Made by a program: the position numbers and the translations under genes
Shown here: positions 1 through 64,000 of the stretch, piece by piece
Numbering within the stretch: position 1 is the first letter of the stretch
How the letters are laid out: each line of letters opens with the position of its first letter
The notes under the pieces: generated by a model
Seen by the model: only the letters and a program-made list of their open reading frames with translations
Databases searched by the model: none
What the model was told of the DNA's origin: nothing
Assembly (NCBI RefSeq): GCF_048403405.1
Contig: NZ_CP183129.1
Reading direction: 5' to 3' (one strand)
DNA length: 64,000 nt
Source of the DNA: Escherichia coli
GTDB lineage: Bacteria > Pseudomonadota > Gammaproteobacteria > Enterobacterales > Enterobacteriaceae

Positions 1-1001
1 CCGGAAATAGACGCGTTCATTTTATACAGTGCACCAATCGCGCCCGCTGCCATAAAGTAACGGGTATAGATGTCCGGGCTAACCGATTCAATAAAGTGGT
101 CATAATAAGCCAGCACTGCCGGAACAATGCCACAAGCACCGTTGGTTGGCGCAGTTACCACACGACCACCGGCGGCGTTTTCTTCGTTAACTGCCAGCGC
201 AAACATGTTTACCCAGTCAATGACATTCATCGGATCGTTAGACAGTTTATCGCTGGAAACTAACATCCGGCGCAGGGCCGACGCACGACGCGGCACGCGC
301 AGCGGGCCTGGCAGTACGCCTTCGGTGTTCATCCCGCGATCGATACATGCCTGCATGGTTTGCCAGACATGAGCGAAATACTCGTCGATCTCTTTCTTGC
401 TGTGCAGCGCCAGTTCGTTCTGCATAGCGAGACCAGACAGCGAATAGCCGGTTTCATTGCAGTACGCCAGCAGTTCGGTGGCAGATTTGAACGGATACGG
501 CACGCTCACTTCGTTGGCGGCATCCTGACCAAAGTGTTCTTCATCGACGATAAAACCGCCGCCGATGGAATAATAAGTTTTGCTGTAGACGACTTCATCG
601 CCGTTATAGGCGTGGATTTGCATACCGTTTTCATGCAGCGGCAGGTTGCCGTTATGAAAACGCATCCCGTTGTCGCGCGGGAAATCCACTTCATGCCGTC
701 CCTGTGCCAGCAGCAGACGTTCGCGCTCTTCTACGTCGCGAATAAAACCGGGAATACTGTCGATATCCACGGTGGCAGGTTCGTTACCTGCAAGACCCAT
801 AATAATGGCGATATCGGTGTGGTGGCCTTTACCCGTCAGCGACAGTGAACCATAAACGTCCACGGCAACGCGAGTAACGCTATCCAGTAAGCCTTTTTCG
901 ACCAGATCATCGACGAACTGTTTACCCGCCTTCATAGGCCCTACGGTATGGGAAGATGAGGGACCAATCCCCACCTTAAACATGTCGAATAGACTAATCA
1001 C
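1..1001 (-). CDS. sdaA: L-serine dehydratase 1, partial (3' end lies beyond window start)
   Basis: Minus-strand translation from GTG at 1001 reads [33 protein letters not shown]...; frame stays open to position 1; adjacent to nudL-pabB as in E. coli. Confidence 0.85.
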
Positions 1002-1184
1002 GATAATACTCCTGACAAGGTGACTGGACTTCCAGTAACGAACTAATAACAGCGCATAGTGTAAGAGGGAACGCGGCGACTGGCTTAACTATTCACATGA
1101 ATTAAACTAATCAAAAACCGCGATTTAACTAATATTGCGATGATTGTCTCAAGTAGTGTTTTGTAGATGTAAAGATAAGTATAG

Positions 1185-1763
1185 TCAGGGTTTCACACCA
1201 ATTTGCAGCGCCAGCTCACGAATTATGCCTGCGGTCATTCCCCATACAAAATACTGTTCGTACCAGGACAGCCATACCCGATGTGAATCGCCACGGCGGT
1301 AGATATCTAAAGGGTGATAACGACCCAGATGTAATGCCTGGGCGAGCGGCATTTCAAACACCGCCGAGACTTCATCTTCACTGGCGCGATACGGCAGATC
1401 GGGCGGGATAATGCCGACCACTGGGGTTACCTGGTAGCCAGTTACGCTATCGACGGGCGGCAGCACGCCGATAACTTCAACGGCGGAAGGCGGTATAGCG
1501 ACCTCTTCTTCAGCTTCGCGCAGCGCGGCGGCGATAACTGATGCATCCGTGTCATCGACTGCGCCTCCAGGGAATGCCACTTGTCCAGCGTGTTTACGCA
1601 GATGAATTGAACGCTGAGTCAGCAACAACCCCGGTTGCGGTCGACGGACGATGGGGATTAACACGGCAGCCTGACGATGATTTAGGGTTTCCCGGTTAAT
1701 TTGCGGGCGCAAAAGTTGAAAGCGCGATAAAAAATCATCAAGCGTCAGGCTACGGTATTCCAC
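1185..1763 (-). CDS. nudL: CoA pyrophosphohydrolase, Nudix family
   Basis: 192-aa ORF with Nudix box [25 protein letters not shown]. Confidence 0.9.
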
Positions 1764-1766
1764 GTC

Positions 1767-3128
1767 TTACTTCTCCAGTTGGCGTAATATCTTATTAACT
1801 TTATCAAAAGTTTCCTGATATTCCGCTTCTTCCTGGCTATCGGCGACAATTCCACCGCCCGCAGAGCAGTATATTTGTCCGTTAATGGCAGTCAGAGTGC
1901 GGATAGTAATGCTGGTGTCCATGTTGCCGCAAAAGCTCAAATAGCCAATGCTGCCGCACCAGGCATTACGTCGCTGCGGTTCCAGTTCGTCGATAATTTC
2001 CATAGCCCGTACTTTCGGAGCCCCGGTTATTGAGCCACCAGGAAAAGCTGCGCGCAGCAGATCGCTGGCGTGTAACTGTTCTGGTAGTTGCGCCGTTATG
2101 GTGCTGACCAGATGATGCACGGCAGGGAAGGGTTCCACCACGAACAGCTCTGGTACTTTTACCGAACCTGCTACGGCAACACGACCGATATCATTACGCA
2201 TTAAATCGACAATCATCAGATTTTCGGCACGATCTTTCGCTGAGTTCGCCAGTTTTTCTGCTTGTTTGCTATCTTCCTGAGGATCGGGCAGGCGTGGTAG
2301 CGTGCCTTTAATCGGGCGGGTCTGGATTTCACTATTATCACAAAGGATAAACCGCTCTGGCGAAAGGCTTAAAATCGCACCCTGTTCAAGACGTAAAAAA
2401 GCGCTAAACGGCGCGCGGTTGGCCTGATTAAGCTGAAGGAATGCCTGCCATTCATCGCCAGAATAGGTCGCATGAAAACGCTGGGCGAGATTCACCTGAT
2501 AGCAATCACCGCTGTGCAGATATTCCTGTACCTGGCGAAATTTTTCGCCGTACTGCTCGCGGGTCATATTGGATTGCCAGTCGGAAGTGAGCGTGAAATC
2601 TTCCTGCGGGGAGAATTGCTGGCTTTCCAGCCATGCCCGACGGGCATTGACATCATTATGACTCAGCAAAGAAACTGTATGACGCTGGTGGTCAACAACC
2701 AGCGCCCAGTCGTAGATACCCACTGCCATATCCGGCAGAACGATATCTTGCTGCGCAATTTCTGGCAGTGACTCAAAACGGCGGCCCAGATCGTAGCCAA
2801 ACAACCCCAGTGCGCCGCCCTGAAATGGCAAATCTTCGTTATGCGTTGGGCGAATGTCTGCGCGATCCAGCACCTGCTGGAGCACCTGTAGCGGGTCATC
2901 AGTGGTCGTTGTGCGTTTTTCGCTTTCACTAACAACGGTTTCTTTACCGAAAGTGGTTAAAGTGCAAATCGGCTCGGCGACCACAATATCAAAGCGGCTA
3001 TATGGATGATCGGCATAGCCGGAGTGTAAAAGCATCGCCCACGGCAGGTGGCTTAAGCGGGAGAAATAAAATTCAGCGGCGTCCTGACGCCAGGGTAAAG
3101 TAATCACAGCGGGAGATAACGTCTTCAT
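1767..3128 (-). CDS. pabB: aminodeoxychorismate synthase component I
   Basis: 453-aa ORF, chorismate-binding enzyme family (…SLSPERF…, …PGGSITGAPK…); 3 bp downstream-adjacent to nudL. Confidence 0.93.
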   Translation of the reverse strand: MKTLSPAVITLPWRQDAAEFYFSRLSHLPWAMLLHSGYADHPYSRFDIVVAEPICTLTTFGKETVVSESEKRTTTTDDPLQVLQQVLDRADIRPTHNEDLPFQGGALGLFGYDLGRRFESLPEIAQQDIVLPDMAVGIYDWALVVDHQRHTVSLLSHNDVNARRAWLESQQFSPQEDFTLTSDWQSNMTREQYGEKFRQVQEYLHSGDCYQVNLAQRFHATYSGDEWQAFLQLNQANRAPFSAFLRLEQGAILSLSPERFILCDNSEIQTRPIKGTLPRLPDPQEDSKQAEKLANSAKDRAENLMIVDLMRNDIGRVAVAGSVKVPELFVVEPFPAVHHLVSTITAQLPEQLHASDLLRAAFPGGSITGAPKVRAMEIIDELEPQRRNAWCGSIGYLSFCGNMDTSITIRTLTAINGQIYCSAGGGIVADSQEEAEYQETFDKVNKILRQLEK

Positions 3129-3200
3129 CAGTCCTGACTCTACTGGCTATGTGCCGGGTAGCATGAAATAATTAGCGCCAACAATTTAGCAGGAGTTAAC

Positions 3201-3381
3201 AATGTTTGCAGGTTTACCTTCACTCACCCATGAACAGCAGCAAAAAGCCGTCGAGCGGATCCAGGAACTGATGGCACAAGGGATGAGCAGCGGCCAGGCA
3301 ATCGCGCTGGTGGCAGAAGAGCTGCGTGCCAACCATTCCGGCGAGCGAATCGTGGCGCGTTTTGAGGATGAAGACGAGTAA
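3201..3381 (+). CDS. yoaH: small UPF0181-family protein (59 aa)
   Basis: ATG at 3201 preceded by AGGAG; reads [59 protein letters not shown]; below ORF-track size cutoff. Confidence 0.75.
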
Positions 3382-3435
3382 CACACTAATCCGTATCGCT
3401 TTCGTTATAGAAGCCGATGATTATTTGATTGTGAG

Positions 3436-3472
3436 AAAAAGGACGCTTTTCATATGTGATTAAAAGCGTCCT
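3436..3472 (-). terminator. intrinsic terminator hairpin between convergent yoaH and yoaC
   Basis: Inverted repeat AGGACGCTTTT / AAAAGCGTCCT with 11-nt loop; A-run on plus side gives a U-tract for the minus-strand yoaC transcript. Confidence 0.6.
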
Positions 3473-3500
3473 GACCCATTTATGCTGATGTAAATTTTAC

Positions 3501-3800
3501 TCAGACCAGTGCTTTTAGTTCTTCCTGCATATATGTTGAAAAGTATTCAGGATTTTTAATCACAATGCGTTCACCAGACTCCATTTTTTTTGCCCATCCA
3601 ACCATTTTTTCCGTGAACCCCGGGTTCCAGCCTTCCTGGTCAGCTCGCGCCGTAATATCGGCGGCGCTCGCGGGTACTCCCAGTTCTTTTAAATATTTAA
3701 AGATTCCCTTCGCCGTGCTTTCATTCATCGAACTTGGTGTTGGTGCTGATACATCCATGGCACCAATGAAATCCAGGGCTTTATCTATTACAGCAGGCAT
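3501..3800 (-). CDS. yoaC: DUF1889 family protein
   Basis: Track ORF 3501..3860; internal ATG at 3800 (MPAVIDKALDF…) has an AAGGA ribosome-binding site, the 3860 start has none; gives 99 aa. Confidence 0.8.
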   Translation of the reverse strand: MPAVIDKALDFIGAMDVSAPTPSSMNESTAKGIFKYLKELGVPASAADITARADQEGWNPGFTEKMVGWAKKMESGERIVIKNPEYFSTYMQEELKALV

Positions 3801-4221
3801 ATTCTTATCCTTAAAATTAACCATGTTATCGATAAGGCTATATATGACCTTAATTTGCATCTAATATCAAAGGGATTATAACGATATGGCACGAGTTAAC
3901 CTGTTGACATTCAGGTGTTTTAAAGGTAGCAGTTCATGGTGTGTTATCCAGTAAGAGGGAGAAAATTGACGGTCAGTTCTCACGCTATAACCAAATTGTT
4001 CAGCTAAGAAAGAAAACCAGAGATGCTAATCGAAGGGCGAACACAACGGCATGGTTATGTTTATTTATATAGTTAGCTTTATAGCTAAAATTGAAATTAT
4101 AAAAATAAATAATGAATTAGCAGGAGCATCAACAGTAATATCTTAATCTCTGGTCGATTTATGTAAAACCGACCAGTATTATCGATAAATTATCGTCTGA
4201 CTTATTTTGCTTCGATAAAGC

Positions 4222-4566
4222 TTACACCGCAGCCACAATCTTAATTTCAACTTTATACTTCGGGTTCATCAAACCCGCTTGTACCGTGCAGCGCACCGGC
4301 GCATGACCCGCGACAACCCAGGCATCCCACGCTTTATTCATCGCCGCGAAGTCGTTTTTATCGGCCAGGAAAATGGTGGCATCCAGAATGCTCGATTTAT
4401 TGCTGCCCTGTTTTTCCAGCACGGCGTCAATCTGCGCCAGCGTGTTGGCGGTTTGCTCAAAGGCATCGGCGTCGAGGTTTTCCGGTACACCAGTGTAGTA
4501 GAGCGTGTTGTTGTGGATTACTACATCAGACCAGCGGGCTTCAGCATCGATACGAACGATAGTCAT
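4222..4566 (-). CDS. yoaB: RidA/YjgF-family protein
   Basis: Track ORF 4222..4614; start chosen at MTIVRIDAEARW… giving 114 aa. Confidence 0.8.
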   Translation of the reverse strand: MTIVRIDAEARWSDVVIHNNTLYYTGVPENLDADAFEQTANTLAQIDAVLEKQGSNKSSILDATIFLADKNDFAAMNKAWDAWVVAGHAPVRCTVQAGLMNPKYKVEIKIVAAV

Positions 4567-4697
4567 CATTTTGTCCTCATTATCCTTCCATTTTCGTGCT
4601 GCAAAGACTGCCACAATGTGAGGTCGCCGTCACCACTTCAACTGGCGAAAGCGCCCTCATCCTGACATAATCCCTGTTCAAATCAACAGGGGGTAGT

Positions 4698-6608
4698 GTG
4701 ACGGACGATTTTGCACCAGACGGTCAGTTGGCGAAAGCGATACCGGGCTTTAAGCCGCGAGAACCACAGCGACAGATGGCGGTAGCCGTCACCCAGGCGA
4801 TAGAAAAAGGCCAGCCGCTGGTGGTGGAAGCCGGAACCGGTACGGGCAAAACCTACGCTTACCTGGCCCCTGCGCTGCGGGCGAAAAAGAAAGTCATTAT
4901 CTCGACCGGTTCAAAAGCGTTGCAGGATCAGCTCTACAGCCGCGATTTGCCAACAGTCTCAAAGGCATTGAAATATACGGGCAACGTGGCGCTGCTGAAA
5001 GGGCGCTCAAACTACCTCTGCCTCGAACGTCTCGAACAACAGGCGCTAGCGGGCGGCGATCTGCCGGTACAAATCTTAAGCGATGTGATCCTGCTGCGCT
5101 CCTGGTCTAATCAAACAGTCGATGGTGATATCAGCACCTGCGTCAGCGTGGCGGAAGATTCACAGGCGTGGCCGCTGGTCACCAGCACCAACGACAACTG
5201 TCTTGGCAGCGACTGCCCGATGTATAAAGATTGCTTTGTGGTCAAAGCACGCAAAAAAACGATGGACGCCGATGTGGTGGTGGTAAACCATCATCTCTTT
5301 CTGGCGGATATGGTGGTGAAAGAGAGTGGATTTGGCGAACTGATCCCGGAAGCTGACGTGATGATCTTCGACGAAGCCCACCAACTGCCCGACATTGCCA
5401 GCCAGTATTTTGGTCAGTCACTCTCCAGTCGACAACTGCTCGACCTGGCAAAAGACATCACCATCGCCTATCGCACCGAATTAAAAGATACTCAGCAGTT
5501 ACAAAAGTGCGCCGACCGCCTTGCCCAGAGCGCGCAGGATTTTCGTCTGCAACTCGGTGAGCCTGGTTATCGTGGCAACCTGCGCGAACTGTTAGCTAAT
5601 CCGCAAATTCAGCGAGCATTTTTACTGCTCGATGACACCCTGGAACTTTGTTATGACGTGGCGAAACTGTCGCTGGGGCGCTCCGCCTTGCTGGATGCGG
5701 CATTTGAGCGCGCCACGTTGTATCGTACGCGGCTGAAACGGCTAAAAGAGATCAATCAGCCAGGCTACAGCTACTGGTACGAATGCACTTCGCGCCATTT
5801 TACTCTGGCACTCACGCCGCTCAGCGTGGCGGATAAATTTAAAGAGTTAATGGCGCAAAAGCCAGGTAGCTGGATTTTTACCTCGGCAACGCTGTCGGTG
5901 AACGACGATCTGCATCATTTCACCTCGCGGCTTGGCATCGAACAGGCGGAGTCGTTGCTGTTACCCAGCCCCTTTGATTACAGCCGCCAGGCGTTACTCT
6001 GTGTGCCGCGCAACCTGCCGCAAACTAATCAACCGGGTTCCGCACGGCAACTGGCGGCAATGCTGCGACCGATCATCGAAGCTAACAACGGTCGTTGTTT
6101 TATGCTTTGTACCTCGCACGCCATGATGCGCGATCTGGCTGAGCAGTTCCGCGCTACCATGACGCTTCCCGTTTTGTTGCAGGGGGAAACCAGCAAAGGG
6201 CAACTGTTGCAGCAATTTGTCAGCGCCGGTAACGCGCTTCTTGTGGCAACCAGCAGCTTCTGGGAAGGGGTGGATGTGCGTGGCGATACATTGTCGCTGG
6301 TGATTATCGACAAGTTGCCGTTTACCTCACCGGATGATCCACTATTAAAAGCGCGCATGGAAGATTGTCGTTTGCGCGGAGGCGACCCGTTCGATGAAGT
6401 ACAGCTGCCGGATGCGGTCATTACTCTCAAGCAGGGAGTAGGGCGATTGATTCGCGACGCCGACGATCGAGGGGTTTTGGTGATTTGCGATAATCGGCTG
6501 GTGATGCGCCCTTACGGCGCGACGTTTCTCGCCAGTCTGCCGCCAGCGCCGCGCACCCGTGACATTGCCCGTGCGGTTCGTTTCCTTGCGATACCATCCT
6601 CCAGGTAA
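4698..6608 (+). CDS. yoaA: ATP-dependent DNA helicase, DinG family
   Basis: 636-aa ORF, GTG start; Walker A AGTGTGKT and DEAH box (MIFDEAHQL). Confidence 0.93.
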   Translation: MTDDFAPDGQLAKAIPGFKPREPQRQMAVAVTQAIEKGQPLVVEAGTGTGKTYAYLAPALRAKKKVIISTGSKALQDQLYSRDLPTVSKALKYTGNVALLKGRSNYLCLERLEQQALAGGDLPVQILSDVILLRSWSNQTVDGDISTCVSVAEDSQAWPLVTSTNDNCLGSDCPMYKDCFVVKARKKTMDADVVVVNHHLFLADMVVKESGFGELIPEADVMIFDEAHQLPDIASQYFGQSLSSRQLLDLAKDITIAYRTELKDTQQLQKCADRLAQSAQDFRLQLGEPGYRGNLRELLANPQIQRAFLLLDDTLELCYDVAKLSLGRSALLDAAFERATLYRTRLKRLKEINQPGYSYWYECTSRHFTLALTPLSVADKFKELMAQKPGSWIFTSATLSVNDDLHHFTSRLGIEQAESLLLPSPFDYSRQALLCVPRNLPQTNQPGSARQLAAMLRPIIEANNGRCFMLCTSHAMMRDLAEQFRATMTLPVLLQGETSKGQLLQQFVSAGNALLVATSSFWEGVDVRGDTLSLVIIDKLPFTSPDDPLLKARMEDCRLRGGDPFDEVQLPDAVITLKQGVGRLIRDADDRGVLVICDNRLVMRPYGATFLASLPPAPRTRDIARAVRFLAIPSSR

Positions 6609-6665
6609 TTTGTGATGGAGTATGGTATGATGCGCGCCTTTTTATTGATCTAAGCACGAAGACCC

Positions 6666-7361
6666 ATGCGAATTCTGGCTATCGATACCGCGACAGAGGC
6701 CTGCTCTGTCGCCCTGTGGAACGACGGTACGGTCAACGCTCATTTTGAGCTTTGCCCTCGTGAACATACTCAACGAATCTTACCGATGGTGCAGGATATC
6801 CTGACCACCAGCGGAACTTCCCTGACTGATATTAACGCTCTGGCTTACGGGCGCGGCCCCGGTAGCTTTACTGGCGTGCGCATTGGTATTGGCATCGCGC
6901 AAGGGCTGGCGCTTGGCGCGGAATTACCGATGATTGGCGTCTCCACGCTAATGACGATGGCGCAAGGGGCGTGGCGCAAAAACGGCGCAACACGCGTGCT
7001 GGCAGCCATTGACGCGCGAATGGGCGAAGTTTACTGGGCCGAATATCAGCGTGATGAAAACGGTATCTGGCACGGTGAAGAAACCGAAGCCGTACTCAAA
7101 CCCGAACTCGTTCATGAACGAATGCAACAGCTTTCCGGCGAATGGGTGACGGTAGGGACGGGCTGGCAAGCCTGGCCGGATCTCGGTAAAGAGAGCGGGC
7201 TGGTTTTGCGCGATGGCGAAGTGTTACTCCCCGCTGCAGGAGATATGCTGCCGATTGTTTGTCAGATGTTTGCCGAGGGTAAAACGGTGGCGGTAGAACA
7301 TGCCGAACCGGTTTATTTACGTAACAACGTCGCATGGAAGAAACTTCCGGGCAAAGAATGA
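6666..7361 (+). CDS. tsaB: tRNA threonylcarbamoyladenosine biosynthesis protein TsaB
   Basis: 231-aa [21 protein letters not shown]…, inactive Kae1/YgjD-like fold. Confidence 0.92.
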
Positions 7362-7400
7362 ATCTTAAGAGTATGCCCTGAGAAAAAAAGGAGTCGCATC

Positions 7401-7982
7401 ATGGCGGTTCAAAAGAACGTTATCAAAGGCATACTGGCAGGTACGTTTGCGCTAATGCTGAGCGGTTGTGTCACTGTGCCGGACGCCATTAAAGGCAGCA
7501 GTCCCACGCCGCAACAAGATTTAGTTCGGGTGATGAGTGCGCCGCAGCTGTACGTTGGTCAGGAGGCACGCTTTGGTGGCAAAGTGGTTGCGGTACAAAA
7601 CCAGCAAGGGAAAACCCGCCTGGAAATTGCTACCGTACCGCTGGACAGCGGAGCCAGACCAACTTTGGGGGAACCTTCACGCGGGCGCATTTATGCCGAT
7701 GTGAACGGTTTTCTGGACCCGGTAGATTTCCGTGGACAACTGGTTACGGTAGTTGGGCCAATCACCGGTGCGGTTGACGGCAAAATCGGCAACACGCCCT
7801 ATAAATTTATGGTGATGCAGGTAACGGGTTACAAACGTTGGCATTTAACCCAGCAGGTGATTATGCCGCCTCAGCCGATTGATCCATGGTTTTATGGCGG
7901 TCGTGGCTGGCCCTATGGCTACGGTGGATGGGGCTGGTATAATCCCGGCCCCGCGAGAGTACAAACTGTTGTAACTGAATAA
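7401..7982 (+). CDS. yeaY: Slp-family outer-membrane lipoprotein
   Basis: 193-aa ORF with lipoprotein signal peptide and lipobox LSGC. Confidence 0.88.
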
Positions 7983-8003
7983 TTGCTTGTTTTTAAAGAA
8001 AAA

Positions 8004-8036
8004 GAAACAGCGGCTGGTCCGCTGTTTCTGCATTCT
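8004..8036 (+). terminator. intrinsic terminator downstream of yeaY
   Basis: Stem GAAACAGCGG / CCGCTGTTTC with loop CTGGT, followed by T-rich TGCATTCTT. Confidence 0.65.
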
Positions 8037-8097
8037 TACGGTAAAGATAAAAATAAATAGTGACGCGCTTCGCAACCTTTTCGTTGGGTAATTATCA

Positions 8098-8114
8098 AGC
8101 TGGTATGATGAGTT
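8098..8114 (+). promoter_or_regulatory. FadR operator in fadD promoter
   Basis: AGCTGGTATGATGAGTT matches the FadR consensus ANCTGGTCNGACNTGTT at most positions; lies about 70 bp upstream of the fadD start. Confidence 0.6.
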
Positions 8115-8186
8115 AATATTATGTTAACGGCATGTATATCATTTGGGGTTGCGATGACGACGAACACGCATTTTAGAGGTGAAGAA

Positions 8187-9871
8187 TTGAAGAAGGTTTG
8201 GCTTAACCGTTATCCCGCGGACGTTCCGACGGAGATCAACCCTGACCGTTATCAATCTCTGGTAGATATGTTTGAGCAGTCGGTCGCGCGCTATGCCGAT
8301 CAACCCGCGTTTGTGAATATGGGGGAGGTGATGACCTTCCGCAAACTGGAAGAACGCAGTCGCGCGTTTGCCGCTTATTTGCAACAAGGGTTGGGACTGA
8401 AGAAAGGCGATCGCGTTGCGTTGATGATGCCTAATTTATTGCAATATCCGGTGGCGCTGTTTGGCATTTTGCGTGCCGGGATGATCGTTGTAAACGTTAA
8501 CCCGTTGTATACCCCGCGTGAGCTTGAGCATCAGCTTAACGATAGCGGCGCATCGGCGATTGTTATCGTGTCTAACTTTGCCCACACTCTGGAAAAAGTG
8601 GTTGATAAAACCGCCGTTCAGCACGTAATTCTGACCCGTATGGGCGATCAGCTATCTACGGCAAAAGGCACGGTAGTCAATTTCGTTGTTAAATACATCA
8701 AGCGTCTGGTGCCGAAATACCATCTGCCAGATGCCATTTCATTTCGTAGCGCCCTGCACAACGGCTACCGGATGCAGTACGTCAAACCCGAACTGGTGCC
8801 GGAAGATTTAGCTTTCCTGCAATACACCGGCGGTACCACTGGTGTGGCGAAAGGCGCGATGCTGACTCACCGCAATATGCTGGCGAACCTGGAACAGGTT
8901 AACGCGACCTATGGTCCGCTGTTGCATCCGGGCAAAGAGCTGGTGGTGACGGCGCTGCCGCTGTATCACATTTTTGCCCTGACCATTAACTGCCTGCTGT
9001 TTATCGAACTGGGGGGCAGAACCTGCTTATCACTAATCCGCGCGATATTCCTGGGTTGGTAAAAGAGTTAGCGAAATATCCGTTTACCGCTATCACTGGC
9101 GTTAACACCTTGTTCAATGCGTTGCTGAACAATAAAGAGTTCCAGCAGCTGGATTTCTCCAGTCTGCATCTTTCCGCAGGCGGAGGGATGCCTGTTCAGC
9201 AAGTGGTGGCAGAACGTTGGGTGAAACTGACTGGACAGTATCTGCTGGAAGGTTATGGCCTGACCGAGTGTGCGCCGCTGGTCAGCGTTAACCCGTATGA
9301 TATTGATTATCATAGCGGTAGCATCGGTTTGCCGGTGCCATCGACGGAAGCCAAACTGGTGGATGACGACGACAACGAAGTACCACCGGGTCAACCGGGT
9401 GAGCTTTGTGTCAAAGGGCCGCAGGTGATGCTGGGTTACTGGCAGCGTCCGGATGCTACCGATGAAATCATCAAAAATGGCTGGTTACACACCGGCGACA
9501 TCGCGGTGATGGATGAAGAAGGATTCCTGCGTATTGTCGATCGCAAAAAAGACATGATTCTGGTTTCCGGTTTTAACGTCTATCCCAACGAGATTGAAGA
9601 TGTCGTCATGCAGCATCCTGGCGTACAGGAAGTCGCGGCTGTTGGCGTACCTTCCGGCTCCAGTGGTGAAGCGGTGAAAATCTTCGTAGTGAAAAAAGAT
9701 CCATCGCTTACCGAAGAGTCACTGGTGACTTTTTGCCGCCGTCAGCTCACGGGCTACAAAGTACCGAAGTTGGTGGAGTTTCGTGATGAGTTACCGAAAT
9801 CTAACGTCGGAAAAATTTTGCGACGAGAATTACGTGACGAAGCGCGCGGCAAAGTGGACAATAAAGCCTGA
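8187..9871 (+). pseudogene. fadD: long-chain fatty acid-CoA ligase, interrupted by a -1 frameshift in this sequence
   Basis: TTG at 8187 reads [14 protein letters not shown]…FIELGG then hits a stop at 9060; the next frame continues [23 protein letters not shown]… to 9871; one base missing after the G6 run at 9011-9017; the two parts total 561 codons. Confidence 0.85.
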
Positions 9872-9888
9872 GCGTTAAGTCAGTCGTC

Positions 9889-9917
9889 AGACGCCGGTTA
9901 ATCCGGCGTTTTTTTTG
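9889..9917 (+). terminator. intrinsic terminator of fadD, immediately upstream of rnd
   Basis: Stem GACGCCGG / CCGGCGT with loop TTAAT followed by T8. Confidence 0.85.
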
Positions 9918-9940
9918 ACGCCCACTAAAGAGAATACAAT

Positions 9941-11068
9941 TTGAATTACCAAATGATTACCACGGACGATGCGCTGGCTTCTTTGTGTGAAGCCGTCCGT
10001 GCCTTTCCGGCGATAGCCCTGGATACTGAATTTGTTCGTACGCGCACCTATTACCCGCAACTGGGTCTAATTCAACTTTTCGATGGCGAGCATCTGGCGC
10101 TAATTGATCCTCTCGGGATCACCGACTGGTCACCGCTGAAAGCGATCCTGCGCGATCCGTCCATCACAAAATTTCTCCATGCAGGCAGTGAAGATCTGGA
10201 AGTGTTCCTCAATGTCTTTGGCGAATTACCACAACCCCTGATTGACACGCAAATCCTTGCTGCCTTCTGCGGACGCCCGATATCATGGGGTTTCGCTTCC
10301 ATGGTGGAAGAGTATTCCGGCGTTACGCTGGACAAGAGTGAATCGCGCACCGACTGGCTGGCCAGACCGCTGACCGAACGTCAGTGTGAATACGCAGCGG
10401 CGGATGTCTGGTATCTGTTACCGATCACCGCAAAGCTTATGGTAGAAACGGAGGCCTCCGGCTGGCTACCTGCGGCGCTGGATGAATGCCGCCTGATGCA
10501 AATGCGTCGTCAGGAAGTCGTTGCACCGGAAGATGCCTGGCGTGATATCACCAATGCCTGGCAGTTACGCACACGCCAACTGGCCTGTCTGCAACTGTTA
10601 GCCGACTGGCGACTGCGCAAGGCGCGGGAGCGCGATCTGGCGGTGAACTTTGTCGTGCGCGAAGAGCATTTGTGGTCGGTAGCGCGTTATATGCCGGGAA
10701 GTTTAGGCGAACTGGACAGCCTGGGCTTATCCGGTAGCGAAATCCGCTTTCACGGTAAAACGCTGCTGGCGCTGGTGGAAAAAGCGCAGACATTGCCGGA
10801 AGAGGCCTTACCGCAGCCGATGCTTAACCTGATGGACATGCCGGGTTATCGTAAAGCGTTTAAAGCGATTAAGTCGCTGATTACTGACGTGAGCGAAACG
10901 CACAAGATCAGCGCCGAATTGCTGGCATCGCGTCGGCAAATCAACCAACTGCTGAACTGGCACTGGAAACTGAAACCGCAGAACAATTTGCCGGAGCTGA
11001 TTTCCGGCTGGCGTGGTGAGCTGATGGCGGAAGCATTACACAATTTATTGCAGGAATATCCGCAGTAA
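9941..11068 (+). CDS. rnd: ribonuclease D
   Basis: 375-aa ORF beginning at TTG 9941 (MNYQMITTDDALASL…); DEDD 3'-5' exonuclease and HRDC domains. Confidence 0.93.
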   Translation: MNYQMITTDDALASLCEAVRAFPAIALDTEFVRTRTYYPQLGLIQLFDGEHLALIDPLGITDWSPLKAILRDPSITKFLHAGSEDLEVFLNVFGELPQPLIDTQILAAFCGRPISWGFASMVEEYSGVTLDKSESRTDWLARPLTERQCEYAAADVWYLLPITAKLMVETEASGWLPAALDECRLMQMRRQEVVAPEDAWRDITNAWQLRTRQLACLQLLADWRLRKARERDLAVNFVVREEHLWSVARYMPGSLGELDSLGLSGSEIRFHGKTLLALVEKAQTLPEEALPQPMLNLMDMPGYRKAFKAIKSLITDVSETHKISAELLASRRQINQLLNWHWKLKPQNNLPELISGWRGELMAEALHNLLQEYPQ

Positions 11069-11074
11069 AATCTT

Positions 11075-11117
11075 CCGAAGCCGGACTGGGCGCACTCAGC
11101 GCCACATCCGGCTTCGG
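11075..11117. terminator. composite palindrome between convergent rnd and yeaX
   Basis: Outer stem CCGAAGCCGGA / TCCGGCTTCGG enclosing inner GGGCGC / GCGCC hairpin. Confidence 0.55.
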
Positions 11118-11121
11118 CAAA

Positions 11122-12087
11122 CTACAAATCCAACACCAGGCGTTTACCCTTCGCGCGCGAACAACAGATCAACATACTTTGCTGGCTGGCACGCTCTTCA
11201 TCGCTAAAATACTGATCCCGATGGTCAGCTTCACCTTCCAGTATTGCCGTTTCGCAGGTTCCGCATACCCCTTCACGACATAAACATTCCACTTTCGCGG
11301 CTTTATTATTTTCAATAACCTGCAAAATAGTCATCTCTTCCGGCACCACAAACTCTTTACCGGAACGGGCAAGCACCAGGGTAAATGCATCGCCGGTTTT
11401 GTCTTCAATCGCAAATTGCTCAAAGTGCAGCGTATCGGCGGCGATGTCCAGATGCGCAGCTTCACTTCTTACAGCTTCAATTAGCGCCTCGGGGCCGCAG
11501 GTATAAACATGTGTGCCAGGTTCGATATCCGCCAATAATCGCGCTAATTCCAGTCGTGTTCCGGTTGATGAATGATGAAAATGAACTTTCTCAGCCTGCG
11601 GATGCTGGACTAGCTCATCACGAAATGCGCAACTTTCTGGATTTCGCGAGCAGTAATGTAACTGCCAGTCGACGTCGCTGTATTGCAACTCTGCCAGGTG
11701 TGACAGGAAAGGGGTGATACCAATACCGCCCGCGATAAACAGATGCTTTCTGGCCGAGGGAATTAGCGCAAACAGGTTATTAGGCGTTGAAATCGTTAAC
11801 CGATCGCCCACTTTTACCTGCTGATGCAAAAAGCGGGAACCGCCGCGCGAGTTTTCCTCCAGTCGAACGGCAATCTGATAACAAGAGGTGTCATGCGGCG
11901 AACTCAGTAGTGAATACGCATTGCTGTACTCGTTATCACCATCGCTCATCTGCACAATGACGTGACTTCCTCCGGTAAACGCAGGTAATGGTTTGCCATC
12001 GGTTGCCACCAGCATGAAGCGTTTCACCTGTTCGGTAAGCGGTTCAACCTGGCTCACCTGTACTTCAAACATTTGATAGTCTGACAT
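11122..12087 (-). CDS. yeaX: carnitine monooxygenase reductase subunit (FMN/2Fe-2S oxidoreductase)
   Basis: 321-aa ORF; C-terminal plant-type ferredoxin cysteines CREGVCGTCE. Confidence 0.9.
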   Translation of the reverse strand: MSDYQMFEVQVSQVEPLTEQVKRFMLVATDGKPLPAFTGGSHVIVQMSDGDNEYSNAYSLLSSPHDTSCYQIAVRLEENSRGGSRFLHQQVKVGDRLTISTPNNLFALIPSARKHLFIAGGIGITPFLSHLAELQYSDVDWQLHYCSRNPESCAFRDELVQHPQAEKVHFHHSSTGTRLELARLLADIEPGTHVYTCGPEALIEAVRSEAAHLDIAADTLHFEQFAIEDKTGDAFTLVLARSGKEFVVPEEMTILQVIENNKAAKVECLCREGVCGTCETAILEGEADHRDQYFSDEERASQQSMLICCSRAKGKRLVLDL

Positions 12088-12142
12088 TGCTGTACTCCAT
12101 CAAAAATCAGCCCAGCGGCGGAAAATACCGCCGCCGATGTCA

Positions 12143-13267
12143 TTAGTCCTTAAACACCTGCGCCAGCAGATTATGGAAGTGGGCGATACCATGTTCGGAA
12201 ATTCCGCTACCGCTACTGTCGGCCATGATGCGCCCCTGGCCACGATAGCCACGCGATTTCAGCCCTTTCTGTACGCTTTCAACCAGACGTAAATCTTCCG
12301 GACGGAACACATCGCGATACCACTCAATCAGCGATTTTTGCTCGTCGGTTAACTCTTCATTGGTGAAGTAAATATCGTAGTTTTGCAGGGTAGTTTCAGA
12401 ATCCACCGGGAATTCATAAATGACCGTCATCATCCCTTTGATCGGGGTGACGTTCAGCATCGTGCACGGCCACAGCCAGAAACCGTGGAATGCCGCATCC
12501 GTGCCCTCTTCGAATTTGAAAGACTGTTCGGACGGTTTGGCGAAACCGTACTGCAGCGTCCAGTTACCGTGCATGGTGTGCCAGTAACGATCAACCTGTA
12601 CGGAGTCGGAGAAACCTGGATGCGCCGGACCACAGTGATAGCACTCGAGATAGTTATCGACAATGTTCTTCCAGTTGGCAGGCGTGCGGGTGGTAAAGCG
12701 GGCCGCCAGTTTCAGATCGTGGACTTCCGGGCAGGCTTCCAGCACTTTCGCCCCCAGACCGGGTAACTGATCTTCTACGCTGGTGGCGTTGGGGTCCATG
12801 TTGATGAAGACGAATCCGGCATATTCTTCCAGACGCACCGGAACCAGTTGCGCTTTGTCGCTATCGAAATTGGCGACGTTTTCGCAGTTACGCGCATGGG
12901 CCAGATTACCATCGAGTTTGAATGCCCAGGCGTGATACGGGCAGGTAATCACATTTTTCGCTTTCCCTTCGCCGCTCAATAACTGATGACCACGGTGCGG
13001 GCAAACGTTATAGAACGCGCGCAAAACCTTATCACGACCACGTACCAGCACGATGCTTTCGCCAATGATCTCACGCGTCACATAATCATTGGCATTCGCC
13101 AGTTCGCTGCTGTGAGCGACGCAAATCCAGCTTTTGGCGAAGACGTTCTCTTTTTCGTGTTCAAAGGCGTTCTGATCGGTATAAAAACGGGCAGGAATGG
13201 TCCACGCCTCTTGCGGGTTAGCGCAAAAATTTTCGGGTAGTACAAAGTCAGGGCTCAGATTGCTCAT
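12143..13267 (-). CDS. yeaW: carnitine monooxygenase oxygenase subunit (Rieske 2Fe-2S)
   Basis: Start taken at MSNLSPDFVLPENF… (374 aa) rather than the 414-aa track ORF; Rieske motif CPHRGH…CPYHAW. Confidence 0.9.
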   Translation of the reverse strand: MSNLSPDFVLPENFCANPQEAWTIPARFYTDQNAFEHEKENVFAKSWICVAHSSELANANDYVTREIIGESIVLVRGRDKVLRAFYNVCPHRGHQLLSGEGKAKNVITCPYHAWAFKLDGNLAHARNCENVANFDSDKAQLVPVRLEEYAGFVFINMDPNATSVEDQLPGLGAKVLEACPEVHDLKLAARFTTRTPANWKNIVDNYLECYHCGPAHPGFSDSVQVDRYWHTMHGNWTLQYGFAKPSEQSFKFEEGTDAAFHGFWLWPCTMLNVTPIKGMMTVIYEFPVDSETTLQNYDIYFTNEELTDEQKSLIEWYRDVFRPEDLRLVESVQKGLKSRGYRGQGRIMADSSGSGISEHGIAHFHNLLAQVFKD

Positions 13268-13298
13268 AGGGTTACCTTTATCGTTAGGATGATGGCGC

Positions 13299-14909
13299 TC
13301 AGTTGTCGCCTTTGAATACGGTTCCCGCAGGGAGCACTGGCGTTTTTTCCGGGGCTTCAACCGGTGTCTGCGGGAGATAATGTTCAACTTGATGAGCCGG
13401 AATGTCGGCGTAATCCTGTTTCAGCCAGCGAATAAAGCCACCGACTTTCACCAGTAAAATAACGAGGAAGGGCAGGGCTGTAAGTACCACAGTGGTTTTC
13501 ATGGTTTCCAGCGACGCGCCAGTAAATAAGATAGACAGTGGAATCAGGGTGATAACCACGCACCAGAACAGGCGAAGAGCACGGTCAGGGTCGTCACCTT
13601 CCTTAAGATTTCGCGTACTGGTCGCCGCCATGGTGTAGGCCACCGCATCCATATGCGAGGCAAGGAAAATAATCATCACGCCCAGGTATGCGGCGAGGAA
13701 CAATTTACCGGCTGGCAACGACATCAGAACTTGCTGCACAGCTGTCTCGCCGCCCAGTGTTTCCAGCACCTGTGGGACGTTGATTACGCCATTGATAAAC
13801 TGGTGAATGGCATAGCTTTCCATTACGCCGAAGAAGAACCAGCAACCGACGGTGCTGCCGAGGATCAGTCCCCAGATAACTTCTTTAATCTTACGACCGC
13901 GTGAAACGCGTGTGACAAACATTGCTACGCCAGGGGTGTATGAAATCCACCACAGCCAGTAGAAAACGGTCCAGTTGCGGGGAAATGAACCATCGCCAAG
14001 CGGATCGGTGAATAAGCTCATTTGCAGGAAGTTTTGCGTGGTCAGGCCGATGGCATTGATGATGCTGTTGGTAATAAATTCGGTTGGACCGACAATCAGC
14101 ACCAGTAATGGCAGCAGGAACGCGCCCCAGCCAACCATTTTGCTCAGACGTTGCAAACCGTTGTTGATACCAATCCACGAGCTTAGGCAAAAAATGCCGC
14201 CGGAAAGCAGGATCACAAATGCCTGCACGGTGAAGTTATCGGGTAAACCGGTCAGCGCGGAAAGCCCACGAGTAAAGGTTGCTGCGGTAACAACAAGGGA
14301 AATGGTCAGCGCACCGACAGTGGCGATCAGGAACATCAAATCGACCAGTTTTCCCCACGGGCCTTGCGGGCGAACGCCGGTAATCGCGGCAATAATGCCG
14401 GAAAGGCTCAGACCTTTGTTTTTCCGCACATGAAAGTGATAAGCCATGATTAATGAGGCCAGCGTATAAGTTGCCCAGGCGCTGATGCCCCAGTGGAAGA
14501 AGGAGTAAGGGACGCTAAATTCGAGTGCCTGTTGTGAACGCGGTGCGATATTTAATCCAGGTGTTTGATAATAATAGGCCCATTCAGCACCCCCCCAATA
14601 AAGCGTAGAAGAACCTAAACCGGCACAAATAAACATAAACAGCCAGGAGAGCGTGCTGTATTCCGGTTTTCCTTCTCCAAGACGAATATTGCCGTATTTA
14701 CTGGTGGCTAAATAAATCACCAGTCCCATTGCCAGCAAAACCAATACCTGTACGGCGGAACCTAACGTACGCGTAACAAAAGTGTATATTGCGTTGGCCG
14801 CGTCGGCCGATTGTTGTGGGAAAAGGCTTAATGCAGCTGCGATGAAAAGAATGGCCACCAGGCTGATGCTTATCAGCGGCACATCTTTTTTCTTAACATT
14901 GCTCATCAT
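13299..14909 (-). CDS. yeaV: BCCT-family transporter (carnitine/betaine type)
   Basis: 536-aa ORF with 12 predicted TM segments, aligns along its length with CaiT-like transporters; exact start codon uncertain. Confidence 0.8.
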
Positions 14910-15113
14910 GAGTCATCTCCTGGGCATAAAAGCCCGTCTCTGGCTTTTGCCAGTTGTAATTATTTGCAGGGTAATGAGTTGCATGTTGTGTTTAACAAAT
15001 TGATTATTTACATGTTACATAAATTAAACAATTAAGAATACGGAAAGCCATAAAACACGAAACGGAAACAATAAAAGGTGAAATGACGCAGGTTATTAAC
15101 TGCAAAGAACGAA

Positions 15114-15140
15114 TAAAAAAACCGCGTCAGTGACGCGGTT
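15114..15140 (-). terminator. intrinsic terminator downstream of dmlA
   Basis: Perfect palindrome ACCGCGTCA-G-TGACGCGGT flanked by A7 on the plus strand (U-tract on minus). Confidence 0.8.
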
Positions 15141-15159
15141 CAAATAAACTGGTTTGACC

Positions 15160-16245
15160 TTAACGCAAAATAATTTTGCAAATCGCGTCGGCAACCTGTG
15201 GCGTGGTGGCATTGCCTTTCATATCAGGTGTTTTCGGCCCGTGAGCAATCACTTCTTCAATCGCGGCCAGAATACCGTTATGCGCTTGCTGGAAACGCTC
15301 ATCGCCATTGCCGAGAAAATCGAGCATCATTGCACCGGCCCAAATTGTGGCGATAGGGTTAGCAATGTTTTTCCCGTAGATATCCGGCGCGGAACCGTGG
15401 ACTGGCTCGAAGAGCGACGGGAAAGTGCGTTCCGGATTCAGGTTGGCGGATGGGGCAATGCCAATGGTGCCGGTGCAGGCCGGGCCAAGATCGGAAAGGA
15501 TATCGCCAAACAAATTGGACGCCACTACCACATCGAAGCGTTCCGGCTGCATCACAAAACGCGCGCAGAGAATATCAATATGCTGCTTGTCCCAGCAGAT
15601 CTCCGGGTAATTCTCGGCCATTGCTTCCACTCGCTCATCCCAGTACGGCATGCTGATGGCTAAACCGTTCGATTTAGTGGCAGAAGTTAGCGTCTTACGT
15701 GGGCGGCTTTGCGCAAGTTCGAAGGCATAACGCAAAATGCGATCGACACCACGACGCGTAAATACCGATTCCTGAATGACGACTTCATGCTCTGTACCTT
15801 CATTCACTCTGCCGCCGAGCGAGGAATATTCGCCTTCGGTGTTTTCCCTGACCACGTAAAAATCGATGTCGCCAGGCTGTTTTCCCGCCAGCGGGCAGGG
15901 AACGCCAGGAAAGAGACGAACCGGGCGCAGGTTGACGTACTGGTCGAATTCACGACGAAATTTCAGCAGCGAACCCCACAACGAAATATGGTCCGGAACG
16001 GTGTCCGGCCAGCCGACGGCACCAAAATAGATGGCGTCGAAACGGCTAAGTTGCTCATGCCAGTCGTCCGGCATCATTTTACCGTGATGGCTGTAATACT
16101 CGCAGCTCGCCCACTCCATTTGCTCAAAACTCAAGGCGAAGCCCCAGCGCTCAGCGGCAGCCTGTAACACGCGAATCCCTTCAGGAAGGACTTCTTTGCC
16201 AATCCCGTCTCCCGGGATCGCAGCAATACGCATCGTTTTCATCAT
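15160..16245 (-). CDS. dmlA: D-malate / 3-isopropylmalate dehydrogenase (decarboxylating)
   Basis: 361-aa ORF, isocitrate/isopropylmalate dehydrogenase family (MMKTMRIAAIPGDGIGKEV…). Confidence 0.92.
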   Translation of the reverse strand: MMKTMRIAAIPGDGIGKEVLPEGIRVLQAAAERWGFALSFEQMEWASCEYYSHHGKMMPDDWHEQLSRFDAIYFGAVGWPDTVPDHISLWGSLLKFRREFDQYVNLRPVRLFPGVPCPLAGKQPGDIDFYVVRENTEGEYSSLGGRVNEGTEHEVVIQESVFTRRGVDRILRYAFELAQSRPRKTLTSATKSNGLAISMPYWDERVEAMAENYPEICWDKQHIDILCARFVMQPERFDVVVASNLFGDILSDLGPACTGTIGIAPSANLNPERTFPSLFEPVHGSAPDIYGKNIANPIATIWAGAMMLDFLGNGDERFQQAHNGILAAIEEVIAHGPKTPDMKGNATTPQVADAICKIILR

Positions 16246-16347
16246 TGGGTTCTCACTTCCTGACCATCAAAATTGACAACATCACCATCCTATAATTGAC
16301 TGAAAAGGAATTAATCCCTGTAACTGGTGAAACATAAAACACGAATC

Positions 16348-17271
16348 ATGAATAATTTACCGCTGCTGAACGATTTGCGCGTCTTTATGCTGGTGGCTCG
16401 CCGGGCTGGTTTTGCCGCCGTGGCGGAAGAACTGGGCGTTTCTCCAGCGTTCGTCAGCAAGCGCATCGCCTTGCTGGAGCAAACGCTAAACGTGGTGTTG
16501 TTACACCGCACCACCCGCCGTGTCACCATTACCGAAGAAGGAGAGCGGATTTATGAATGGGCGCAGCGGATTTTGCAGGATGTCGGTCAAATGATGGACG
16601 AACTTTCTGACGTGCGTCAGGTGCCGCAGGGGATGCTGCGTATTATCAGCAGCTTTGGTTTTGGACGACAGGTGGTGGCCCCGGCGTTATCAGCGCTGGC
16701 GAAGGCGTATCCGCAACTGGAATTACGTTTTGATGTGGAAGACCGGTTGGTCGATTTGGTCAATGAAGGTGTCGATCTCGATATTCGCATTGGCGATGAT
16801 ATCGCCCCTAATTTAATCGCCCGCAAACTGGCGACCAATTATCGCATTCTCTGCGCGTCACCGGAATTTATTGCGCAACATGGCGCGCCGAAACATTTAA
16901 CCGATCTTTCTGCATTGCCGTGCCTGGTCATTAAAGAGCGCGATCATCCTTTTGGTGTCTGGCAATTACGCAATAAAGAAGGCCACCATGCGATTAAAGT
17001 TACCGGCCCACTGTCGTCTAATCATGGAGAAATTGTCCATCAGTGGTGTCTTGATGGGCAGGGGATTGCTCTGCGCTCCTGGTGGGATGTTAGCGAAAAT
17101 ATTGCCAGTGGTCATTTAGTGCAGTTGCTACCGGAATATTACCAGCCAGCGAATGTCTGGGCCGTTTATGTTTCAAGGCTGGCGACGTCAGCGAAAGTGC
17201 GGATAACGGTAGAATTTTTACGCCAGTATTTTGCCGAGCACTACCCGAATTTTTCACTGGAGCATGCCTGA
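16348..17271 (+). CDS. dmlR: LysR-family transcriptional regulator
   Basis: Track ORF from 16327; start taken at MNNLPLLNDLRVFMLVARR… (307 aa); divergent from dmlA. Confidence 0.88.
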   Translation: MNNLPLLNDLRVFMLVARRAGFAAVAEELGVSPAFVSKRIALLEQTLNVVLLHRTTRRVTITEEGERIYEWAQRILQDVGQMMDELSDVRQVPQGMLRIISSFGFGRQVVAPALSALAKAYPQLELRFDVEDRLVDLVNEGVDLDIRIGDDIAPNLIARKLATNYRILCASPEFIAQHGAPKHLTDLSALPCLVIKERDHPFGVWQLRNKEGHHAIKVTGPLSSNHGEIVHQWCLDGQGIALRSWWDVSENIASGHLVQLLPEYYQPANVWAVYVSRLATSAKVRITVEFLRQYFAEHYPNFSLEHA

Positions 17272-17328
17272 TTAATGATTCAATTATCGGGTTGATATCG
17301 GGTTAAAACCTGATTTTCTCCTTTCTAA

Positions 17329-18036
<708 letters not shown>

Positions 18037-18043
18037 TGCTTTC

Positions 18044-18070
18044 AGCCCGCGTTGTCGCGGGCTTCCCATC
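18044..18070 (+). terminator. probable terminator of leuE (weak U-tract)
   Basis: Stem AGCCCGCG / CGCGGGCT with loop TTGT, followed by TCCCATCTG. Confidence 0.45.
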
Positions 18071-18119
18071 TGTAATCCTCCCTGATTCTTCTCTGATATG
18101 GTGCTAAAAAGTAACCAAT

Positions 18120-18143
18120 AAATGGTATTTAAAATGCAAATTA
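18120..18143 (+). promoter_or_regulatory. NsrR operator upstream of yeaR-yoaG
   Basis: AAATGGTATTTAAAATGCAAATTA resembles the NsrR 11-1-11 inverted repeat AAGATGCATTT-N-AAATGCATCTT; about 65 bp upstream of yeaR. Confidence 0.65.
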
Positions 18144-18208
18144 TCAGGCGTACCCTGAAACGGCTGGAATAAACCATTTTCAGCGCATTCACCGAAGGAG
18201 GGAAAAGG

Positions 18209-18568
18209 ATGCTGCAAATCCCACAGAATTATATTCATACGCGCTCAACGCCTTTCTGGAATAAACAAACTGCGCCTGCCGGAATATTCGAGCGTCATCT
18301 TGATAAAGGAACGCGCCCGGGAGTTTACCCACGCCTTTCCGTTATGCATGGGGCGGTCAAATATCTCGGCTACCCTGATGAACACAGTGCAGAGCCTGAT
18401 CAGGTGATCCTTATCGAAGCGGGGCAGTTTGCGGTGTTCCCTCCAGAAAAGTGGCACAACATTGAAGCCATGACTGACGATACTTATTTCAACATTGACT
18501 TCTTCGTTGCCCCTGAAGTCCTGATGGAAGGTGCGCAACAACGGAAAGTCATTCATAACGGGAAATGA
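18209..18568 (+). CDS. yeaR: DUF1971 protein (TehB C-terminal-like)
   Basis: 119-aa ORF MLQIPQNYIHTRSTPFWNK…. Confidence 0.9.
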   Translation: MLQIPQNYIHTRSTPFWNKQTAPAGIFERHLDKGTRPGVYPRLSVMHGAVKYLGYPDEHSAEPDQVILIEAGQFAVFPPEKWHNIEAMTDDTYFNIDFFVAPEVLMEGAQQRKVIHNGK

Positions 18569-18571
18569 ATC

Positions 18572-18754
18572 ATGGGCAAAGCAACGTATACCGTGACCGT
18601 CACCAATAACAGCAATGGCGTTTCTGTCGATTATGAAACAGAGACGCCGATGACTTTGCTGGTGCCAGAAGTGGCGGCTGAAGTGATAAAAGATCTGGTG
18701 AATACCGTGCGTTCTTATGACACGGAAAACGAACATGATGTTTGTGGTTGGTAA
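18572..18754 (+). CDS. yoaG: small protein co-transcribed with yeaR
   Basis: 60-aa ORF MGKATYTVTVTNNSNGVSVDYETETPM… starting 4 bp after the yeaR stop. Confidence 0.85.
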   Translation: MGKATYTVTVTNNSNGVSVDYETETPMTLLVPEVAAEVIKDLVNTVRSYDTENEHDVCGW

Positions 18755-18901
18755 TTATCACTGATCGTTGATGGCGCAATTTCTGCGCCATCGCAAAAAA
18801 ATCCTCCGTGATGCTCGTCACAAATCTTGCCCTCCCGATGTTGTGCTATGCTTTTTATCAGCGACTAACCCGCTAATGCAAAACAGATAAGTGAGGAAAC
18901 A

Positions 18902-19150
18902 ATGGGCATTCTGTCATGGATTATTTTTGGGCTTATTGCCGGTATTCTGGCGAAGTGGATCATGCCAGGTAAAGATGGTGGTGGATTCTTTATGACTATC
19001 CTGCTGGGGATAGTCGGTGCCGTAGTCGGCGGATGGATCAGCACGCTGTTTGGCTTTGGTAAAGTCGATGGCTTCAATTTTGGCAGCTTCGTGGTTGCCG
19101 TTATTGGCGCGATTGTCGTGCTGTTTATCTACAGAAAGATTAAAAGTTAA
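18902..19150 (+). CDS. yeaQ: GlsB/YeaQ/YmgE-family small membrane protein
   Basis: 82-aa ORF with glycine-rich TM helices (MGILSWIIFGLIAGILAKWIMPGKDGGG…). Confidence 0.9.
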   Translation: MGILSWIIFGLIAGILAKWIMPGKDGGGFFMTILLGIVGAVVGGWISTLFGFGKVDGFNFGSFVVAVIGAIVVLFIYRKIKS

Positions 19151-19163
19151 CGCGTAAATTGCA

Positions 19164-19198
19164 CAAAGGCTGCACACAGGCAGCCTTTGCTATTTTCT
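19164..19198 (+). terminator. intrinsic terminator of yeaQ
   Basis: Stem CAAAGGCTGC / GCAGCCTTTG with 6-nt loop, followed by CTATTTTCT. Confidence 0.8.
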
Positions 19199-19208
19199 AG
19201 ATGTGACG

Positions 19209-19283
19209 TTACCACCATCCCAGCTCAGTGCCGAGTACGACAATAATCGCCACACCCATCATAATAATCGTTGTTTTTTTCAT
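19209..19283 (-). CDS. yoaJ: small membrane protein (24 aa)
   Basis: Minus-strand ATG at 19283: MKKTTIIMMGVAIIVVLGTELGWW; below ORF-track cutoff. Confidence 0.7.
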   Translation of the reverse strand: MKKTTIIMMGVAIIVVLGTELGWW

Positions 19284-19285
19284 CT

Positions 19286-19384
19286 TTATGCTCCCGGGGC
19301 AGCATAGCCGCCAATAAAAAACCATGCTAAAAATACGACCGCTGTAATAAAGATTACAACCGGAAAAATAATACCGATTCGCAT
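19286..19384 (-). CDS. yoaK: small membrane protein (32 aa)
   Basis: Minus-strand ATG at 19384: MRIGIIFPVVIFITAVVFLAWFFIGGYAAPGA; stop 2 nt upstream of the yoaJ start codon. Confidence 0.7.
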   Translation of the reverse strand: MRIGIIFPVVIFITAVVFLAWFFIGGYAAPGA

Positions 19385-19416
19385 GTTATCACCAATCAAA
19401 AGGATGTGAATACGCC

Positions 19417-20442
19417 TCAGGAATGTAGCGCTGGATGCGCGACAAAAGGTGTTTTCTGTTTGCGTTTTTTCTCCTGATACATCGCGATATCGGCAGCATG
19501 CAGGGCACTGTCTGCATCGGTCGTTTCAGGATCGACTTCTACTATGCCAAGACTGGCACCGGGATAATACAAATCAACATCACCTAAGTGATATTCTCCG
19601 CATATTTGCTGCTGAATACGTTCTCGCAGAGACGAAATATCCGCATTCTCGTTGTTCAGTGAAACAACCAAAAACTCATCACCGCCGAGACGACCAATAA
19701 CTTCGCCATTTTGCTGGAGCGTATTAAGGCGCTCGCCAACCTGAATGAGGAACAAATCACCACTATTATGACCAAAACGATCGTTGATTAATTTGAAGTT
19801 ATCCAGATCGATAAACGCGATCATTATCTTATGGTTAAGATGTCGGGCGAGAGAAAACAGCGTCGTCAGGTTTTCAAAAATCGCCCGCCGATTCGGTAGC
19901 CCGGTTAACGAGTCGGTATACGATTGCGCAATCAGCGCAGCATTGGCTTCGCGCAGCTGTTCAACCAGTGCCTCTTTTTGAATATATTGTGCAATCAGTC
20001 CGGCGAATAACTGTAAAACCTGTTCCGCGCGTTCACTCCACTGGCGCTTCTCACTACTGGCGGCGCAAAGCGTGCCATAGAATGATCCATCCGGTAAGTG
20101 AATTGGCGTGCTCAGAAATGTGGTGATGCCAAGATTGCGTGCCGCAATACAGTCGCCCCAACGGTCAGGGACTTCATCGCTGAAAAAGCAGTTTTCATCA
20201 ATGGCGCGTTTGCATAACGAGTAATCCCACGAGACGGTAAAATTCTCCGGGATGTGCATTTTCTGGCTGTTACGGGCAAACATAATATGCTGCAGGCGCG
20301 CTTCGACATCCACTTTGGTCAGGTAGGTTGATTCCATATCAGTGACCATTTCCAGCATCTCCAGAAGCTGTCGGACCAGACTTTCCAGTGACTGTTCTTT
20401 GGCAAGGGATTGCGAGACGCGGGCGATAATCTGATCTGACAC
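19417..20442 (-). CDS. dgcP: diguanylate cyclase (GAF-GGDEF)
   Basis: Start taken at GTG 20442 (VSDQIIARVSQSLAKEQ…, 341 aa); intact GGDEF motif RLGGDEFLVV. Confidence 0.88.
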   Translation of the reverse strand: MSDQIIARVSQSLAKEQSLESLVRQLLEMLEMVTDMESTYLTKVDVEARLQHIMFARNSQKMHIPENFTVSWDYSLCKRAIDENCFFSDEVPDRWGDCIAARNLGITTFLSTPIHLPDGSFYGTLCAASSEKRQWSERAEQVLQLFAGLIAQYIQKEALVEQLREANAALIAQSYTDSLTGLPNRRAIFENLTTLFSLARHLNHKIMIAFIDLDNFKLINDRFGHNSGDLFLIQVGERLNTLQQNGEVIGRLGGDEFLVVSLNNENADISSLRERIQQQICGEYHLGDVDLYYPGASLGIVEVDPETTDADSALHAADIAMYQEKKRKQKTPFVAHPALHS

Positions 20443-20624
20443 GAAACAACTCCAGGATACGGCGGGTAAATGCTGATTATTTAATCTTTGCAGGCATGAT
20501 AAAACATCATCAACGAAGATGAAACAAGGCGTAATATGATTTGAGTGAATGTAATAAAAATAGTGCTGCAAAACAAAACGATACCGCGATACTCTAAGTC
20601 TGGATAAATATGTGAGATCAATAA

Positions 20625-20879
20625 ATGAAAATTATCAGTTTTGTTCTGCCTTGCTTGCTGGTCCTGGCTGGTTGTTCAACCCCTTCTCAGCCAGAAGCAC
20701 CCAAACCGCCGCAGATTGGTATGGCAAATCCGGCGTCGGTCTATTGCCAGCAGAAGGGCGGGACGCTCATTCCAGTGCAGACAGCGCAAGGGGTCAGCAA
20801 CAATTGCAAATTACCGGGCGGTGAAACGATTGATGAATGGGCATTGTGGCGACGGGACCATCCGGCTGGTGAAAAATAA
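20625..20879 (+). CDS. yoaF: DUF333 lipoprotein
   Basis: 84-aa ORF with lipoprotein signal LVLAGCSTP. Confidence 0.88.
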   Translation: MKIISFVLPCLLVLAGCSTPSQPEAPKPPQIGMANPASVYCQQKGGTLIPVQTAQGVSNNCKLPGGETIDEWALWRRDHPAGEK

Positions 20880-20900
20880 CCGCCGGATGCTGTACTAAAA

Positions 20901-21248
20901 TCACAAGCTACGTAGCCAGTCGGCCAGCACCAGCGCATGGTTCTGCGTGGTGTTTTTTGCTGAGTAGAGCAGGGTCAGCGGCTGTTTTTTGGCGATGTCC
21001 GCCAGCCGCTTTCCTTCTTGCTCATGTTGCGCCAGTTCTGCAAGATATTGCTCGCGAAAGGTTGCAAAATCGACGACTTCGCCGTGAAAGGCTTTGCGCA
21101 GTTCCGTTGACGGCGTGATTTCTTTATCCCACTCATCAAGGGCTAAATCGGTTTTTTTGATACCACGCGGCCAGAGGCGGTCGACCAGTACGCGATAACC
21201 ATCGCTCTGTTCTGCCGGATCATAAACGCGTTTGCACTGAATATTCAT
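20901..21248 (-). CDS. yeaO: DUF488 family protein
   Basis: Start taken at MNIQCKRVYDPAEQSDGYRVLVDRLWPRGIKK… (115 aa). Confidence 0.85.
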   Translation of the reverse strand: MNIQCKRVYDPAEQSDGYRVLVDRLWPRGIKKTDLALDEWDKEITPSTELRKAFHGEVVDFATFREQYLAELAQHEQEGKRLADIAKKQPLTLLYSAKNTTQNHALVLADWLRSL

Positions 21249-21302
21249 CGTGTTTGTTCTCCCTTCCACGCATGATTGGTCACGTCACTATAGCACCGGA
21301 TA

Positions 21303-22484
21303 TTAGCGAATTTCTTTGTCTCTCCCGGCGCAAAGTCCGAAAATCGCCATCAGTAGTGAAAGTATGGCAACACCCATCAATGGTATGGACCAGTCACCGT
21401 TAGTATCGTGTATTTTACCCATCAGCGGCGGCCCACAGGCTGCCAGCAAATACCCGACGGATTGTGCCATCCCCGAGAGTGCCGCCGCCTGATGCGCAGA
21501 ACTTGCCCGAAGACCAATGAACGTCAACCCCAGTATCATTGTTGCGCCGGAACCAAAACCGAAAAGCAGAGTCCAGGTGATCGCGTGCGCTGGCATAAAG
21601 CAGAGCCCAACCGCGCCCACTGCGCACATCAAGGCAACGAACGCTGCAACACCACGCTGATCTTTCACATGATGTAAGAAAAGTGGGATCAGCAAACCGG
21701 GAGCTGCTGTGGCTAGTTGCAGCAAACCATGCAGTGAACCCGCCTGTGCTTCGCTATAGCCGTGGCTGATGAGGATCGCCGGAAGCCAGCCAATAATCAC
21801 GTAATAGACCAGTGAGTTGATCCCAAGAAACAATGTTACCTGCCAGGCAAGCGGCGAACGCCAGATACCCCGAGTATGTAAGGCGCGTGAGGTACTCAAA
21901 TTTGCATGTTGTTGACTTCGCCACTGTGGCAGCCATAAAAAAAGAGCCAGCAGAGGAAAAGACATCAGCATGAGCAACGCGCCTTGCCAGCCAAAACCGT
22001 TCAAAGCCAGCGGCACGACCATAGCCGATCCCAGTGCCGCTGCAGCTCCCATTGTCAGGGAATATGCGCCGGTAAGTCTGGCGACGGAATGAGGGAAATC
22101 GCGTTTAATTAATCCTGGCAGTAAGACATTGCCTAATGCAATCCCACCGCCAATGACCGCTGTACCGCCAAATAAGAAGTAAGGCGAAGGGAGAGAGCGA
22201 ATTGCGATGCCAGCACAGATCAAAAGTAACGCGGCAAACAGGCTACGTTCCATACCAAAACGTCGCGCCACCGGGGCAGCCAGAGGTGAGATTAGCGCAA
22301 AGGCTAATAATGGCAGGGTGGTCAATAAGCCGGTTTGCGCCGTCGTCAGCGAGTAAGCGGAACGAATCGTATCCAGTAACGGTGCTGCGCCGGTAAAGGT
22401 GACGCGTAATGTTGTGGCAATCATTAAAATGCCAGCGATAAGGACAATCCTGTTTTTGCCGCTTAATGAAGTTGAACAGGTCAT
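21303..22484 (-). CDS. nimT: MFS transporter (CynX/NimT type), known as yeaN
   Basis: 393-aa ORF with 12 TM helices; divergent from the AraC-family regulator gene. Confidence 0.88.
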   Translation of the reverse strand: MTCSTSLSGKNRIVLIAGILMIATTLRVTFTGAAPLLDTIRSAYSLTTAQTGLLTTLPLLAFALISPLAAPVARRFGMERSLFAALLLICAGIAIRSLPSPYFLFGGTAVIGGGIALGNVLLPGLIKRDFPHSVARLTGAYSLTMGAAAALGSAMVVPLALNGFGWQGALLMLMSFPLLALFLWLPQWRSQQHANLSTSRALHTRGIWRSPLAWQVTLFLGINSLVYYVIIGWLPAILISHGYSEAQAGSLHGLLQLATAAPGLLIPLFLHHVKDQRGVAAFVALMCAVGAVGLCFMPAHAITWTLLFGFGSGATMILGLTFIGLRASSAHQAAALSGMAQSVGYLLAACGPPLMGKIHDTNGDWSIPLMGVAILSLLMAIFGLCAGRDKEIR

Positions 22485-22580
22485 ATGCTTCTCATTGTTA
22501 CAAACGAGGCTGTACCTTACCGTTTTTATTGTTATGTTGAATCAAGCTAAAATGACAAATTATCGCTAAATTCGGACAAA

Positions 22581-23402
22581 ATGATGCACAGGTTGAATCT
22601 CAATGGCTATGAACCCGACCGACACCATGAAGCCGCGGTCGCATTTTGTATTCACGCCGGAACGGATGAGTTAACCAGTCCTGTACATCAGCACCGCAAA
22701 GGACAGCTGATACTGGCGCTACATGGTGCAATTACCTGTACGGTGGAAAATGCTTTGTGGATGGTGCCACCGCAATATGCGGTTTGGATACCGGGCGGAG
22801 TGGAACATAGCAATCAAGTGACAGCTAACGCTGAACTCTGTTTTCTGTTTATCGAACCCAGCGCAGTGACAATGCCGACAACCTGTTGCACATTGAAAAT
22901 ATCGCCCTTATGCCGGGAATTAATTTTAACCCTGGCAAACAGGACGTCGACTCAGCGTGCTGAGCCGATGACCCGCAGATTAATTCAGGTCCTGTTTGAT
23001 GAACTCCCTCAGCAGCCACAACAACAGCTGCACCTACCCGTTTCTTCTCATCCTAAAATTCGCGCGATGGTGGAGATGATGGCGAAAGAGCCCGTCGAGT
23101 GGGGGTCATTGGGGCAATGGGCTCGCTTTTTTGCGATGAGTGAACGCAATCTTGCCCGACTGATAGTGAAAGAGACGGGGTTGAGTTTTCGCCAGTGGCG
23201 TCAGCAGTTACAGCTGATTATGGCGCTTCAGGGATTAGTGAAAGGCGATACTGTACAGAAAGTTGCTCATACGCTGGGGTATGATTCAACAACGGCCTTT
23301 ATTACTATGTTTAAGAAAGGCCTGGGGCAAACGCCAGGCCGATATATTGCGGGATTAACTACTGTTTCCCCACAATCAGCGAAACCAGACCCGCGGCAAT
23401 AA
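22581..23402 (+). CDS. nimR: AraC-family transcriptional regulator, known as yeaM
   Basis: 273-aa ORF; cupin-like N-terminus and C-terminal AraC HTH region. Confidence 0.88.
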
Positions 23403-23805
23403 GCGGGCCAACCGGTACGCCGCGAAACAGCGCCACGCCCAAAACAGTGCCCACCAGCAGCCCGGCGACCAGTTGCGGCTGGCTGCCCATTAACGTCACG
23501 CCGCGCCCACCTAGCCAGGAGACAATAACGCCTACTGCAATTGCCACCAGCGATTTCCAGTTCAGAAACGAGTGAATCAGGGTTGAGGGCGGTAGCGTCC
23601 CGCTGGCGATGGGGGCCATAACGCCAATCGTCAGAATGATTATCCCGATACTTAGCCCCTGTTTTTCAATCCACGGGAAAAAGGTGCTTAACGGTGTGAC
23701 GCGGACAATGATTAACACCAGAATTGAAACGGCGACAGTGGTGTTATGACTGATAAAGCCCAGCGCAGCTAACCCGAGCAGGATCAGCAAAGTGACATCA
23801 AACAT
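23359..23805 (-). CDS. yeaL: UPF0756 inner-membrane protein
   Basis: 148-aa hydrophobic ORF; convergent 3' overlap of 44 bp with nimR. Confidence 0.88.
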
Positions 23806-23974
23806 CGTGGTTTCCTTGCCAAAAAATAATAAGCCTGCTTACTTTACGCTTGCTGCAGGAAGGAAGTAGAAAATCTTTACGTTTTTTGCATAAAAAATCA
23901 GGCGAACTGTCATCAAACTGCAATTTGTGCACGCTAACAATAACGTGAAAACAGCTATCTCCCGGGGGCATACT

Positions 23975-24079
23975 ATGAACGATCAAATGTTCGTCGAGAC
24001 ACTGATTATCACGTCATCGTTTTTTGCCATTGCTGTTGTGCTGGTTTTGTCCGTTCTTCTTATCGAACGGACAGGCTAG
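23975..24079 (+). CDS. yoaI: small membrane protein (34 aa)
   Basis: ATG at 23975: [34 protein letters not shown]; below ORF-track cutoff. Confidence 0.7.
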
Positions 24080-24583
24080 TTACGCAGTGCGGCGGAAATT
24101 GACCAGTTCTGGTTGCGCAATGCGCAAATAATCCGCGGTTTTCAAAATAACGGATTTATCCAGCATGCCTGCATTGAAGGCGATTTCATCAAATCGTTCG
24201 AAGAGTAGGGGATCGGCAACCAGTTTGAGTTTTGGATGGAAGCTGAAAGGGGGGATCGCGCCGAAGACACAGCCTGTGAGTTCATCGACTTCCGCCGGGC
24301 TGGCCAACGAAGCGCGTAATCCGCCTATATGGCTGGCGAGTTGGCTCAGATCGGCCTGTTGATCGGCAGCGAGGATCGCCAGAACATGTTGATTTACACC
24401 ATTGCCTTTGACTTTACATACCAGTGCCTTAGCCCCCTGGCCTAAAGCGGTGCCACGAATTTCTGACACCGCTTCACATTTACCTACCGCTTCATGGGTA
24501 ACGACGCGGAAGTCAGCACCTTCTTGTGATAATAAAGCGATTAACCGCTGATGCGTCATGCTTCCTTTAGCCATTTCAGTCAT
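24080..24583 (-). CDS. yeaK: YbaK/ProX-family aminoacyl-tRNA deacylase
   Basis: 167-aa ORF MTEMAKGSMTHQRLIALLSQEGADFRVVTHEAVGKCEAV…. Confidence 0.88.
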   Translation of the reverse strand: MTEMAKGSMTHQRLIALLSQEGADFRVVTHEAVGKCEAVSEIRGTALGQGAKALVCKVKGNGVNQHVLAILAADQQADLSQLASHIGGLRASLASPAEVDELTGCVFGAIPPFSFHPKLKLVADPLLFERFDEIAFNAGMLDKSVILKTADYLRIAQPELVNFRRTA

Positions 24584-24625
24584 TTCATGCTCCTGAGATT
24601 ACAAGCAAACAACCACAGAAGGTTA

Positions 24626-25976
24626 TCATGAACGGCTGTTTTTGTTCTGCTTATTGACATATAAACGCTCATCGGAAGCTTTATACGCATCATGTAACGT
24701 ATCGTTTTCTTTCATCGCGTAAATACCGGAAGAGAAGCCGATCTCTTTCTGCGGCGCGATATGTTGCAGACGTTTTTCGATACGTTCAGGCAGTTGTGCT
24801 GCAATTTGCGGCGTCGAATCGACTAGAATGATGCAGAATTCATCGCCACCGAGTCGGATGGCATAATCACTTTTACGAATCGACTGTTTAATCGCCTGAG
24901 CTAATAACGTAATCGCTAAATCCCCCTCCTGATGACCGAGGGTGTCATTTATTTGCTTTAACTTGTCCATGTCAATTGCAATAAACATCACCGAAGAACC
25001 GGATTGCACCAGTTTTTGCAACCGCTGCTCCAGTTCAGGGGTTAAAATTTTGCGATTATACAGTCCTGTCATCGCATCACTAATATTTTCTCGCGACACA
25101 TTTTGGTATAAACGGAAGTGCATCCGCACCATATTCAGCAAAATTAACGCCGTCAAAATCCAGAACAGAACGCTTTTCCACGAAGACGTGATAAAGTAAA
25201 GAATATCAATGGATAACGAGACACGAATGCCGCCCGGTAAGTCATGGACGTAACTGACATACTGGAACAGATTATCTTCGCTCTGGTTGATGATAATGTC
25301 GCGCCCCGAATCGGTATCGGTTAGCGTGACATTGAGAAAACGCCAGAGGAGAGGGCGGTCATGAGTGTAAAAGATATTCCGCAGATTGTTTTTGTTAATA
25401 TCCAGCAGCACAATCCCTTTTAGCTGCCCTGCGACATATACCGGCGTCAGCAAACTCATCACGTTCTGTTTAGTACGCTGATCCTGGTAAATGCTCGATA
25501 AAACGGTACGCCCGGTAAATACCTTTTCAATATCTTTGCGATCGATGCCAATACTTCCTGACTGCAGGAAAGACCAGTTATTCATCGCAAAGTACTCAAC
25601 ATTAACCGGCTCATAAAAATAGACATAGCGGTCATTGAGATCGAGATAATAGTGAAATTTCTCGTCGGCCATCCCAAGACCTGAACCGTAATCATCCTGG
25701 TGGCGGTTGCCTTCCACTGCCTGATCAAAAGCGGGTAATAGTGCTGCAGCTTCCACAATTGTGTCGCAGTCAGTGGATGCGGTTTGTAGTGTGCCGCGTA
25801 AGCCAGGGTATTTATGGGCAGTCAGGTTTAAGCCATGGGTATTATTTGCAGACTCAAAAGCCTCGCAGATGGTGCGCCGCTGTTCTGGCGACAAGTTCAA
25901 AAATAAGGAAGGAAGATGTCAGCACAATGACACTTGCGGCGATAAAATGCCGGAGCATTCTATGGTGCAATTTCAT
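24626..25976 (-). pseudogene. dgcJ: diguanylate cyclase DgcJ, N-terminal segment out of frame with the body
   Basis: ATG at 25976 encodes the TM N-terminus MKLHHRMLRHFIAASVIVLTSSFLIFELV…, which stops at 25854; the 424-aa body (…RxxD I-site RKSD, GGDEF RLGGDEFCIIL) is in the +1 frame from 25900. Confidence 0.75.
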
Positions 25977-26156
25977 GATAAATGGCACTCCTTCGGTTAG
26001 TGAAACGAGAAAACCAGATAAAGTTCGATTGCGGCCTGGCACAGGGGCGCTAATTATACTCATCTCTGCGCCGCTGGGGAGGGGAAATTTAGGGGTAATA
26101 GTAATAAATTGTATGCAAAAGCCACGCAAAAAGCATGGCTCTGAATATTTTTGCAC

Positions 26157-27632
26157 TTAAATATGATGAATAATCACTTTGTTGCCCCCCTCGCTTTTCG
26201 CTTCGCGTAAGGCTTTATCTGCTTCCGTCATGACAAGCGAGATATTACGTGTGTCACCCGTTGAAAAAACCGTGCCAATACTGATGGTCATTTGCTCAGG
26301 AACATCATATCTGTTACTAAAGCCGGTCAGGAGTTCGACATTTTTACGCATACGTTCCGCAATGATTTTTGCCTGGGCACTATTGAGTTCGGTAAATAGC
26401 AAGCCAAACACCTCACCCTCCAGTCGCGCTAAAATATCATCGGGGCGGATGCTTTGCTGGATAATATCGACAATTGAAACCAGCACTTTATCACCCACAC
26501 GATGTCCCCATTGGGCATTGATGCGTTTGAACTGATTAATATCAACCAGCATGACACAGAAGTCCTTAACAACAGGTCGCGACAATAATGACTCTACGCT
26601 GTTGAAAAAGTAGCGCCGATTATAAATATTGGTCAGCACATCATGAACTGCCAGTTTGCTGGAGAGTTGCAGTTCCTGAAAAATGTTATAAATCAGAAAA
26701 GACACAACAAACAGTTTACTGGAGACTTCAATCCCGCGACTGATATACCAGATGGTGTAATTATACTCATCCAGAGTTAGTAGAAGTAAGTTGCAGCATA
26801 GCGATGCCAGACATAATAATGCTATTAACGGCCATAGTTCGCTGGCTAATCGTGTACGCATGATAATAAAGAACAGTAAAAATGCCCACAGACAAACCAA
26901 TGTTTTTGTATAGTTGATTCCCCAGGTCGCAGTATGGTTGTCCGGACAGTAATCGACGACATACAAAGAATAGTCAGCGTTATAACTGCTCAGATTGTGT
27001 GCCAGAAGGGGAAAAACTAAAAAAGGAATCAGCGCCAGTAACAGAATGCCAGTTTTTTTCTTATTGTTGTCAAGGATGTTGTCTTTCCCATAACAAAAGA
27101 GCGCCAGCGAGGTTAAACAAATGAAACTGAGTTGGCGGAAAATATAGAAAATAGAAACATCATTCGACTTTGTCTGGATCAGTGTACTGCCGTTGATTGG
27201 TTTATGGATAATTACAATGGTTTCAACTAAATAGATAAGGCCACTTAAAAATGCAAGGCTTAAAATGAGTGTTGGTAAAATTTGTTTGTTAGTGAAATAC
27301 TTCATTAACATGAAAAGAAAAATGACGGCGTTAAGGAAAAACAAAGCCACAACAACCATCAGGTAATTCATCTGTGGGATGAGTTTTACATTCGTGTTTT
27401 CGTTATATAAGGTAGTAATGCAAAATAAAATTAACGTCAGCAATAAGCTGAAAATAAAAAAGCCTTGAGCTTTTAATTTTTGTGTACCCATAGAAGCCAT
27501 AAAAAGGAGAGCAATGTGAGTGCTGGATTTTATTGATGGCAGAGATATATAGTTTTGACCAGGATCAATTTTCGTTAACGATAAAAAATATTTAAAGAAT
27601 AACCCCAGGGAAACACGTGTTGACCGAATCAT
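26157..27632 (-). CDS. cdgI: degenerate GGDEF-domain membrane protein (c-di-GMP binding)
   Basis: 491-aa ORF (yeaI); multiple N-terminal TM helices; GGDEF replaced by EGEVF with RxxD (RPDD) retained; strongly AT-rich coding sequence. Confidence 0.88.
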   Translation of the reverse strand: MIRSTRVSLGLFFKYFLSLTKIDPGQNYISLPSIKSSTHIALLFMASMGTQKLKAQGFFIFSLLLTLILFCITTLYNENTNVKLIPQMNYLMVVVALFFLNAVIFLFMLMKYFTNKQILPTLILSLAFLSGLIYLVETIVIIHKPINGSTLIQTKSNDVSIFYIFRQLSFICLTSLALFCYGKDNILDNNKKKTGILLLALIPFLVFPLLAHNLSSYNADYSLYVVDYCPDNHTATWGINYTKTLVCLWAFLLFFIIMRTRLASELWPLIALLCLASLCCNLLLLTLDEYNYTIWYISRGIEVSSKLFVVSFLIYNIFQELQLSSKLAVHDVLTNIYNRRYFFNSVESLLSRPVVKDFCVMLVDINQFKRINAQWGHRVGDKVLVSIVDIIQQSIRPDDILARLEGEVFGLLFTELNSAQAKIIAERMRKNVELLTGFSNRYDVPEQMTISIGTVFSTGDTRNISLVMTEADKALREAKSEGGNKVIIHHI

Positions 27633-27741
27633 TTTTCCGAATGATTGTTTTCTGGAACTAAATTGTGTAAAGGTTATGCTGTCATATTTAAAGCGATTGT
27701 AAGCTAATGTATGTAATAAATGAGATAATTTACAGTGAGCT

Positions 27742-27774
27742 AAAAATCAGCCAGGCGATAATGACCCGGCTGAT
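27742..27774 (-). terminator. intrinsic terminator downstream of yeaH
   Basis: Stem ATCAGCC / GGCTGAT with A5 on the plus side (U-tract on minus), 5 bp past the yeaH stop. Confidence 0.65.
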
Positions 27775-27778
27775 AGTT

Positions 27779-29074
<1,296 letters not shown>

Positions 29075-29174
29075 CTACATTTGCCAACTGTATGCTACGC
29101 CTGTGTTGCCGCTTCTCTGGCCCACGGTTCGCTGTCGTTGTAGGCCCGGTAGCATGTGTACCGGGCCAGGGTTG

Positions 29175-31109
29175 TTAAGACGATTTACGTACGCGCAAAT
29201 ACCATTCGCACAGTAAACGCACCTGTTTACGGGTGTAGCCTTTTTCCATCATACGGTCGACAAAATCGTCGTGTTTCTTTTGCTCGTCGGTTGACGTTTT
29301 GGCGTTAAACGAAATAACCGGCAACAGCTCCTCGGTATTGGAGAACATTTTCTTCTCAATAACCGTGCGCAGTTTTTCATAGCTGGTCCAGTTCGGATTG
29401 CGTCCGCTGTTATTCGCTCTGGCGCGCAGTACGAAGTTAACAATCTCGTTGCGGAAATCTTTTGGATTACTGATCCCCGCCGGTTTCTCGATTTTCTCCA
29501 GCTCGGCGTTAAGAGACTCGCGATCAAACAGCTGCCCGGTATCCGGATCGCGATACTCCTGATCCTGAATCCAGAAATCCGCGTAGGTAACATAACGGTC
29601 GAAAATGTTTTGCCCATATTCGGAATAGGATTCAAGGTAGGCCGTCTGGATCTCTTTGCCGATAAACTCGGCATATTTCGGGATCAGATAACCTTTCAGG
29701 AACTCCAGATAGCGTTCTGCCTGCTCTTGCGGGAACTGCTCGCGCTCGATCTGCTGTTCCAGGACGTAGAACAGATGGACCGGGTTTGCCGCCACTTCTA
29801 CATGATCGAAGTTGAACACGCGGGAGAGGATCTTAAACGCAAAACGCGTCGACAGACCGTTCATCCCTTCATCGACACCGGCGTAGTCACGATATTCCTG
29901 ATACGACTTGGCTTTGGGATCTGTGTCTTTCAGACTTTCGCCATCATAAACCCGCATCTTTGAATAAATGCTGGAGTTTTCTGGCTCTTTAAGGCGCGAA
30001 AGAATGGAAAAACGTGACAGCGTTTCCAGCGTGCCAGGGGCGCAGGGGGCGTGAGTCAATTCACTGTGATTAAGCAATTTCTCGTAGATTTTGATCTCTT
30101 CGGAAATGCGCAAGCAATACGGCACCTTCACGATGTAAACACGATCAAGGAAGGCTTCGTTGTTTTTGTTATTACGGAAAGTGACCCATTCGGATTCGTT
30201 CGAGTGGGCGAGAATAATCCCGTTGAACGGCAGGGCGGAGATACCTTCCGTCCCGTTGTAGTTACCTTCCTGAGTGGCGGTTAGCAAGGGATGCAGCACT
30301 TTAATCGGTGCTTTAAACATCTCAACGAATTCCATGATCCCCTGGTTGGCGCGGCACAGTGCACCGGAATAGCCGTAGGCGTCCGGGTCATTCTGCGCGT
30401 AGTGTTCGAGTTTACGAATATCGACTTTCCCAACCAGCGCGGAGATGTCCTGGTTGTTCTCATCACCGGGTTCCGTTTTGGCGATAGCAATTTGTTGCAG
30501 AATTGACGGCCAGACCTTCACTACCCGGAACTTAGTGATATCGCCACCAAATTCATGCAGGCGTTTTGCCGCCCACGGCGACATGATGGTGCCGAGATAA
30601 CGGCGAGGAATGCCATACTCTTTTTCCAGAATCTGCGCATCTTCCTGCGGATTGAAAAGACAGAACGGATGATCGTTGACCGGGCTACGCTCACCGTTGG
30701 CGCTCAATACATAAATCGGTACGAGCTGCATTAATGATTTCAGTCGCTCAGCAAGCGATGATTTACCCCCACCCACAGGCCCCAGCAGATACAGGATTTG
30801 TTTCTTCTCTTCCAGCCCCTGAGCCGCGTGTTTCAGATAAGAGACAATCTGTTCAATCGCGTCTTCCATGCCGTAAAACTCTTCAAACGCCGGATAACGT
30901 GCAATGACCCGGTTAGAAAAGAGTCGAGAAAGTCTGGGTTCCTGGGCTGTATCGACCATGACAGGCTCACCGATAGCCATCAATAGCCGCTCAGCCGCGT
31001 TGGCATAAGCACTGCGATCTTGCCGACAAGTGGTAAGAAACTCCTGCAGTGTGAACTCTTCGTCCTTGGCAGCTTCATATCGCTGGCGATAGTGATCGAA
31101 TATATTCAT
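29175..31109 (-). CDS. yeaG: PrkA-family serine protein kinase
   Basis: 644-aa ORF; Walker A LLGPVGGGKSSLAERLK. Confidence 0.93.
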   Translation of the reverse strand: MNIFDHYRQRYEAAKDEEFTLQEFLTTCRQDRSAYANAAERLLMAIGEPVMVDTAQEPRLSRLFSNRVIARYPAFEEFYGMEDAIEQIVSYLKHAAQGLEEKKQILYLLGPVGGGKSSLAERLKSLMQLVPIYVLSANGERSPVNDHPFCLFNPQEDAQILEKEYGIPRRYLGTIMSPWAAKRLHEFGGDITKFRVVKVWPSILQQIAIAKTEPGDENNQDISALVGKVDIRKLEHYAQNDPDAYGYSGALCRANQGIMEFVEMFKAPIKVLHPLLTATQEGNYNGTEGISALPFNGIILAHSNESEWVTFRNNKNNEAFLDRVYIVKVPYCLRISEEIKIYEKLLNHSELTHAPCAPGTLETLSRFSILSRLKEPENSSIYSKMRVYDGESLKDTDPKAKSYQEYRDYAGVDEGMNGLSTRFAFKILSRVFNFDHVEVAANPVHLFYVLEQQIEREQFPQEQAERYLEFLKGYLIPKYAEFIGKEIQTAYLESYSEYGQNIFDRYVTYADFWIQDQEYRDPDTGQLFDRESLNAELEKIEKPAGISNPKDFRNEIVNFVLRARANNSGRNPNWTSYEKLRTVIEKKMFSNTEELLPVISFNAKTSTDEQKKHDDFVDRMMEKGYTRKQVRLLCEWYLRVRKSS

Positions 31110-31544
31110 GGTATGCCGTCCTTTCGTTTTTTAGCACAGGTTAAGAGCCGTTCATATGAATAGTAGAGGCTCCCGGAAGAGGTAAACTGAACGACGTCTC
31201 TTGCTAAAACACAGCAACTCTCATGCCATTTTATCGACGATGAGAACAACGTGCCCGGTGATACACCTTCAAAATTAAGCGTAGATGGCAAATGGAAAAC
31301 TTGCCTGCACGGCTTTCTTAATTTCAATGGCATATCAACAACTCATCCATAAATTTTGCATAATTAATGTAAAGACCAGGGTCGCCAGTAACGCTAAATT
31401 CATTTGGCTGTAAGCGCGGTGTCATCCGCGTCAGGAAAATTAAACAGTTACTTTAAAAAATGAAAACGTAAAAAGGTTGGGTTTCGATGTATTGACGGGT
31501 AAACTTTGTCGCCCGCTAAACATTTGTTTAAGGAATGATTAATT

Positions 31545-32291
31545 GTGACCAAACTCAAACTTCTGGCACTTGGAGTGCTTATCGCAACGTCTGCAGGCGT
31601 AGCGCACGCTGAAGGTAAATTTTCCCTGGGCGCAGGCGTAGGTGTCGTTGAACACCCATATAAAGATTACGATACCGATGTTTACCCAGTACCGGTAATC
31701 AACTATGAAGGCGATAACTTCTGGTTCCGTGGCTTAGGTGGTGGTTACTACCTGTGGAATGACGCAACGGACAAACTTTCAATTACCGCTTACTGGTCGC
31801 CGCTTTACTTCAAAGCGAAAGACAGTGGCGATCACCAAATGCGTCACCTGGATGACCGTAAGAGCACCATGATGGCTGGTCTGTCTTATGCTCACTTTAC
31901 CCAGTACGGTTACCTGCGTACCACCCTGGCTGGCGATACCCTGGATAACAGCAACGGCATTGTCTGGGATATGGCCTGGTTGTATCGTTACACCAACGGC
32001 GGCCTGACCGTGACTCCGGGTATTGGTGTGCAGTGGAACAGCGAAAACCAGAACGAATACTATTATGGCGTATCGCGCAAAGAGTCCGCTCGCAGCGGTC
32101 TGCGTGGCTATAACCCGAACGACAGCTGGAGCCCTTACCTGGAGCTGAGCGCCAGCTACAACTTCCTCGGCGACTGGAGTGTTTACGGTACCGCGCGCTA
32201 CACCCGTCTGTCTGATGAAGTTACTGACAGCCCGATGGTGGATAAATCCTGGACTGGCCTGATTTCTACCGGGATCACCTACAAATTCTGA
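31545..32291 (+). CDS. mipA: MltA-interacting outer-membrane scaffold protein
   Basis: 248-aa ORF, GTG start after AAGGAA; signal peptide and C-terminal aromatic residue typical of beta-barrel proteins. Confidence 0.9.
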   Translation: MTKLKLLALGVLIATSAGVAHAEGKFSLGAGVGVVEHPYKDYDTDVYPVPVINYEGDNFWFRGLGGGYYLWNDATDKLSITAYWSPLYFKAKDSGDHQMRHLDDRKSTMMAGLSYAHFTQYGYLRTTLAGDTLDNSNGIVWDMAWLYRYTNGGLTVTPGIGVQWNSENQNEYYYGVSRKESARSGLRGYNPNDSWSPYLELSASYNFLGDWSVYGTARYTRLSDEVTDSPMVDKSWTGLISTGITYKF

Positions 32292-32321
32292 TAATGCATC
32301 TTTCCAGGGCATTTTGTGCAT

Positions 32322-32348
32322 AAAAACAGGGCGTCACGCCCTGTTTTG
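32322..32348 (+). terminator. intrinsic terminator of mipA
   Basis: Stem AAACAGGGCG / CGCCCTGTTT with loop TCA, followed by a T-run. Confidence 0.8.
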
Positions 32349-32380
32349 CATTACGGTGGTGCAATACCTGGGAGGAAACA

Positions 32381-33235
32381 ATGCAACAAAAAATGATTCA
32401 ATTTAGTGGCGATGTCTCACTGCCAGCCATAGGGCAGGGAACATGGTATATGGGCGAAGATGCCAGTCAGCGCAAAACAGAAGTAGCTGCACTACGCGCG
32501 GGCATTGAACTCGGTTTAACCCTCATTGATACCGCCGAAATGTATGCCGATGGTGGTGCCGAAAAGGTGGTTGGGGAAGCATTAACCGGTCTGCGAGAGA
32601 AGGTCTTTCTCGTCTCTAAAGTCTATCCGTGGAATGCTGGCGGGCAAAAAGCGATAAATGCATGCGAAGCCAGTTTACGCCGTCTCAATACTGATTATCT
32701 CGATCTCTACTTATTACACTGGTCTGGCAGTTTCGCTCTCGAAGAGACTGTCGCAGCGATGGACAAATTGGTCGCCCAGGGCAAAATCCGCCGCTGGGGC
32801 GTTTCTAACCTTGATTATGCCGATATGCAGGAACTCTGGCAGCTGCCGGGGGGAAATCAGTGTGCCACTAATCAGGTACTTTACCATCTCGGTTCACGAG
32901 GGATTGAGTACGATCTACTTCCCTGGTGCCAGCAACAGCAGATACCGGTGATGGCTTACAGTCCGTTAGCTCAGGCCGGGCGGTTGCGCAATGGGCTGCT
33001 AAAAAACGCAGTAGTCAACGAAATTGCACATGCTCACAATATCAGCTCGGCACAAGTATTGTTGGCGTGGGTAATCAGCCATCAGGGTGTGATGGCGATT
33101 CCAAAAGCGGCCACGATTGCCCATGTCCAACAGAATGCGGCTGTGCTTGAGGTCGAACTTTCTCCAGCGGAATTAGCTATGCTGGATAAAGCGTATCCGG
33201 CACCAAAAGGAAAAACTGCGCTGGATATGGTGTGA
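32381..33235 (+). CDS. yeaE: aldo-keto reductase
   Basis: 284-aa ORF, AKR family (…IDTAEMYADGGAEKVVGEAL…). Confidence 0.9.
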   Translation: MQQKMIQFSGDVSLPAIGQGTWYMGEDASQRKTEVAALRAGIELGLTLIDTAEMYADGGAEKVVGEALTGLREKVFLVSKVYPWNAGGQKAINACEASLRRLNTDYLDLYLLHWSGSFALEETVAAMDKLVAQGKIRRWGVSNLDYADMQELWQLPGGNQCATNQVLYHLGSRGIEYDLLPWCQQQQIPVMAYSPLAQAGRLRNGLLKNAVVNEIAHAHNISSAQVLLAWVISHQGVMAIPKAATIAHVQQNAAVLEVELSPAELAMLDKAYPAPKGKTALDMV

Positions 33236-33254
33236 TGTTGATACGTGCCGGATG

Positions 33255-33279
33255 CATCGCACCCGGCACACAACATTAA
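33255..33279. repeat. REP-like palindrome between convergent yeaE and yeaD
   Basis: GTGCCGGATGCATCGCACCCGGCAC: 7-bp arms GTGCCGG / CCGGCAC. Confidence 0.5.
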
Positions 33280-33285
33280 CGCAAA

Positions 33286-34170
33286 TTAACGTTTGGCAAC
33301 GCGAATGGATTGCGCCAGATGTGCAGGTTTTTCTTTGGTGACTTTTTGCGTTTCTGAAGCGTAAGCCGTTTCTACACAAACAAAGGTCTTGTAGCCATCG
33401 TCCGGCATGTCGCCCATGCTAACTGAAAGCGCCGGTCCCGGATTCCAGCCTACAACGTTCAGATGATGCTGGTGACCTACGGCGATAATACGATTCAGCG
33501 CTTCATCATTAATCACGCTGCAATCTTGCGGATTCAGATACACGCGATCGGTACGGTCAGGGAAGGTCTGAATACCGTCGGTCAGTACATCTTCTTTCGC
33601 GTCATTCACTTTATCAATGAAGCGATCGCCCAGCCCACTGACGCTTACCTTAGCGATATCACCCACGTTAAAGTAGGTATGCAGGGCAGAGGTGGTTTCA
33701 AATTCGCCGTGTGCTTCAAGATCGATTTCACAGGTTTTACCCACGCGGAAATACGCTAACAGCGTAAAGTCGTGCGGCCAGAATTTTTTCGTCTCTTCGC
33801 TTTGCGTCAATTCAAAAGTCAGCGCTACGCCATCAGCATCTTCATGATGTGATTTCAGCGTCCACGGCAGGTTGCGGGCAAAACCGTGCGCAGGCAGGCC
33901 TTGTTGTGCAGCCGGACCAAACCACGGCCAGCAAACCGGTACGCCACCGCGAATAGCGACGCCATTTTTGAACGGTGTGTTGTTACTCAACCACAGAACT
34001 TCTTCTTCACCCGCAGGTTTCCATGAGAGAAGGTGTGCGCCCTGTAATGCAAAAGAGGCTTTTACCTGGGGATGATCGACCACAATGAGGTCCAGTTCAT
34101 CCAGTTTACGACGGGAGAGGACAGGGGAGATTTGTTCGATGACCGGAAGGGCAAAAATTTTCTTAATCAT
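33286..34170 (-). CDS. yeaD: glucose-6-phosphate 1-epimerase
   Basis: Start taken at MIKKIFALPVIEQ… (294 aa); aldose 1-epimerase-like fold. Confidence 0.88.
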   Translation of the reverse strand: MIKKIFALPVIEQISPVLSRRKLDELDLIVVDHPQVKASFALQGAHLLSWKPAGEEEVLWLSNNTPFKNGVAIRGGVPVCWPWFGPAAQQGLPAHGFARNLPWTLKSHHEDADGVALTFELTQSEETKKFWPHDFTLLAYFRVGKTCEIDLEAHGEFETTSALHTYFNVGDIAKVSVSGLGDRFIDKVNDAKEDVLTDGIQTFPDRTDRVYLNPQDCSVINDEALNRIIAVGHQHHLNVVGWNPGPALSVSMGDMPDDGYKTFVCVETAYASETQKVTKEKPAHLAQSIRVAKR

Positions 34171-34201
34171 GACGCAGTCCTTTAACTTCATTTTATCAGG
34201 T

Positions 34202-34232
34202 AAAAAAAAGAGCGACCGAAGTCGCTCTTTTT
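34202..34232 (-). terminator. intrinsic terminator of gapA
   Basis: Stem GAGCGAC / GTCGCTC with loop CGAA flanked by A8 and T5. Confidence 0.85.
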
Positions 34233-34253
34233 AGATCACAGTGTCATCTCAAC

Positions 34254-35261
<1,008 letters not shown>

Positions 35262-35590
35262 CTATTTGTTAGTGAATAAAAGGTTGCCTGTAAAATTACA
35301 AAAACCTTACGCAGCGTCAAGCGGAATCGTGTCAATCATTGCGACAAATCAATCCTGTGCCTAAGCATTACGCGACTGACTCGCCTCACTCTTCCTTTGG
35401 GCTTGAGACCACATGGGGTCGGCGTCCCGAATTTTAAAGGGCAATTACGATAAAAATGTGATTTTCATCACGATTTAGGTGCAGCCATTTCGTCGAGATC
35501 AAGTTTAGGACAAATTTTTGCCAGTTGGTGTTAATGTTTTGTTAGAATCAGTCACGTAATGTGAGCACGATTAAAGTGAGATGTGAGCAA

Positions 35591-36004
35591 ATGGCTAATA
35601 AACCTTCGGCAGAAGAACTGAAAAAAAATTTGTCCGAGATGAAGTTCTACGTGACGCAGAATCATGGGACAGAGCCGCCATTTACGGGTCGTTTACTGCA
35701 TAACAAGCGTGACGGCGTATATCACTGTTTGATCTGCGATGCCCCGCTGTTTCATTCCCAAACCAAGTATGATTCCGGCTGTGGCTGGCCCAGTTTCTAC
35801 GAACCGGTGAGTGAAGAATCCATTCGTTATATCAAAGACTTGTCACATGGAATGCAGCGCATAGAAATTCGTTGCGGTAACTGTGATGCCCATCTGGGGC
35901 ATGTCTTCCCCGACGGGCCGCAGCCAACGGGTGAACGTTATTGTGTTAACTCAGCCTCTTTACGCTTTACCGATGGCGAAAACGGCGAAGAAATCAACGG
36001 TTGA
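35591..36004 (+). CDS. msrB: peptide methionine-(R)-S-oxide reductase
   Basis: Start taken at [14 protein letters not shown]… (137 aa); two CxxC zinc motifs and catalytic SelR domain. Confidence 0.9.
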
Positions 36005-36045
36005 AAAAACGATTCAGCAACTTATTCCACAGGAGCGGAAAAATT

Positions 36046-36318
36046 ATGAATCTTGATGACATTATCAACAGCATGACGCTTGAGGTATACCAGCGTTTGT
36101 CGACCGCCGTTGAATTGGGCAAATGGCCTGATGGCGTTGCGTTGACCGAGGAACAAAAAGAGAACTGCCTGCAACTGGTGATGCTGTGGCAAGCCCGCAA
36201 TAATACCGAAGCACAGCATATGACAATTGACACAAATGGTCAGATGGTCATGAAGAGCAAACAACAGTTAAAAGAAGATTTTGGTATCTCAGCAAAGGCT
36301 ATTGCCATGTTTAAGTAA
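36046..36318 (+). CDS. yeaC: DUF1315 family protein
   Basis: Start taken at MNLDDIINSMTLEVYQRL… (90 aa). Confidence 0.85.
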   Translation: MNLDDIINSMTLEVYQRLSTAVELGKWPDGVALTEEQKENCLQLVMLWQARNNTEAQHMTIDTNGQMVMKSKQQLKEDFGISAKAIAMFK

Positions 36319-36533
36319 GTGGTTTGTCCCCTTTTTGCCGCGGTTATAAAGGGGATAGCCAACAATAACCCCACGACTCATCTCAATTATCTCGTCACGA
36401 CCAGGCTAAGTCCCAGCCCGGTCTCTTGCAGTCGCGTTCACGCCTGAATGACTTCTCCTGAACTTAAGTCTCAGACCTATTTGGCCGGTAATCCCTCTCA
36501 AATTTGCTCATTTTGCGTTCCGCCTTCCATCAA

Positions 36534-36612
36534 CCTGTAACAGATCCAGCCATTTTCTGCGTAATTGTGATCTGAGTTGTAAAACGCAGATCATTATCTG
36601 TGTTTTACAGAT
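36534..36612. promoter_or_regulatory. array of ATCTG/CAGAT inverted half-sites upstream of ydjL (candidate operator)
   Basis: CAGATC at 36541, GATCTG-N12-CAGATC at 36570-36593, CAGAT-N4-ATCTG at 36587-36600, ATCTG-N7-CAGAT at 36596-36612; ends about 75 bp before the ydjL start. Confidence 0.4.
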
Positions 36613-36687
36613 TTAATGTTGACCTCAAAAATCATGTGGGTAAGTATGATGACCATCTAAGCAAAACAAAACACAGAGGATGACGCA

Positions 36688-37764
36688 ATGAAAGCACTGG
36701 CTCGGTTTGGCAAAGCCTTTGGCGGCTACAAGATGATCGATGTCCCACAACCCATTTGTGGCCCGGAAGATGTAGTGATTGAAATTAAAGCCGCGGCAAT
36801 CTGCGGCGCAGACATGAAGCACTACAATGTCGATAGCGGTTCTGATGAGTTTAACTCTATCCGCGGCCATGAGTTCGCAGGTTGTATTGCGCAGGTTGGT
36901 GAAAAAGTCAAAGACTGGAAAGTGGGGCAACGCGTCGTGTCGGATAACAGCGGTCACGTCTGCGGCGTTTGTCCGGCCTGTGAACAAGGTGATTTTCTGT
37001 GTTGTACAGAAAAAGTAAACCTTGGTCTGGATAACAATACCTGGGGCGGTGGTTTTTCCAAATATTGTCTGGTTCCTGGTGAAATTCTCAAAATTCATCG
37101 TCATGCATTGTGGGAAATCCCTGATGGTGTTGATTATGAGGACGCAGCCATACTTGACCCTATCTGTAATGCCTATAAATCCATCGCGCAGCAATCGAAA
37201 TTCCTCCCTGGTCAGGATGTGGTCGTCATCGGCACTGGCCCACTCGGGCTGTTCTCCGTACAAATGGCGCGGATTATGGGGGCGGTAAATATCGTCGTCG
37301 TTGGTCTACAAGAAGATGTGGCGGTCCGCTTCCCGGTTGCAAAAGAACTGGGTGCGACGGCAGTAGTAAATGGTTCTACCGAAGATGTGGTGGCGCGCTG
37401 CCAGCAAATTTGTGGCAAAGACAATCTGGGACTGGTGATTGAATGCTCCGGTGCCAATATCGCACTGAAACAAGCCATCGAAATGCTCCGTCCGAACGGG
37501 GAAGTGGTACGCGTTGGAATGGGCTTCAAACCTCTTGATTTCTCGATTAATGACATTACCGCCTGGAACAAAAGCATCATTGGGCATATGGCCTATGACT
37601 CCACCTCATGGCGTAACGCTCTCCGGCTATTAGCCAGCGGCGCTATCAAAGTCAAACCGATGATCACGCATCGTATCGGCCTGTCGCAATGGCGCGAAGG
37701 GTTTGATGCGATGGTCGATAAAACCGCAATCAAAGTGATCATGACTTACGACTTTGATGAATAA
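36688..37764 (+). CDS. ydjL: zinc-dependent alcohol/polyol dehydrogenase (MDR family)
   Basis: 358-aa ORF; zinc ligands GHEFAGCIAQVG and structural-zinc cysteines CGVCPACEQGDFLCC. Confidence 0.9.
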   Translation: MKALARFGKAFGGYKMIDVPQPICGPEDVVIEIKAAAICGADMKHYNVDSGSDEFNSIRGHEFAGCIAQVGEKVKDWKVGQRVVSDNSGHVCGVCPACEQGDFLCCTEKVNLGLDNNTWGGGFSKYCLVPGEILKIHRHALWEIPDGVDYEDAAILDPICNAYKSIAQQSKFLPGQDVVVIGTGPLGLFSVQMARIMGAVNIVVVGLQEDVAVRFPVAKELGATAVVNGSTEDVVARCQQICGKDNLGLVIECSGANIALKQAIEMLRPNGEVVRVGMGFKPLDFSINDITAWNKSIIGHMAYDSTSWRNALRLLASGAIKVKPMITHRIGLSQWREGFDAMVDKTAIKVIMTYDFDE

Positions 37765-37790
37765 CTACTCTCCTGAAGGAACGTTATCGC

Positions 37791-39170
37791 ATGGAACAGA
37801 TAACAAAACCGCATTGTGGTGCACGGCTGGATCGCTTACCGGATTGCCGCTGGCATTCGTCAATGTTTGCCATCGTCTCGTTTGGCTTGCTTGTCTGCTG
37901 GAGTAATGCCGTTGGTGGCTTGATCCTCGCGCAGCTGAAAGAGTTGGGCTGGACAGATAATTCCACCACTGCCACATTCTCAGCAATCACGACCGCCGGA
38001 ATGTTTCTCGGTGCGCTGGTTGGCGGCATCATCGGTGACAAAACCGGTCGCAGAAATGCGTTCATCCTCTATGAGGCCATTCATATTGCCTCGATGGTGG
38101 TCGGTGCTTTTTCACCGAATATGGATTTCCTTATTGCCTGCCGTTTTGTGATGGGCGTTGGGCTGGGAGCTTTACTGGTGACGCTGTTTGCTGGTTTCAC
38201 CGAATATATGCCCGGTAGAAATCGCGGAACGTGGTCCAGTCGGGTTTCTTTTATTGGCAACTGGTCATATCCGCTCTGTTCATTGATTGCGATGGGACTC
38301 ACGCCGCTGATTAGTGCAGAGTGGAACTGGCGAGTACAACTGCTTATCCCTGCAATATTGTCGCTTATCGCTACGGCGCTGGCCTGGCGCTACTTTCCTG
38401 AATCCCCGCGCTGGCTGGAATCGCGCGGACGGTATCAGGAAGCCGAGAAAGTCATGCGGAGTATAGAAGAAGGCGTCATACGCCAGACGGGAAAACCTTT
38501 GCCGCCCGTGGTTATTGCTGATGACGGTAAAGCGCCACAAGCGGTGCCGTATTCAGCCTTAATGACAGGAGTATTACTGAAACGCGTGATATTAGGCTCT
38601 TGTGTGCTGATTGCCATGAACGTTGTGCAGTACACACTAATTAACTGGTTGCCAACAATATTCATGACCCAGGGGATTAATTTAAAAGACTCGATTGTTT
38701 TAAATACCATGAGTATGTTTGGCGCGCCATTTGGTATTTTTATTGCTATGCTGGTGATGGATAAAATTCCGCGTAAAACAATGGGTGTGGGGCTATTAAT
38801 CCTGATTGCGGTGCTCGGATATATCTATTCACTGCAAACCAGTATGTTGCTCATAACGTTGATTGGTTTCTTCCTGATTACTTTCGTCTATATGTACGTT
38901 TGCTATGCCTCGGCAGTGTATGTCCCTGAGATCTGGCCGACAGAGGCCAAATTACGTGGCTCCGGTCTGGCGAATGCAGTAGGGCGAATCAGTGGTATTG
39001 CCGCACCTTATGCCGTTGCAGTGCTGCTCAGTAGTTATGGCGTAACGGGAGTCTTTATTCTTCTGGGGGCGGTTTCAATTATTGTCGCAATTGCTATCGC
39101 CACCATTGGAATTGAAACCAAAGGTGTCTCCGTTGAAAGTTTAAGTATTGATGCAGTAGTCAATAAATAA
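37791..39170 (+). CDS. ydjK: MFS sugar-acid type transporter
   Basis: 459-aa ORF with 12 TM helices. Confidence 0.9.
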   Translation: MEQITKPHCGARLDRLPDCRWHSSMFAIVSFGLLVCWSNAVGGLILAQLKELGWTDNSTTATFSAITTAGMFLGALVGGIIGDKTGRRNAFILYEAIHIASMVVGAFSPNMDFLIACRFVMGVGLGALLVTLFAGFTEYMPGRNRGTWSSRVSFIGNWSYPLCSLIAMGLTPLISAEWNWRVQLLIPAILSLIATALAWRYFPESPRWLESRGRYQEAEKVMRSIEEGVIRQTGKPLPPVVIADDGKAPQAVPYSALMTGVLLKRVILGSCVLIAMNVVQYTLINWLPTIFMTQGINLKDSIVLNTMSMFGAPFGIFIAMLVMDKIPRKTMGVGLLILIAVLGYIYSLQTSMLLITLIGFFLITFVYMYVCYASAVYVPEIWPTEAKLRGSGLANAVGRISGIAAPYAVAVLLSSYGVTGVFILLGAVSIIVAIAIATIGIETKGVSVESLSIDAVVNK

Positions 39171-39186
39171 TACTGGTGGATTCAAA

Positions 39187-40230
39187 ATGAAAAATTCAAA
39201 AGCAATATTGCAGGTGCCGGGCACAATGAAAATTATTTCAGCAGAAATACCTGTGCCTAAAGAAGATGAAGTTTTGATTAAAGTGGAATATGTCGGTATT
39301 TGTGGTTCAGATGTACATGGTTTTGAATCAGGCCCGTTTATTCCGCCTAAAGACCCAAATCAAGAAATTGGCTTGGGTCATGAATGCGCCGGGACGGTTG
39401 TGGCTGTGGGAAGCCGTGTGCGCAAATTTAAAGCGGGGGATCGGGTAAATATCGAACCTGGCGTTCCTTGCGGTCACTGTCGTTACTGTCTGGAAGGCAA
39501 ATATAACATCTGCCCGGACGTTGATTTTATGGCGACACAACCTAACTACCGCGGCGCATTAACGCACTATCTGTGTCATCCGGAGAGCTTTACTTACAAA
39601 CTGCCCGACAATATGGACATGATGGAAGGGGCGCTGGTGGAGCCTGCTGCAGTCGGGATGCATGCCGCGATGCTGGCAGATGTTAAACCGGGTAAGAAGA
39701 TAATTATTCTGGGAGCGGGTTGTATTGGTTTGATGACGTTGCAAGCGTGCAAATGCCTGGGAGCTACGGATATTGCCGTCGTTGATGTACTGGATAAACG
39801 TCTGACAATGGCGGAACAGCTCGGCGCGACAGTGGTTATTAACGGTGCAAAAGAAGACACTATTGCACGCTGTCAGCAATTTACCGAAGAAATGGGCGCA
39901 GATATTGTTTTCGAAACAGCGGGTTCTGCGGTCACCGTTAAACAGGCACCTTATCTGGTAATGCGCGGCGGTAAAATTATGATTGTTGGTACTGTACCGG
40001 GCGATTCGGCAATCAATTTCCTCAAAATCAATCGCGAAGTCACTATTCAGACAGTATTCCGCTATGCCAATCGTTATCCGGTCACGATTGAAGCTATTTC
40101 CTCAGGGCGATTCGATGTGAAATCGATGGTGACACATATTTACGATTATCAGGATGTACAACAGGCATTTGAAGAGTCGGTTAACAACAAACGCGACATT
40201 ATTAAAGGCGTTATTAAAATTAGCGATTAA
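39187..40230 (+). CDS. ydjJ: zinc-dependent polyol dehydrogenase (MDR family)
   Basis: 347-aa ORF; GHECAGTVVAVG and CGHCRYC zinc motifs; Rossmann GAGCIG. Confidence 0.9.
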   Translation: MKNSKAILQVPGTMKIISAEIPVPKEDEVLIKVEYVGICGSDVHGFESGPFIPPKDPNQEIGLGHECAGTVVAVGSRVRKFKAGDRVNIEPGVPCGHCRYCLEGKYNICPDVDFMATQPNYRGALTHYLCHPESFTYKLPDNMDMMEGALVEPAAVGMHAAMLADVKPGKKIIILGAGCIGLMTLQACKCLGATDIAVVDVLDKRLTMAEQLGATVVINGAKEDTIARCQQFTEEMGADIVFETAGSAVTVKQAPYLVMRGGKIMIVGTVPGDSAINFLKINREVTIQTVFRYANRYPVTIEAISSGRFDVKSMVTHIYDYQDVQQAFEESVNNKRDIIKGVIKISD

Positions 40231-40250
40231 TTAATACGGGAGAACAGAAT

Positions 40251-41087
40251 ATGCTCGCAGATATCAGATATTGGGAAAACGATGCCACAAATAAACATTA
40301 TGCAATTGCCCATTTTAACGTATGGAATGCAGAAATGTTGATGGGCGTTATCGACGCAGCCGAAGAAGCGAAATCACCGGTTATTATTTCTTTTGGTACA
40401 GGTTTTGTCGGGAACACCTCATTTGAAGATTTCTCTCACATGATGGTATCAATGGCAAAAAAAGCAACGGTGCCGGTAATAACTCATTGGGATCATGGTC
40501 GGAGTATGGAAATTATTCATAACGCCTGGACTCATGGTATGAATTCATTAATGCGTGATGCTTCCGCATTTGATTTCGAAGAAAATATTCGTTTAACCAA
40601 AGAGGCTGTTGATTTCTTCCATCCGCTGGGTATTCCGGTAGAGGCAGAATTAGGGCATGTCGGTAATGAAACCGTTTATGAAGAAGCGCTGGCGGGCTAT
40701 CACTATACCGATCCTGACCAGGCGGCTGAATTTGTTGAACGTACGGGCTGTGACTCATTGGCTGTCGCCATCGGCAACCAACATGGGGTTTATACGTCAG
40801 AGCCACAATTGAATTTTGAGGTCGTCAAACGCGTACGCGATGCCGTTTCTGTTCCGCTGGTTTTGCACGGCGCATCGGGGATCAGTGATACCGACATTAA
40901 AACTGCAATTTCGTTGGGTATCGCGAAAATCAACATTCATACGGAGCTCTGTCAGGCCGCAATGGTAGCAGTGAAAGAAAACCAGGATCAGCCTTTCCTG
41001 CATTTAGAACGTGAAGTACGTAAAGCTGTAAAAGAACGGGCATTGGAAAAAATTAAACTGTTCGGTTCTGATGGCAAAGCGGAATAA
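40251..41087 (+). CDS. ydjI: class II (metal-dependent) ketose-bisphosphate aldolase
   Basis: 278-aa ORF, FbaA/KbaY-like (…HWDHGRSM…, …LHGASGISD…). Confidence 0.9.
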   Translation: MLADIRYWENDATNKHYAIAHFNVWNAEMLMGVIDAAEEAKSPVIISFGTGFVGNTSFEDFSHMMVSMAKKATVPVITHWDHGRSMEIIHNAWTHGMNSLMRDASAFDFEENIRLTKEAVDFFHPLGIPVEAELGHVGNETVYEEALAGYHYTDPDQAAEFVERTGCDSLAVAIGNQHGVYTSEPQLNFEVVKRVRDAVSVPLVLHGASGISDTDIKTAISLGIAKINIHTELCQAAMVAVKENQDQPFLHLEREVRKAVKERALEKIKLFGSDGKAE

Positions 41088-41091
41088 TGAT

Positions 41092-42039
41092 ATGGATAAT
41101 CTCGACGTTATTTGTATAGGTGCCGCTATTGTTGATATTCCATTGCAACCGGTCAGTAAAAATATCTTTGATGTGGATTCTTATCCTCTTGAAAGAATCG
41201 CAATGACCACCGGGGGTGATGCAATAAATGAAGCAACAATTATTTCTCGTCTGGGCCATCGCACAGCATTAATGAGTCGTATTGGTAAAGATGCCGCCGG
41301 GCAATTTATTCTCGACCATTGCCGCAAAGAGAATATTGATATTCAAAGCCTGAAGCAGGACGTCAGCATAGATACCTCAATTAACGTTGGACTGGTGACG
41401 GAGGATGGCGAGCGGACGTTTGTCACAAACTGTAACGGCAGTCTGTGGAAATTGAATATTGACGATGTTGATTTTTCGCGGTTTTCTCAGGCGAAATTAT
41501 TATCTCTGGCCAGTATTTTCAACAGTCCTCTATTGGATGGTAAAGCGCTAACAGAAATTTTTACGCAAGCTAAAGCCCGGCAGATGATTATCTGTGCCGA
41601 TATGATCAAACCGCGGTTGAATGAAACGCTGGATGATATTTGCGAAGCATTGAGTTATGTCGATTATCTGTTTCCTAATTATGCCGAGGCAAAATTACTC
41701 ACCGGGAAAGAGACACTGGAGGAAATTGCTGACTGCTTTCTTGCGTGCGGCGTAAAAACGGTGGTGATTAAAACGGGTAAAGACGGCTGCTTTATCAAGC
41801 GTGGTGACATGACGATGAAGGTGCCGGCGGTCGCAGGAATAACCGCCATCGACACCATTGGCGCGGGCGATAACTTTGCTTCAGGTTTTATTGCGGCACT
41901 GTTAGAAGGCAAAAATCTGCGTGAATGCGCACGCTTTGCCAATGCAACGGCGGCTATCTCGGTTCTAAGCGTCGGTGCCTCCACCGGCGTAAAAAACAGA
42001 AAGCTGGTCGAACAATTGCTGGAAGAATACGAAGGATAA
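41092..42039 (+). CDS. ydjH: PfkB-family sugar kinase
   Basis: Start taken at MDNLDVICIGAAIVD… (315 aa); PfkB signature GAGDNFASGF. Confidence 0.88.
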   Translation: MDNLDVICIGAAIVDIPLQPVSKNIFDVDSYPLERIAMTTGGDAINEATIISRLGHRTALMSRIGKDAAGQFILDHCRKENIDIQSLKQDVSIDTSINVGLVTEDGERTFVTNCNGSLWKLNIDDVDFSRFSQAKLLSLASIFNSPLLDGKALTEIFTQAKARQMIICADMIKPRLNETLDDICEALSYVDYLFPNYAEAKLLTGKETLEEIADCFLACGVKTVVIKTGKDGCFIKRGDMTMKVPAVAGITAIDTIGAGDNFASGFIAALLEGKNLRECARFANATAAISVLSVGASTGVKNRKLVEQLLEEYEG

Positions 42040-42048
42040 TGAAGGCAA

Positions 42049-43029
42049 ATGAAAAAGATACCTTTAGGCACAACGGATATTACGCTTTCGCGAATGGGGT
42101 TGGGGACATGGGCCATTGGCGGCGGTCCTGCATGGAATGGCGATCTCGATCGACAAATATGTATTGATACGATTCTTGAAGCCCATCGTTGCGGCATTAA
42201 CCTGATTGATACTGCGCCAGGATATAACTTTGGCAATAGTGAAGTTATCGTCGGTCAGGCGTTAAAAAAACTGCCCCGTGAACAGGTTGTAGTAGAAACC
42301 AAATGCGGCATTGTCTGGGAACGAAAAGGGAGTTTATTCAACAAAGTTGGCGATCGGCAGTTGTATAAAAACCTTTCCCCGGAATCTATCCGCAAAGAGG
42401 TAGAAGCCAGCTTGCAACGTCTGGGTATTGATTACATCGATATCTACATGACGCACTGGCAGTCGGTGCCGCCATTTTTTACGCCGATCGCTGAAACTGT
42501 CGCAGTGCTCAATGAGTTAAAGGACGAAGGGAAAATTCGCGCTATAGGCGCTGCTAACGTCGATGCTGACCATATCCGCGAGTATCTGCAATATGGTGAA
42601 CTGGATATTATTCAGGCGAAATACAGTATCCTCGACCGGGCAATGGAAAGCGAACTGCTGCCGCTATGTCGTGATAATGGCATTGTGGTACAGGTTTATT
42701 CGCCGTTAGAGCAGGGATTGTTGACCGGTACCATCACTCGTGATTACGTTCCGGGCGGCGCTCGGGCAAATAAAGTCTGGTTCCAGCGTGAAAACATGCT
42801 GAAAGTGATTGATATGCTTGAACAGTGGCAGCCACTCTGTGCTCGTTATCAGTGCACAATTCCCACTCTGGCACTGGCGTGGATATTAAAACAGAGTGAT
42901 TTAATCTCCATTCTTAGTGGGGCTACTGCACCGGAACAGGTACGCGAAAATGTCGCGGCATTGAATATCAACTTATCGGATGCAGACGCAACATTGATGA
43001 GGGAAATGGCAGAGGCCCTGGAGCGTTAA
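42049..43029 (+). CDS. ydjG: aldo-keto reductase
   Basis: 326-aa ORF, AKR family. Confidence 0.9.
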   Translation: MKKIPLGTTDITLSRMGLGTWAIGGGPAWNGDLDRQICIDTILEAHRCGINLIDTAPGYNFGNSEVIVGQALKKLPREQVVVETKCGIVWERKGSLFNKVGDRQLYKNLSPESIRKEVEASLQRLGIDYIDIYMTHWQSVPPFFTPIAETVAVLNELKDEGKIRAIGAANVDADHIREYLQYGELDIIQAKYSILDRAMESELLPLCRDNGIVVQVYSPLEQGLLTGTITRDYVPGGARANKVWFQRENMLKVIDMLEQWQPLCARYQCTIPTLALAWILKQSDLISILSGATAPEQVRENVAALNINLSDADATLMREMAEALER

Positions 43030-43054
43030 ATACTCAACACGATTCACCTCTGTT

Positions 43055-43083
43055 TCTGTGAAAACTGTGATGAAAATCTGTGA
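43055..43083 (+). promoter_or_regulatory. three direct CTGTGA repeats upstream of ydjF (candidate autoregulatory operator)
   Basis: CTGTGA at 43056, 43065 and 43078; shares the ATCTGTG core with the ydjL-upstream array. Confidence 0.3.
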
Positions 43084-43165
43084 TTCAAACAGGTTATTTT
43101 GAAAGTAAACATCGGTTATGCGATAATCGCGCTAATGTGATGTAAAAAGATACAGGGGTGTAATC

Positions 43166-43923
43166 GTGGCGGCAAAAGACAGGATTCAGGCAATTAAGCA
43201 AATGGTTGCCAACGATAAAAAGGTGACAGTCTCAAATTTGAGTGGGATTTTTCAGGTAACCGAAGAAACCATTCGCCGCGATCTCGAGAAGCTGGAAGAT
43301 GAAGGCTTTTTGACCAGAACCTATGGTGGTGCTGTTTTAAATACAGCGATGTTGACGGAGAATATCCATTTTTATAAGCGCGCTTCATCGTTTTATGAAG
43401 AGAAGCAGCTTATTGCACGCAAGGCACTACCCTTTATCGACAATAAAACCACTATGGCAGCCGATTCCAGTAGTACCGTTATGGAATTGCTCAAATTGTT
43501 GCAGGACCGTAGTGACCTGACGTTGCTAACTAACTCGGCGGAAGCGATTCATGTTCTGGCTCAATCAGAAATTAAAGTCGTTTCAACGGGGGGGAACTAA
43601 ACAAAAATACACTTTCCCTGCAAGGAAGAATTACTAAAGAGATCATCAGCCGCTACCATGTCGATATCATGGTAATGAGTTGTAAAGGTCTTGATATTAA
43701 CAGCGGCGCGCTGGACTCTAACGAAGCGGAAGCTGAAATCAAAAAGACAATGATCCGTCAGGCGACAGAGGTTGCGTTATTGGTTGATCACTCTAAGTTT
43801 GATCGCAAAGCTTTTGTCCAGTTAGCTGACTTTAGTCATATTAATTACATAATAACTGATAAATCACCGGGTGCAGAGTGGATAGCATTTTGCAAAGACA
43901 ATAATATCCAGCTGGTGTGGTAA
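43166..43923 (+). pseudogene. ydjF: DeoR-family transcriptional regulator, interrupted by a frameshift in this sequence
   Basis: GTG at 43166 encodes the HTH N-terminus and stops after …VVSTGGN at 43600; the next frame continues ELNKNTLSLQGRITKEIISRYHVDIMVMSCKG… to 43923; break lies in the G7 run 43588-43594; the two parts total 252 codons. Confidence 0.85.
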
Positions 43924-44040
43924 TTTAAGCACACGTTGTCAATATTATTTGTTCCTGCGCCTGGAAAATAAAATGATGATAAAGATGCGGCAAGTGAATT
44001 TGCCGCAATTGCTACCTTTTTAGCAAATCCGAGGCACCTA

Positions 44041-45399
44041 ATGGAACAATATGATCAAATTGGCGCAAGACTGGACCGCTTGCCTTTGGCCCGGTTTCAT
44101 TATCGTATATTTGGTATTATAAGCTTTAGTCTGTTATTAACGGGTTTTTTGAGTTATTCAGGCAATGTTGTTTTAGCAAAGCTGGTAAGCAATGGATGGT
44201 CAAATAATTTCCTCAATGCCGCCTTTACCTCGGCATTAATGTTTGGTTATTTCATCGGCTCTCTTACCGGTGGGTTCATCGGTGATTATTTTGGGCGGCG
44301 CAGGGCTTTTCGCATAAATCTTCTCATCGTCGGTATTGCGGCAACAGGGGCCGCTTTTGTCCCTGATATGTACTGGCTCATCTTCTTTCGCTTCCTGATG
44401 GGCACAGGAATGGGGGCGCTGATTATGGTTGGCTATGCTTCGTTTACGGAGTTTATCCCCGCGACGGTGCGTGGAAAATGGTCCGCGCGGCTCTCATTTG
44501 TCGGTAACTGGTCGCCCATGTTGTCTGCGGCGATAGGCGTGGTGGTTATCGCTTTTTTTAGTTGGCGGATAATGTTTCTGCTGGGTGGTATTGTCATACT
44601 GTTAGCCTGGTTTCTCTCAGGTAAATACTTTATTGAGTCGCCTCGATGGTTGGCGGGGAAAGGACAAATCGCAGGTGCAGAAAGCCAACTTCGTGAAGTA
44701 GAGCAGCAAATTGAAAGAGAGAAGAGTGTTCGTTTACCCCCGCTTACTTTGAATCAGAGCAACAGCAAGGCTAACGTAATCAATGGTACTTTCTGGCTGC
44801 TGTTTAAAGGGGAAATGTTACGACGTACATTAGTCGCGATTACTGTTTTAATTGCAATGAATATTTCACTTTATACCATCACCGTATGGATACCGACCAT
44901 ATTTGTTAACTCCGGCATTGATGTCGATAAATCAATATTAATGACTGCTGTTATTATGATTGGCGCTCCGGTAGGAATATTTATTGCGGCATTAATTATT
45001 GATCATTTTCCTCGTCGATTATTTGGCTCCGCCTTACTTATTATTATTGCCGTGTTAGGCTATATCTATTCAATTCAGACTACAGAGTGGGCGATTTTAA
45101 TCTATGGCCTGGTGATGATCTTCTTTTTATACATGTATGTTTGCTTCGCGTCGGCGGTTTATATCCCGGAGCTCTGGCCAACGCATTTACGCTTGCGCGG
45201 TTCGGGTTTCGTTAATGCCGTCGGACGGATCGTCGCGGTCTTCACGCCTTATGGCGTTGCGGCACTATTAACGCATTATGGGTCAATCACGGTGTTTATG
45301 GTGCTTGGCGTGATGTTAGTGCTCTGTGCGCTGGTTCTCTCCATTTTTGGCATCGAAACGCGGAAGGTGTCGCTGGAAGAGATTTCTGAGGTGAATTAA
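44041..45399 (+). CDS. ydjE: MFS transporter
   Basis: 452-aa ORF with 12 TM helices, paralogous to ydjK. Confidence 0.9.
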   Translation: MEQYDQIGARLDRLPLARFHYRIFGIISFSLLLTGFLSYSGNVVLAKLVSNGWSNNFLNAAFTSALMFGYFIGSLTGGFIGDYFGRRRAFRINLLIVGIAATGAAFVPDMYWLIFFRFLMGTGMGALIMVGYASFTEFIPATVRGKWSARLSFVGNWSPMLSAAIGVVVIAFFSWRIMFLLGGIVILLAWFLSGKYFIESPRWLAGKGQIAGAESQLREVEQQIEREKSVRLPPLTLNQSNSKANVINGTFWLLFKGEMLRRTLVAITVLIAMNISLYTITVWIPTIFVNSGIDVDKSILMTAVIMIGAPVGIFIAALIIDHFPRRLFGSALLIIIAVLGYIYSIQTTEWAILIYGLVMIFFLYMYVCFASAVYIPELWPTHLRLRGSGFVNAVGRIVAVFTPYGVAALLTHYGSITVFMVLGVMLVLCALVLSIFGIETRKVSLEEISEVN

Positions 45400-45439
45400 A
45401 TCTTTCGTTGATGGCGTCAATTGCCAGATGTACCACTGA

Positions 45440-45474
45440 CGTGTTTTATCTGGCCTACAATGGCAGTACAGAAT
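45440..45474. repeat. REP-like palindrome between convergent ydjE and pncA
   Basis: 12-bp arms CTGGCCTACAAT / ATTGTAGGCCAG around an 11-nt loop. Confidence 0.6.
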
Positions 45475-45491
45475 TGTAGGCCAGCATAAAA

Positions 45492-46133
45492 TTACTCCTG
45501 CGTCTCTTCCCAGTCTGCCAGCGTATATAGCGTTGCCCCAGCTGCTGACATCTCCATAAACGCGTGCGCACTGTCCTGTGGCTGGATATTCACACCACGA
45601 CAACCATCGGTAATCACATTAACCTTATAACCTAACTGTAACGCGTCCAGTACGGTAAACTTCACGCAATAGTCAGTAGCCAGGCCCATAATGATCAATT
45701 CATCGATTTCATGATCGCGTAACCAGTCATCGAGCGTGGTTTTCTGCCGACGGCCGTTATCAAAAAAGGCACTGTAACTGTCAACTAAAGGATTTTCGCC
45801 TTTATGGAACACCGCTGCGATCGCTTTTTGGTTCAGTAACGGATGTAATTGTGCGCCTTCACTGTTCTGCACACAGTGATCTGGCCAGAAGGTTTGTGGC
45901 AAACCGTCGAGTTGGCCTGGCGTATAAGGCTCTACACCGTGCTGACTGGCAAAACTGCCGTGATTCGCCGGGTGCCAGTCCTGACTGGCGATAACCGCTT
46001 CACCGCGCGACTGGCACCAGTCAATCAGGCGGTTAGCGACATCCACCGTACTGTCACCTTCCGGCACGGCGAGCGCGCCACCAGCACAGAAATCATTTTG
46101 TAAATCGACCAGTAACAGGGCGCGAGGGGGCAT
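45492..46133 (-). CDS. pncA: nicotinamidase / pyrazinamidase
   Basis: Start taken at MPPRALLLVDLQNDFCAGG… (213 aa); isochorismatase-like fold. Confidence 0.9.
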   Translation of the reverse strand: MPPRALLLVDLQNDFCAGGALAVPEGDSTVDVANRLIDWCQSRGEAVIASQDWHPANHGSFASQHGVEPYTPGQLDGLPQTFWPDHCVQNSEGAQLHPLLNQKAIAAVFHKGENPLVDSYSAFFDNGRRQKTTLDDWLRDHEIDELIIMGLATDYCVKFTVLDALQLGYKVNVITDGCRGVNIQPQDSAHAFMEMSAAGATLYTLADWEETQE

Positions 46134-46143
46134 TGCAGTCTCC

Positions 46144-47160
46144 TTAATCATCCGGCGTCAGTTCGCCGCGCAGGTTTTGGCTCATGGCCTTGCGAATGGT
46201 TTCAGTATCCAGTTCCTGGCTAAGCAGGTAATGCAGTTTGGTTAGTGTGGCTTCTACAGTCATATCTGCACCGCCAATAACGCCGGCATGGGCGAGGGCG
46301 TTACCGGTGGCATAACCACCCATGTTCACTTTACCGGACATACATTGTGTCAGGTTGACCACCACAATACCGCGATCGCTGGCTTCTTGTAATTCCTGCA
46401 GGAAGGCTTTGTTTTGTGGCGCATTACCCACGCCATATGAGCGCAGAATCAATGCTTTCACCGGTTGGCGCAGAAAATTGCGCACGACGTCAGCAGAAAT
46501 CCCTGGATAAATCGTCACTACGCCAATCGGTTGTGGGGTGATTGGATGAACGATCAATTCCCCTTCACCGTGCGGGGCGGGTGGCGTATTCAAACGACGA
46601 ATATGGATACCTGCTTCCAGTAACGGAGGAAGGTTTGGAGAGGCAAACGCATCAAAACCATCGGCATGGGCTTTGGTGGTACGGTTGCCACGATAAAGTC
46701 GATTATTAAAAAAGAGAGTTACTTCGTTGATAGGATAATTCGCCGCAACGTACAACGCATTCAGCAGATTAATTTGTCCGTCAGAGCGTAACTCAGCTAG
46801 CGGGATTTGTGACCCTGTCACAATGACCGGTTTACCGAGATTCTCGAGCATGAACGACAGCGCAGAGGCGGTATACGCCATCGTGTCGGTGCCGTGCAGA
46901 ATGACAAAACCATCATAGTCGTCATAATGCGCTTTAATATCTTCAGCAATATGCTGCCAGTCTTCTGGCGTCATATCTGAAGAGTCCATCAGCGGCGTAT
47001 ATTCATGAATGGTGAAATCTGGCATCTCCGGGCGATGGAATTCCGGCATCAGCGCCAGTTGGCGCTGTAGATGACCTGACACCGGAATATAACCCTGCTC
47101 GGAACGCTGCATCCCGATGGTCCCGCCCGTGTAGGCGACGTAAATTGATTTCTTTTGCAT
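46144..47160 (-). CDS. ansA: cytoplasmic L-asparaginase 1
   Basis: Start taken at MQKKSIYVAYTGGTIGMQ… (338 aa); asparaginase threonine motif TGGTIG. Confidence 0.92.
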   Translation of the reverse strand: MQKKSIYVAYTGGTIGMQRSEQGYIPVSGHLQRQLALMPEFHRPEMPDFTIHEYTPLMDSSDMTPEDWQHIAEDIKAHYDDYDGFVILHGTDTMAYTASALSFMLENLGKPVIVTGSQIPLAELRSDGQINLLNALYVAANYPINEVTLFFNNRLYRGNRTTKAHADGFDAFASPNLPPLLEAGIHIRRLNTPPAPHGEGELIVHPITPQPIGVVTIYPGISADVVRNFLRQPVKALILRSYGVGNAPQNKAFLQELQEASDRGIVVVNLTQCMSGKVNMGGYATGNALAHAGVIGGADMTVEATLTKLHYLLSQELDTETIRKAMSQNLRGELTPDD

Positions 47161-47289
47161 GATATTGATATGAATGATATCGAAAGAGCAAAAGTATATA
47201 CGTGAGGCAGGGGGAGCGCACCTGATACTATGCGGATAAGGAAATATGGGGCGAGACAGCGGGAAGAGGATTCGTCGAGGTAAAAAAAT

Positions 47290-47312
47290 GTGGCCGACGA
47301 TCTGTCGGCCAC
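47290..47312 (-). terminator. intrinsic terminator of sppA
   Basis: Stem GTGGCCGAC / GTCGGCCAC with loop GATCT, A7 immediately upstream on the plus strand (U-tract on minus). Confidence 0.8.
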
Positions 47313-47324
47313 TCAGTACAAGAC

Positions 47325-49181
47325 TTAACGCACGTTGGCGCAGGTCAGGCAAAACGCATAACGGTTTTGTGGGTCGTTAAACGCGGCCAGCTTGTCGCTT
47401 TCACTTTTAACGGTAGAGGCTACCGAGGCCAGCGGTGCAGGTAACATGGCCTGGAACGCATCTGGCAACATTGCCCGGACAGAACCAGACATGTTGTCCA
47501 TCACTTTGTCGAAGAAGGTCGGTTCATCAACGTAGTATTCCAGATGCCACTGTTTCACTTTTGCCAGCTCTGCTGCTTTGGCGACCGCATCATCGAAATC
47601 CCCGAGACTATCGACCAGCCCGTTAGCTTTTGCATCCTGACCGGTCCAGACGTGGCCCTGGGCGATTTTATCAATCTGCTCCGGCGTCGAATGACGCGCA
47701 TCAGCAACCAGCGTGATAAAGCGTTTATAGCCATTCTCAATGCTTAACTGCATCATCTGCTGCGCTTCCGGCGGCAGTGCCCTGGTGATAGAAACATCCG
47801 CCAGCGGTGAAGTTGAGACACCATCAGTATGAACACCAATCGAATCCAGACTATTTTCTACGGTGGTGATCACGCCGAAGATACCGATAGAACCGGTCAG
47901 GGTGCTGGGGTTAGCCACAATGTAATTAGCTGGCGTGGAAATCCAGTAACCACCAGATGCTGCCATGCCACCCATCGATACAACCACAGGCTTACCCGCT
48001 GCCCGGGCTGCTGCCAGTTCAGCGCGAATCACTTCAGACGCGGTAACGCTGCCGCCTGGGCTATTAACACGCAGGACAATCGCTTTCACTTTCGGGTCAA
48101 GGCGAGCGTCGCGGATTTGTGCCGCAGTGGTATCACCGCCAACATTCCCCTGAGTTTCCTCGCCATCCATAATTGCGCCATTAGCGAAGACGACACCGAT
48201 ACTGTCACCGGTATCTGCCGGCGTTTTCAATGCGTAATCGTAATAACTGATGGCGCGATAATTTTTATCAGTTTTACTCCAGCCGAACTCTTTGGTCAGA
48301 GTTTTTTCGATTTCGGCACTCGATGCCAGTGCATCGACCAGCTTGTTTTCCAGCGCATATTTCGCGGTATCGCCACCGGTTTTGGTTAAACCCTCAAGCA
48401 CCCCTTGCGCGCCAGGGAATACCTGCTGAGCAGGGATCTGCCGGTTAGCGGCAACAGTATTCAGATAGTTTTGCCACAGCTCACCAATCCAGCGGCTGTC
48501 AGCTTCGCGGGCTGCAGGCGACATATCATCACGAATAAACGGTTCAACGGCAGATTTATACGTACCCACGCGGAACACATGGGTGGAAACTTTCAGCTTA
48601 TCCAGCAACGATTTGTAGTACAGACCGTTGGTGGCAAAGCCGTGCAGATCCACCACGCCTTGCGGTGACAGCCAAATTTTATTGGCGAAACTGGCGAGAT
48701 AATATTGCCCCTGGCTGTAGTTCTCGCCAACGGCATAAACCGGTTTCCCGCTGTCACGAAACTCTTTCAGAGCTTTGCCGATGTACTGCATAGACGGCTG
48801 GTCGCCACCTGCGAAGTTTTTCAGATCCATCACGATACCGGTGATATTGCGGTCATCCTTCGCCTGGCGAATGGTATTGACGATATCAAACAGTGAGTTT
48901 TCCTGCAGACGATCGGAACTGGCACCAAGCAGTTGGCGGCTTAATTTACTAAACCGCTGAGAACTGTCGGGTTTATCGACGATCACACCAGAAATGTCCA
49001 GCAGCAGTGCGCCACGACTGGCCGTTTCTTTCGAATCACCACCACTGACCTGCATCCAAATCCCCACACCAACCAGTACGAGAAAAATAAAGAACAGGTT
49101 AAGTACCATTTCACGGACGAAATTCAGCAGACGCCACGTCCATTTAAAAAATCCGGCAATAAATCGCCAAAGGGTTCGCAT
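47325..49181 (-). CDS. sppA: signal peptide peptidase A (protease IV)
   Basis: Start taken at [14 protein letters not shown]… (618 aa); tandem ClpP/crotonase-like peptidase S49 domains. Confidence 0.92.
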
Positions 49182-49341
49182 GTATTCTCCCAACTAAAGG
49201 TCACACCTGTCACAGGCGCAATAGATGTGGTTATCGTAATGACCCAACCGGCACTTGTCAGCAGGAATTGCGGACTGGGCTGTAACAAAATCCACTCTCG
49301 TGTTAATTTTGTGAATAAATATCACGACAGGAGTTAATCAA

Positions 49342-49893
49342 ATGGATGCACTCGAACTATTGATCAATCGCCGTAGCGCCTCCCGCCTGGCTGAACCTGC
49401 GCCAACGGGTGAACAACTGCAAAACATCCTGCGTGCGGGTATGCGTGCGCCGGACCATAAGTCCATGCAACCGTGGCATTTTTTTGTGATTGAAGGGGAA
49501 GGGCGCGAGCGTTTCAGCGCCGTTCTGGAGCAGGGGGCGATTGCTGGCGGTAGTGATGACAAAGCCATCGACAAAGCCCGTAATGCGCCGTACCGCGCAC
49601 CGCTCATCATAACGGTGGTGGCAAAATGCGAAGAAAATCATAAAGTCCCGCGCTGGGAACAGGAAATGTCTGCGGGATGCGCGGTCATGGCGATGCAAAT
49701 GGCAGCAGTTGCCCAGGGGTTTGGCGGCATCTGGCGCAGTGGCGCATTAACTGAAAGTCCGGTAGTGCGTGAAGCATTCGGTTGCCGTGAGCAGGATAAA
49801 ATTGTCGGTTTTCTCTACCTTGGTACGCCGCAGCTGAAAGCATCTACGTCGATTAACGTCCCGGACCCGACGCCGTTTGTCACTTATTTCTGA
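49342..49893 (+). CDS. ydjA: NAD(P)H nitroreductase
   Basis: 183-aa ORF, nitroreductase fold. Confidence 0.9.
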
Positions 49894-50009
49894 TAATTGT
49901 CGCGAAACTGTCTGGATTGTGAGCAAAGGCGCAGGAATTCAGACACTCTCACTTATCACTTCACGGAATGAGGGTTACCATACCCGGATTGCATTGACAG
50001 GAGATGTCC

Positions 50010-51053
50010 ATGAGCGAGAACTCGATTCGTTTGACCCAATACAGCCACGGAGCTGGTTGCGGCTGTAAAATTTCCCCAAAAGTGTTGGAAACCATCCTGC
50101 ACAGTGAGCAGGCGAAGTTTGTTGATCCGAATTTGCTTGTGGGTAATGAAACCCGCGACGATGCGGCGGTGTACGATCTGGGCAATGGCACCAGCGTTAT
50201 CAGTACCACCGACTTCTTTATGCCGATCGTTGATAATCCTTTCGATTTTGGCCGCATTGCGGCGACTAACGCCATCAGCGATATCTTCGCGATGGGGGGC
50301 AAACCGATTATGGCGATTGCGATCCTCGGCTGGCCGATTAACAAACTTTCCCCGGAAATTGCCCGCGAAGTAACCGAAGGTGGACGCTATGCATGCCGTC
50401 AGGCGGGTATTGCGCTGGCTGGCGGTCACTCCATCGATGCGCCGGAGCCGATTTTTGGTCTGGCGGTAACGGGGATCGTACCGACCGAGCGGGTGAAGAA
50501 AAACAGTACCGCACAAGCCGGATGCAAACTGTTCCTGACGAAACCGCTGGGGATCGGCGTTCTTACCACGGCTGAGAAAAAATCACTGCTGAAACCAGAA
50601 CATCAGGGACTGGCGACGGAAGTGATGTGCCGGATGAACATCGCAGGCGCGTCCTTTGCCAACATCGAAGGCGTAAAAGCGATGACCGACGTTACGGGCT
50701 TTGGTCTGCTGGGGCATTTAAGCGAAATGTGTCAGGGTGCTGGTGTGCAGGCGCGCGTCGACTATGAAGCGATCCCGAAACTGCCGGGGGTTGAAGAGTA
50801 CATTAAGTTGGGCGCAGTGCCTGGCGGCACCGAACGTAACTTTGCCAGCTACGGTCATCTGATGGGTGAAATGCCGCGTGAAGTGCGCGATCTGCTGTGC
50901 GATCCGCAAACTTCTGGCGGTCTGCTGCTGGCGGTCATGCCGGAAGCAGAAAATGAGGTCAAAGCTACAGCCGCCGAGTTTGGCATTGAACTGACGGCGA
51001 TTGGCGAACTGGTGCCAGCGCGCGGCGGTCGTGCCATGGTTGAGATCCGTTAA
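50010..51053 (+). CDS. selD: selenide, water dikinase (selenophosphate synthetase)
   Basis: Start taken at [23 protein letters not shown]… (347 aa); PurM-like fold. Confidence 0.92.
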
Positions 51054-51057
51054 TTCA

Positions 51058-53013
51058 ATGCGGTTGTTTATTGCCGAAAAACCGAGTCTGGCGCGCGCCA
51101 TTGCTGATGTCCTGCCCAAACCGCACCGGAAAGGCGATGGCTTTATCGAGTGCGGTAATGGTCAGGTGGTGACCTGGTGTATCGGTCACCTGCTTGAGCA
51201 GGCGCAGCCAGACGCCTACGACAGCCGCTATGCGCGCTGGAATCTTGCTGATTTGCCGATTGTCCCGGAAAAGTGGCAATTACAGCCCCGACCCTCCGTG
51301 ACCAAACAACTTAATGTCATCAAACGCTTCCTGCATGAAGCCAGCGAAATCGTTCACGCCGGTGACCCGGATCGCGAAGGGCAATTACTGGTGGATGAAG
51401 TGCTGGACTATCTGCAACTGGCACCGGAAAAGCGCCAGCAGGTGCAGCGTTGCTTGATAAACGACCTGAACCCGCAGGCGGTTGAGCGGGCGATCGACCG
51501 TCTTCGTTCCAACAGTGAGTTTGTGCCGTTGTGCGTTTCTGCACTGGCGCGAGCCCGAGCCGACTGGCTGTACGGCATCAATATGACCCGCGCTTACACC
51601 ATTCTCGGTCGCAATGCGGGTTATCAGGGCGTACTTTCCGTGGGACGCGTGCAGACGCCCGTACTCGGACTGGTGGTGCGCCGCGACGAAGAGATTGAAA
51701 ACTTCGTGGCGAAAGATTTCTTTGAAGTCAAAGCGCATATCGTGACACCTGCCGATGAGCGGTTTACCGCTATCTGGCAACCGAGCGAAGCGTGTGAACC
51801 TTATCAGGATGAAGAAGGGCGCTTGTTACATCGTCCGCTGGCGGAGCATGTGGTCAACCGCATCAGCGGCCAACCGGCTATTGTCACCAGCTATAACGAT
51901 AAACGGGAATCAGAATCCGCACCGCTGCCGTTTTCGCTTTCGGCGTTGCAGATTGAAGCGGCAAAACGCTTTGGTCTGAGTGCGCAGAACGTGCTTGATA
52001 TCTGCCAGAAGTTGTACGAAACGCACAAGCTAATCACTTATCCGCGTTCCGATTGTCGCTATCTGCCGGAAGAGCATTTTGCCGGACGCCACGCAGTGAT
52101 GAATGCCATCAGCGTTCATGCACCGGACTTGTTACCGCAGCCAGTGGTCGATCCAGATATACGCAACCGCTGCTGGGATGACAAAAAGGTCGATGCGCAC
52201 CACGCCATCATCCCGACCGCACGGAGTTCTGCGATCAACCTGACGGAGAACGAAGCGAAGGTCTATAACCTGATTGCCCGTCAGTATTTGATGCAGTTCT
52301 GCCCGGATGCGGTGTTCCGCAAGTGTGTTATCGAACTGGATATTGCCAAAGGCAAATTTGTCGCTAAAGCGCGTTTTCTTGCTGAAGCAGGCTGGCGCAC
52401 GCTGTTAGGCAGCAAAGAGCGCGATGAAGAAAACGACGGTACGCCATTGCCTGTGGTGGCGAAAGGCGATGAGTTGCTGTGTGAAAAAGGTGAAGTGGTA
52501 GAGCGGCAAACCCAGCCGCCGCGTCATTTTACCGATGCAACACTGCTTTCGGCGATGACCGGGATAGCACGTTTTGTGCAGGACAAAGATCTGAAAAAGA
52601 TCCTTCGTGCGACCGATGGTCTGGGGACAGAAGCGACTCGCGCCGGGATTATTGAACTGCTGTTCAAGCGAGGCTTCCTGACCAAAAAAGGGCGCTATAT
52701 CCACTCCACCGACGCCGGAAAAGCATTATTCCATTCGCTGCCAGAGATGGCGACGCGACCGGACATGACCGCGCACTGGGAATCGGTGCTGACGCAAATC
52801 AGCGAAAAGCAGTGTCGCTACCAGGACTTTATGCAACCGCTGGTGGGGACATTGTACCAGTTGATTGATCAGGCAAAGCGCACGTCGGTAAGGCAGTTTC
52901 GGGGAATAATGGCTCCCGGCGGTGGAGAAGGGAAGAAAAAGGATTCGCCACGCAAGAGAGCGCCGAAAAAAAGCCCGCCATCAGAAGAGGCGGGCAATGG
53001 AGTGATAACATAA
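51058..53013 (+). CDS. topB: DNA topoisomerase III
   Basis: Start taken at ATG 51058 ([19 protein letters not shown]…), 4 bp after the selD stop; Toprim and type IA topoisomerase domains; lysine-rich C-terminal tail. Confidence 0.92.
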
Positions 53014-53050
53014 AGGTTCTTTCAACCATCTGATACTGAAGATTTTTATG

Positions 53051-53080
53051 GCCGGATTAGGCGTTTGCGCTGTATCCGGC
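53051..53080. repeat. REP-like palindrome between convergent topB and gdhA
   Basis: GCCGGATTAGGCGTTTGCGCTGTATCCGGC: arms GCCGGAT / ATCCGGC. Confidence 0.55.
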
Positions 53081-53089
53081 ACAATTGTC

Positions 53090-54433
53090 TTAAATCACGC
53101 CCTGGCTTAACATCGCATCCGCAACCTTCACAAAACCGGCAATGTTCGCGCCCTGCACGTAGTTGGTTTGCTCACCTTCACCACCATGCTCAACACAGGC
53201 ATGGTGGATATCCAGCATGATGTGATGCAAACGTGCGTCAACTTTCTCGGCTTTCCAGCCCAGGCGCGCAGCGTTTTGCGCCATTTCCAGGCCCGATGTT
53301 GCTACACCGCCAGCATTAGCCGCTTTACCCGGTGCAAACAGTACGCCTGCCTGCTGGAACAGTTCAGTCGCTTCGATGGTGGTCGGCATATTTGCCCCTT
53401 CGGCGACGGCTTTAACGCCATTGGCGATAAGCTGATGCGCGGCGTCAACATCCAGTTCGTTCTGGGTGGCGCAAGGCAGGGCGATATCAACTGGTACAGA
53501 CCACGGCTGTTGGCCTTCGAGATAGACCAGACCAAATTCTTTGGCGTAATCTGCCACTCGACCATCGCGGCTGGCTTTGATTTCGATAAGACGCGCCAGT
53601 TTCTCTTTCGTGAATCCGCTTTCATCAACTACAGTGCCACTGGAGTCTGACGCAGTGATCACACGAGCACCAAATTCCATCGCTTTTTCGATAGCGTACT
53701 GGGCGACGTTGCCGGAGCCAGAAACGGAAACGCGCATTCCTTCAAAACCCATACCGTGGCGTTTTAGCATTGCTTCTGTGAAATAAACCAGACCGTAGCC
53801 GGTAGCTTCCGGGCGAATAAGACTGCCGCCAAATGAAAGGCCCTTACCGGTGAAGACGCAGGCGGTATTGTTGGAGAGCTTTTTCATCATCCCCGCCATA
53901 AAGCCGACTTCACGACCACCAACCCCGATATCACCTGCCGGAACGTCGGTATCCGCGCCCAGGTGGCGATACAGTTCAGTCATCAGCGCCTGGCAAAAAC
54001 GCATCACTTCACCTTCGCTTTTTCCTTTCGGATCGAAATCGCTGCCGCCTTTACCACCGCCCATCGGCAGAGTAGTCAGGGCATTTTTGAAGGTTTGTTC
54101 GAAGCCGAGGAATTTGAGAATGGAAAGGTTAACTGACGGATGGAAGCGCATACCGCCTTTGTACGGGCCGATGGCAGAGCTGAACTGCACACGCCATGCA
54201 CGGTTGACCTGTACCTGGTTGCGATCATCAACCCATACCACGCGAAACTGGATCACGCGCTCCGGTTCAACCAGACGCTCCAGTAATGACATCTGGCGAT
54301 ATTTTGGATTTTGTTCAAGAAAAGGCCAGAGTGTGGTCATTACTTCACGAACGGCTTGCGCGAACTCGGTTTGATTCGGGTCGCGCTTTTGGACATGGTT
54401 GAGGAATGACTCCAGAGAATATGTCTGATCCAT
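53090..54433 (-). CDS. gdhA: NADP-specific glutamate dehydrogenase
   Basis: 447-aa ORF MDQTYSLESFLNHVQKRDP…; Glu/Leu/Phe/Val dehydrogenase family. Confidence 0.95.
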   Translation of the reverse strand: MDQTYSLESFLNHVQKRDPNQTEFAQAVREVMTTLWPFLEQNPKYRQMSLLERLVEPERVIQFRVVWVDDRNQVQVNRAWRVQFSSAIGPYKGGMRFHPSVNLSILKFLGFEQTFKNALTTLPMGGGKGGSDFDPKGKSEGEVMRFCQALMTELYRHLGADTDVPAGDIGVGGREVGFMAGMMKKLSNNTACVFTGKGLSFGGSLIRPEATGYGLVYFTEAMLKRHGMGFEGMRVSVSGSGNVAQYAIEKAMEFGARVITASDSSGTVVDESGFTKEKLARLIEIKASRDGRVADYAKEFGLVYLEGQQPWSVPVDIALPCATQNELDVDAAHQLIANGVKAVAEGANMPTTIEATELFQQAGVLFAPGKAANAGGVATSGLEMAQNAARLGWKAEKVDARLHHIMLDIHHACVEHGGEGEQTNYVQGANIAGFVKVADAMLSQGVI

Positions 54434-54668
54434 AGATATAAAACCCTTATATATTAATACGATTGTGCTTATGTTGTTTATGTCATGTGCTTTTGCAGTT
54501 TTCGACTATACCATCAAGAATGTGACGGTAAGCAAGAAAAAAATGACCCAGGAAAGCAAATTAATAACGAGAGTAATCTCATAACCAAATGCGATAACTC
54601 AGACGCTAAAGTTTTGCCACCCGGCTACCGTTATCAGTAGCAGAGACAATAACGTTAAGGAGTTCCCT

Positions 54669-54941
54669 GTGAGTCGAGCATTGTTCGCCGTAGTATTAGC
54701 ATTTCCATTAATTGCACTGGCTAACCCGCATTATCGTCCGGACGTGGAGGTAAACGTACCGCCAGAAGTGTTCAGTTCAGGCGGGCAGTCAGCGCAGCCC
54801 TGTACTCAGTGCTGCATTTATCAGGATCAAAATTATTCTGAAGGGGCGGTAATTAAAGCCGAAGGAATACTGCTGCAATGCCAGCGTGATGACAAAACCC
54901 TTAGCACTAATCCGCTGGTCTGGCGGCGCGTAAAGCCATAA
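54669..54941 (+). CDS. ynjH: DUF1496 secreted protein
   Basis: 90-aa ORF with GTG start after AAGGAG and an N-terminal signal peptide. Confidence 0.85.
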   Translation: MSRALFAVVLAFPLIALANPHYRPDVEVNVPPEVFSSGGQSAQPCTQCCIYQDQNYSEGAVIKAEGILLQCQRDDKTLSTNPLVWRRVKP

Positions 54942-55314
54942 ACGCCTCTAATAATGGAATGTCAGCAGGGGCCAGCGGATATTGCAGCGCCTCTTCAGGT
55001 GAGCACCAGACCAGCGCCTGATGTTCATGTGCCTGTAACGTCCCGTGGAAGTCGGGTACGTGCCAGGCATGAAGATGGATAATCCGCCCCGAAACTTCTC
55101 GCTGATGGCTGGCAACATATTCACCCACAGCTGCTTCGATGCCCAGTTCTTCGCGTAACTCACGCACCAGCGCCTGCCGCTGGCTTTCATCCGGCTCGAC
55201 TTTACCACCGGCAAACTCCCATAATCCCGCCTGATCGCTATGGGCGGGGCGTTGCGCGAGTAAAATTTTGCCATCACGTTCGATGATGGCGGCAACAACT
55301 TCAACCATTTTCAT
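54907..55314 (-). CDS. nudG: CTP pyrophosphohydrolase (Nudix)
   Basis: 135-aa ORF; Nudix box GGKVEPDESQRQALVRELREELGI. Confidence 0.9.
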   Translation of the reverse strand: MKMVEVVAAIIERDGKILLAQRPAHSDQAGLWEFAGGKVEPDESQRQALVRELREELGIEAAVGEYVASHQREVSGRIIHLHAWHVPDFHGTLQAHEHQALVWCSPEEALQYPLAPADIPLLEAFMALRAARPAD

Positions 55315-55400
55315 AAATTACACACGGGTAGATAAGCGAAAAATGCCATAATATCCGCACTGTTGCTCAATCAGAAAGGCTTTATATTTAAGGAGTGCCT

Positions 55401-56021
55401 GTGCTAGACCGCCATCTTCATCCCCGAATTAAACCTTTGTTGCATCAGTGTGTGAAGGTGCTGGATAAACCCGGCATCACGCCAGATGGTTTAACATTAG
55501 TGGGATTTGCCATCGGTGTGCTGGCACTGCCTTTTCTGGCGCTGGGCTGGTATCTGGCGGCGCTTGTCGTCATTTTGTTAAACAGGCTGCTTGATGGTCT
55601 GGACGGTGCGCTGGCGCGGCGCAGAGGGCTTACCGACGCGGGCGGCTTTCTCGATATTTCTCTCGATTTTCTCTTTTACGCGCTGGTGCCGTTTGGTTTT
55701 ATTCTTGCTGCACCGGAGCAAAATGCGCTGGCAGGCGGCTGGCTGCTGTTTGCGTTTATCGGTACGGGCAGCAGTTTTCTCGCCTTTGCTGCACTGGCAG
55801 CAAAACATCAGATTGATAACCCCGGTTATGCACATAAGTCGTTTTACTATCTGGGGGGATTAACCGAAGGCACTGAAACGATCTTACTGTTTGTGCTGGG
55901 ATGTTTATTCCCTGCATGGTTTGTGTGGTTTGCGTGGATCTTCGGTGCGTTGTGCTGGATGACGACCTTTACGCGGGTGTGGAGTGGGTATCTGACGCTG
56001 AAGTCGCTCCAGCGTCAGTAA
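55401..56021 (+). CDS. ynjF: CDP-alcohol phosphatidyltransferase-family membrane protein
   Basis: Start taken at GTG 55401, 5 nt after AAGGAG (206 aa); motif DGLDGALARRRG. Confidence 0.85.
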   Translation: MLDRHLHPRIKPLLHQCVKVLDKPGITPDGLTLVGFAIGVLALPFLALGWYLAALVVILLNRLLDGLDGALARRRGLTDAGGFLDISLDFLFYALVPFGFILAAPEQNALAGGWLLFAFIGTGSSFLAFAALAAKHQIDNPGYAHKSFYYLGGLTEGTETILLFVLGCLFPAWFVWFAWIFGALCWMTTFTRVWSGYLTLKSLQRQ

Positions 56022-56029
56022 TTGCAATG

Positions 56030-57337
56030 TTATTTGCTGCTGTCCGGGCCGCGTTCACCGGTTGCAACCGGATTTTTTGGATCGCTGCTCCATTCGTACC
56101 AGCCGCCGTCGTAAACGGAGACGTTATTCCAGCCCATTGCTCGTGCGTACATAAAGGTTTCGGATGCGCGCCAGCCGGTGCCGCAGTAGAATGAAACTTG
56201 CTGATCTGGCTTGATATTCCATGCTTTCCACATAGCGGTAATATCATCGGCGCTACGCATGGTGCCATCCGGGTTATGGAAATCTTCCATATGCGTCGAG
56301 TCGCTACCAGCGTGTCCCCAACGTGCTCCGGCTATTTCACCTTTTGGTTTAATATAGCTGTAACCGCTGGTCGTACCGATAAATTCTGGCCACGAACGAA
56401 TGCTCACCAGCGATGCATCCTGGCGATGCAGCAGTCCACGCGCCTGTTCCATATCAAGCATCAGTTGCGGTTGTGCCGGGATCTTCACGCCGAAATCCGG
56501 TTCCGCTTTCACTTTCGGTGGCGTTCCGCGCTCAACAGGCAGTCCCGCGTCGGACCAGGTTTGCCAGCCGCCATCCAGCAGGCGCACATCTTTCACGCCG
56601 GCATAAAGCATTATCTGCGCCACACGCGCTGCAGCGTATACGTCACGCCCGTACAGAATGACCGTGGTGTCATGGCGAATGCCGTGTTTTGCCAGCATCG
56701 CTTTTAGTTGTTCATCAGAAACTTTGTTCCACAGCGGTTCGCTTTCCACTTCGTTGGTATCGATGTAGTCAGCGCCGGGAATATGACTGATAAGGTAAAG
56801 CTTAGGAGCGCCCCAGGCCGCTTCAATGACTTTCCAGTCACCGGCAGGTTTCGCCGTAACCTCTTTACCTTGTTGCAGGTCGTGCAGCCATTGCGGATAA
56901 ACCAGCTGCTCAAAGTGCGGCAGTTTTTGCAGACGGGAAGGTTCACTTAGCGCGTCACTCAGGATGGAGATATGCGTAAAACCTGCTTTTTGCAGACGCG
57001 TTTTGACGGCATCGACATCTTTGTCATTACCGTACAGCGCAACCGGAGCATCGGCTTTCAGGTTATGTAGCTTGATCCACGCGTTAAGCTGTTCGGTGCT
57101 CATTTTGTCGAGCCAGCTGGCAGAGAGGTTTAAGGCGGCAGGCTCATGACCAGAAGGGCCATTTAAGATTTGTGGCCAGCCGTTATAAAACGCGCTGGGG
57201 CGAGTATCTATCGCTTTGCCATTTTGTTGTTGAAGCTGGTCAAGTGTAAGAGGCTTCGCCAGTTCAGCGGCCCACGAAGAAGCGCAAGCCAGCCCTAAAG
57301 CCATTGCCAGCGCGGTCATTTGAGAAACACGTTTCAT
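56030..57337 (-). CDS. ynjE: periplasmic thiosulfate sulfurtransferase (rhodanese domains)
   Basis: Start taken at MKRVSQMTALAMALGLACASSWA… (435 aa); catalytic cysteine motif CGTGWR. Confidence 0.9.
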   Translation of the reverse strand: MKRVSQMTALAMALGLACASSWAAELAKPLTLDQLQQQNGKAIDTRPSAFYNGWPQILNGPSGHEPAALNLSASWLDKMSTEQLNAWIKLHNLKADAPVALYGNDKDVDAVKTRLQKAGFTHISILSDALSEPSRLQKLPHFEQLVYPQWLHDLQQGKEVTAKPAGDWKVIEAAWGAPKLYLISHIPGADYIDTNEVESEPLWNKVSDEQLKAMLAKHGIRHDTTVILYGRDVYAAARVAQIMLYAGVKDVRLLDGGWQTWSDAGLPVERGTPPKVKAEPDFGVKIPAQPQLMLDMEQARGLLHRQDASLVSIRSWPEFIGTTSGYSYIKPKGEIAGARWGHAGSDSTHMEDFHNPDGTMRSADDITAMWKAWNIKPDQQVSFYCGTGWRASETFMYARAMGWNNVSVYDGGWYEWSSDPKNPVATGERGPDSSK

Positions 57338-57403
57338 CGAAAATCCCGACATTGTAGTTTTGAGTGCGCCATTCTGAACTGACGCATTGGGAAAAACTTT
57401 GCG

Positions 57404-58057
57404 TTATCGCAGTTTGTTGTAATTTTCTGACCACTGCGCCATATCCAGAACAGAACTATCAGCAGGAACATCCTGGAGATCGTGCGTTACCTGAACGACT
57501 GGGATCGCCTGGGCGCGAACTTCGCTGAACACCCACTGGCGAAAATTATCGCGCAGAGCTACATCAAGACGGCTGAATGGCTCATCCAGTAGCAACGCTT
57601 TTGGCTGAGCGAGAAGAGCGCGAAGCAGAGCAACGCGCGCTCGCTGACCGCCAGACAAAGTGGCAGGATCCTGATGGAACATACCGCCAAGCCCCGCACG
57701 CTCCAGCGCATCATTTACCGCATCGCGCCTTGCAACACCTTTGAGTGCCGCTGGCAGAGCCAGCAGTAAATTTTGCCCGACGCTGAACTGGTCAAATAAC
57801 AGTGCATCCTGGAAAAGAATGCCAATCTGACGCTCTGCGGTGGGTAGCATGTCAATCCGTTGCTCATTGAGCCATAGCTCACCTGTACAAGAAAACTGTC
57901 CGGCCAGCGCACCAATCATCCATGAAAACAGAGTGGATTTTCCACAGCCAGACGGCCCCATTAACGTGACAATGTCACATTTATCCACCGTAAAGTTAAC
58001 GTTTGTCAGCAAGCAGCTTTCTGGTAAACGTAGCGAAACATTTTTCACGCAGAGCAT
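57404..58057 (-). CDS. ynjD: ABC transporter ATP-binding protein
   Basis: Start taken at MLCVKNVSLRL… (217 aa); Walker A GPSGCGKST, signature LSGGQRARV, Walker B LLLDEP. Confidence 0.9.
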   Translation of the reverse strand: MLCVKNVSLRLPESCLLTNVNFTVDKCDIVTLMGPSGCGKSTLFSWMIGALAGQFSCTGELWLNEQRIDMLPTAERQIGILFQDALLFDQFSVGQNLLLALPAALKGVARRDAVNDALERAGLGGMFHQDPATLSGGQRARVALLRALLAQPKALLLDEPFSRLDVALRDNFRQWVFSEVRAQAIPVVQVTHDLQDVPADSSVLDMAQWSENYNKLR

Positions 58058-59592
58058 TAGCGGAGTCCTTGTCTGACATAACCTACCCATTTTGCGACTA
58101 ACGCGGTCAGGGCAAAAATAATAAGCGGCAACAGTAGTTGCCATAAAGCCTGGGCGGCGAGAATACCGTTGCTGCCGCCGCTGCTTAATGCCACCGCTTC
58201 AGTGGTGAGCGTCGGAAAACGCCCCGCGCCCAGCCACAGCGTCGGCATATACTGTGCAATACTGACTGAAAATCCCACCGCGAAGACAATCAGCGCAGGG
58301 CGTAGCATGAGTGGGCATTTCACGTAAAAGAAGATTTTGGCCCGCGACCAGCCCAGTGTTTGCGCAATCAAAATTAACCGTGAATCAATGCGCTGCCAGG
58401 CGGGTTGCAGGATAAACAGCATCCACGGCATTACCCACAGCAGATGCCCCCAGACCACCGCCGTCCAGCTTCCATCCAGGTTTAGCCATAGCGCCAGCGT
58501 GTACTGGCCCGCCACCAGTGGCAGAGCGGGTAATAAAATGGGCAACCATAGCCACAACTGGCGACGTTGTGGCCCCCATTCCAGCCACAGCAGTAACAGG
58601 AGCAAAGCGATGAATGTCGCCACCAGCCCCATTGTCAGGCTGTTGATGAGCGCTTCACTATTGATCGTCGACTGATCCGCGAGGATCGCCAGCAGAACCA
58701 CACACAGCACACCGGTCAAGGGTAAAAAACTCGCCAGCGTATTGCCTGGCAATAAAGACGTGGCAGGCTTACGAACGCCATCTACGCGGGGAATATTACG
58801 CCGCCAGCCACGCCATAGCAGATAGCCCAGCAAAACGTAGGCGGCGAGTAACAGCATCAGCAGCAGGCTGGCGAGTGCGCCTTTCGTTTGTTGATCGGCG
58901 TCGCCCTGAGTTAACCACTGCCAGCTAATTACTGCCAGCGTCGGGGGATTACCTGGCCCAAGGATAATCGCCACATCCACGACCGACAGCGACCAGGCGA
59001 CAATCGCCAGCATCGCCATTGCCAGTGCAGGTGCGACGGAGGGCAACAACAGCCAGTTCAGGCATTGCCAGCGGCTGTAGCCCAGCGAATCCAGTACAAT
59101 GACCTGCTGCAACAGCCGTTTTTCGCTCAATACTGCTGCTAAGATCCACAGCAGAAATGCGCTTTCTTTCACTGCAAGGGTGAGGCCCAGCCCAATACCC
59201 AATTTGTCCATTGGCGGAGTGAAATACGGGAAATAGTCATAAAGCAGCCCTCCGTCAGCAAAGAGCAGAAGGGCGCTGGTGGCAAAAGCCACATGGGGAA
59301 TGGCGAGCAGCCACGGCAGACGGGCGCACATACGCTGCCATTTCGGCCCTGGCCACAGCGCCACAATCACCAGCAGGGCAATCAACAACGCCCCGACCGC
59401 CGCGATGGTTGTCGACACCAGCGTTGCCAGTAATGCCTGCGGTAACTGTGGATCGGCAAATAACGTCTGCCAGTGTGTCAACGACAAAGCAGGCGATATC
59501 AGCGTGAGAGCTGCCGGGATCAGCGGTGCATAAATCACCGCCACCATCGCCCACAGCAAAAAGATTAATGCGTACCGTAACGGTGTAGCCAT
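58057..59592 (-). CDS. ynjC: ABC transporter permease (two fused permease domains)
   Basis: Start taken at MATPLRYALIFLLWAM… (511 aa); stop overlaps ynjD start (TAATG). Confidence 0.88.
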   Translation of the reverse strand: MATPLRYALIFLLWAMVAVIYAPLIPAALTLISPALSLTHWQTLFADPQLPQALLATLVSTTIAAVGALLIALLVIVALWPGPKWQRMCARLPWLLAIPHVAFATSALLLFADGGLLYDYFPYFTPPMDKLGIGLGLTLAVKESAFLLWILAAVLSEKRLLQQVIVLDSLGYSRWQCLNWLLLPSVAPALAMAMLAIVAWSLSVVDVAIILGPGNPPTLAVISWQWLTQGDADQQTKGALASLLLMLLLAAYVLLGYLLWRGWRRNIPRVDGVRKPATSLLPGNTLASFLPLTGVLCVVLLAILADQSTINSEALINSLTMGLVATFIALLLLLLWLEWGPQRRQLWLWLPILLPALPLVAGQYTLALWLNLDGSWTAVVWGHLLWVMPWMLFILQPAWQRIDSRLILIAQTLGWSRAKIFFYVKCPLMLRPALIVFAVGFSVSIAQYMPTLWLGAGRFPTLTTEAVALSSGGSNGILAAQALWQLLLPLIIFALTALVAKWVGYVRQGLR

Positions 59593-60734
59593 TCTTGTTC
59601 CAGCGCATTTACCCAACCTGCGTGCGGTTCAGCCAGTACCGGCGGCAGATCCTGCGGCATTCTCGATTGCAATGTTTCGCGCTGCCCGTCAGGCAGTTTT
59701 TGCGGATCGAGAACAGAAGGATCGCCCCAGACAGCGGGATCTGCTTTACGCAATTGCGCATCGGGTGAGAGCAGGAAATTGGCAACTACCTTCGCCGCAG
59801 CACTGGCATTCGCGTTGGCAGGAATGGTGACGAAATGGACGTTGCCAATCATCCCCTCGCGAAAACCAAAACTGTAACTGCTTGCAGGCAAATCGCCGCT
59901 GGCGATTTTTTGCTGCGCATGAGCAGGATTAAAGGTCAGCGACAGGCGCAATGTGCCGGCTTTCAGCAGAGCATCCATCCGCGCGGGCGAAGGCGGGAAA
60001 TCCTTTCCTTCGCGCCATAAATACGGATGCAGTGCATCAAGATATTGCCACAAGGGCGCAGTGACACGGGCGAAAGTCGCAACGTCCGGGGTTTCTTTTA
60101 AAGCTGCGGGATCGGGCGTCAGCATAATCAGCAACTGTTCAAGAAACGCCGTGCCGGTAAAGTCCGGTGGGCGCGGATAGGTAACCGTGCCAGGATTGGC
60201 TTTAGCAAACTCCAGCAACGCTTGCGGCGTTTGTGGTGGCTGTGGCGTAACATCGCGGCGGGCGATAAACGTCAGTTGTGCGCCACCCCAGGGCGATTCA
60301 GCCCCTTCTGTAGGCACTGAAAAATCTTCCCGCACCGGCAGCTGTGTGTCGACATAGCGCCAGTTGGGCAGAGTCTCCACCCAGCCCGTTTGTAATAAAT
60401 TGGCCTCTTTTAAGGTGCGGAAGTTTTCGCCGTTCACCCAGAGCAGATCCACCGAACCGCCTGTTTTGCGTCCGGCAGCAGCTTCGGTCTGAATGCGCTT
60501 CACCGCGTCTGCGGCATCCGCGAGACGAACAATCTTCAGGTTTATAGCGTAATGGGTTTTCATCTCGCCGCTAACCCAGTCGAGATAGCGGTTAATTGCC
60601 GTATCGCCGCCCCAGGCGTTAAACCAGACGGTTTGCCCTTTGGCGTCGTTTTTGATTTCCTGCCAGTCACTGGCATGTGTTGCCAAAGAAAACAGCGATA
60701 ACAATCCCAGCAACCACACACAATGGCGCATCAT
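59565..60734 (-). CDS. ynjB: ABC transporter periplasmic substrate-binding protein
   Basis: 389-aa ORF with signal peptide; 3' end overlaps the ynjC start. Confidence 0.88.
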   Translation of the reverse strand: MMRHCVWLLGLLSLFSLATHASDWQEIKNDAKGQTVWFNAWGGDTAINRYLDWVSGEMKTHYAINLKIVRLADAADAVKRIQTEAAAGRKTGGSVDLLWVNGENFRTLKEANLLQTGWVETLPNWRYVDTQLPVREDFSVPTEGAESPWGGAQLTFIARRDVTPQPPQTPQALLEFAKANPGTVTYPRPPDFTGTAFLEQLLIMLTPDPAALKETPDVATFARVTAPLWQYLDALHPYLWREGKDFPPSPARMDALLKAGTLRLSLTFNPAHAQQKIASGDLPASSYSFGFREGMIGNVHFVTIPANANASAAAKVVANFLLSPDAQLRKADPAVWGDPSVLDPQKLPDGQRETLQSRMPQDLPPVLAEPHAGWVNALEQEWLHRYGTH

Positions 60735-60740
60735 CTCTCC

Positions 60741-61289
60741 TTAAGAACGTTTTTCAGGAATACGGCACAGCCCCTGAGCGGGAATGTCCATGGCAGAATT
60801 AAAACGGGCTGACAGGTTTTGCAGTCCGATCAATGCCGTCAGTTCGGTGAGCGCCTGGGCGTCAAAATGCGCAGCCAGTCGGGTACGCAGGGCATCATCG
60901 ACCGTTGGCGGCGTTACGCTTGCGGCTTCGGCGTACTCCAGCGCCAGCCGTTCTTCATCGCTAAAAAGCGGGCTTTGCCGCCAGTCAGCCACTGCCAGCA
61001 GTTTATCGGTGCTGCCAGTGCGCTCGGCGACTTTCATACTGGTGATATCCACGCAAAACTCACACAGACACATTTGCGCAATGCGCGCGCTGACAAGCGA
61101 TCGCACTACTGGATCCAGCGGTGAGCGTTTGCGCTCCAGCCAGCCGACAAACATCGACACCAGATAAAAGATAAACGGGATCCGCCCCCACCAGCGAATC
61201 GGGCTTAGCACCTCGCCGTAATGGCGACGATGCAGCCACGCCTGCGGACGTAAAATGAAAGGAATTTTGCTAAGCGGCGGTAAACCCAT
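60741..61289 (-). CDS. ynjA: carboxymuconolactone decarboxylase / AhpD-like protein
   Basis: 182-aa ORF. Confidence 0.88.
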   Translation of the reverse strand: MGLPPLSKIPFILRPQAWLHRRHYGEVLSPIRWWGRIPFIFYLVSMFVGWLERKRSPLDPVVRSLVSARIAQMCLCEFCVDITSMKVAERTGSTDKLLAVADWRQSPLFSDEERLALEYAEAASVTPPTVDDALRTRLAAHFDAQALTELTALIGLQNLSARFNSAMDIPAQGLCRIPEKRS

Positions 61290-61996
61290 CAGGCATTCCT
61301 CTTCTGGCGCTCAAGCCATATTTTCTTCGCCATAAAAATCACCACGGTCAGGGCAAACAGAATAAACAGTCCGGTGATAAACCAGAAAGTACCGCCTGTT
61401 AACATGCTGCCCGCCCAGGAATAAACAATAGTCGCCGGTAACTGACCAAGCCCGGTGGCGATAATAAACGAGCGAAAACGTATTGAAGTCAAACCGGCAG
61501 CATAGCTTACGGGATCAAAAGGCACAAAAGGCAATAATCGGCATACCAGAATGGTGTGTTTACCATAGCGGGTAAAAAAGCCGTCCATACTATTGAGTAC
61601 CGTTTTACCCGTTAACTTTTCCACCACTTCGCGGCCCATCACTCTGGCGATAAAAAAGCACAGCGCCGCGCCGGCCATCGAACTGGTCCACGACAGCAAG
61701 CCGCCCCAGAGCGCGCCAAACAGCGACGCATTGGCAAAGGTGATCAAAAACGCAGGTAGCGGTGCAGCAATGGCCTGTAAAATCATCAACAAGAACGAGA
61801 CAACTGCCGCCAGTGCGCCGTAAGACTGAATAAAGCGTTCTATACCCTGTTGGTCCACGGCGGCAAACGCCGCAACGCTGCGATTGATAAACTCATGGAC
61901 GCCGGGAAGCAGCGCCCATGCCAGCAGCATAGCGAACAACAGGATGATGAGGGTTATACGGTAATACCAGATTTTTCGCGATTGCATCTTCATCAT
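61289..61996 (-). CDS. ydjZ: TVP38/TMEM64 (DedA-related) inner-membrane protein
   Basis: 235-aa hydrophobic ORF; 1-nt overlap with ynjA. Confidence 0.88.
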   Translation of the reverse strand: MMKMQSRKIWYYRITLIILLFAMLLAWALLPGVHEFINRSVAAFAAVDQQGIERFIQSYGALAAVVSFLLMILQAIAAPLPAFLITFANASLFGALWGGLLSWTSSMAGAALCFFIARVMGREVVEKLTGKTVLNSMDGFFTRYGKHTILVCRLLPFVPFDPVSYAAGLTSIRFRSFIIATGLGQLPATIVYSWAGSMLTGGTFWFITGLFILFALTVVIFMAKKIWLERQKRNA

Positions 61997-62010
61997 CCTT
62001 TATTCTGGCT

Positions 62011-62688
62011 TTATTCGGTGATTTTAAAGGTAACCGTTGCCAGCGTGTTATCCGCCGGGAGAACCGAGGCATTGCCTTTGAATTTAACTTCACCTCGTTT
62101 TTCAACCGCACCATAAGTGTATGTTGCATTGCTGACGATGCCGACCGGGCAGCTATCCAGACACACCAGGCAGCCCGTTTTCTTCTCTTCTGCTGCCGTT
62201 AAATTACCGCCAAAGCGCATGTCCAGTTTCTTGCCATTACTGTCAACAATCACTTCATCGAAGGAATACGCTTTTGCCGCCCCTTGCCAGTTGACCGAAA
62301 TATCCAGTTTGCTGCCTGTGACATGAGTCGTTTCTTTATTATCCATCGTCATATTTTCGCCTGGCGTACCACCGACCTCTTTCAGGGCTTCATAAAATGC
62401 TTTCGGGGTCGCATAACCCATAAACAGCGATTTATGTCCGTTGGAGCCATCTTTAAACACAATACCGTGACGAGTGTCGTCGGTAAGGAAACGACCATTA
62501 ATTTGCACCAGCATGGTTACCGTATGGTTATTGGCATCGACGCGCAGCGGTTGGCTGTTCGAAAGTTCGTCGTATTCCACTTTTGCCGCCGCATTCTCTT
62601 TTTGATCGCAGCCGCTAAGCCCGGCAACAGCCAGTAAGCAGAGTGCAGTCAGTCCTTTTTTCCATGACGCTGAATAATGTTGCAACAT
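62011..62688 (-). CDS. ydjY: lipoprotein of unknown function
   Basis: Start taken at MLQHYSASWKKGLTALCLLAVAGLSGC… (225 aa) with lipobox LSGC; the longer track ORF has no plausible signal peptide. Confidence 0.82.
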   Translation of the reverse strand: MLQHYSASWKKGLTALCLLAVAGLSGCDQKENAAAKVEYDELSNSQPLRVDANNHTVTMLVQINGRFLTDDTRHGIVFKDGSNGHKSLFMGYATPKAFYEALKEVGGTPGENMTMDNKETTHVTGSKLDISVNWQGAAKAYSFDEVIVDSNGKKLDMRFGGNLTAAEEKKTGCLVCLDSCPVGIVSNATYTYGAVEKRGEVKFKGNASVLPADNTLATVTFKITE

Positions 62689-62692
62689 CGTT

Positions 62693-63403
62693 CTATCCTT
62701 CATTTTTTGGGTGAGTAAGTGGGCTGCGGCGCGAAGCAGACAGATCCACATGTTTGTGTCGAGCATAGAGTTTGGCGAGCTGGACGAGAATAAACAGCGC
62801 CAGGCCCGCCAGACAGAGTTGTAAAATAAAGCGCAGCGTAATGCCTTCATTGGCGAGATCGCTTGCCATCACGGTATAAATAACAATACCGGGCAGAGTC
62901 GTAAGTGCTGAAATAAGGGTATAAGGCCAGAAGGCGATTGTGGTTAATCCGTAAGCGTAATTTTGAATATTGTAAGGAAACAACGGGATTAAGCGGGTCA
63001 GAATAAGAAAATCAATACCGTTACGCGCAATGCCTTTCTCAATGGCCTGGAAGGTATGGCTATGGCCAACGTATTTCAGCAGTAAATCACGTCCCAGCCA
63101 GCGCGCCAGCAGGAATGAGCACGAGGAGGCCAGCGTGGCGGCAATTAATGATAGTAGTGTCCCTAAGAGCGGGCCAAAAACTATTCCTCCAGCGATCACC
63201 AGTATGCTTCCTGGTAACAGAAAGAGGGTGGCAATGATGAATAACAGAATATAGAGGCTATAACCGAACAATCCGCTCTGGCGAATGAGTGTCAGTAAAT
63301 GAGGTAAATCGGTGAGCAGCTCGAATAAACCGAAAGCGTGGAAAGCGTAAATGACCAGCGCAAAAATAAGACAGGCAAAAAGAAATTTACGCTCAGCGTT
63401 CAT
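62693..63403 (-). CDS. ydjX: TVP38/TMEM64 (DedA-related) inner-membrane protein
   Basis: Start taken at MNAERKFLFACLIFALVIYAF… (236 aa). Confidence 0.85.
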   Translation of the reverse strand: MNAERKFLFACLIFALVIYAFHAFGLFELLTDLPHLLTLIRQSGLFGYSLYILLFIIATLFLLPGSILVIAGGIVFGPLLGTLLSLIAATLASSCSFLLARWLGRDLLLKYVGHSHTFQAIEKGIARNGIDFLILTRLIPLFPYNIQNYAYGLTTIAFWPYTLISALTTLPGIVIYTVMASDLANEGITLRFILQLCLAGLALFILVQLAKLYARHKHVDLSASRRSPLTHPKNEG

Positions 63404-63569
63404 TGTGGAGTTTCCTATATCAAACTTGATAATAGAGAAGTGGTCAGACAACTAAAAACGCAGTGACGGTATAACAAAGGGCGGCAGGCAACAAATCATT
63501 ACTGACAGTTTGTTGATTTTTCTCAAGGTTAATTCTCCTGACCCAGTTTGAGCCAGGAGAACAGCTAAA

Positions 63570-64000
63570 TTAGCGGCGGAAGGTCGCCCAGACGGGGGCG
63601 TGATCGGACGGTTTTTCCATGCTGCGGATTTCATAGTCGATGCCGGTTTCTACGCAACATTCTGCCAGCGGTTGGCTGGCGAGAAGCAGGTCGATACGCA
63701 GACCGCGGTTATCGTCAAAACCTTTTGAGCGGTAATCAAACCATGAGAAACGATCGGCTGTTTGCGGATTCGCATGGCGGAAGGTATCGACCAACCCCCA
63801 GCTCATCAGTCTCTCCATCCATTCGCGTTCTTCCGGAAGGAAAGAGCATTTTCCGGTACGCAGCCAGCGCTTACGGTTCTCTTCGCCAATGCCAATATCC
63901 AGGTCGCCAGGACTGATATTCATATCGCCCATAATCAGCACCGGATTTTCACGCTTGAGTTCGGTTTCCAGGTAGTTTTGCAGATTCTGATAAAACTGCG
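63570..64000 (-). CDS. xthA: exodeoxyribonuclease III, partial (5' end beyond window end)
   Basis: Minus-strand frame open to the window edge; C-terminus …[16 protein letters not shown] with catalytic His. Confidence 0.88.

Follow-up and report, generated by a model that had tools for sequence, protein, structure and literature searches.

The ydj cluster of Escherichia coli K-12 (b1776–b1769) is the described system closest to the locus considered here. Structures exist for its YdjI, YdjH and YdjJ proteins, YdjG is a characterised methylglyoxal reductase, and the K-12 RefSeq product names designate YdjH as L-glycero-L-galacto-octuluronate kinase and YdjI as L-glycero-L-galacto-octuluronate-1-phosphate aldolase. 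According to PMC9602453 (2022), which summarises the biochemistry of Huddleston and Raushel 2019, and to PMC11194214, K-12 YdjH phosphorylates in vitro L-glycero-L-galacto-octuluronate as well as related long-chain ketoses that end in a carboxylate, and K-12 YdjI interconverts octuluronate 1-phosphate with DHAP and L-arabinuronate. PMC9602453 describes the enzymatic functions of the cluster as ‘only partially determined’ and says of the substrate on which YdjI performs best that it ‘has no natural abundance’.

A metabolic parallel is offered by the L-fucose and L-rhamnose systems (FucK/FucA/FucO and RhaB/RhaD), where a 2-ketose is phosphorylated at C1 and then cleaved into DHAP and an aldehyde, as by YdjH and YdjI; these systems include an aldehyde oxidoreductase step, and ydj encodes the aldehyde-reducing YdjG alongside. 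FucR of the L-fucose system is a DeoR-family regulator, as is YdjF. However, in place of an isomerase ydj has two Zn-dehydrogenases, which points to a polyol or aldonate, not an aldose, as the entry compound. YdjI is, by its NCBIfam matches, a class II aldolase of the FbaA/GatY/KbaY type, a fold family distinct from FucA/RhaD. The favoured in vitro substrates also set ydj apart, being long (7–9 carbons) and carboxylate-bearing (PMC9602453). With the gat (galactitol/tagatose) and idn systems the likeness lies in single enzymes, YdjI being closest to tagatose- and fructose-bisphosphate aldolases, while models of L-idonate 5-dehydrogenase and galactitol-1-phosphate 5-dehydrogenase pick up YdjJ and YdjL (E 1e-31 to 1e-51); these matches fall far below the equivalog cut-offs, ydj has no PTS and the reported substrates differ. 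Lastly, the deo and glp regulons, general models of multi-operator repression by DeoR/GlpR proteins, share with ydj a DeoR-family regulator and multiple spaced sites, candidate operators in ydj, of which one lies within the first gene and another at the regulator's own promoter.

The window analysed here, a 64-kb stretch of DNA, is E. coli chromosome, and the region of interest is the known ydjLKJIHG-ydjF-ydjE island, probably with a sugar-acid pathway and multi-operator regulation by YdjF as proposed below. Eight ydj genes, ordered L-K-J-I-H-G-F-E, occupy the interval from yeaC to pncA (Table 1), with the gene order, strand and flanks of K-12; nearly identical E. coli genomes bear the same names and order in their RefSeq annotation. 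The initial annotation had placed the cluster at 36688–45399, and open reading frames occur at exactly those positions, all on the + strand; the gene families that it named are supported by domain, NCBIfam and PDB matches. It had also recognised correctly that this is a poorly understood but already known system rather than a new one, the K-12 cluster having been described before. Its description of the cluster as complete does not hold: all eight genes are present, but ydjF, intact in K-12, has no intact 252-aa frame here (a G7 run replaces G8). The other seven frames are intact, and their products differ from the K-12 counterparts by 2–10 residues. The block is accessory, an island inserted between yeaC and pncA that about 20% of E. 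coli genomes lack. This accessory nature, the ydjF frameshift and the likely outsider status of ydjE had been overlooked.

Table 1. Genes, promoters, candidate operators and frameshift site of the ydj region (positions in the window)
Feature	Position	Strand	Description
Conserved block TGTGATCTGAGTTGTAAAAC(GC)	36567..36588	+	Invariant TGTGA; candidate CRP half-site region
O1	36594..36615	+	Candidate YdjF operator, core ATCTGTGTTTTACAGAT (36596-36612); 6 nt upstream of ydjL -35
Probable ydjL promoter	36619..36647	+	-35 TTGACC (36619-36624), 17-nt spacer, weak -10 AAGTAT (36642-36647)
ydjL	36688-37764	+	Zn-dependent medium-chain dehydrogenase, 358 aa, intact; 3 aa differ from K-12
O2	36993..37014	+	Candidate intragenic operator TTTTCTGTGTTGTACAGAAAAA; ydjL codons 102-109
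ydjK	37791-39170	+	MFS transporter, 459 aa, intact; 4 aa differ from K-12
ydjJ	39187-40230	+	Zn-dependent dehydrogenase, sorbitol-dehydrogenase type, 347 aa, intact
ydjI	40251-41087	+	Class II DHAP-dependent aldolase, 278 aa, intact; 2 aa differ from K-12
ydjH	41092-42039	+	PfkB/ribokinase-family sugar kinase, 315 aa, intact; 5 aa differ from K-12; start from RefSeq (longest ORF begins 41071)
ydjG	42049-43029	+	Aldo-keto reductase, NADH-dependent methylglyoxal reductase, 326 aa, intact
O3	43074..43095	+	Candidate YdjF operator, core ATCTGTGATTCAAACAG (43076-43092); 6 nt upstream of ydjF -35
ydjF promoter	43099..43127	+	TTGAAA, 17-nt spacer, GATAAT, TG before -10; conserved across Enterobacterales
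ydjF	43166-43923	+	DeoR/GlpR-family regulator, frameshifted; ORF 43166-43600 = 144 aa, remnant frame to 43923
G7 homopolymer	43588-43594	+	Frameshift site; G8 in close relatives, ACGGGTGGGGAA in K-12
ydjE	44041-45399	+	Second MFS transporter, 452 aa, intact

YdjI exceeds the cut-off of the ketose-bisphosphate aldolase model TIGR00167 (324.5 versus 215.6 bits), and its residues 1–278 match the structure 6OFU, ‘YdjI aldolase’ (E 7.6e-187). YdjH matches 3H49/3IN1, deposited as ‘sugar kinase ydjH’ (E 2.9e-203), as well as fructokinase and ribokinase structures, and reaches the equivalog cut-off of no NCBIfam model. Since both proteins are 98–99% identical to those of K-12, they are assumed to share the octuluronate activities. 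YdjG exceeds the equivalog cut-off of NF049922 (626.6 versus 550 bits), and YdjK and YdjE are MFS transporters by NCBIfam and domain searches. The dehydrogenases YdjL and YdjJ both carry ADH_N and ADH_zinc_N domains in the domain search and reach the equivalog cut-off of none of the NCBIfam threonine, idonate and galactitol-1-phosphate dehydrogenase models; YdjJ matches 5VM2 (E 1.7e-230), followed by a ketose reductase and sorbitol dehydrogenases, while the PDB search found no solved structure of YdjL itself. Because the best in vitro substrate lacks a known natural source, the real one may differ from octuluronate in chain length or stereochemistry. Among the papers found, in vitro substrates are given for YdjH, YdjI and YdjG and none names a natural substrate or inducer; full-text searches extending to 2026 turned up nothing more recent than the 2022 paper on this point. 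The statement that the cluster has no established physiological substrate thus holds for this literature, but it understated the in vitro specificities of YdjH and YdjI, the solved structures of YdjI, YdjH and YdjJ and the activity of YdjG.

These assignments are consistent with a catabolic sequence in which YdjK would import an acidic polyol or keto-sugar acid, YdjL and/or YdjJ would bring it to the level of a 2-ketose, YdjH would then phosphorylate this ketose and YdjI would cleave the product into DHAP and an aldehyde-acid, the latter being possibly reduced or oxidised by YdjG or by one of the ydj dehydrogenases. The roles ascribed to YdjL, YdjJ and YdjG are putative and follow from family membership. 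The initial annotation had read the gene set in the same way, with a polyol or sugar acid taken up, oxidised, phosphorylated and cleaved by an aldolase, which we judge to be right.

Comparison with other genomes extends this picture beyond the enteric bacteria. Synteny of the L-K-J-I-H-G-F core extends across phyla: the order is the same in Enterobacterales, Lachnospiraceae, Veillonella, Atopobiaceae and Gilliamella, and identities among gut phyla (74–87% for YdjI in gut Firmicutes, 68–86% for YdjL) make enzyme conservation unusually high. Outside the Enterobacterales the modules also contain an AlsE-like epimerase, together with an SDF/DctA-like symporter in 28 loci and a Liv-type ABC system in 11–12. 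The occurrence of SDF/Liv-type transporters under the same candidate operator (see below) suggests, independently of the enzyme data, that the ydj substrate is acidic and narrows the search accordingly; moreover, the ABC variants supply a soluble binding protein usable for ligand screening. By contrast with the core, ydjE accompanies it solely in Enterobacterales. This absence from the cross-phylum core, and the altered export of aromatic acids (acetophenone, 3-phenyllactate) upon both knockout and overexpression of ydjE, indicate that the gene is probably a bystander outside the conserved pathway module. The cross-phylum synteny, the added epimerase and transporters, the restriction of ydjE to Enterobacterales and the conserved operator motif are new here; the predicted YdjF operator and the probable bystander status of ydjE focus further work on the system.

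The operator motif is a pseudo-palindrome of roughly 17 bp, TCTKTGTTT..AAAGAT, which was recovered by unbiased 8-mer enrichment from 54 non-enteric ydjL upstream regions. In the 64-kb window, O1 (27.4 bits), O2 (18.4 bits) and O3 (14.7 bits; next best 12.2) are the three best matches to a matrix trained solely on non-enterobacterial loci, in which nine core positions were preset by the site-collecting pattern, so that the independent evidence resides in the flanks and the genomic locations. These locations are largely conserved across Enterobacterales: O1 is found at -92 to -95 in 18 of 21 loci at a 14-bit threshold, O2 at +305 in all 21, and O3 matches of at least 14 bits in 15 of 21, at about +6390–6515 relative to the start of ydjL. 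O2 coincides with the peak of third-codon-position (synonymous-site) conservation in ydjL (0.97 versus a gene mean of 0.69), and the intergenic block around O3 is highly conserved across genera of the order. The motif recurs upstream of the SDF/Liv transporter genes, which were absent from the training set, and Firmicutes ydj loci display arrays of 2–4 operator-like sites upstream. From these sequence patterns, O1, O2 and O3 are considered candidate YdjF operators.

As to the promoters, that of ydjF is the best promoter-like site of the region (10/12 matches). The ydjL promoter is probably TTGACC-17-AAGTAT: across 22 Enterobacterales upstream regions TTGAC never varies and the -10 keeps its A2 and T6. 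A consensus scan rejected it, as AAGTAT has only 3/6 matches, and picked an overlapping TTTACA-17-AAAAAT, but conservation favours TTGACC-17-AAGTAT. TGTGA in the block at 36567..36588 is likewise invariant in the 22 regions, the sequence farther upstream being unrelated, and the block, as read from its sequence, contains no canonical two-half-site CRP box. With gaps of 4–26 nt between its genes, ydjLKJIHG would be transcribed as a single operon. Its promoter, combining a good -35 with a weak -10, probably needs an activator, and CRP is reported in that role, ydjLKJIHG being listed as Crp-activated (PMC8085971). In culture this promoter is off, and it belongs to the small number in E. coli for which specific activation in the mouse gut has been shown. 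Together with the Crp activation and the Rho-dependent termination reported early in ydjL, this fits an inducible operon that is normally silent. In the regulation that we propose, YdjF would bind the pseudo-palindrome three times, next to the ydjL -35, within ydjL and next to its own -35, most likely as a multi-operator repressor of the DeoR/GlpR type released by a phosphorylated pathway intermediate. On a broader scale, ydj may constitute a horizontally shared, mostly gut-bacterial regulon for a carboxylate-bearing polyol or keto-sugar acid, with YdjF and one operator everywhere, the intragenic copy in ydjL included, a tentative proposal to which we give slightly less than even credence.

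YdjF is catalogued as an uncharacterised regulator, and the sign of this regulation is a guess, since some DeoR-family proteins are activators and the NCBIfam models that YdjF matches include FucR. An activator of the FucR kind would agree with the position of O1 and O3 just upstream of the -35 hexamers, leaving the -10 and the start site uncovered, and with the weak -10 of ydjL; a real frameshift would then have made the operon uninducible and the cluster would be decaying. We regard this as unlikely, for the intragenic +305 site and the Firmicutes arrays suit looping repression better, no decay is seen in the seven structural genes, which are all intact, and sugar regulators of the DeoR/GlpR family are mostly repressors. 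It is less likely still that a protein different from YdjF binds the pseudo-palindrome, or that the motif acts as an RNA- or Rho-related element. O1 does belong to a hairpin-like inverted repeat flagged as terminator-like, and Rho-dependent termination early in ydjL is reported besides the CRP regulation, but the motif accompanies the module in Firmicutes, Actinobacteria and Negativicutes as well, and there the sole co-travelling regulator is the YdjF orthologue, and its occurrence in either orientation relative to ydjL and before different transporter genes suits a DNA site, not a transcript element. Finally, a main role in protection against stress (detoxification of methylglyoxal or aldehydes, tolerance of acid, osmotolerance) rather than in carbon catabolism appears very unlikely. 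Methylglyoxal is reduced by YdjG, ydjK overexpression improved growth in high salt, and lactic-acid-resistant E. coli from meat plants are enriched in ydj genes, yet this last association is confounded with phylogroup (PMC9602453), and a kinase, a DHAP-forming aldolase, transporters and a sugar-type regulator kept in order across phyla form a catabolic layout.

The frameshift in ydjF raises a separate question. Translation ends after residue 144, where the nearest relatives and K-12 have an intact 252-aa protein; the truncated product retains the N-terminal HTH_DeoR domain (PF08220, residues 6–60, E 7.9e-18), but its DeoRC sensor/oligomerisation domain, complete in the relatives, is reduced to profile positions 3–71 of 160 (68/160). 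The K-12 sequence GGGTGGGG became G8 through a synonymous GGT to GGG change in the lineage of the window, which itself has G7. A homopolymer-length error of sequencing or assembly, in which case the cluster of this strain is intact and ordinary, and a real mutation appear equally likely. Relative to the nearest complete genome, to which the 64 kb are 99.98% identical, the only two 1-bp indels, in fadD (9011–9016) and in ydjF, are each the loss of one G in the two longest G runs and each breaks a conserved gene; the eight substitutions (four transitions, four transversions) carry no mismatch-repair mutator signature that would account for run slippage, and of the 947 complete RefSeq genomes that share the flanks only one has the G7 allele. 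Against an error, strain B1.H1.39, an independent RefSeq complete genome that differs from the window at other positions, has the same G7 allele with ydjF marked as a ‘frameshifted’ pseudogene, the G8 run is a genuine slippage hotspot, and a 140-bp deletion in dgcJ of the window is no homopolymer artefact, so that the lineage may truly be accumulating lesions. If the frameshift is real, YdjF regulation is lost in this strain, with constitutive de-repression should YdjF be a repressor, and the strain would be a natural regulator-null mutant usable for finding the substrate. A smaller difference within the cluster is D210E in YdjH, caused by a substitution at 41721 and absent from both close relatives compared.

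The window belongs to the E. coli chromosome. Its ydjLKJIHG-ydjF-ydjE cluster is real, had been placed correctly and represents a system described before. Between yeaC and pncA, the genes ydjL, ydjK, ydjJ, ydjI, ydjH, ydjG and ydjE each occupy one ORF on the + strand, mapping one-to-one to seven genes that bear identical names in K-12; the initial annotation, which had placed the cluster at 36688-45399 and regarded it as known rather than new, is borne out on both points. Family searches likewise confirmed all the protein types it had proposed: Zn-dependent medium-chain dehydrogenases (YdjL and YdjJ), MFS transporters (YdjK and YdjE), a class II ketose-bisphosphate aldolase scoring above the TIGR00167 cut-off (YdjI), a PfkB-type kinase (YdjH), an aldo-keto reductase above the YdjG equivalog cut-off (YdjG) and a DeoR regulator (YdjF). 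PDB structures exist for YdjI (6OFU), YdjH (3H49/3IN1) and YdjJ (5VM2); a search for solved structures of YdjL and YdjG found none. Each of the seven intact proteins differs from its K-12 counterpart by 2-10 residues. At position 41721 (ydjH codon 210), the window has G where the two close relatives examined both have T (YdjH D210E).

Among 5,426 complete E. coli genomes, 5,425 match the stretch 36000-46000, which is practically identical in a group of human and environmental isolates. The ydj block itself is carried by ~80% of these genomes (4,265-4,328/5,426). In most of the ~20% that lack it, yeaC directly adjoins pncA, so that the absence is clean and covers the 9-kb block as a whole. In a few genomes the block has an IS3- or IS5-family insertion or a partial deletion, and some of the IS-bearing ones no longer have a gene annotated as ydjE or ydjK. 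The G+C content of the cluster is 46.3%, versus 50.5% in the remainder of the window.

Interest in the system rests mainly on the question of its substrate, its conservation across phyla and a testable operator prediction. According to PMC9602453, which draws on Huddleston and Raushel 2019 and Huddleston et al. 2019, YdjH and YdjI favour long-chain monosaccharides bearing a terminal carboxylate, the preferred substrate of YdjI, L-glycero-L-galacto-octuluronate(-1-phosphate), has ‘no natural abundance’, and the functions of the operon are ‘only partially determined’. In the K-12 RefSeq record, YdjH and YdjI are named after their octuluronate activities, while YdjL, YdjJ, YdjK, YdjE and YdjF are still ‘putative’. 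Searches up to mid-2026, covering papers outside subscription-only access, found none that names a natural substrate or inducer; the earlier statement that the cluster has no established physiological substrate stands for the literature searched, with the qualification that in vitro substrates are defined. Additionally, knockout and overexpression of ydjE change the export of acetophenone and 3-phenyllactate, the compound identifications being tentative (PMC10971958).

A search with YdjI, restricted to one genome per species, yielded 80 loci. The order L-K-J-I-H-G-F (ydjL through ydjF) is found in Escherichia, Citrobacter, Klebsiella, Raoultella, Yokenella and Budvicia, and also in many Lachnospiraceae, other Clostridia, Veillonella, Megamonas, Anaerococcus, Erysipelotrichaceae and Atopobiaceae; a Synergistaceae contig has L, J, I, G and H, and in Gilliamella the genes are present in rearranged order. 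Outside Enterobacterales, identity to the E. coli proteins is 74-87% for YdjI and 68-86% for YdjL, and ydjE lies beside the core in Enterobacterales only. Thirty non-enterobacterial loci have, between ydjL and ydjK, an additional Ribul_P_3_epim gene that E. coli lacks; it is nearest to D-allulose-6-phosphate 3-epimerase (255 bits, below the 271-bit cut-off) and hints at C3 epimerisation of a ketose phosphate. In 28 non-enterobacterial loci an SDF-family (DctA-like) symporter gene follows ydjF; another 11-12 loci, mostly without ydjK, contain a Liv-type ABC system that includes a Peripla_BP_6 binding protein. In non-enteric bacteria these SDF or ABC genes lie next to the module, mostly replacing ydjK or ydjE, and many are preceded by copies of the candidate YdjF operator. 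The families of these transporters suggest a carboxylate as substrate, consistent with the in vitro preference. Neither a glycoside hydrolase nor an isomerase is conserved with the module, so that the substrate is probably a free small molecule. For ligand discovery, the soluble ABC binding protein, encoded for example at L081 2125-3492 and L079 2082-3491, offers a practical starting point. As substrate clues, aminotransferase, RraA-like and 5-oxoprolinase-like neighbours were set aside, since they occur in just 6-8 related loci.

In the window, a sequence resembling ATCTGTG..CAGAT lies directly upstream of the -35 element in both the ydjL and ydjF promoters. Simple exact palindromes taken from the E. 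coli sequence were rejected as the shared motif, being mostly missing from Firmicutes upstream regions; the shared motif surfaced only through unbiased counting of 8-mers, with E. coli left aside, in 250-nt ydjL upstream regions at 54 non-enterobacterial loci. The most widespread 8-mers join into TCT[G/T]TGTTT[C/T]AAAGATTT, which is present in 38 of the 54 loci, often in 2-4 copies and beside a -35 of sequence TTGACA. A matrix built from 63 non-enterobacterial sites alone was then used to scan both strands of the window. Its top three matches are the candidate operators listed in the table; the fourth-ranked match scores 12.2 bits. Because the collecting pattern fixed nine positions of the matrix core, the independent evidence comes from the flanks, the locations of the sites, their occurrence at transporter genes and the synonymous-site signal. 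Across 21 Enterobacterales loci, matches keep constant distances from the ydjL start, at -94, +305 and ~+6390. Firmicutes have further site clusters upstream of SDF or ABC transporter genes, in regions outside the matrix training. The intragenic site (ydjL codons 102-109) coincides with the peak of conservation at third codon positions across ydjL (0.97 in the best 7-codon window versus a mean of 0.69).

Since the YdjF orthologue is the only regulator accompanying the module across phyla, YdjF is the most likely protein to bind these predicted sites. The arrangement, with multiple sites set apart and one lying within a gene, resembles looping repression of the type known from DeoR and GlpR. 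The alternative would be a YdjF acting as an activator in the manner of FucR.

Coordinates of features in the window and in related ydj-module loci of other bacteria (L numbers)
Feature	Locus	Coordinates	Remarks
Island borders	window	36318-36688 and 45399-45492	ydjL-ydjE presence/absence polymorphism
Candidate YdjF operator	window	36594-36615	before ydjL; 27.4 bits
Candidate YdjF operator	window	36993-37014	in ydjL; 18.4 bits
Candidate YdjF operator	window	43074-43095	before ydjF; 14.7 bits
ydjL promoter (conservation-supported)	window	36619-36624 (TTGACC)	17-nt spacer, AAGTAT
ydjF promoter (conservation-supported)	window	43099-43127	TTGAAA, 17-nt spacer, GATAAT
AlsE-like epimerase-family gene	L027-L047, L049, L052, L065, L068-L071, L073, L078, L082, L085	e.g. 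L038 6660-7355	
SDF/DctA-like symporter	L028	14337-15704	
SDF/DctA-like symporter	L068	13645-15003	
Liv-type ABC system	L079	2082-6181	
Liv-type ABC system	L081	2125-6896	

Enterobacterial genera share strong conservation of the ~120 nt before ydjL and of the ydjG-ydjF spacer, the sequence farther upstream being unrelated. A consensus promoter scan returned 15 sites versus 16.3 expected from shuffled sequence and missed the conserved ydjL promoter; a search of 35000-46500 against Rfam found no known RNA. The ydjL promoter is reported to be off in culture and turned on in the mouse gut (PMC6561318); for the operon, Rho-dependent termination early in ydjL has been described (bioRxiv 2020.07.18.207399). 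YdjF is counted among the uncharacterised DeoR-family factors (PMC4797297). The operon also figures on a list of Crp-activated operons (PMC8085971), and a CRP SELEX site has been reported at ydjF (PMC3105977). A search of the ydjL and ydjF upstream regions for a canonical CRP box (TGTGA-N6-TCACA) found only lone TGTGA half-sites and TGTGA direct repeats, and a CRP site is therefore not claimed. The ydjG-ydjF spacer (43066-43149) contains three direct TGTGAT repeats around the ydjF promoter, none of them a canonical box, which may be connected to the reported SELEX peak.

The established parts of the pathway are its gene content, the reported reactions of YdjH and YdjI and the activity of YdjG. 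Around them, a route can be proposed in which an acidic polyol or keto-acid would be taken up by YdjK (elsewhere by SDF or ABC transporters) and converted to a 2-ketose by YdjL and/or YdjJ. YdjH would phosphorylate the ketose at C1, YdjI would cleave the product to DHAP and an aldehyde-acid, and either YdjG or a dehydrogenase would process the aldehyde-acid. YdjF control, presumably responsive to a phosphorylated intermediate, would be superimposed on CRP dependence and Rho-dependent termination.

The regulator gene itself is broken in the window. In the ydjG-ydjE interval, ORFs of 144 and 84 aa replace the single 252-aa ORF; by alignment, G7 at 43588-43594 stands against G8 in the nearest genomes, one G being lost. 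The product stops at residue 144, retaining the HTH_DeoR domain and 68 of 160 sensor-domain positions. The initial annotation, which overlooked this frameshift, had called the cluster complete; that holds for seven reading frames but is not strictly true of the sequence here. The lesion may be mere sequencing error; if real, YdjF control would be absent in this strain. K-12 ydjF reads ACGGGTGGGGAA where the lineage of the window has an unbroken G run, indicating that the uninterrupted G8 arose in that lineage via a synonymous GGT -> GGG change.

Homopolymer under-calling, rather than real mutation, has about an even chance of explaining the loss. The nearest complete genome found, that of strain 4621 (99.98% identity across the full 64 kb), differs from the window by 8 substitutions, a 140-bp dgcJ deletion and exactly two 1-bp indels. 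The second indel (G6 at 9011-9016 versus G7) cuts fadD, the gene for long-chain-fatty-acid-CoA ligase, into ORFs 8121-9062 and 9056-9871, and this identical type of lesion is the chief ground for suspecting error. Together the indels shorten the two longest G runs, and each disrupts a conserved gene. A mismatch-repair mutator lineage as their source gains no support from the 4:4 ratio of transitions to transversions among the substitutions, and two G-run losses without a mutator-like transition bias are the pattern expected of under-calling. Against error, the G8 run is a true slippage site, and the identical G7 allele recurs in an unrelated genome, B1.H1.39, the only one of 947 complete genomes with the same 86-nt context to have it, where RefSeq classes ydjF as a frameshifted pseudogene. 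That the window might be B1.H1.39 is ruled out by an identity of just 99.2-99.5% elsewhere.

The dgcJ deletion (~25885; remaining ORF 24626-25900, - strand), seen relative to both strain 4621 and B1.H1.39, is bordered by a 9-bp direct repeat (CTGGCGACA) and is out of frame, leaving the diguanylate cyclase DgcJ without its usual N-terminal portion. At 14590-14596, C7 in place of A followed by C6 in strain 4621 is a substitution at a homopolymer edge, with no indel.

Follow-up and report, generated by a model that had tools for sequence, protein, structure and literature searches.

Two short sequence boxes (hereafter referred to as boxes A and B) lie immediately upstream of the -35 hexamer of the ydjF promoter (PydjF) of Escherichia coli, where they would form a control region, and the same two-box module is found upstream of ydjL, the first gene of ydjLKJIHG. 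From their cross-species conservation, their register and their recurrence in distant taxa, boxes A and B are probably a tandem operator for YdjF, and repeat 2 of the three CTGTGA repeats found in this region is probably a weak CRP addition specific to E. coli.

The ydjG-ydjF spacer and its conserved boxes

The window (the whole 64,000-nucleotide stretch of E. coli DNA analysed) carries the genes ydjL-K-J-I-H-G, ydjF and ydjE on its + strand, in that order. A search with 1201 bases of it (42900-44100) gave 100% identity to E. coli strain B1.H1.39. The ydjG-ydjF spacer, bounded by the ydjG stop at 43029 and the GTG start of ydjF at 43166, is 100% identical to that of E. coli K-12, and a scan identified no terminator-like site between the two genes. 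The ydjF gene (43166-43923, + strand) encodes a DeoR/GlpR-family regulator, the sole DNA-binding protein or regulator encoded in the ydj cluster; the intact protein has the Pfam domains HTH_DeoR (2.9e-17) and DeoRC (2.4e-49). In this strain the gene is a frameshifted pseudogene: alignment to an intact allele shows that a run of eight G has been reduced to seven at about 43580-43587, dividing the ORF into 43166-43600 and 43669-43923. The frameshift is also annotated by PGAP; it could be genuine, making this a null allele, or could result from a sequencing error in the homopolymer.

A sigma-70 promoter for ydjF (43099-43127, + strand) comprises a -35 hexamer TTGAAA (43099-43104), an extended -10 TG (43119-43120) and a -10 hexamer GATAAT (43122-43127). 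It has 10 of 12 matches to the consensus in addition to the TG, a 17-bp spacing, within the 16-18 bp of sigma-70 promoters, and a predicted transcription start at 43134 or 43135. The same TTGAAA-17-GATAAT sequence has been given for ydjF as a constitutive RpoD promoter on the basis of SELEX with the RNA polymerase holoenzyme (Shimada et al. 2014, PMC3946193).

The sequence-only reading of this region had listed three CTGTGA copies spaced by 9 and 13 bp, and the sequence bears this out: the copies on the + strand, hereafter referred to as repeats 1, 2 and 3, occupy 43056-43061, 43065-43070 and 43078-43083, with start-to-start distances of 9 and 13 bp. Repeat 3 reads ATCTGTGA in full (43076-43083), and a fourth TGTGAT is found in the ydjG-ydjF region at 43136. 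The repeats are located 16-43 bp upstream of the ydjF -35 hexamer; the TGTG of repeats 1, 2 and 3 begins 42, 33 and 20 nt before it, respectively, corresponding to about -78 to -52 from the predicted start. The hexamer itself is not over-represented in the 64-kb window (17 occurrences on both strands, 24 expected), whereas three clusters in which any hexamer occurs three times within 28 bp were observed, against 0.44 expected in Markov-1 simulations. The CTGTGA cluster is thus unusual, but these statistics alone are not decisive. The remaining two hexamer triplets of the window are TGATAT, three times at 47160-47180, and TTTCTC, three times at 55647-55673.

We investigated the conservation of the spacer in an alignment of the window with 22 fetched orthologous loci, giving 23 species, all syntenic, from Escherichia, Citrobacter, the Klebsiella oxytoca group, Raoultella, Yokenella, Budvicia, Intestinirhabdus, Symbiopectobacterium and Serratia. 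Conservation was measured as the mean majority fraction per block, a column being considered conserved at ≥90%; these enterobacterial sequences are closely related and are not independent observations. The flank after the ydjG stop codon had a majority fraction of 0.48 (0/26 columns ≥90%). It is followed by the block ACCTCTGTTTCT, with a value of 0.97 (12/12 columns), and by the rest of repeat 1 (GTGWAAAA), with 4/8 conserved columns. The stretch containing repeat 2 was the least conserved of the array (0/9 columns), and the box around repeat 3, AAATCTGTGATTCAGACA, had 15/18 conserved columns. The -35 hexamer was conserved in all six columns (0.96). Third codon positions of ydjF, used as a neutral baseline, had a majority fraction of 0.69, with 19% of sites reaching 90%. 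Conservation across species, which the sequence-only reading had proposed as the test of all three repeats, was thus obtained for repeats 1 and 3 (0.90 and 0.95, respectively, against 0.69) and not for repeat 2 (0.56), which is missing even from E. whittamii. In terms of this alignment, repeats 1 and 3 are inside phylogenetic footprints and repeat 2 is outside them.

Repeats 1 and 3 are the E. coli forms of two boxes, TTCTGTGTAAAA and AATCTGTGATTCAGACA, conserved in the 23 enterobacterial species. Box A of PydjF (TTCTGTGAAAAC, 43054-43065, + strand) holds repeat 1, has its TGTG 42 nt before the -35 hexamer and is kept as TTCTGTGTAAAA in 20 of the 23 species. Box B (AATCTGTGATTCAAACAGG, 43075-43093, + strand) holds repeat 3; its ATCTGTG starts 23 nt before the -35 hexamer, and its CTGTG is invariant across 14 lineages, including Agarivorans and the distant locus L043. 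The conserved unit is not CTGTGA itself but (A/T)(A/T)TCTGT(G), in the forms TTCTGTGWAAAA for box A and AATCTGTGATTCARACA for box B. The two boxes are 21-22 bp apart, about two helical turns, and would thus lie on the same face of the DNA.

Repeat 2 (43065-43070, + strand) is found in E. coli and displays no cross-species constraint, its position being occupied by CTATGA in E. whittamii, CGATGA in Escherichia sp. E1V33 and unrelated sequence in the other genera; on this comparison, the three-repeat pattern is specific to E. coli. Within this species, the ydjG-ydjF locus was present in 4329 of 5426 complete genomes, from which it follows that the ydj cluster is accessory in E. coli. The spacer was ≥99% identical in 3706 of the 4329 genomes carrying the locus, and the SNPs of five sampled spacer variants all lie outside the repeats. 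Strain LZYWN_4 (L039) has a 12-bp deletion, CTGTGATGAAAA, equivalent to window positions 43065-43076, with which repeat 2 is lost and boxes A and B are left 10 bp apart.

Downstream from ydjF, A/B-type boxes were sought upstream of ydjE and none was present. The ydjF-ydjE spacer contains a hairpin (GCGGCAAGTGAATTTGCCGC, 43986-44007) that is conserved across genera and has no T-run on the + strand; the changes in its stem are apparently compensatory (GCGACAG...CTGTCGC in Citrobacter sp. wls619, GGTGGAA...TTCCACC in Budvicia).

Related boxes upstream of ydjL and in distant ydj clusters

A core common to the ydjF repeats and an array upstream of ydjL had been proposed in the sequence-only reading. 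This proposal holds: ATCTGTG is present in both, and on the ydjL side it occupies 36596-36602 and is followed by T, so that seven of the eight bases are those of the repeat 3 version. Box B of the ydjL promoter (PydjL; TATCTGTGTTTTACAGAT, 36595-36612, + strand) has its ATCTGTG 23 nt before the -35 hexamer TTGACC (36619-36624). Two upstream PydjL boxes (36565-36591, + strand), TTGTGATCTGAG, with TGTG at -53, and TTGTAAAACGCAGAT, at -41, are conserved in 21 species; the latter has TGTA in the E. coli window and TGTG in other genera. The -10 hexamer of PydjL, AAGTAT, is poor. PydjL has been reported to be silent in vitro, and the ydj operon to be silent in culture and turned on in the gut of mice (PMC6561318), which is the behaviour anticipated for an operon under specific control.

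Alignments anchored on the -35 hexamers placed ATCTGTG 23 nt upstream in both PydjL and PydjF in essentially every species. Likewise, the TGTG register, counted from the -35 hexamer, was -53, -41 and -20 for PydjL and -42/-41 and -20 for PydjF in nearly all species; an additional TGTG, at +16 or +18, falls on the extended -10 TGTGn motif. CACA was sporadic, being present in three of 23 PydjF and two of 21 PydjL regions, and never at a conserved position. When PydjL and PydjF were compared over the 42 nt preceding their -35 hexamers, 20-25 of 42 positions were identical at offset 0, and this offset gave the best match in 19 of 20 species. The E. coli value was 25/42 (z of about 5) and was equalled by one other 42-mer in the 64 kb. 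In the whole window, the pattern ATCTGTGNTTNANA, which was derived post hoc, is found at these two sites only, the expected number of matches being 0.05. We do not claim a likeness of the two B boxes beyond the core and its position, as 19-mer weight matrices cross-detected the sites weakly: in the window, the ydjL site came 8th with the ydjF-derived matrix, and the ydjF site was outside the top 8 with the ydjL-derived box B matrix. The information common to PydjL and PydjF is mostly the ATCTGTG core and its position.

The Escherichia ydjL upstream boxes also form a near-perfect 14-bp inverted repeat (TGTAAAACGCAGAT/ATCTGTGTTTTACA, 36578-36591/36596-36609), of which box B is the right arm, and the repeat region (36577-36610) was scanned as terminator-like on the + strand. 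In addition, 16 nt at 36591-36606 are 88% complementary to the ydjL Shine-Dalgarno region (36668-36683). Both the inverted repeat and this complementarity are weaker in other genera.

A protein search with YdjF recovered relatives down to 56% identity, and seven distant loci were fetched, with YdjF identities of 70% (Agarivorans), 69% (L043), 63% (Vallitaleaceae), 62% (Caproiciproducens), 61% (L045), 58% (Anaerostipes) and 58% (Clostridium thailandense). All seven contain ydj-like catabolic genes followed by ydjF, in an order that is largely kept; an additional epimerase gene is found in some of them, and at the Vallitaleaceae locus no transporter gene separates the two dehydrogenase genes. 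AATCTGT or AATCTTT boxes flank the -35 hexamer in five of the seven loci (Agarivorans, L043, Anaerostipes, Caproiciproducens and L045), tandem copies being 20-21 bp apart, and clear ATCTGT boxes were not found at those of C. thailandense and Vallitaleaceae. PydjF of L045, in which ATCTGTTTTTCAAATAAAATACT is followed by TTGAAG, shares the -23 register of E. coli, and in PydjL of Anaerostipes, ATCTGTGAAAAAT...ATCTGTAAAACAGACAT is followed by 7 nt and TTGACT. PydjL of L043 carries AATCTGTTATTCGGACAT, which resembles the enterobacterial ydjF-type box, so the two box variants appear to be interchangeable. When 6-mers were counted strand-specifically in 20 promoter regions of 10 lineages, TCTGTG ranked top (12/20), with ATCTGT (11/20) and TGTGAT (10/20) among the highest. 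The maximum obtained with shuffled sequences was 7 (words containing two or more G or C), and the reverse complements of TCTGTG, ATCTGT and TGTGAT were counted 1, 3 and 0 times, respectively. Since gene order is nearly the same in Agarivorans and several Firmicutes, we suggest that the cluster and its regulatory DNA have been transferred horizontally together.

The locus of Serratia sp. H1w (L023 1-8500) was considered as an independent operon arrangement and rejected: it reflects a prophage insertion truncating ydjH, with prophage tail and tail-fibre genes directly upstream of the 5'-truncated ydjH, and the ydjL-ydjI part of the cluster is absent.

Other signals in the spacer and alternative explanations

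The most conserved block of the spacer, ACCTCTGTTTC, directly 5' of repeat 1, is exactly complementary to GAAACAGAGGT, about 100 nt further downstream in the Shine-Dalgarno region of ydjF. The corresponding long-range helix was predicted unprompted by RNAalifold across the 23 species. Its 5' arm (CACGATTCACCTCTGTTTCT, 43038-43057, + strand) is an anti-Shine-Dalgarno sequence that overlaps the first two bases of repeat 1, and its 3' arm (43148-43168, + strand) contains the Shine-Dalgarno sequence AGGGG (43154-43158) and the GTG start (43166-43168). The minimum-free-energy fold for E. coli (-44.8 kcal/mol, z = -4.6) has a helix of about 20 bp that includes the GTG start codon, and the helix was present in the minimum-free-energy fold of all 23 species, in which the predicted probability of the Shine-Dalgarno sequence being unpaired was 0.00 in the read-through RNA versus 0.35-0.98 in RNA from the ydjF promoter. 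Helix cells were 97.8% paired, and only two were changed on both sides; this covariation is weak because both arms barely vary. A duplex-energy permutation test of helix-flank co-evolution, in which two rows were mis-parsed, was not significant (p = 0.25). Pairing was kept with altered sequence in Serratia, Agarivorans (UACCUCUGUUU with AAACAGAGGUA) and L043 (AAACCUCCGCUUCUC with GAGGAAUGGAGGUUU), and the helix was absent from the Firmicute loci examined.

Translational repression by long-range pairing of an mRNA element with the Shine-Dalgarno sequence is known from other anti-Shine-Dalgarno systems. The ydjF helix resembles these systems in its conserved 11-12-nt complement of the ribosome-binding site, located about 100 nt upstream, and in the predicted sequestering of both the Shine-Dalgarno sequence and the start codon; it differs from known elements in that the predicted arm lies upstream of the gene's own promoter. 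As the 5' arm precedes the ydjF transcription start, the helix is predicted to act only on read-through operon transcripts, and it may plausibly keep YdjF synthesis independent of operon induction. We tentatively suggest, as a possibility short of an even chance, that the spacer is a two-layer insulator, combining an operator shared with PydjL, which would have travelled between phyla with the gene cluster, and a conserved anti-Shine-Dalgarno arm that silences ydjF translation on read-through transcripts only.

A cAMP-CRP genomic SELEX-chip study identified ydjF among its new targets, with a cAMP-dependent peak between ydjG and ydjF (Shimada et al. 2011, PMC3105977), and its Table S3 lists the box ACAGATTTTCATCACA at about 1.85297 Mb. 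The reverse complement of this box, TGTGATGAAAATCTGT, occupies 43066-43081, i.e. repeat 2 and the start of repeat 3. The earlier remark that the TGTGA core has no TCACA partner is literally correct, the left half of the 22-bp, two-fold symmetric consensus TGTGA-N6-TCACA being matched at 5/5 positions and the right half (TCTGT) at 2/5; CRP had been set aside in that reading, but the published box maps to this site. With a weight matrix built from the 149 boxes of the same table, the box scored 8.37 bits, the 27th percentile of the 149 boxes, and 29 positions in the window score as well. The score fell to 5.08 bits in E. whittamii and 2.60 bits in Escherichia sp. E1V33, and nothing was found in other genera. 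The proposal that each TGTGA core is a CRP site was rejected, since the other two score ≤2.7 bits and only the published box, itself not conserved, reaches 8.4 bits.

The centre of the box, 43073.5, is -60.5 or -61.5 from the predicted ydjF start and fits a class I position. At class I CRP-dependent promoters, such as lac, the site is centred at -61.5. The ydjF site resembles these in its perfect TGTGA left half, its 6-bp spacer, its centring near -61 and the cAMP-dependent in vitro binding that has been published, but differs in its degenerate right half (TCTGT), its low score and its lack of conservation outside E. coli, and the ydjF promoter also binds RNA polymerase on its own in vitro (PMC3946193).

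Could the whole TGTGA array then be a cAMP-CRP activation site for ydjF? The cAMP-dependent peak, the assignment of a box covering repeats 2 and 3 (PMC3105977) and the class I position of its centre are what this explanation has in its favour, and we consider it unlikely, given the modest score shared by 29 positions in 64 kb, the 2/5 agreement of the right half with TCACA, the values of ≤2.7 bits for the other cores and the absence of the box from E. whittamii, Escherichia sp. E1V33 and all other genera. In addition, the ydjL boxes are not CRP-like and ydjL was not a SELEX target (PMC3105977). The persistence of the conserved boxes in distant loci bears on the same point. Firmicutes keep these boxes and, to our knowledge, have no CRP, so the conserved boxes are not CRP sites. 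The published box reads, on the comparative data, as a recent, weak, E. coli-specific site superimposed on an older predicted operator.

The helix offers a different account, in which the spacer is conserved as an RNA structure hiding the ydjF ribosome-binding site and the CTGTG strings are by-products. The helix does appear in the minimum-free-energy folds of all 23 species, fully sequesters the Shine-Dalgarno sequence and touches repeat 1, but box B and the GTGWAAA part of box A lie outside the conserved pairing, and the boxes are upstream of the local transcription start; moreover, the same boxes occur upstream of ydjL without conserved anti-Shine-Dalgarno pairing, and Firmicute loci have boxes but no helix. 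As an explanation of the boxes it is quite unlikely, and the helix accounts for at most the first two bases of repeat 1, although, given this slight overlap, the conservation of box A may be due partly to RNA structure. That the repeats have no function, having arisen in an AT-rich spacer by chance or by replication slippage, would fit the expected number of hexamer triplets within 28 bp (about 0.44 per 64 kb), the lack of constraint on repeat 2 and the 12-bp deletion between repeats in one strain. Repeats 1 and 3 are, however, conserved far above synonymous sites, their register agrees with that of PydjL and the motif is top-ranked across phyla. This explanation is very unlikely for the array as a whole; on the alignments it is disfavoured for repeats 1 and 3 and plausible only for repeat 2. 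Least probable of all, to a degree that makes it hardly credible, is a LexA (SOS) operator formed by the CTG-containing repeats. A ChIP-chip signal has been reported near ydjF, with a proposed degenerate site at MG1655 1852887-1852906 (PMC3542263), but that site corresponds to window positions 43138-43157, downstream of the -10 hexamer and with no overlap with the three repeats. A LexA box at the repeats themselves was rejected on the CTG/CAG spacing: N10 is required, but CTG and CAG are separated by N9 around repeat 3 and by N7 in the ydjL upstream region. The proposed LexA site, which reads CCCTGTATCTTTTTACATCA on the opposite strand, is situated between the -10 hexamer and the Shine-Dalgarno sequence of ydjF and overlaps the fourth TGTGAT at 43136.

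A candidate YdjF operator

The tandem YdjF operator remains our preferred reading of boxes A and B. As the sole DNA-binding protein of the cluster, YdjF is the natural candidate to bind them. The sequence-only reading had proposed a DeoR-family autoregulatory site; this is retained for repeats 1 and 3, for which the footprints, the register shared with PydjL and the co-inheritance point to YdjF as the candidate binder, and is not supported for repeat 2. We suggest that YdjF oligomers would bind boxes A and B cooperatively at both PydjF and PydjL, and that this binding would couple control of the operon with autoregulation of ydjF. DeoR-family regulators usually have a sugar phosphate as their effector, and a sugar-phosphate intermediate of the pathway is probably the effector modulating YdjF binding.

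At about -80 to -43, the boxes lie beyond the upstream edge of the polymerase footprint, which is not where a repressor classically binds. Because they lie upstream of the -35 hexamer, simple occlusion of the promoter by a repressor is not implied, and repression from there would need cooperative contacts or looping. Alternatively, YdjF may activate, like FucR, a DeoR-family member that acts as an activator. Repeat 2 would be a recent addition, confined to E. coli, which in combination with the first bases of repeat 3 makes up a weak CRP site positioned much as in class I promoters. The CRP binding published from in vitro work would be explained by this site, through which E. coli alone may have gained catabolite control.

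Several features of DeoR/GlpR-family operators are found at the ydj locus. The regulator gene is inside the catabolic cluster it would serve, the boxes are short, repeated and spaced by whole helical turns, and the motif is shared by the promoter of the operon and that of the regulator gene and is co-inherited across distant taxa, as would be the two-box module, with the gene cluster, across phyla. Tandem operators are known for GlpR, and DeoR uses its operators with looping. The predicted ydj boxes differ from such operators in being direct, orientation-biased and located upstream of the -35 hexamer instead of over the core promoter, and we know of no operator that matches the ydj motif, (A/T)ATCTGTG followed by an AT-rich stretch and CARA. 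In the searchable literature, we found nothing specific on YdjF binding or ydj regulation, and no general statement on direct-repeat operators in the DeoR family.

The candidate operator is an ordinary regulatory element that was previously undescribed; the CRP site in E. coli had already been published. The ydj pathway is understood in part (PMC9602453), and YdjF is among the E. coli transcription factors that are still uncharacterized. The analysis provides for it a concrete candidate operator motif, with exact coordinates at both promoters, separated from the published CRP site. If the spacer were indeed a two-layer insulator, synthesis of the regulator would be uncoupled from ydjLKJIHG induction. 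Finally, conservation of the motif from Proteobacteria to Firmicutes suggests that the ydj cluster moves with its regulatory DNA.

Follow-up and report, generated by a model that had tools for sequence, protein, structure and literature searches.

The window, a stretch of 64,000 nucleotides of the E. coli chromosome carrying yoaE...fadD...yeaV...dgcJ...gapA...ydjLKJIHG-ydjF-ydjE...topB...xthA, contains a DeoR-family regulator gene whose reading frame is broken within a run of G residues. The following features lie at this locus.

43588..43594, plus strand: homopolymer of seven G (G7) within ydjF, from the sequence and its comparison with relatives
43166..43600, plus strand: 5' ORF of ydjF with a GTG start, 144 aa, ending ...VVSTGGN*, from ORF translation and profile search
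43597..43923, plus strand: 3' part of ydjF in the next frame, LNKNTLSLQGRITKEIISRYHVDIMVMSCKG...QLVW*, beginning LNKNTLSLQGR, from translation
43669..43923, plus strand: free-standing 84-aa ORF matching DeoRC profile positions 96-160, from profile search

Direct reading of the sequence and its translation confirmed both the G7 run reported in the initial annotation (GGGGGGG at 43588-43594 on the plus strand, flanked by C and A) and the end of the first frame at ...VVSTGGN*, with the TAA stop at 43598-43600. This frame had been described as that of the HTH domain. The HTH_DeoR match (PF08220) is there, at residues 6-60 (E = 8e-18), but the 144-aa product also matches positions 3-71 of the 160 of the DeoRC profile (PF00455) and holds about 43% of the sensor domain. 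The sensor-domain sequence expected in the downstream frame is likewise present; it resumes at L (LNKNTL...), however, the E codon having been destroyed by the missing G. The first start codon of the 84-aa ORF lies 69 nt beyond the ydjF stop, and DeoRC as written is distributed over two polypeptides and complete on neither. As had been proposed, one more G restores a 252-codon gene: computed insertion of a G after 43594 gives a 252-aa DeoR-family protein, the same as in near-identical strains, in which DeoRC is complete (residues 77-233, profile positions 3-160, E = 2e-49). Since only 2 amino acids (G117D and R162S) separate the repaired protein from K-12 YdjF (b1770), and since the gene lies between ydjG and ydjE in the same order as in K-12, the gene is on sequence grounds ydjF, encoding a DeoR/GlpR family transcription regulator orthologous to YdjF. 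YdjF residues 74-251, including the GGE motif encoded by the tract, align with 7L6L, the solved C-terminal domain of DeoR.

Comparison of the tract length among relatives, which had been suggested as a check, gave G8 in all near-identical genomes. TUM14771 and MS 69-1 differ from the window by 4 SNPs and this single G over 38.1 kb, CFSAN061763 differs by 2 SNPs and this ydjF G over 6.9 kb, and all three are annotated with an intact ydjF, WP_000719088.1. The near-identical relatives read ACG GGG GGG GAA (T-G-G-E) at this place; K-12 and most E. coli read ACG GGT GGG GAA and have no long run. Judged from these alignments, the wild-type tract of the lineage is G8. Of 5426 complete E. coli genomes, 4329 gave a match to ydjF; with a single exception the matches are 902 bases long, the query being 901. 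The initial annotation had also allowed for a conserved two-ORF form; none was found, ydjF being in frame by alignment length in 4328 of the 4329 matching complete genomes and in frame in all annotations viewed. An exact k-mer census of the complete E. coli genomes, in which only genomes with identical flanks count as exact and the intact 81-mer serves as the denominator, gave 3363 genomes with the GGT GGG 81-mer, 171 with the G8 81-mer and 1 with the G7 80-mer. The sole genome with the G7 80-mer is NZ_CP146556.1 (B1.H1.39), where PGAP labels the gene 'ydjF, frameshifted'. It matches the window at 100% over 901 bp at ydjF and differs from it by 200 SNPs over 38 kb, a distance that rules it out as the source of the window. 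A literature search on ydjF found no paper addressing the G tract.

In public assemblies the exact 144-aa G7 product occurs on 34 contigs and the +1 (G9) product on 37, the intact ydjF allele being present on at least 1000 contigs. Over 12-20 kb the G7 carriers differ from the window by 3-465 SNPs, which indicates that the allele recurs. Five carriers (L006, L007, L009, L013 and L014) show further indels in homopolymers or have many of their neighbouring genes split, and L006 and L014 arrive at the same 144-aa product through a G lost from a G4 run in the interrupted spelling. Seven G7 or G9 carriers look clean (L005, L008, L010, L012, L015, L016 and L018), and L010 (G7) and L015 (G9) are separated by 1 SNP over 11 kb. 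Three G9 carriers from one study (L016, L017 and L019; ERR13763xxx) are 0 SNPs apart with 3-7 gap columns, all of them +1 in A/T runs, and the G9 calls in this dataset may be over-calls. L008 and L009 carry G7 on near-identical backgrounds; common descent of the allele with them was considered and rejected because they lack the private SNPs of the window and differ at 42029. The haplotype nearest to the window (L003/L004) has G8, and in the collections searched no sequence was found that shares the G7 of the window by descent.

Strain 4621 (window 1-36860) and TUM14771 / MS 69-1 (window 19140-64000) served as references; these near-identical complete genomes together cover the whole window. 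Against them the window shows about 9 SNPs and a single 140-bp deletion, and no more than two 1-bp indels; strain 4621 differs from it by 5 SNPs and one G, in a fadD run, over 36.9 kb. Each of the 1-bp indels in the 64 kb removes a base from one of the two longest G runs, turning G8 into G7 in ydjF and G7 into G6 in fadD. Runs of six or more G/C make up about 0.1% of the window, yet they hold 3 of the approximately 12 differences. The 20 A/T runs of 7-8 nt are without exception the same as in the relatives, and the assembly is therefore not generally noisy. Besides the ydjF tract, three features are concerned.

9011..9016, plus strand: G6 run in fadD, G7 in strain 4621, from alignment to the nearest relative
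14590..14596, minus strand: G7 run in yeaV (C7 on the plus strand) with a private T to G change, GTT to GGT, V107G, from alignment
25885-25893, minus strand: 9-bp direct repeat CTGGCGACA at the bounds of a 140-bp deletion in dgcJ, from alignment

The fadD gene (8187-9871) is broken into ORFs at 8121..9062 (313 aa) and 9056..9871 (271 aa). The G7 of strain 4621 reads CTG GGG GGG CAG (L-G-G-Q), and the other top fadD matches also have G7, judged by alignment length. The census of complete E. coli genomes gave 136 with the fadD G7 81-mer and 1 with the G6 80-mer, the latter being NZ_CP146564.1 (B1.H1.18). The uninterrupted G7 is a minority spelling in fadD, many lineages having GGT GGG. For ydjF and fadD alike, the long G run is confined to minority lineages and comes from a synonymous GGT to GGG change in a Gly-Gly pair. 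The public collection contains the 271-aa C-terminal fragment of FadD in 395 blocks, which represent several backgrounds. The N-terminal fragment from the canonical start is absent from the public record, probably because gene callers chose another start. One group with the fadD G6 (L032/L034) looks clonal, and 7 further places are similar. Given the clean-looking carriers of G7, G9 or fadD G6 and the apparently clonal fadD G6 group, real variants probably exist too at the ydjF and fadD tracts.

Seven SNPs are private to the window with respect to all relatives compared (14590, 19463, 25664, 35642, 41721, 54816 and 61378). Four of the seven are transversions, and three of them are A:T to C:G, an unusually high share. 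The change in yeaV extends a G6 run to G7, strains 4621 and B1.H1.39 having G6; the other private differences are six ordinary SNPs and the dgcJ deletion. At least three of the private SNPs change proteins (YeaV V107G, DgcP H327R and YdjH D210E), and an exact look-up of these three in a large public collection returned no record and no clonemate. The dgcJ deletion, absent from all relatives compared, takes approximately nt 84-223 of the gene and shifts its frame. Its junction had no one-piece match among the listed complete genomes and is uninformative as a lineage marker.

Both complete genomes that carry a short run, B1.H1.39 (ydjF) and B1.H1.18 (fadD), were submitted by one project on hospital wastewater from Olsztyn, Poland, to which the assemblies GCF_037081995.1 and GCF_037081895.1 belong. 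The two strains are mutually unrelated, and B1.H1.18 differs from the window by 343 SNPs over 29 kb. Both are intact at their remaining tract, fadD in B1.H1.39 and ydjF in B1.H1.18, where the run is interrupted as GGT GGG, and each uninterrupted G run of seven or more that was examined is one base short. Read from these sequences, the distribution of the G7 and G6 singletons tracks the sequencing project and not the lineage. B1.H1.18 further has a TGG to TGA stop in yeaV (W105*, L024), inside the G6 run at which the window has its V107G change. B1.H1.39 has other lesions that are unlinked to homopolymers, namely a +1 C in yebS outside any run and a CAG to TAG change in dgcP, so that its assembly is not simply poly-G-noisy. 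The pseudogenes of this region are yebS, a DUF1889 gene, dgcP and ydjF in B1.H1.39 (L001, L022) and yobH, fadD and yeaV in B1.H1.18 (L024); this density is higher than in the other complete genomes viewed, which have none over the same region. A literature search found nothing on the B1.H1.x project or its platform.

In our view the G missing from ydjF is probably an error of homopolymer length, an undercall introduced in sequencing or assembly, and not a feature of the organism's DNA; we infer this technical cause from the kind of differences observed and from how they are distributed among genomes. Platforms and polishers that estimate run length from signal would tend to shorten the longest runs, and a true G8 in ydjF and a true G7 in fadD, the longest G runs of the window, would thereby each drop one base. 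Each dropped base would create a spurious frameshifted pseudogene, and the true sequence of the strain would be G8, encoding a normal 252-aa YdjF without any derepression. A shared cause is called for because two rare alleles coincide within these 64 kb on a private branch that carries only 7 SNPs, each allele being found in at most about 0.6-0.7% of the complete genomes with the at-risk spelling, where the singletons are possibly errors themselves. An undercall is favoured over slippage because error-proneness varies far more among assemblies than the slippage rate does among strains. The caveat of the initial annotation that poly-G tracts are sites of sequencing error has thus become the likelier explanation, on account of the -1 in fadD and of the project-specific distribution of the alleles. 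Its frameshift reading holds for the identity of ydjF and for the -1 in the G run, but the inactivation that it considered for the case of a real lesion is less likely than a sequencing error.

Residual errors of long-read assemblies are mainly false homopolymer deletions, and they produce an excess of pseudogenes (PMC8011154, PMC12007338). The window resembles the homopolymer errors described for long-read and flow-based sequencing (Homopolish, PMC8011154; Kastor, PMC12007338) in that single bases are deleted from the longest runs, conserved genes are broken, relatives are without the break, more than one case occurs per assembly and the cases cluster by project. It differs from them in that only G runs are hit and the 20 A/T runs of 7-8 nt are correct, whereas nanopore noise affects A/T runs at least as often as G/C runs (PMC12007338). 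An undercall artefact would be expected to act on homopolymers of all bases, and this was not observed, the A/T runs being unaffected. The uninterrupted spelling produced by the synonymous GGT to GGG change is a fragile site, in technical as well as biological terms, in two unrelated genes. A frameshift in poly-G should not be taken as regulatory rewiring before the tract length has been verified, and the case is mainly one of quality control. It is nothing new in kind; PGAP already flags the same G7 allele elsewhere as a frameshifted pseudogene.

A genuine mutation is the best of the other explanations, although we consider it unlikely. The G8 tract would have lost one G by replication slippage in the recent ancestry of the strain and YdjF would end at residue 144; the G7 to G6 change in fadD would be a second, independent event, possibly reflecting raised slippage or relaxed selection. 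The lesion itself has the form expected: the indel falls in a mononucleotide run, the orthologues of the disrupted gene are intact, and the protein is truncated inside the domain aligned to 7L6L (residues 74-251). The absence of any A/T-run error from the window speaks for this reading, as does the 140-bp deletion in dgcJ, which shows that at least one real gene-disrupting mutation is present in the strain. So does the spread of both kinds of product over at least 4-6 backgrounds, in part on clean contigs, the -1 product being present on 34 contigs and the +1 product on 37. Slippage nevertheless requires that alleles of about 1 in 172 (ydjF) and about 1 in 137 (fadD) came together in one strain, and what the two complete-genome singletons have in common is a sequencing project, not a lineage.

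In repair-proficient cells, run indel rates are two or more orders of magnitude lower than in mismatch-repair-defective cells. Mutation-accumulation data for E. coli identify G.C runs of 7-8 bp as the strongest indel hot spots, mismatch-repair-defective lines having acquired, over approximately 250,000 generations, 95 indels in four 8-bp G.C runs and 7 indels in two 7-bp G.C runs (PMC8510543). By our arithmetic on these counts, the slippage rates are about 1e-4 (8-bp) and 1.4e-5 (7-bp) per run per generation. The window agrees with such slippage (PMC8510543) in its G8/G7 substrate, in the -1 outcome and in the recurrence on independent backgrounds that is to be expected; in contrast to it, those lines were repair-defective and kept in the laboratory, and the alleles of the window are very rare in high-quality genomes. 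The private SNP spectrum is also unlike that of repair-defective cells. The group that ran these lines reportedly found in earlier work that mismatch-repair mutators give almost only transitions. A mismatch-repair mutator lineage was accordingly considered and judged unlikely, a spectrum with 4 transversions among 7 private SNPs being ill-suited to it.

Coding poly-G or poly-C contingency loci are known from Neisseria, Haemophilus, Campylobacter and Helicobacter, and as in these phase-variable loci, a change in length of the ydjF tract switches the reading frame. It is highly improbable that the G8 of the GGG GGG lineages would act as a natural, hypermutable on/off switch for the regulator of a cryptic sugar-acid pathway, with the G7 of the window as a real 'off' state and the fadD G7 as a parallel. 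We find it harder still to believe that the tract would be a contingency switch at which reversible slippage toggles ydjF and yields subpopulations with a constitutive ydj sugar-acid pathway. Shorter and longer tracts do recur on several backgrounds, and the L010/L015 pair is only 1 SNP apart, but the tract is not conserved. The exact GGT GGG spelling occurs in 3363 complete genomes and G8 in only 171, and because most E. coli are without the tract, it is not maintained by selection. Off-lengths are moreover rare (1 G7 against 171 G8 in complete genomes; 34 and 37 against at least 1000 contigs), and much of the tract-length variation accompanies other homopolymer miscalls. Unlike in the phase-variable loci, the ydjF tract is absent from most E. 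coli and has rare off-lengths, and its reversible switching is hypothetical. E. coli is not known to have coding poly-G switches of such kind. The least credible reading is that the two-ORF form is functional, through programmed frameshifting, transcriptional slippage or halves acting as separate proteins: apart from the two ORFs each matching half of DeoRC nothing speaks for it, whereas no near relative has the form, it is rare overall, and PGAP calls it a pseudogene.

Were G7 real, the consequences would concern the following features.

36688..43029, plus strand: ydjL-ydjK-ydjJ-ydjI-ydjH-ydjG, all intact, the presumed target of YdjF, from the annotation of relatives
43099..43127, plus strand: promoter-like site in the ydjG-ydjF spacer, a consensus match only
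36578..36609, no strand assigned: palindrome TGTAAAACGCAGAT-CATT-ATCTGTGTTTTACA, with 13 of 14 arm positions complementary

A stop at codon 145 would remove over half of the C-terminal sensor/oligomerisation domain, and loss of function would be expected. If YdjF were in addition a repressor, ydjLKJIHG would be constitutive, and the strain would be a natural ydjF-null for asking whether YdjF represses this operon. The role of YdjF as repressor of the ydj operon, and hence the derepression suggested in the initial annotation, is an analogy and not a result, the papers located listing YdjF only as an uncharacterised DeoR-family factor (PMC4797297, PMC6055005). The promoter-like site in front of ydjF consists of TTGAAA, a 17-nt spacer and GATAAT with a TG extension (10 of 12 matches). 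The DeoR family includes activators, and not every member is a repressor. A known natural loss of a DeoR-family repressor beside its sugar operon is that of gatR, which is interrupted by IS1 in E. coli K-12, making the gat operon constitutive. ydjF would resemble gatR as a DeoR/GlpR-family regulator that lies beside a carbohydrate catabolic cluster and carries a spontaneous lesion; the gatR lesion, however, is verified and heritable with a known phenotype, whereas both the lesion and the repressor role of ydjF are putative.

In the K-12 annotation, YdjH is a kinase and YdjI an aldolase for L-glycero-L-galacto-octuluronate. As far as the source relates the earlier work, the two enzymes act best on this compound and the physiological substrate is not known (PMC9602453 citing Huddleston and Raushel 2019). 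Approximately 1100 of the 5426 complete E. coli genomes have no ydjF match, the ydj cluster (36688-45399) being variably present, and one paper reports that its prevalence differs by phylogroup (PMC9602453). The palindrome at 36578-36609, which lies about 80 bp upstream of ydjL and shares bases with a -35-like TTTACA, may from its sequence and position be a candidate operator for the regulator of the cluster. A CRP-like TGTGA half-site was observed just upstream of the palindrome, at approximately 36568.

Follow-up and report, generated by a model that had tools for sequence, protein, structure and literature searches.

A REP-only spacer between convergent topB and gdhA as the probable empty allele of a multi-allelic accessory-gene site in Escherichia coli

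The spacer between the convergent genes topB and gdhA in a 64,000-nucleotide stretch of E. coli DNA (hereafter the window) has counterparts among several described systems. REP elements, or palindromic units (PUs), form hairpins that shield upstream mRNA against 3′ exonucleases and can hinder transcription, and those within ~15 nt of a stop codon reportedly can lower expression of the upstream gene. They are also documented targets for insertion sequences, with IS1397 reported to insert specifically into the REPs of E. coli (PMC1525189). The palindrome in the window resembles these elements in being GC-rich, imperfect, ~30-35 bp long and extragenic between convergent genes, and in being a site hit by IS1397 and a member of a repeat with at least 40 near-identical copies per genome. 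It is nevertheless a single, somewhat degenerate unit, whereas in K-12 a two-unit BIME lies next to gdhA.

At the same chromosomal site, K-12 MG1655 carries ynjI (b1762), a DUF1266 inner-membrane protein gene co-directional with topB in a 1,284-bp spacer, which is reported to be under BglJ-RcsB activation and moderate H-NS/StpA repression (PMC3950696). The window differs in having neither the gene nor a remnant of it, and the K-12 allele has another TopB tail and another REP cluster. A further point of reference is the K-12 ybeQ-ybeR-djlB-ybeT-ybeU-djlC-hscC cluster, which draws on the same protein families as YnjI and a second cargo of the site, an Hsp70 and J-domain/Sel1 cassette, combined: DUF1266 (YnjI; YbeR and YbeU), Hsp70 (HscC), J domain (DjlB and DjlC), and Sel1 (YbeQ and YbeT). 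However, YnjI resembles YbeR and YbeU at the Pfam-domain level only, with no BLASTP match at E<=0.01, and none of the genes of that cluster occurs in the window.

The core-genome-flanked hotspots of E. coli offer the broadest comparison, since there too conserved flanks enclose alternative cargos at one site. At topB-gdhA, in contrast, the cargo is very small (zero to three genes) and bears no tRNA, integrase or phage signature, and one boundary falls inside the 3′ end of a core gene, so that cargo and TopB tail change hands together. Our literature search found no paper describing the topB-gdhA site as a hotspot.

Here we argue that the place where the 3′ ends of topB and gdhA converge is an accessory-gene site with several alleles, of which the window likely carries the ‘empty’ one, with a REP hairpin in its spacer; that the window haplotype most likely never received ynjI; and that alleles at the site would be exchanged by recombination in the flanks. 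In kind, this is a standard REP-only convergent spacer combined with an ordinary accessory-gene polymorphism: the same junction is already present and annotated in >1,500 public genomes. Alone it carries little weight; K-12 differs from other E. coli in many such small accessory-gene features.

The junction and its REP palindrome

The junction and its neighbors are laid out in the window as follows.

50004-51053, + strand: selD, the conserved upstream neighbor (open reading frame, 100% tblastn self-match)
51058-53013, + strand: topB, intact, encoding DNA topoisomerase III of 651 aa (open reading frame list, tblastn)
52874-53013, + strand: variable 3′ end of topB, which codes for the basic C-terminal tail and forms the left portion of the polymorphic module
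53014-53089, no strand: 76-bp convergent intergenic spacer, the ‘empty’ allele without ynjI (sequence, genome counts)
53051-53080, no strand: single REP or palindromic unit, GCCGGAT...ATCCGGC (pattern, shuffles, hairpin stability)
53065-53068, no strand: center of the REP, TTGC, where IS1397 inserted in ETEC4077 (these 4 bp are duplicated there)
53090-54433, − strand: gdhA, intact, encoding NADP-specific glutamate dehydrogenase of 447 aa; its stop is the fixed right edge of the module

An earlier note on this DNA had reported a convergent gap of 76 bp holding only a REP-like palindrome, and both parts of that description stand. The topB stop, TAA, occupies 53011-53013 and the gdhA stop, on the complement, 53090-53092, which makes the coordinates of the gap (53014-53089) exact; the only elements between the stops are one REP palindromic unit and a brief stretch of unique sequence. 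Both flanks are conserved: the selD-topB order is kept in most of 80 species loci, and gdhA-ynjH is likewise a conserved flank on the other side. The annotated equivalent of topB in near-identical genomes measures 1,956 bp. A tblastn search of the 64-kb window with YnjI returned no YnjI-like coding sequence, only one spurious weak match elsewhere in the window.

The non-K-12 background proposed in the earlier note is borne out. Positions 40000-64000 are 100% identical to six non-K-12 genomes, MS 69-1 for example, and their identity to K-12 is ~92-99% depending on the segment. No paper giving the phylogroup of MS 69-1 turned up in a literature search. The lesion in dgcJ that the note had invoked is equally real, consisting of a 140-bp deletion and a frameshift after codon 30 relative to MS 69-1.

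The palindrome itself, GCCGGATTAGGCGTTTGCGCTGTATCCGGC, spans 53051-53080, 37 nt past the topB stop and 9 nt short of that of gdhA. Its arms conform to GCC(G/T)GAT...ATC(C/A)GGC within a GC-rich imperfect palindrome of the ~30-40 bp characteristic of REPs, and its position between the stops of convergent topB and gdhA is extragenic, as for REPs. The REP-type pattern occurs once in the 64-kb window against 0.00 occurrences expected from shuffles, and the spacer hairpin is stable on both strands (z = -3.3 and -3.6). The unit may be of the Y type of PU, going by the published consensus.

Three independent lines establish that the palindrome is a genuine REP. One is the existence of consensus copies: the form GTAGGCCGGATAAGGCGTTTACGCCGCATCCGGCAG occurs at the same place in the Escherichia loci L009 and L010, the window unit is identical to the L009 copy at 28 of 36 positions when aligned to the same position, and the consensus 36-mer recurs at 40 or more unannotated places per genome in 5,425 of 5,426 E. 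coli genomes, so that, by way of the L009 form, the unit belongs to a dispersed repeat. Another is the behavior of an insertion sequence that targets REPs, for in ETEC4077 IS1397 sits inside a window-type spacer, at the center of the palindrome, with TTGC (53065-53068) duplicated. The remaining line is a match to the Rfam family naRNA4 over the palindrome (53050-53096), which is sub-threshold at 30.4 bits against a gathering score of 59.5; naRNA4 presumably derives from REP325 elements. As a candidate for a known RNA family in the spacer, this sub-threshold match at the REP was the only one, and such an identity was rejected.

A simple consensus scan of 52800-53300 for a GC-rich hairpin followed by a T-run found no intrinsic terminator on either strand, and a simple scan of the spacer found no promoter. 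With no T-run, the REP hairpin is not a canonical intrinsic terminator. By analogy with known REPs, the hairpin, lying at the 3′ ends of both convergent transcripts, would probably act as a 3′-end stabilizer or as a barrier to transcription, and it is also a landing site for the REP-specific IS1397. The K-12 REP likewise lies ~9 nt from the gdhA stop, and a stop-proximal REP is therefore common to both alleles.

Alleles in E. coli and across the Enterobacteriaceae

Population counts were taken over 5,426 complete E. coli genomes. The contiguous window-type junction occurs in 1,514 of them, and the 11 rows sampled from these are single-piece alignments at 98.2-100% identity, an O25b:H4-ST131 genome included. 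A ynjI spacer is found in 3,506 (3,457 at full length), among them K-12 derivatives, BL21(DE3), O157:H7, O55:H7 and O111:H8, while a further 369, including CFT073, 536 and ATCC 25922, carry between topB and gdhA a cassette encoding an Hsp70 and J-domain/Sel1 proteins. Together the empty, ynjI and cassette classes account for 5,389 genomes, and the remainder includes IS variants and deletions. The suggestion in the earlier note that the junction is a point of gene-content variation holds to a greater degree than the note supposed, with at least three major E. coli alleles (empty, ynjI and Hsp70/J-Sel1) in addition to the IS variants. So does its placement of ynjI between gdhA and topB in K-12, which it was prepared to abandon had K-12 shown the same 76-bp junction: in MG1655 the spacer is 1,284 bp long and contains the gene.

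The K-12 allele is a module in its own right, comprising a distinct TopB C-terminal tail, a 127-bp promoter region, a low-GC ynjI and the two-REP BIME. The GC fraction of ynjI is 0.35-0.45, against 0.50-0.59 in the flanks; low GC and repression by H-NS/StpA are together the usual profile of horizontally acquired genes.

The cassette pairs an Hsp70-family protein sharing 43% identity with HscC and a J-domain protein containing Sel1 repeats. Some cassettes, as in GN02323 and CFT073, have in addition an upstream gene for a secreted-looking hypothetical protein of 266 aa, and that of strain 536 has a second J/Sel1 gene. Cassette alleles bring their own TopB tail, ...VKKAPNKRVKKAAKP..., and a non-REP hairpin before gdhA. 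NCBIfam models were of little help in classifying the cargos, giving generic DnaK/HscA and Sel1 matches below cut-off and an uninformative ynjI equivalog. A defense-system identity was considered and rejected, PADLOC having returned only marginal partial matches over short stretches (E 2e-4 and 6e-6) and none for YnjI. The GN02323 cassette occupies 1435-5945 of locus L003, and the cassette is present in loci L005-L008 as well.

Outside E. coli, a TopB search taking one genome per species returned 80 Enterobacteriaceae loci. In 57 of these 80 species representatives gdhA converges on topB, and in 45 of the 57 the spacer is shorter than 200 bp and usually made of REPs. Only one of the 57 has ynjI, namely Escherichia sp. 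MOD1-EC7003, whose spacer measures 1,284 bp and whose YnjI shows 91% identity; the other 56 lack it. Spacers range from 29 bp in Salmonella enterica subsp. diarizonae and 15-188 bp in Citrobacter to 95 bp in Escherichia sp. E1V33 and 81 bp in E. coli SCPM-O-B-8794. E. albertii NBRC 107761 (L011, 6100-6435) has a 260-bp spacer with two REP clusters and no ynjI. In this E. albertii genome a premature stop also leaves the TopB tail ~25 residues shorter.

Further sequences were seen at the junction in other genera. A small open reading frame of 56-57 aa (M[NS]E[YQ]K...[DE]LTA[KD]EQIAIILKRHREIVSSLV) is conserved in the topB-gdhA spacer of Phytobacter massiliensis (L047, 9136-9309), a Kosakonia sp. 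(L053, 9128-9298) and an Enterobacteriaceae MAG (L071, 9096-9269). Elsewhere, unrelated cargos of 3.5-5.7 kb occupy the site (L051, 8936-12967; L054, 5775-11424; L063, 8987-12532; L073, 8948-12763). Labeled from ORF lengths and N-terminal sequences only, they comprise a duplicated block of low GC (0.38) whose N-termini are Hcp-like, a porin/PTS-like set, TRAP-transporter-like genes, and a group of LysR-type regulator, enolase-superfamily-like and MFS-like genes.

Insertion or deletion

The earlier note left open whether the junction marks an insertion or a deletion. The evidence favors a window that is uninserted and a K-12 allele with an added module. Across the Enterobacteriaceae a short spacer made of REPs is the commonest arrangement, upon which K-12-like strains would carry an addition, and the low GC of ynjI points the same way. 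Within the window, the last topB codons, the stop context (GGAGTGATAACATAAAGG) and the position of the REP match in alignment those of L009, L010 and L011, three Escherichia loci without ynjI. Nor does the 76-bp spacer hold any remnant of ynjI, its local alignment to the K-12 spacer being no better than that of shuffles. Because both spacer and TopB tail have their orthologs in Escherichia species without ynjI and no remnant of the gene is present, an uninserted haplotype of ancestral type is most likely; the window haplotype would never have received the ynjI module, and a recent deletion is unlikely.

Loss is the foremost alternative. In that account the window lineage lost ynjI by deletion, possibly long ago and with the empty haplotype spreading afterwards, and the 76 bp are the scar. 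Such an event draws plausibility from ynjI being the majority state in E. coli (3,506 of 5,426 genomes), from the age of the gene at this site, and from the fact that deletions do occur at the junction, as in strain A10, where IS1 removed the cassette, and in HH97, where ynjI is partially lost in sequence of doubtful quality. Yet a simple deletion of ynjI would not give a topB whose last 140 nt are 68.6% identical to K-12. The window spacer also retains no trace of ynjI, of its promoter or of a K-12-type BIME, and both spacer and TopB tail are orthologous to those of Escherichia species without the gene. A spacer below 200 bp in 45 of the 57 representatives that keep the junction, and the absence of ynjI from 56 of them, likewise tell against loss. 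Finally, a true secondary deletion looks different: in A10 an IS1 was left behind, topB was truncated, and the terminal 64 bp of the cassette spacer were kept. We therefore consider loss unlikely, although within E. coli the polarity of the change is probable rather than proven.

The details of A10 are worth recording. At 2248-2945 of locus L097, IS1 replaces the Hsp70 cassette, of whose spacer the last 64 bp survive. Its topB is annotated as a pseudogene without the C-terminus, such that the strain is apparently without intact topoisomerase III.

The age of ynjI at the site is apparent from its relatives. The YnjI family forms eight clusters in a database of 5.8 billion proteins, and all relatives at >=58% identity sit between topB and gdhA, with amino acid identities of 91% (L012), 80% (P0003), 68% (P0005), 60% (P0006) and 58% (P0007). 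On these sequence comparisons, with alleles at 91, 80, 68, 60 and 58% identity and some of them in other genera, ynjI is old at the topB-gdhA site. Between K-12 and MOD1-EC7003, ynjI has diverged about as much as the flanks have, from which it follows that the presence/absence polymorphism may go back further than E. coli itself. Members of the family seem to occupy a single chromosomal site. In the P0003 genome the flanks are only ~80% identical to K-12, and the TopB tail is that of Pseudocitrobacter faecalis.

Relatives at 58-80% identity (L094, L095, L098 and L099) come from metagenome or run assemblies of other enterobacteria and occupy the same topB-gdhA site. The next relative is only 25% identical and stands in an unrelated context (L100).

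Two resemblances between K-12 and Pseudocitrobacter were also noted. The two-REP BIME between ynjI and gdhA in K-12 (L001, 5716-5831) is very like the whole topB-gdhA spacers of Pseudocitrobacter and Citrobacter sp. NCU1 (L025, L026 and L028), and the K-12-type TopB tail resembles the Pseudocitrobacter tail. These likenesses could reflect shared ancestry of the ynjI haplotype or the general similarity of BIME copies. A Pseudocitrobacter-like donor for the 3′ half of K-12 topB was entertained, given the similar tails, but not adopted, as the body of topB is no closer to that lineage.

Extent of the module and its route of exchange

The unit that varies is larger than the intergenic spacer. Toward gdhA, all other alleles become homologous to the window again at 53089/53090, exactly at the stop. 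On the topB side homology breaks within the coding sequence, at 52874 for GN02323, 536 and MS8320, at 52927 for mip270_04 and C10, and at 52985 for K-12. Over the final 140 nt of topB, the window and K-12 share 68.6% identity, a value of the order seen between genera, against 93-95% for the preceding 460 nt. The basic C-terminal tail of TopB differs from one allele class to the next, with those of the window and of K-12 both resembling outgroup tails, and the last ~45 residues of TopB are exchanged together with the cargo.

A rare mosaic ynjI in E. coli (P0005; L091, 5001-6032) places a further breakpoint. The first 45 codons match K-12 exactly, and the promoter region, BIME and flanks do so at 97-100%, while the rest of the open reading frame falls to ~77% nucleotide and 68% protein identity. 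The drop after codon 45 indicates a breakpoint inside ynjI.

No meaningful direct or inverted repeats were found flanking ynjI or the cassette, and the annotated alleles contain no integrase, transposase, tRNA or att site, such that they do not qualify as an island or a product of site-specific integration. What is found instead is the profile of a homologous-replacement hotspot, with conserved flanks, three major alleles in E. coli, and unrelated cargos in other genera. The absence of flanking repeats, the breakpoints inside topB and at the gdhA stop, and the mosaic ynjI together suggest homologous recombination. Judging from this anatomy, exchange probably proceeds by homologous recombination in the conserved flanks, with breakpoints that would fall in the last ~30-140 nt of topB on one side and exactly at the gdhA stop on the other.

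A more ambitious proposal can be built on the same observations. It would make topB-gdhA an Enterobacteriaceae-wide replacement hotspot in which cargo is swapped with the basic tail of TopB, and in which YnjI and the Hsp70/J/Sel1 proteins are interchangeable parts of a chaperone-like system of HscC type, whose polymorphism is maintained by diversifying selection, such as might arise in conflicts with phages or with other cells. Divergent and mosaic ynjI alleles in near-identical backgrounds would fit diversifying selection; taken as a whole, we regard the proposal as distinctly doubtful.

Exchange could also be credited to a mobile element or to site-specific integration with the REP as attachment site, in place of recombination in the flanks. 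REPs are, after all, documented IS targets (PMC1525189), IS1397 has landed in the window-type REP of ETEC4077, and many unrelated cargos have arrived at the topB-gdhA junction in other genera. Nonetheless, ynjI and the Hsp70 cassette come without integrase, transposase, terminal inverted repeats or target duplications at their bounds. The left boundary, moreover, lies inside the topB coding sequence and varies by allele (52874, 52927 or 52985), and the breakpoint of the mosaic ynjI within its reading frame fits homologous exchange. We accordingly judge such a route very unlikely. That the short junction is an artifact of assembly or collapse, or its palindrome a product of chance, is scarcely credible: beyond the corrupted sequence at this locus in at least one public genome (HH97), nothing speaks for it, whereas 1,514 complete genomes of varied origin have this contiguous junction, identity to six genomes is 100% across 24 kb, topB and gdhA are both intact in the window, and the palindrome pattern, expected 0.00 times in the window, belongs to a repeat with at least 40 copies per genome.

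The junction is useful as a strain or haplotype marker. It also offers a clean example of a REP-only convergent spacer as the baseline state at which small modules are gained, replaced and hit by insertion sequences. Several aspects are mildly interesting beyond this: the TopB tail moves along with the cargo, YnjI forms what is essentially a one-site family, HscC-like Hsp70/J/Sel1 proteins serve as an alternative cargo, and the site is multi-allelic, with unrelated cargos in other genera.

Two minor observations concern sequence integrity. In HH97 (L004, 5100-5500), ~400 bp of G/T-rich, almost A/C-free sequence replaces part of ynjI. Its 544-bp spacer was considered as an intermediate between the window and ynjI alleles and rejected, being mostly corrupted, G/T-only sequence beside a TopB tail of K-12 type; the locus is probably a long-read assembly or polishing artifact combined with a partial deletion of ynjI. 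The first 30 nt after the topB stop in HH97 match the window spacer at 24 of 28 positions.

The dgcJ deletion maps to 25884-25893 of the window (dgcJ lies on the − strand, at about 24627-25976). It falls between short direct repeats (…CTGTTCTGGCGAC / …CTGTCACTGGCGAC), with a stop soon after the frameshift, and in the otherwise near-identical MS 69-1 dgcJ is annotated as intact, at 496 aa.

Follow-up and report, generated by a model that had tools for sequence, protein, structure and literature searches.

The window analysed here is a 64-kb stretch (64,000 nucleotides) of the Escherichia coli chromosome, with its orientation reversed relative to K-12. It contains two genes on opposite strands, ynjH and nudG, which run into each other tail to tail between gdhA and ynjF. 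The features at this locus are as follows.

54669-54941, + strand: ynjH CDS, 90 aa, GTG start, TAA stop at 54939-54941; a secreted DUF1496 protein
54907-55314, - strand: nudG CDS, 135 aa, ATG start, TAG stop (read as 'cta' at 54907-54909 on the + strand); the product is a Nudix CTP / 2-OH-dATP / (p)ppGpp pyrophosphohydrolase
54907-54941, both strands: 35-bp convergent CDS overlap, covering ynjH codons 80 (part) to 90 plus stop and nudG codons 125 (part) to 135 plus stop
53090-54433, - strand: gdhA, the neighbour on the ynjH side
55401-56021, + strand: ynjF, the neighbour on the nudG side, followed by ynjE on the - strand

The ORFs read from the window place the overlap of ynjH (+) and nudG (-) at 54907-54941 with a length of exactly 35 bp, as the first-pass annotation had claimed. 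Both ORF ends, RefSeq and the K-12 coordinates agree on this. The RefSeq CDSs of ynjH and nudG have the same ends in a genome that is 99.9% identical, and the published K-12 coordinates, nudG 1839514-1839921 (+) and ynjH 1839887-1840159 (-), also give 35 bp (PMC7373196). The locus is carried by 5414 of the 5426 complete E. coli genomes. Within the overlap, codon positions 1, 2 and 3 of ynjH lie opposite positions 1, 3 and 2 of nudG, respectively. Both are genuine genes on opposite strands and the stop of each lies inside the ORF of the other, so the pair belongs to the convergent overlapping protein-coding genes and the two mRNAs are antisense at their 3' ends. A shorter C-terminus of either protein had been named as the case that would remove the overlap; since a stop codon is fixed by its reading frame, no such C-terminus is possible in the E. 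coli sequence.

The two proteins are well supported. YnjH matches the Pfam domain DUF1496 over residues 33-89 of 90 (E=3e-24), and it has been detected both as mRNA and as protein (PMC6551532). In NudG, the NUDIX match covers residues 2-125 and that to the NCBIfam equivalog PRK10546 spans residues 1-135; a structure of the full-length 135-residue sequence has been solved (PDB 2RRK). The enzyme is biochemically characterised and hydrolyses (p)ppGpp (PMC5845004).

We then consider whether the length of the overlap is unusual. Over the 61 CDSs of the window, the antisense phase in question has 0.045 stops per codon, and an open run of at least 10 codons from the 3' end of a gene in that phase is found in about 61% of cases. 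The length of 35 bp is therefore unremarkable and within chance expectation. How common such an arrangement is was judged from the convergent CDS pairs of the window together with a published excludon list. The window holds 11 convergent pairs, two of which overlap by 35 bp or more (ynjH-nudG with 35 bp and nimR-yeaL with 44 bp), and further tight pairs are yoaI-yeaK, ynjF-ynjE and yoaF-yeaO, which are 0, 8 and 21 bp apart, respectively. The second and longer convergent CDS overlap of the window, also on the published excludon list (PMC12288877), is located as follows.

23359-23402, both strands: 44-bp overlap of nimR (+ strand, 22581-23402) and yeaL (- strand, 23359-23805)

The strand alternates strictly across the five genes gdhA-ynjH-nudG-ynjF-ynjE, so each of them, when read through, yields RNA antisense to the adjacent gene. 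At 55401-57352, ynjF (+) and ynjE (-) form the next convergent pair, with an 8-bp gap, and they too are a listed excludon (PMC12288877). Several other observations were made in the surroundings. The spacing between topB and gdhA is 76 bp in this strain (53014-53089), and ynjI (b1762), which sits between gdhA and topB in K-12, is absent. A sub-threshold match to a naRNA4/REP-like Rfam family at 53050-53096 was the sole match in the scan of 53000-57000. In the near-identical strain CFSAN061763, dgcP is annotated as frameshifted (pseudogene; locus L083, 19278-20302, with coordinates shifted by about 140 bp relative to the window in part of the dgcP region). In the E. coli isolate F829 (NZ_OY754443.1; locus L002, 1071-2543), an IS5-like insertion (ISKpn26) splits ynjH near codon 78, and the remnant ynjH ORF still overlaps the intact nudG by 35 bp. 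F829 is thus a ready-made natural strain with transcription from the ynjH promoter uncoupled from nudG.

For the comparison between species, nudG loci were gathered from 80 species and the overlap length was measured in each. In 77 of the 80 species (Enterobacterales), ynjH is kept convergent to nudG. The overlap measures 23-44 bp in the 61 Enterobacteriaceae species and is never lost there: 41 bp is found in 31 species, 35 bp in 20, 26, 38 and 44 bp in three each, and 23 bp in one. Across these 61 species the position of the ynjH stop is fixed and that of the nudG stop is variable, the shortest natural NudG stopping at the residue equivalent to Arg132. In the 16 outgroups that keep the pair (Serratia, Yersinia, Erwinia), the stops range from 100 bp apart to 12 bp overlapping. 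This distribution suggests an old convergent nudG/ynjH pair which probably never had room for a terminator between the genes. The spacer would have been lost in the ancestor of the Enterobacteriaceae, and the NudG frame may then have extended into the antisense of the last ynjH codons up to the next chance stop.

The alignment also indicates which of the two proteins governs the shared bases. Column conservation in the overlap by ynjH codon position 1/2/3 is 0.94/0.97/0.71, and directly past the ynjH stop the periodicity becomes that of nudG, with 0.80/0.87/0.50. The last 11 residues of YnjH, TNPLVWRRVKP, belong to the conserved DUF1496 domain and are 94.5% conserved per column. The NudG residues opposite this tail are 38-77% conserved, except for one Ala forced by the ynjH Trp codon. 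The conservation pattern shows that the overlap sequence is ruled mainly by YnjH, and NudG takes the residues imposed on it by the wobble bases of ynjH. Two ynjH codons and two blocks of nudG codons are of interest here.

54906-54908, + strand: ynjH Thr80 codon ACT, whose synonymous third base and the following A create the nudG TAG stop
54930-54932, + strand: ynjH Val88 codon GTA, where GTT or GTC would place TAA or TGA in the nudG frame
54922-54939, - strand: nudG codons 126-131, which encode the final 1.5 turns of the predicted C-terminal helix
54910-54921, - strand: nudG codons 132-135, low-confidence coil

In 21 of 21 sequences, ACT at Thr80 goes with the 35-bp overlap. When Thr80 is encoded by ACG, ACC or ACA, NudG is two to three codons longer, giving an overlap of 41, 38 or 44 bp, while in the 26-bp overlaps (Thr80 not ACT) NudG ends earlier through a different upstream change. 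Since the nudG TAG is present only with ACT at Thr80, the end of NudG is, as far as the aligned sequences tell, a by-product of a synonymous site in ynjH.

The Val88 codon bears on the nudG frame. A pyrimidine-ending codon (GTY) at this site, followed by the A of the next codon, would truncate NudG after Ala127, inside the C-terminal helix. Among the 61 species, Val88 is encoded 43 times by GTA, 18 times by GTG and never by GTY; elsewhere in the same genes, pyrimidine-ending codons make up 42% of those used for Val, and GTA is the least frequent of the four. The avoidance of GTY implies that the nudG frame is read within the overlap. In the AlphaFold2 model of NudG (built on alignment A2), the mean pLDDT is 92.8, a helix spans residues 118-131 and the last block (132-135) has a pLDDT of 63. 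Codon counts and model together suggest that the end of the NudG helix is kept open by selection, with the tail after it probably dispensable.

A NudG tail free of selection had been our first reading of the periodicity. It was dropped in view of the Val88 codon counts and the structure model, by which roughly the first six NudG residues encoded in the overlap finish a helix that is kept open.

Transcription of ynjH starts from a promoter of the flagellar sigma factor.

54607-54634, + strand: ynjH σ28-type promoter, TAAAGTTT-N12-ACCGTTAT, exact match

The RegulonDB transcription start of ynjHp corresponds to window position 54641, and the RegulonDB ynjHp sequence is reproduced in the supplement of PMC4183435. 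The σ28 motif lies 23-43 nt upstream of ynjH in Escherichia, Citrobacter, Salmonella, Kluyvera and Kosakonia. FliA dependence of ynjH has been reported from a ChIP-seq peak and from RNA-seq, with values of 29 in the wild type and 2 in ΔfliA (PMC4183435), and σ28 dependence is conserved for the Salmonella homologue STM1300. With its promoter and FliA-dependent expression, ynjH belongs to class 3 of the σ28 (FliA) regulon.

Two further observations concern sigma-factor motifs around the pair. Two σ28-like motifs overlap back to back at 54607-54657, namely the ynjH promoter (+) and TAACGTTATTGTCTCTGCTACTGATAAC (-, 54630-54657). The FliA ChIP-seq table (PMC4183435) gives the latter motif for ynjH, and it points to gdhA, not ynjH; either the published motif is on the wrong strand or it is a divergent σ28 site facing gdhA. 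On the other side, the σ54 ChIP-seq intragenic site IS23 (GTGGCGCAGATTATGCT) falls within K-12 ynjE, at about 56.6 kb of the window; it is on the same strand as nudG and about 1.3 kb upstream of it, and nudG was the nearest downstream co-oriented gene in the study that described IS23.

For transcription across the pair, we used the published strand-specific total RNA-seq of Huang et al. 2020 (PMC7373196, Table S1c), which gives RPM per gene from single samples. The values are as follows.

nudG, wild type: sense 9.0, antisense 45.4 RPM
nudG, rnc-14: sense 3.8, antisense 29.2 RPM
nudG, rnc-38: sense 5.6, antisense 17.0 RPM
ynjH, wild type: sense 80.0, antisense 2.7 RPM
ynjH, rnc-14: sense 79.0, antisense 0.9 RPM
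ynjH, rnc-38: sense 27.4, antisense 2.5 RPM

Strand-specific coverage had been proposed in the first-pass annotation as a check on antisense 3' ends, and the per-gene counts bear it out: in the wild type, nudG has 5 times as many antisense as sense reads. Mutual stops, the lack of a terminator and the excludon listing of the pair (PMC12288877) lead to the same result, and by these published data (PMC12288877, PMC7373196) the pair has the overlapping transcripts of a convergent excludon. The read density of ynjH is 0.29 RPM per nt, from which about 10 RPM would be expected over a 35-nt overlap. When compared with the 45 RPM counted antisense to nudG, this implies ynjH read-through of roughly 150 nt at least, as estimated from per-gene totals. 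The antisense RNA thus appears to reach far beyond 35 nt with ynjH dominating, and the σ28-driven ynjH RNA, the more strongly transcribed of the two, would read well into nudG. A minor share of the nudG antisense may stem from a promoter-like site at 55196-55225 (+). On the other hand, the sense reads of nudG are not raised in rnc-14 or rnc-38 (from 9.0 to 3.8 and 5.6 RPM, single samples), and p19-captured dsRNA over nudG amounts to 6-35 RPM, similar to neighbouring genes (PMC7373196, single samples).

The absence of a terminator follows from a consensus scan of 54300-55500, which found no intrinsic-terminator-like site, and the E-value scan of 53000-57000 found no Rfam family in the overlap. 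The sequence folds no better than shuffled sequence on either strand (z = -0.56 and +0.13), and the 35-species RNAalifold consensus reaches only -8.5 kcal/mol with a covariation term of -0.3, so no conserved hairpin was detected. No ynjH or nudG entry occurs in the parts available to us of the supplement text of the Term-seq (PMC7815308) and SMRT-Cappable-seq (PMC6131387) studies. Since neither gene has an intrinsic terminator or a conserved hairpin, both transcripts have to end within the partner gene. For the ynjH transcript, the following tract is a candidate.

55080-55240, + strand (ynjH-sense): C-rich, G-poor tract inside antisense nudG, a candidate Rho-utilisation region

The GC skew over this tract is -0.30 to -0.39 in 80-nt windows. 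The ynjH read-through RNA is probably ended by Rho acting on the untranslated C-rich tract, or by polymerase collision.

Four explanations of the overlap can be weighed on this evidence. That one of the ORFs is no real gene, or ends earlier, so that no true coding overlap exists, has a starting point in YnjH being small, without known function and with a GTG start, and in the predicted disorder of the last four residues of NudG. We give it practically no credence: the reading frames fix the stop codons, DUF1496 reaches residue 89 of 90 in YnjH and the C-terminus is nearly invariant with coding periodicity in 61 species, the YnjH protein has been detected (PMC6551532), NudG is characterised biochemically with 2RRK covering all 135 residues, and Val88 is never encoded by a codon that would create a stop, evidence that the nudG frame is in use. 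An annotation artefact or alternative C-terminus was thus rejected on conservation, domain coverage, solved structure and stop avoidance. A shared bidirectional terminator, that is, a hairpin in or next to 54907-54941 which stops both transcripts and leaves a short, precisely set antisense overlap, is of a kind established for convergent pairs, as are programmed polymerase collisions. In predicted folds of the E. coli sequence, ATCCGCTGG (54910-54918) can pair with CCAGCGGAT (54971-54979), and GCTGGTCTGG with CCAGACCAGC near 55007. Nevertheless, the repeats lack flanking U or A tracts, and the ATCCGCTGG/CCAGCGGAT repeats, which consist of Pro-Leu codons (CCG CTG) on either strand, are not conserved. 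The scan is empty, the fold energies are at the shuffled level, and the antisense reads over nudG are far above the yield of a 35-nt overlap. We regard such a terminator as very improbable, and an intrinsic or bidirectional terminator at the overlap was rejected on the scan, the folds on both strands, the 35-species consensus and the unconserved repeats; the pair is therefore not placed in the class of bidirectional intrinsic terminators.

The remaining choice is between packing and regulation. We consider it highly probable that two real, unrelated genes genuinely overlap tail to tail here as a product of tight packing and that no dedicated device is involved; NudG output, if affected at all, would be affected as a by-product. 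Some observations do not sit easily with tight packing. The order-wide conservation of the pair and the missing terminator could reflect selection for overlapping transcription, ExcludonFinder finds that synteny is kept more often in excludon pairs than in other adjacent pairs (PMC12288877), and a 5-fold antisense excess over nudG mRNA is a setting in which interference is expected. As to the read-through that goes with tight packing, the per-gene antisense totals could partly come from an internal promoter such as the one at 55196-55225 (+). The alternative, in line with the coupling suggested in the first-pass annotation, is that the pair works as a functional convergent excludon. With the flagellar regulon on, σ28-driven ynjH RNA would run antisense through nudG and lower NudG, either because polymerases collide or interfere or because RNase III cleaves the duplex; nudG transcription would act likewise on ynjH, and the overlap and the absence of a terminator would be kept by selection for coupling. 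The pair is on the MG1655 convergent excludon list (PMC12288877), nudG antisense is 5 times sense (PMC7373196), and FliA drives conditional transcription of ynjH in both E. coli and Salmonella, from a σ28 promoter of conserved position. Neither a terminator nor a conserved hairpin is present at the junction or inside the two gene ends, 77 of 80 Enterobacterales species retain the tightly packed pair, and some p19-captured dsRNA reads (6-35 RPM) map to nudG. Yet the nudG sense reads do not rise in either rnc mutant, the p19 dsRNA level over nudG does not exceed that of neighbouring genes, and both the p19 authors and ExcludonFinder report few dsRNAs at 3' overlaps generally. Moreover, the accessible part of the supplementary tables from the FliA study does not contain nudG, which is not conclusive (PMC4183435), no functional link between YnjH and NudG is known, and protein-coding constraints fully explain the sequence pattern of the overlap. 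A functional excludon at this locus is accordingly unlikely in our assessment, though less so than the other alternatives. Its most far-reaching form, a σ28-controlled antisense switch by which ynjH read-through RNA holds down NudG in motile cells across the Enterobacteriaceae, we hold to be distinctly improbable; if true, it would tie alarmone and nucleotide housekeeping (CTP, oxidised nucleotides, (p)ppGpp) to the flagellar programme.

Tight packing thus remains the preferred explanation, and much of the locus is already documented. GWIPS-viz showed the "overlapping genes nudG and ynjH" as a figure example in 2018 (Ribo-seq, strand-specific). ExcludonFinder (Sanmartin et al., NAR 2025, PMC12288877) lists nudG-ynjH among 165 convergent excludons of MG1655, the list taking in pairs detected in 50% or more of 58 MG1655 transcriptomes, and four neighbours from the window, ynjE-ynjF, yeaL-nimR, yeaK-yoaI and yeaO-yoaF, are on the same list. 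In the FliA regulon study (PMC4183435), the ynjH deletion primer left in place the last codons, which are shared with nudG. The overlap is therefore already known and published, every E. coli annotation contains it, and it is an ordinary member of a common class. The novelty is small and confined to the evolutionary dissection, namely the ynjH-dominant dual coding, the synonymous-site stop toggle and the avoidance of the stop-creating Val codons. As a discovery the overlap carries little weight; its modest value is that of a clean worked example of two proteins sharing DNA.

When compared to known systems, the pair resembles the convergent excludons (PMC12288877; concept reviewed in PMC7154746) in that opposite-strand neighbours have 3'-overlapping transcripts; it differs in that RNA-seq coverage is the sole basis of the nudG-ynjH listing and that nudG mRNA does not rise in the rnc mutants. 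The combination ynjH-[nudG]-ynjF is not among the three noncontiguous operons reported for E. coli (PMC12288877). Noncontiguous operons of the S. aureus menE-menC/ytkD type nevertheless share with it the alternating strands, as ynjH read-through points to the co-oriented ynjF. Bidirectional intrinsic terminators and head-on polymerase collisions at convergent pairs were reportedly described by Ju et al. in 2019. Programmed head-on RNA polymerase collisions at convergent pairs are the subject of a preprint by Wang et al. (2022, 10.1101/2022.10.23.513370). As in these collision systems, ynjH-nudG has no room for separate terminators and collision may help to end both transcripts; those systems, however, need a stem-loop for positioned collisions, and at ynjH-nudG a stem-loop is neither present nor conserved. 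The closest likeness is to bacterial tail-to-tail overlaps, which Johnson and Chisholm in 2004 and Kingsford, Delcher and Salzberg in 2007 are said to have explained by chance stops after loss of the spacer. Like these, ynjH-nudG has shared 3' ends, a length in the chance range and one stop that is set by a synonymous site of the partner. Its 35-41 bp exceed the 1-4 bp of the very common overlaps, and when compared with the usual tail-to-tail overlaps it is stable across the family (61 species) and has a detectable dual-coding constraint at Val88.
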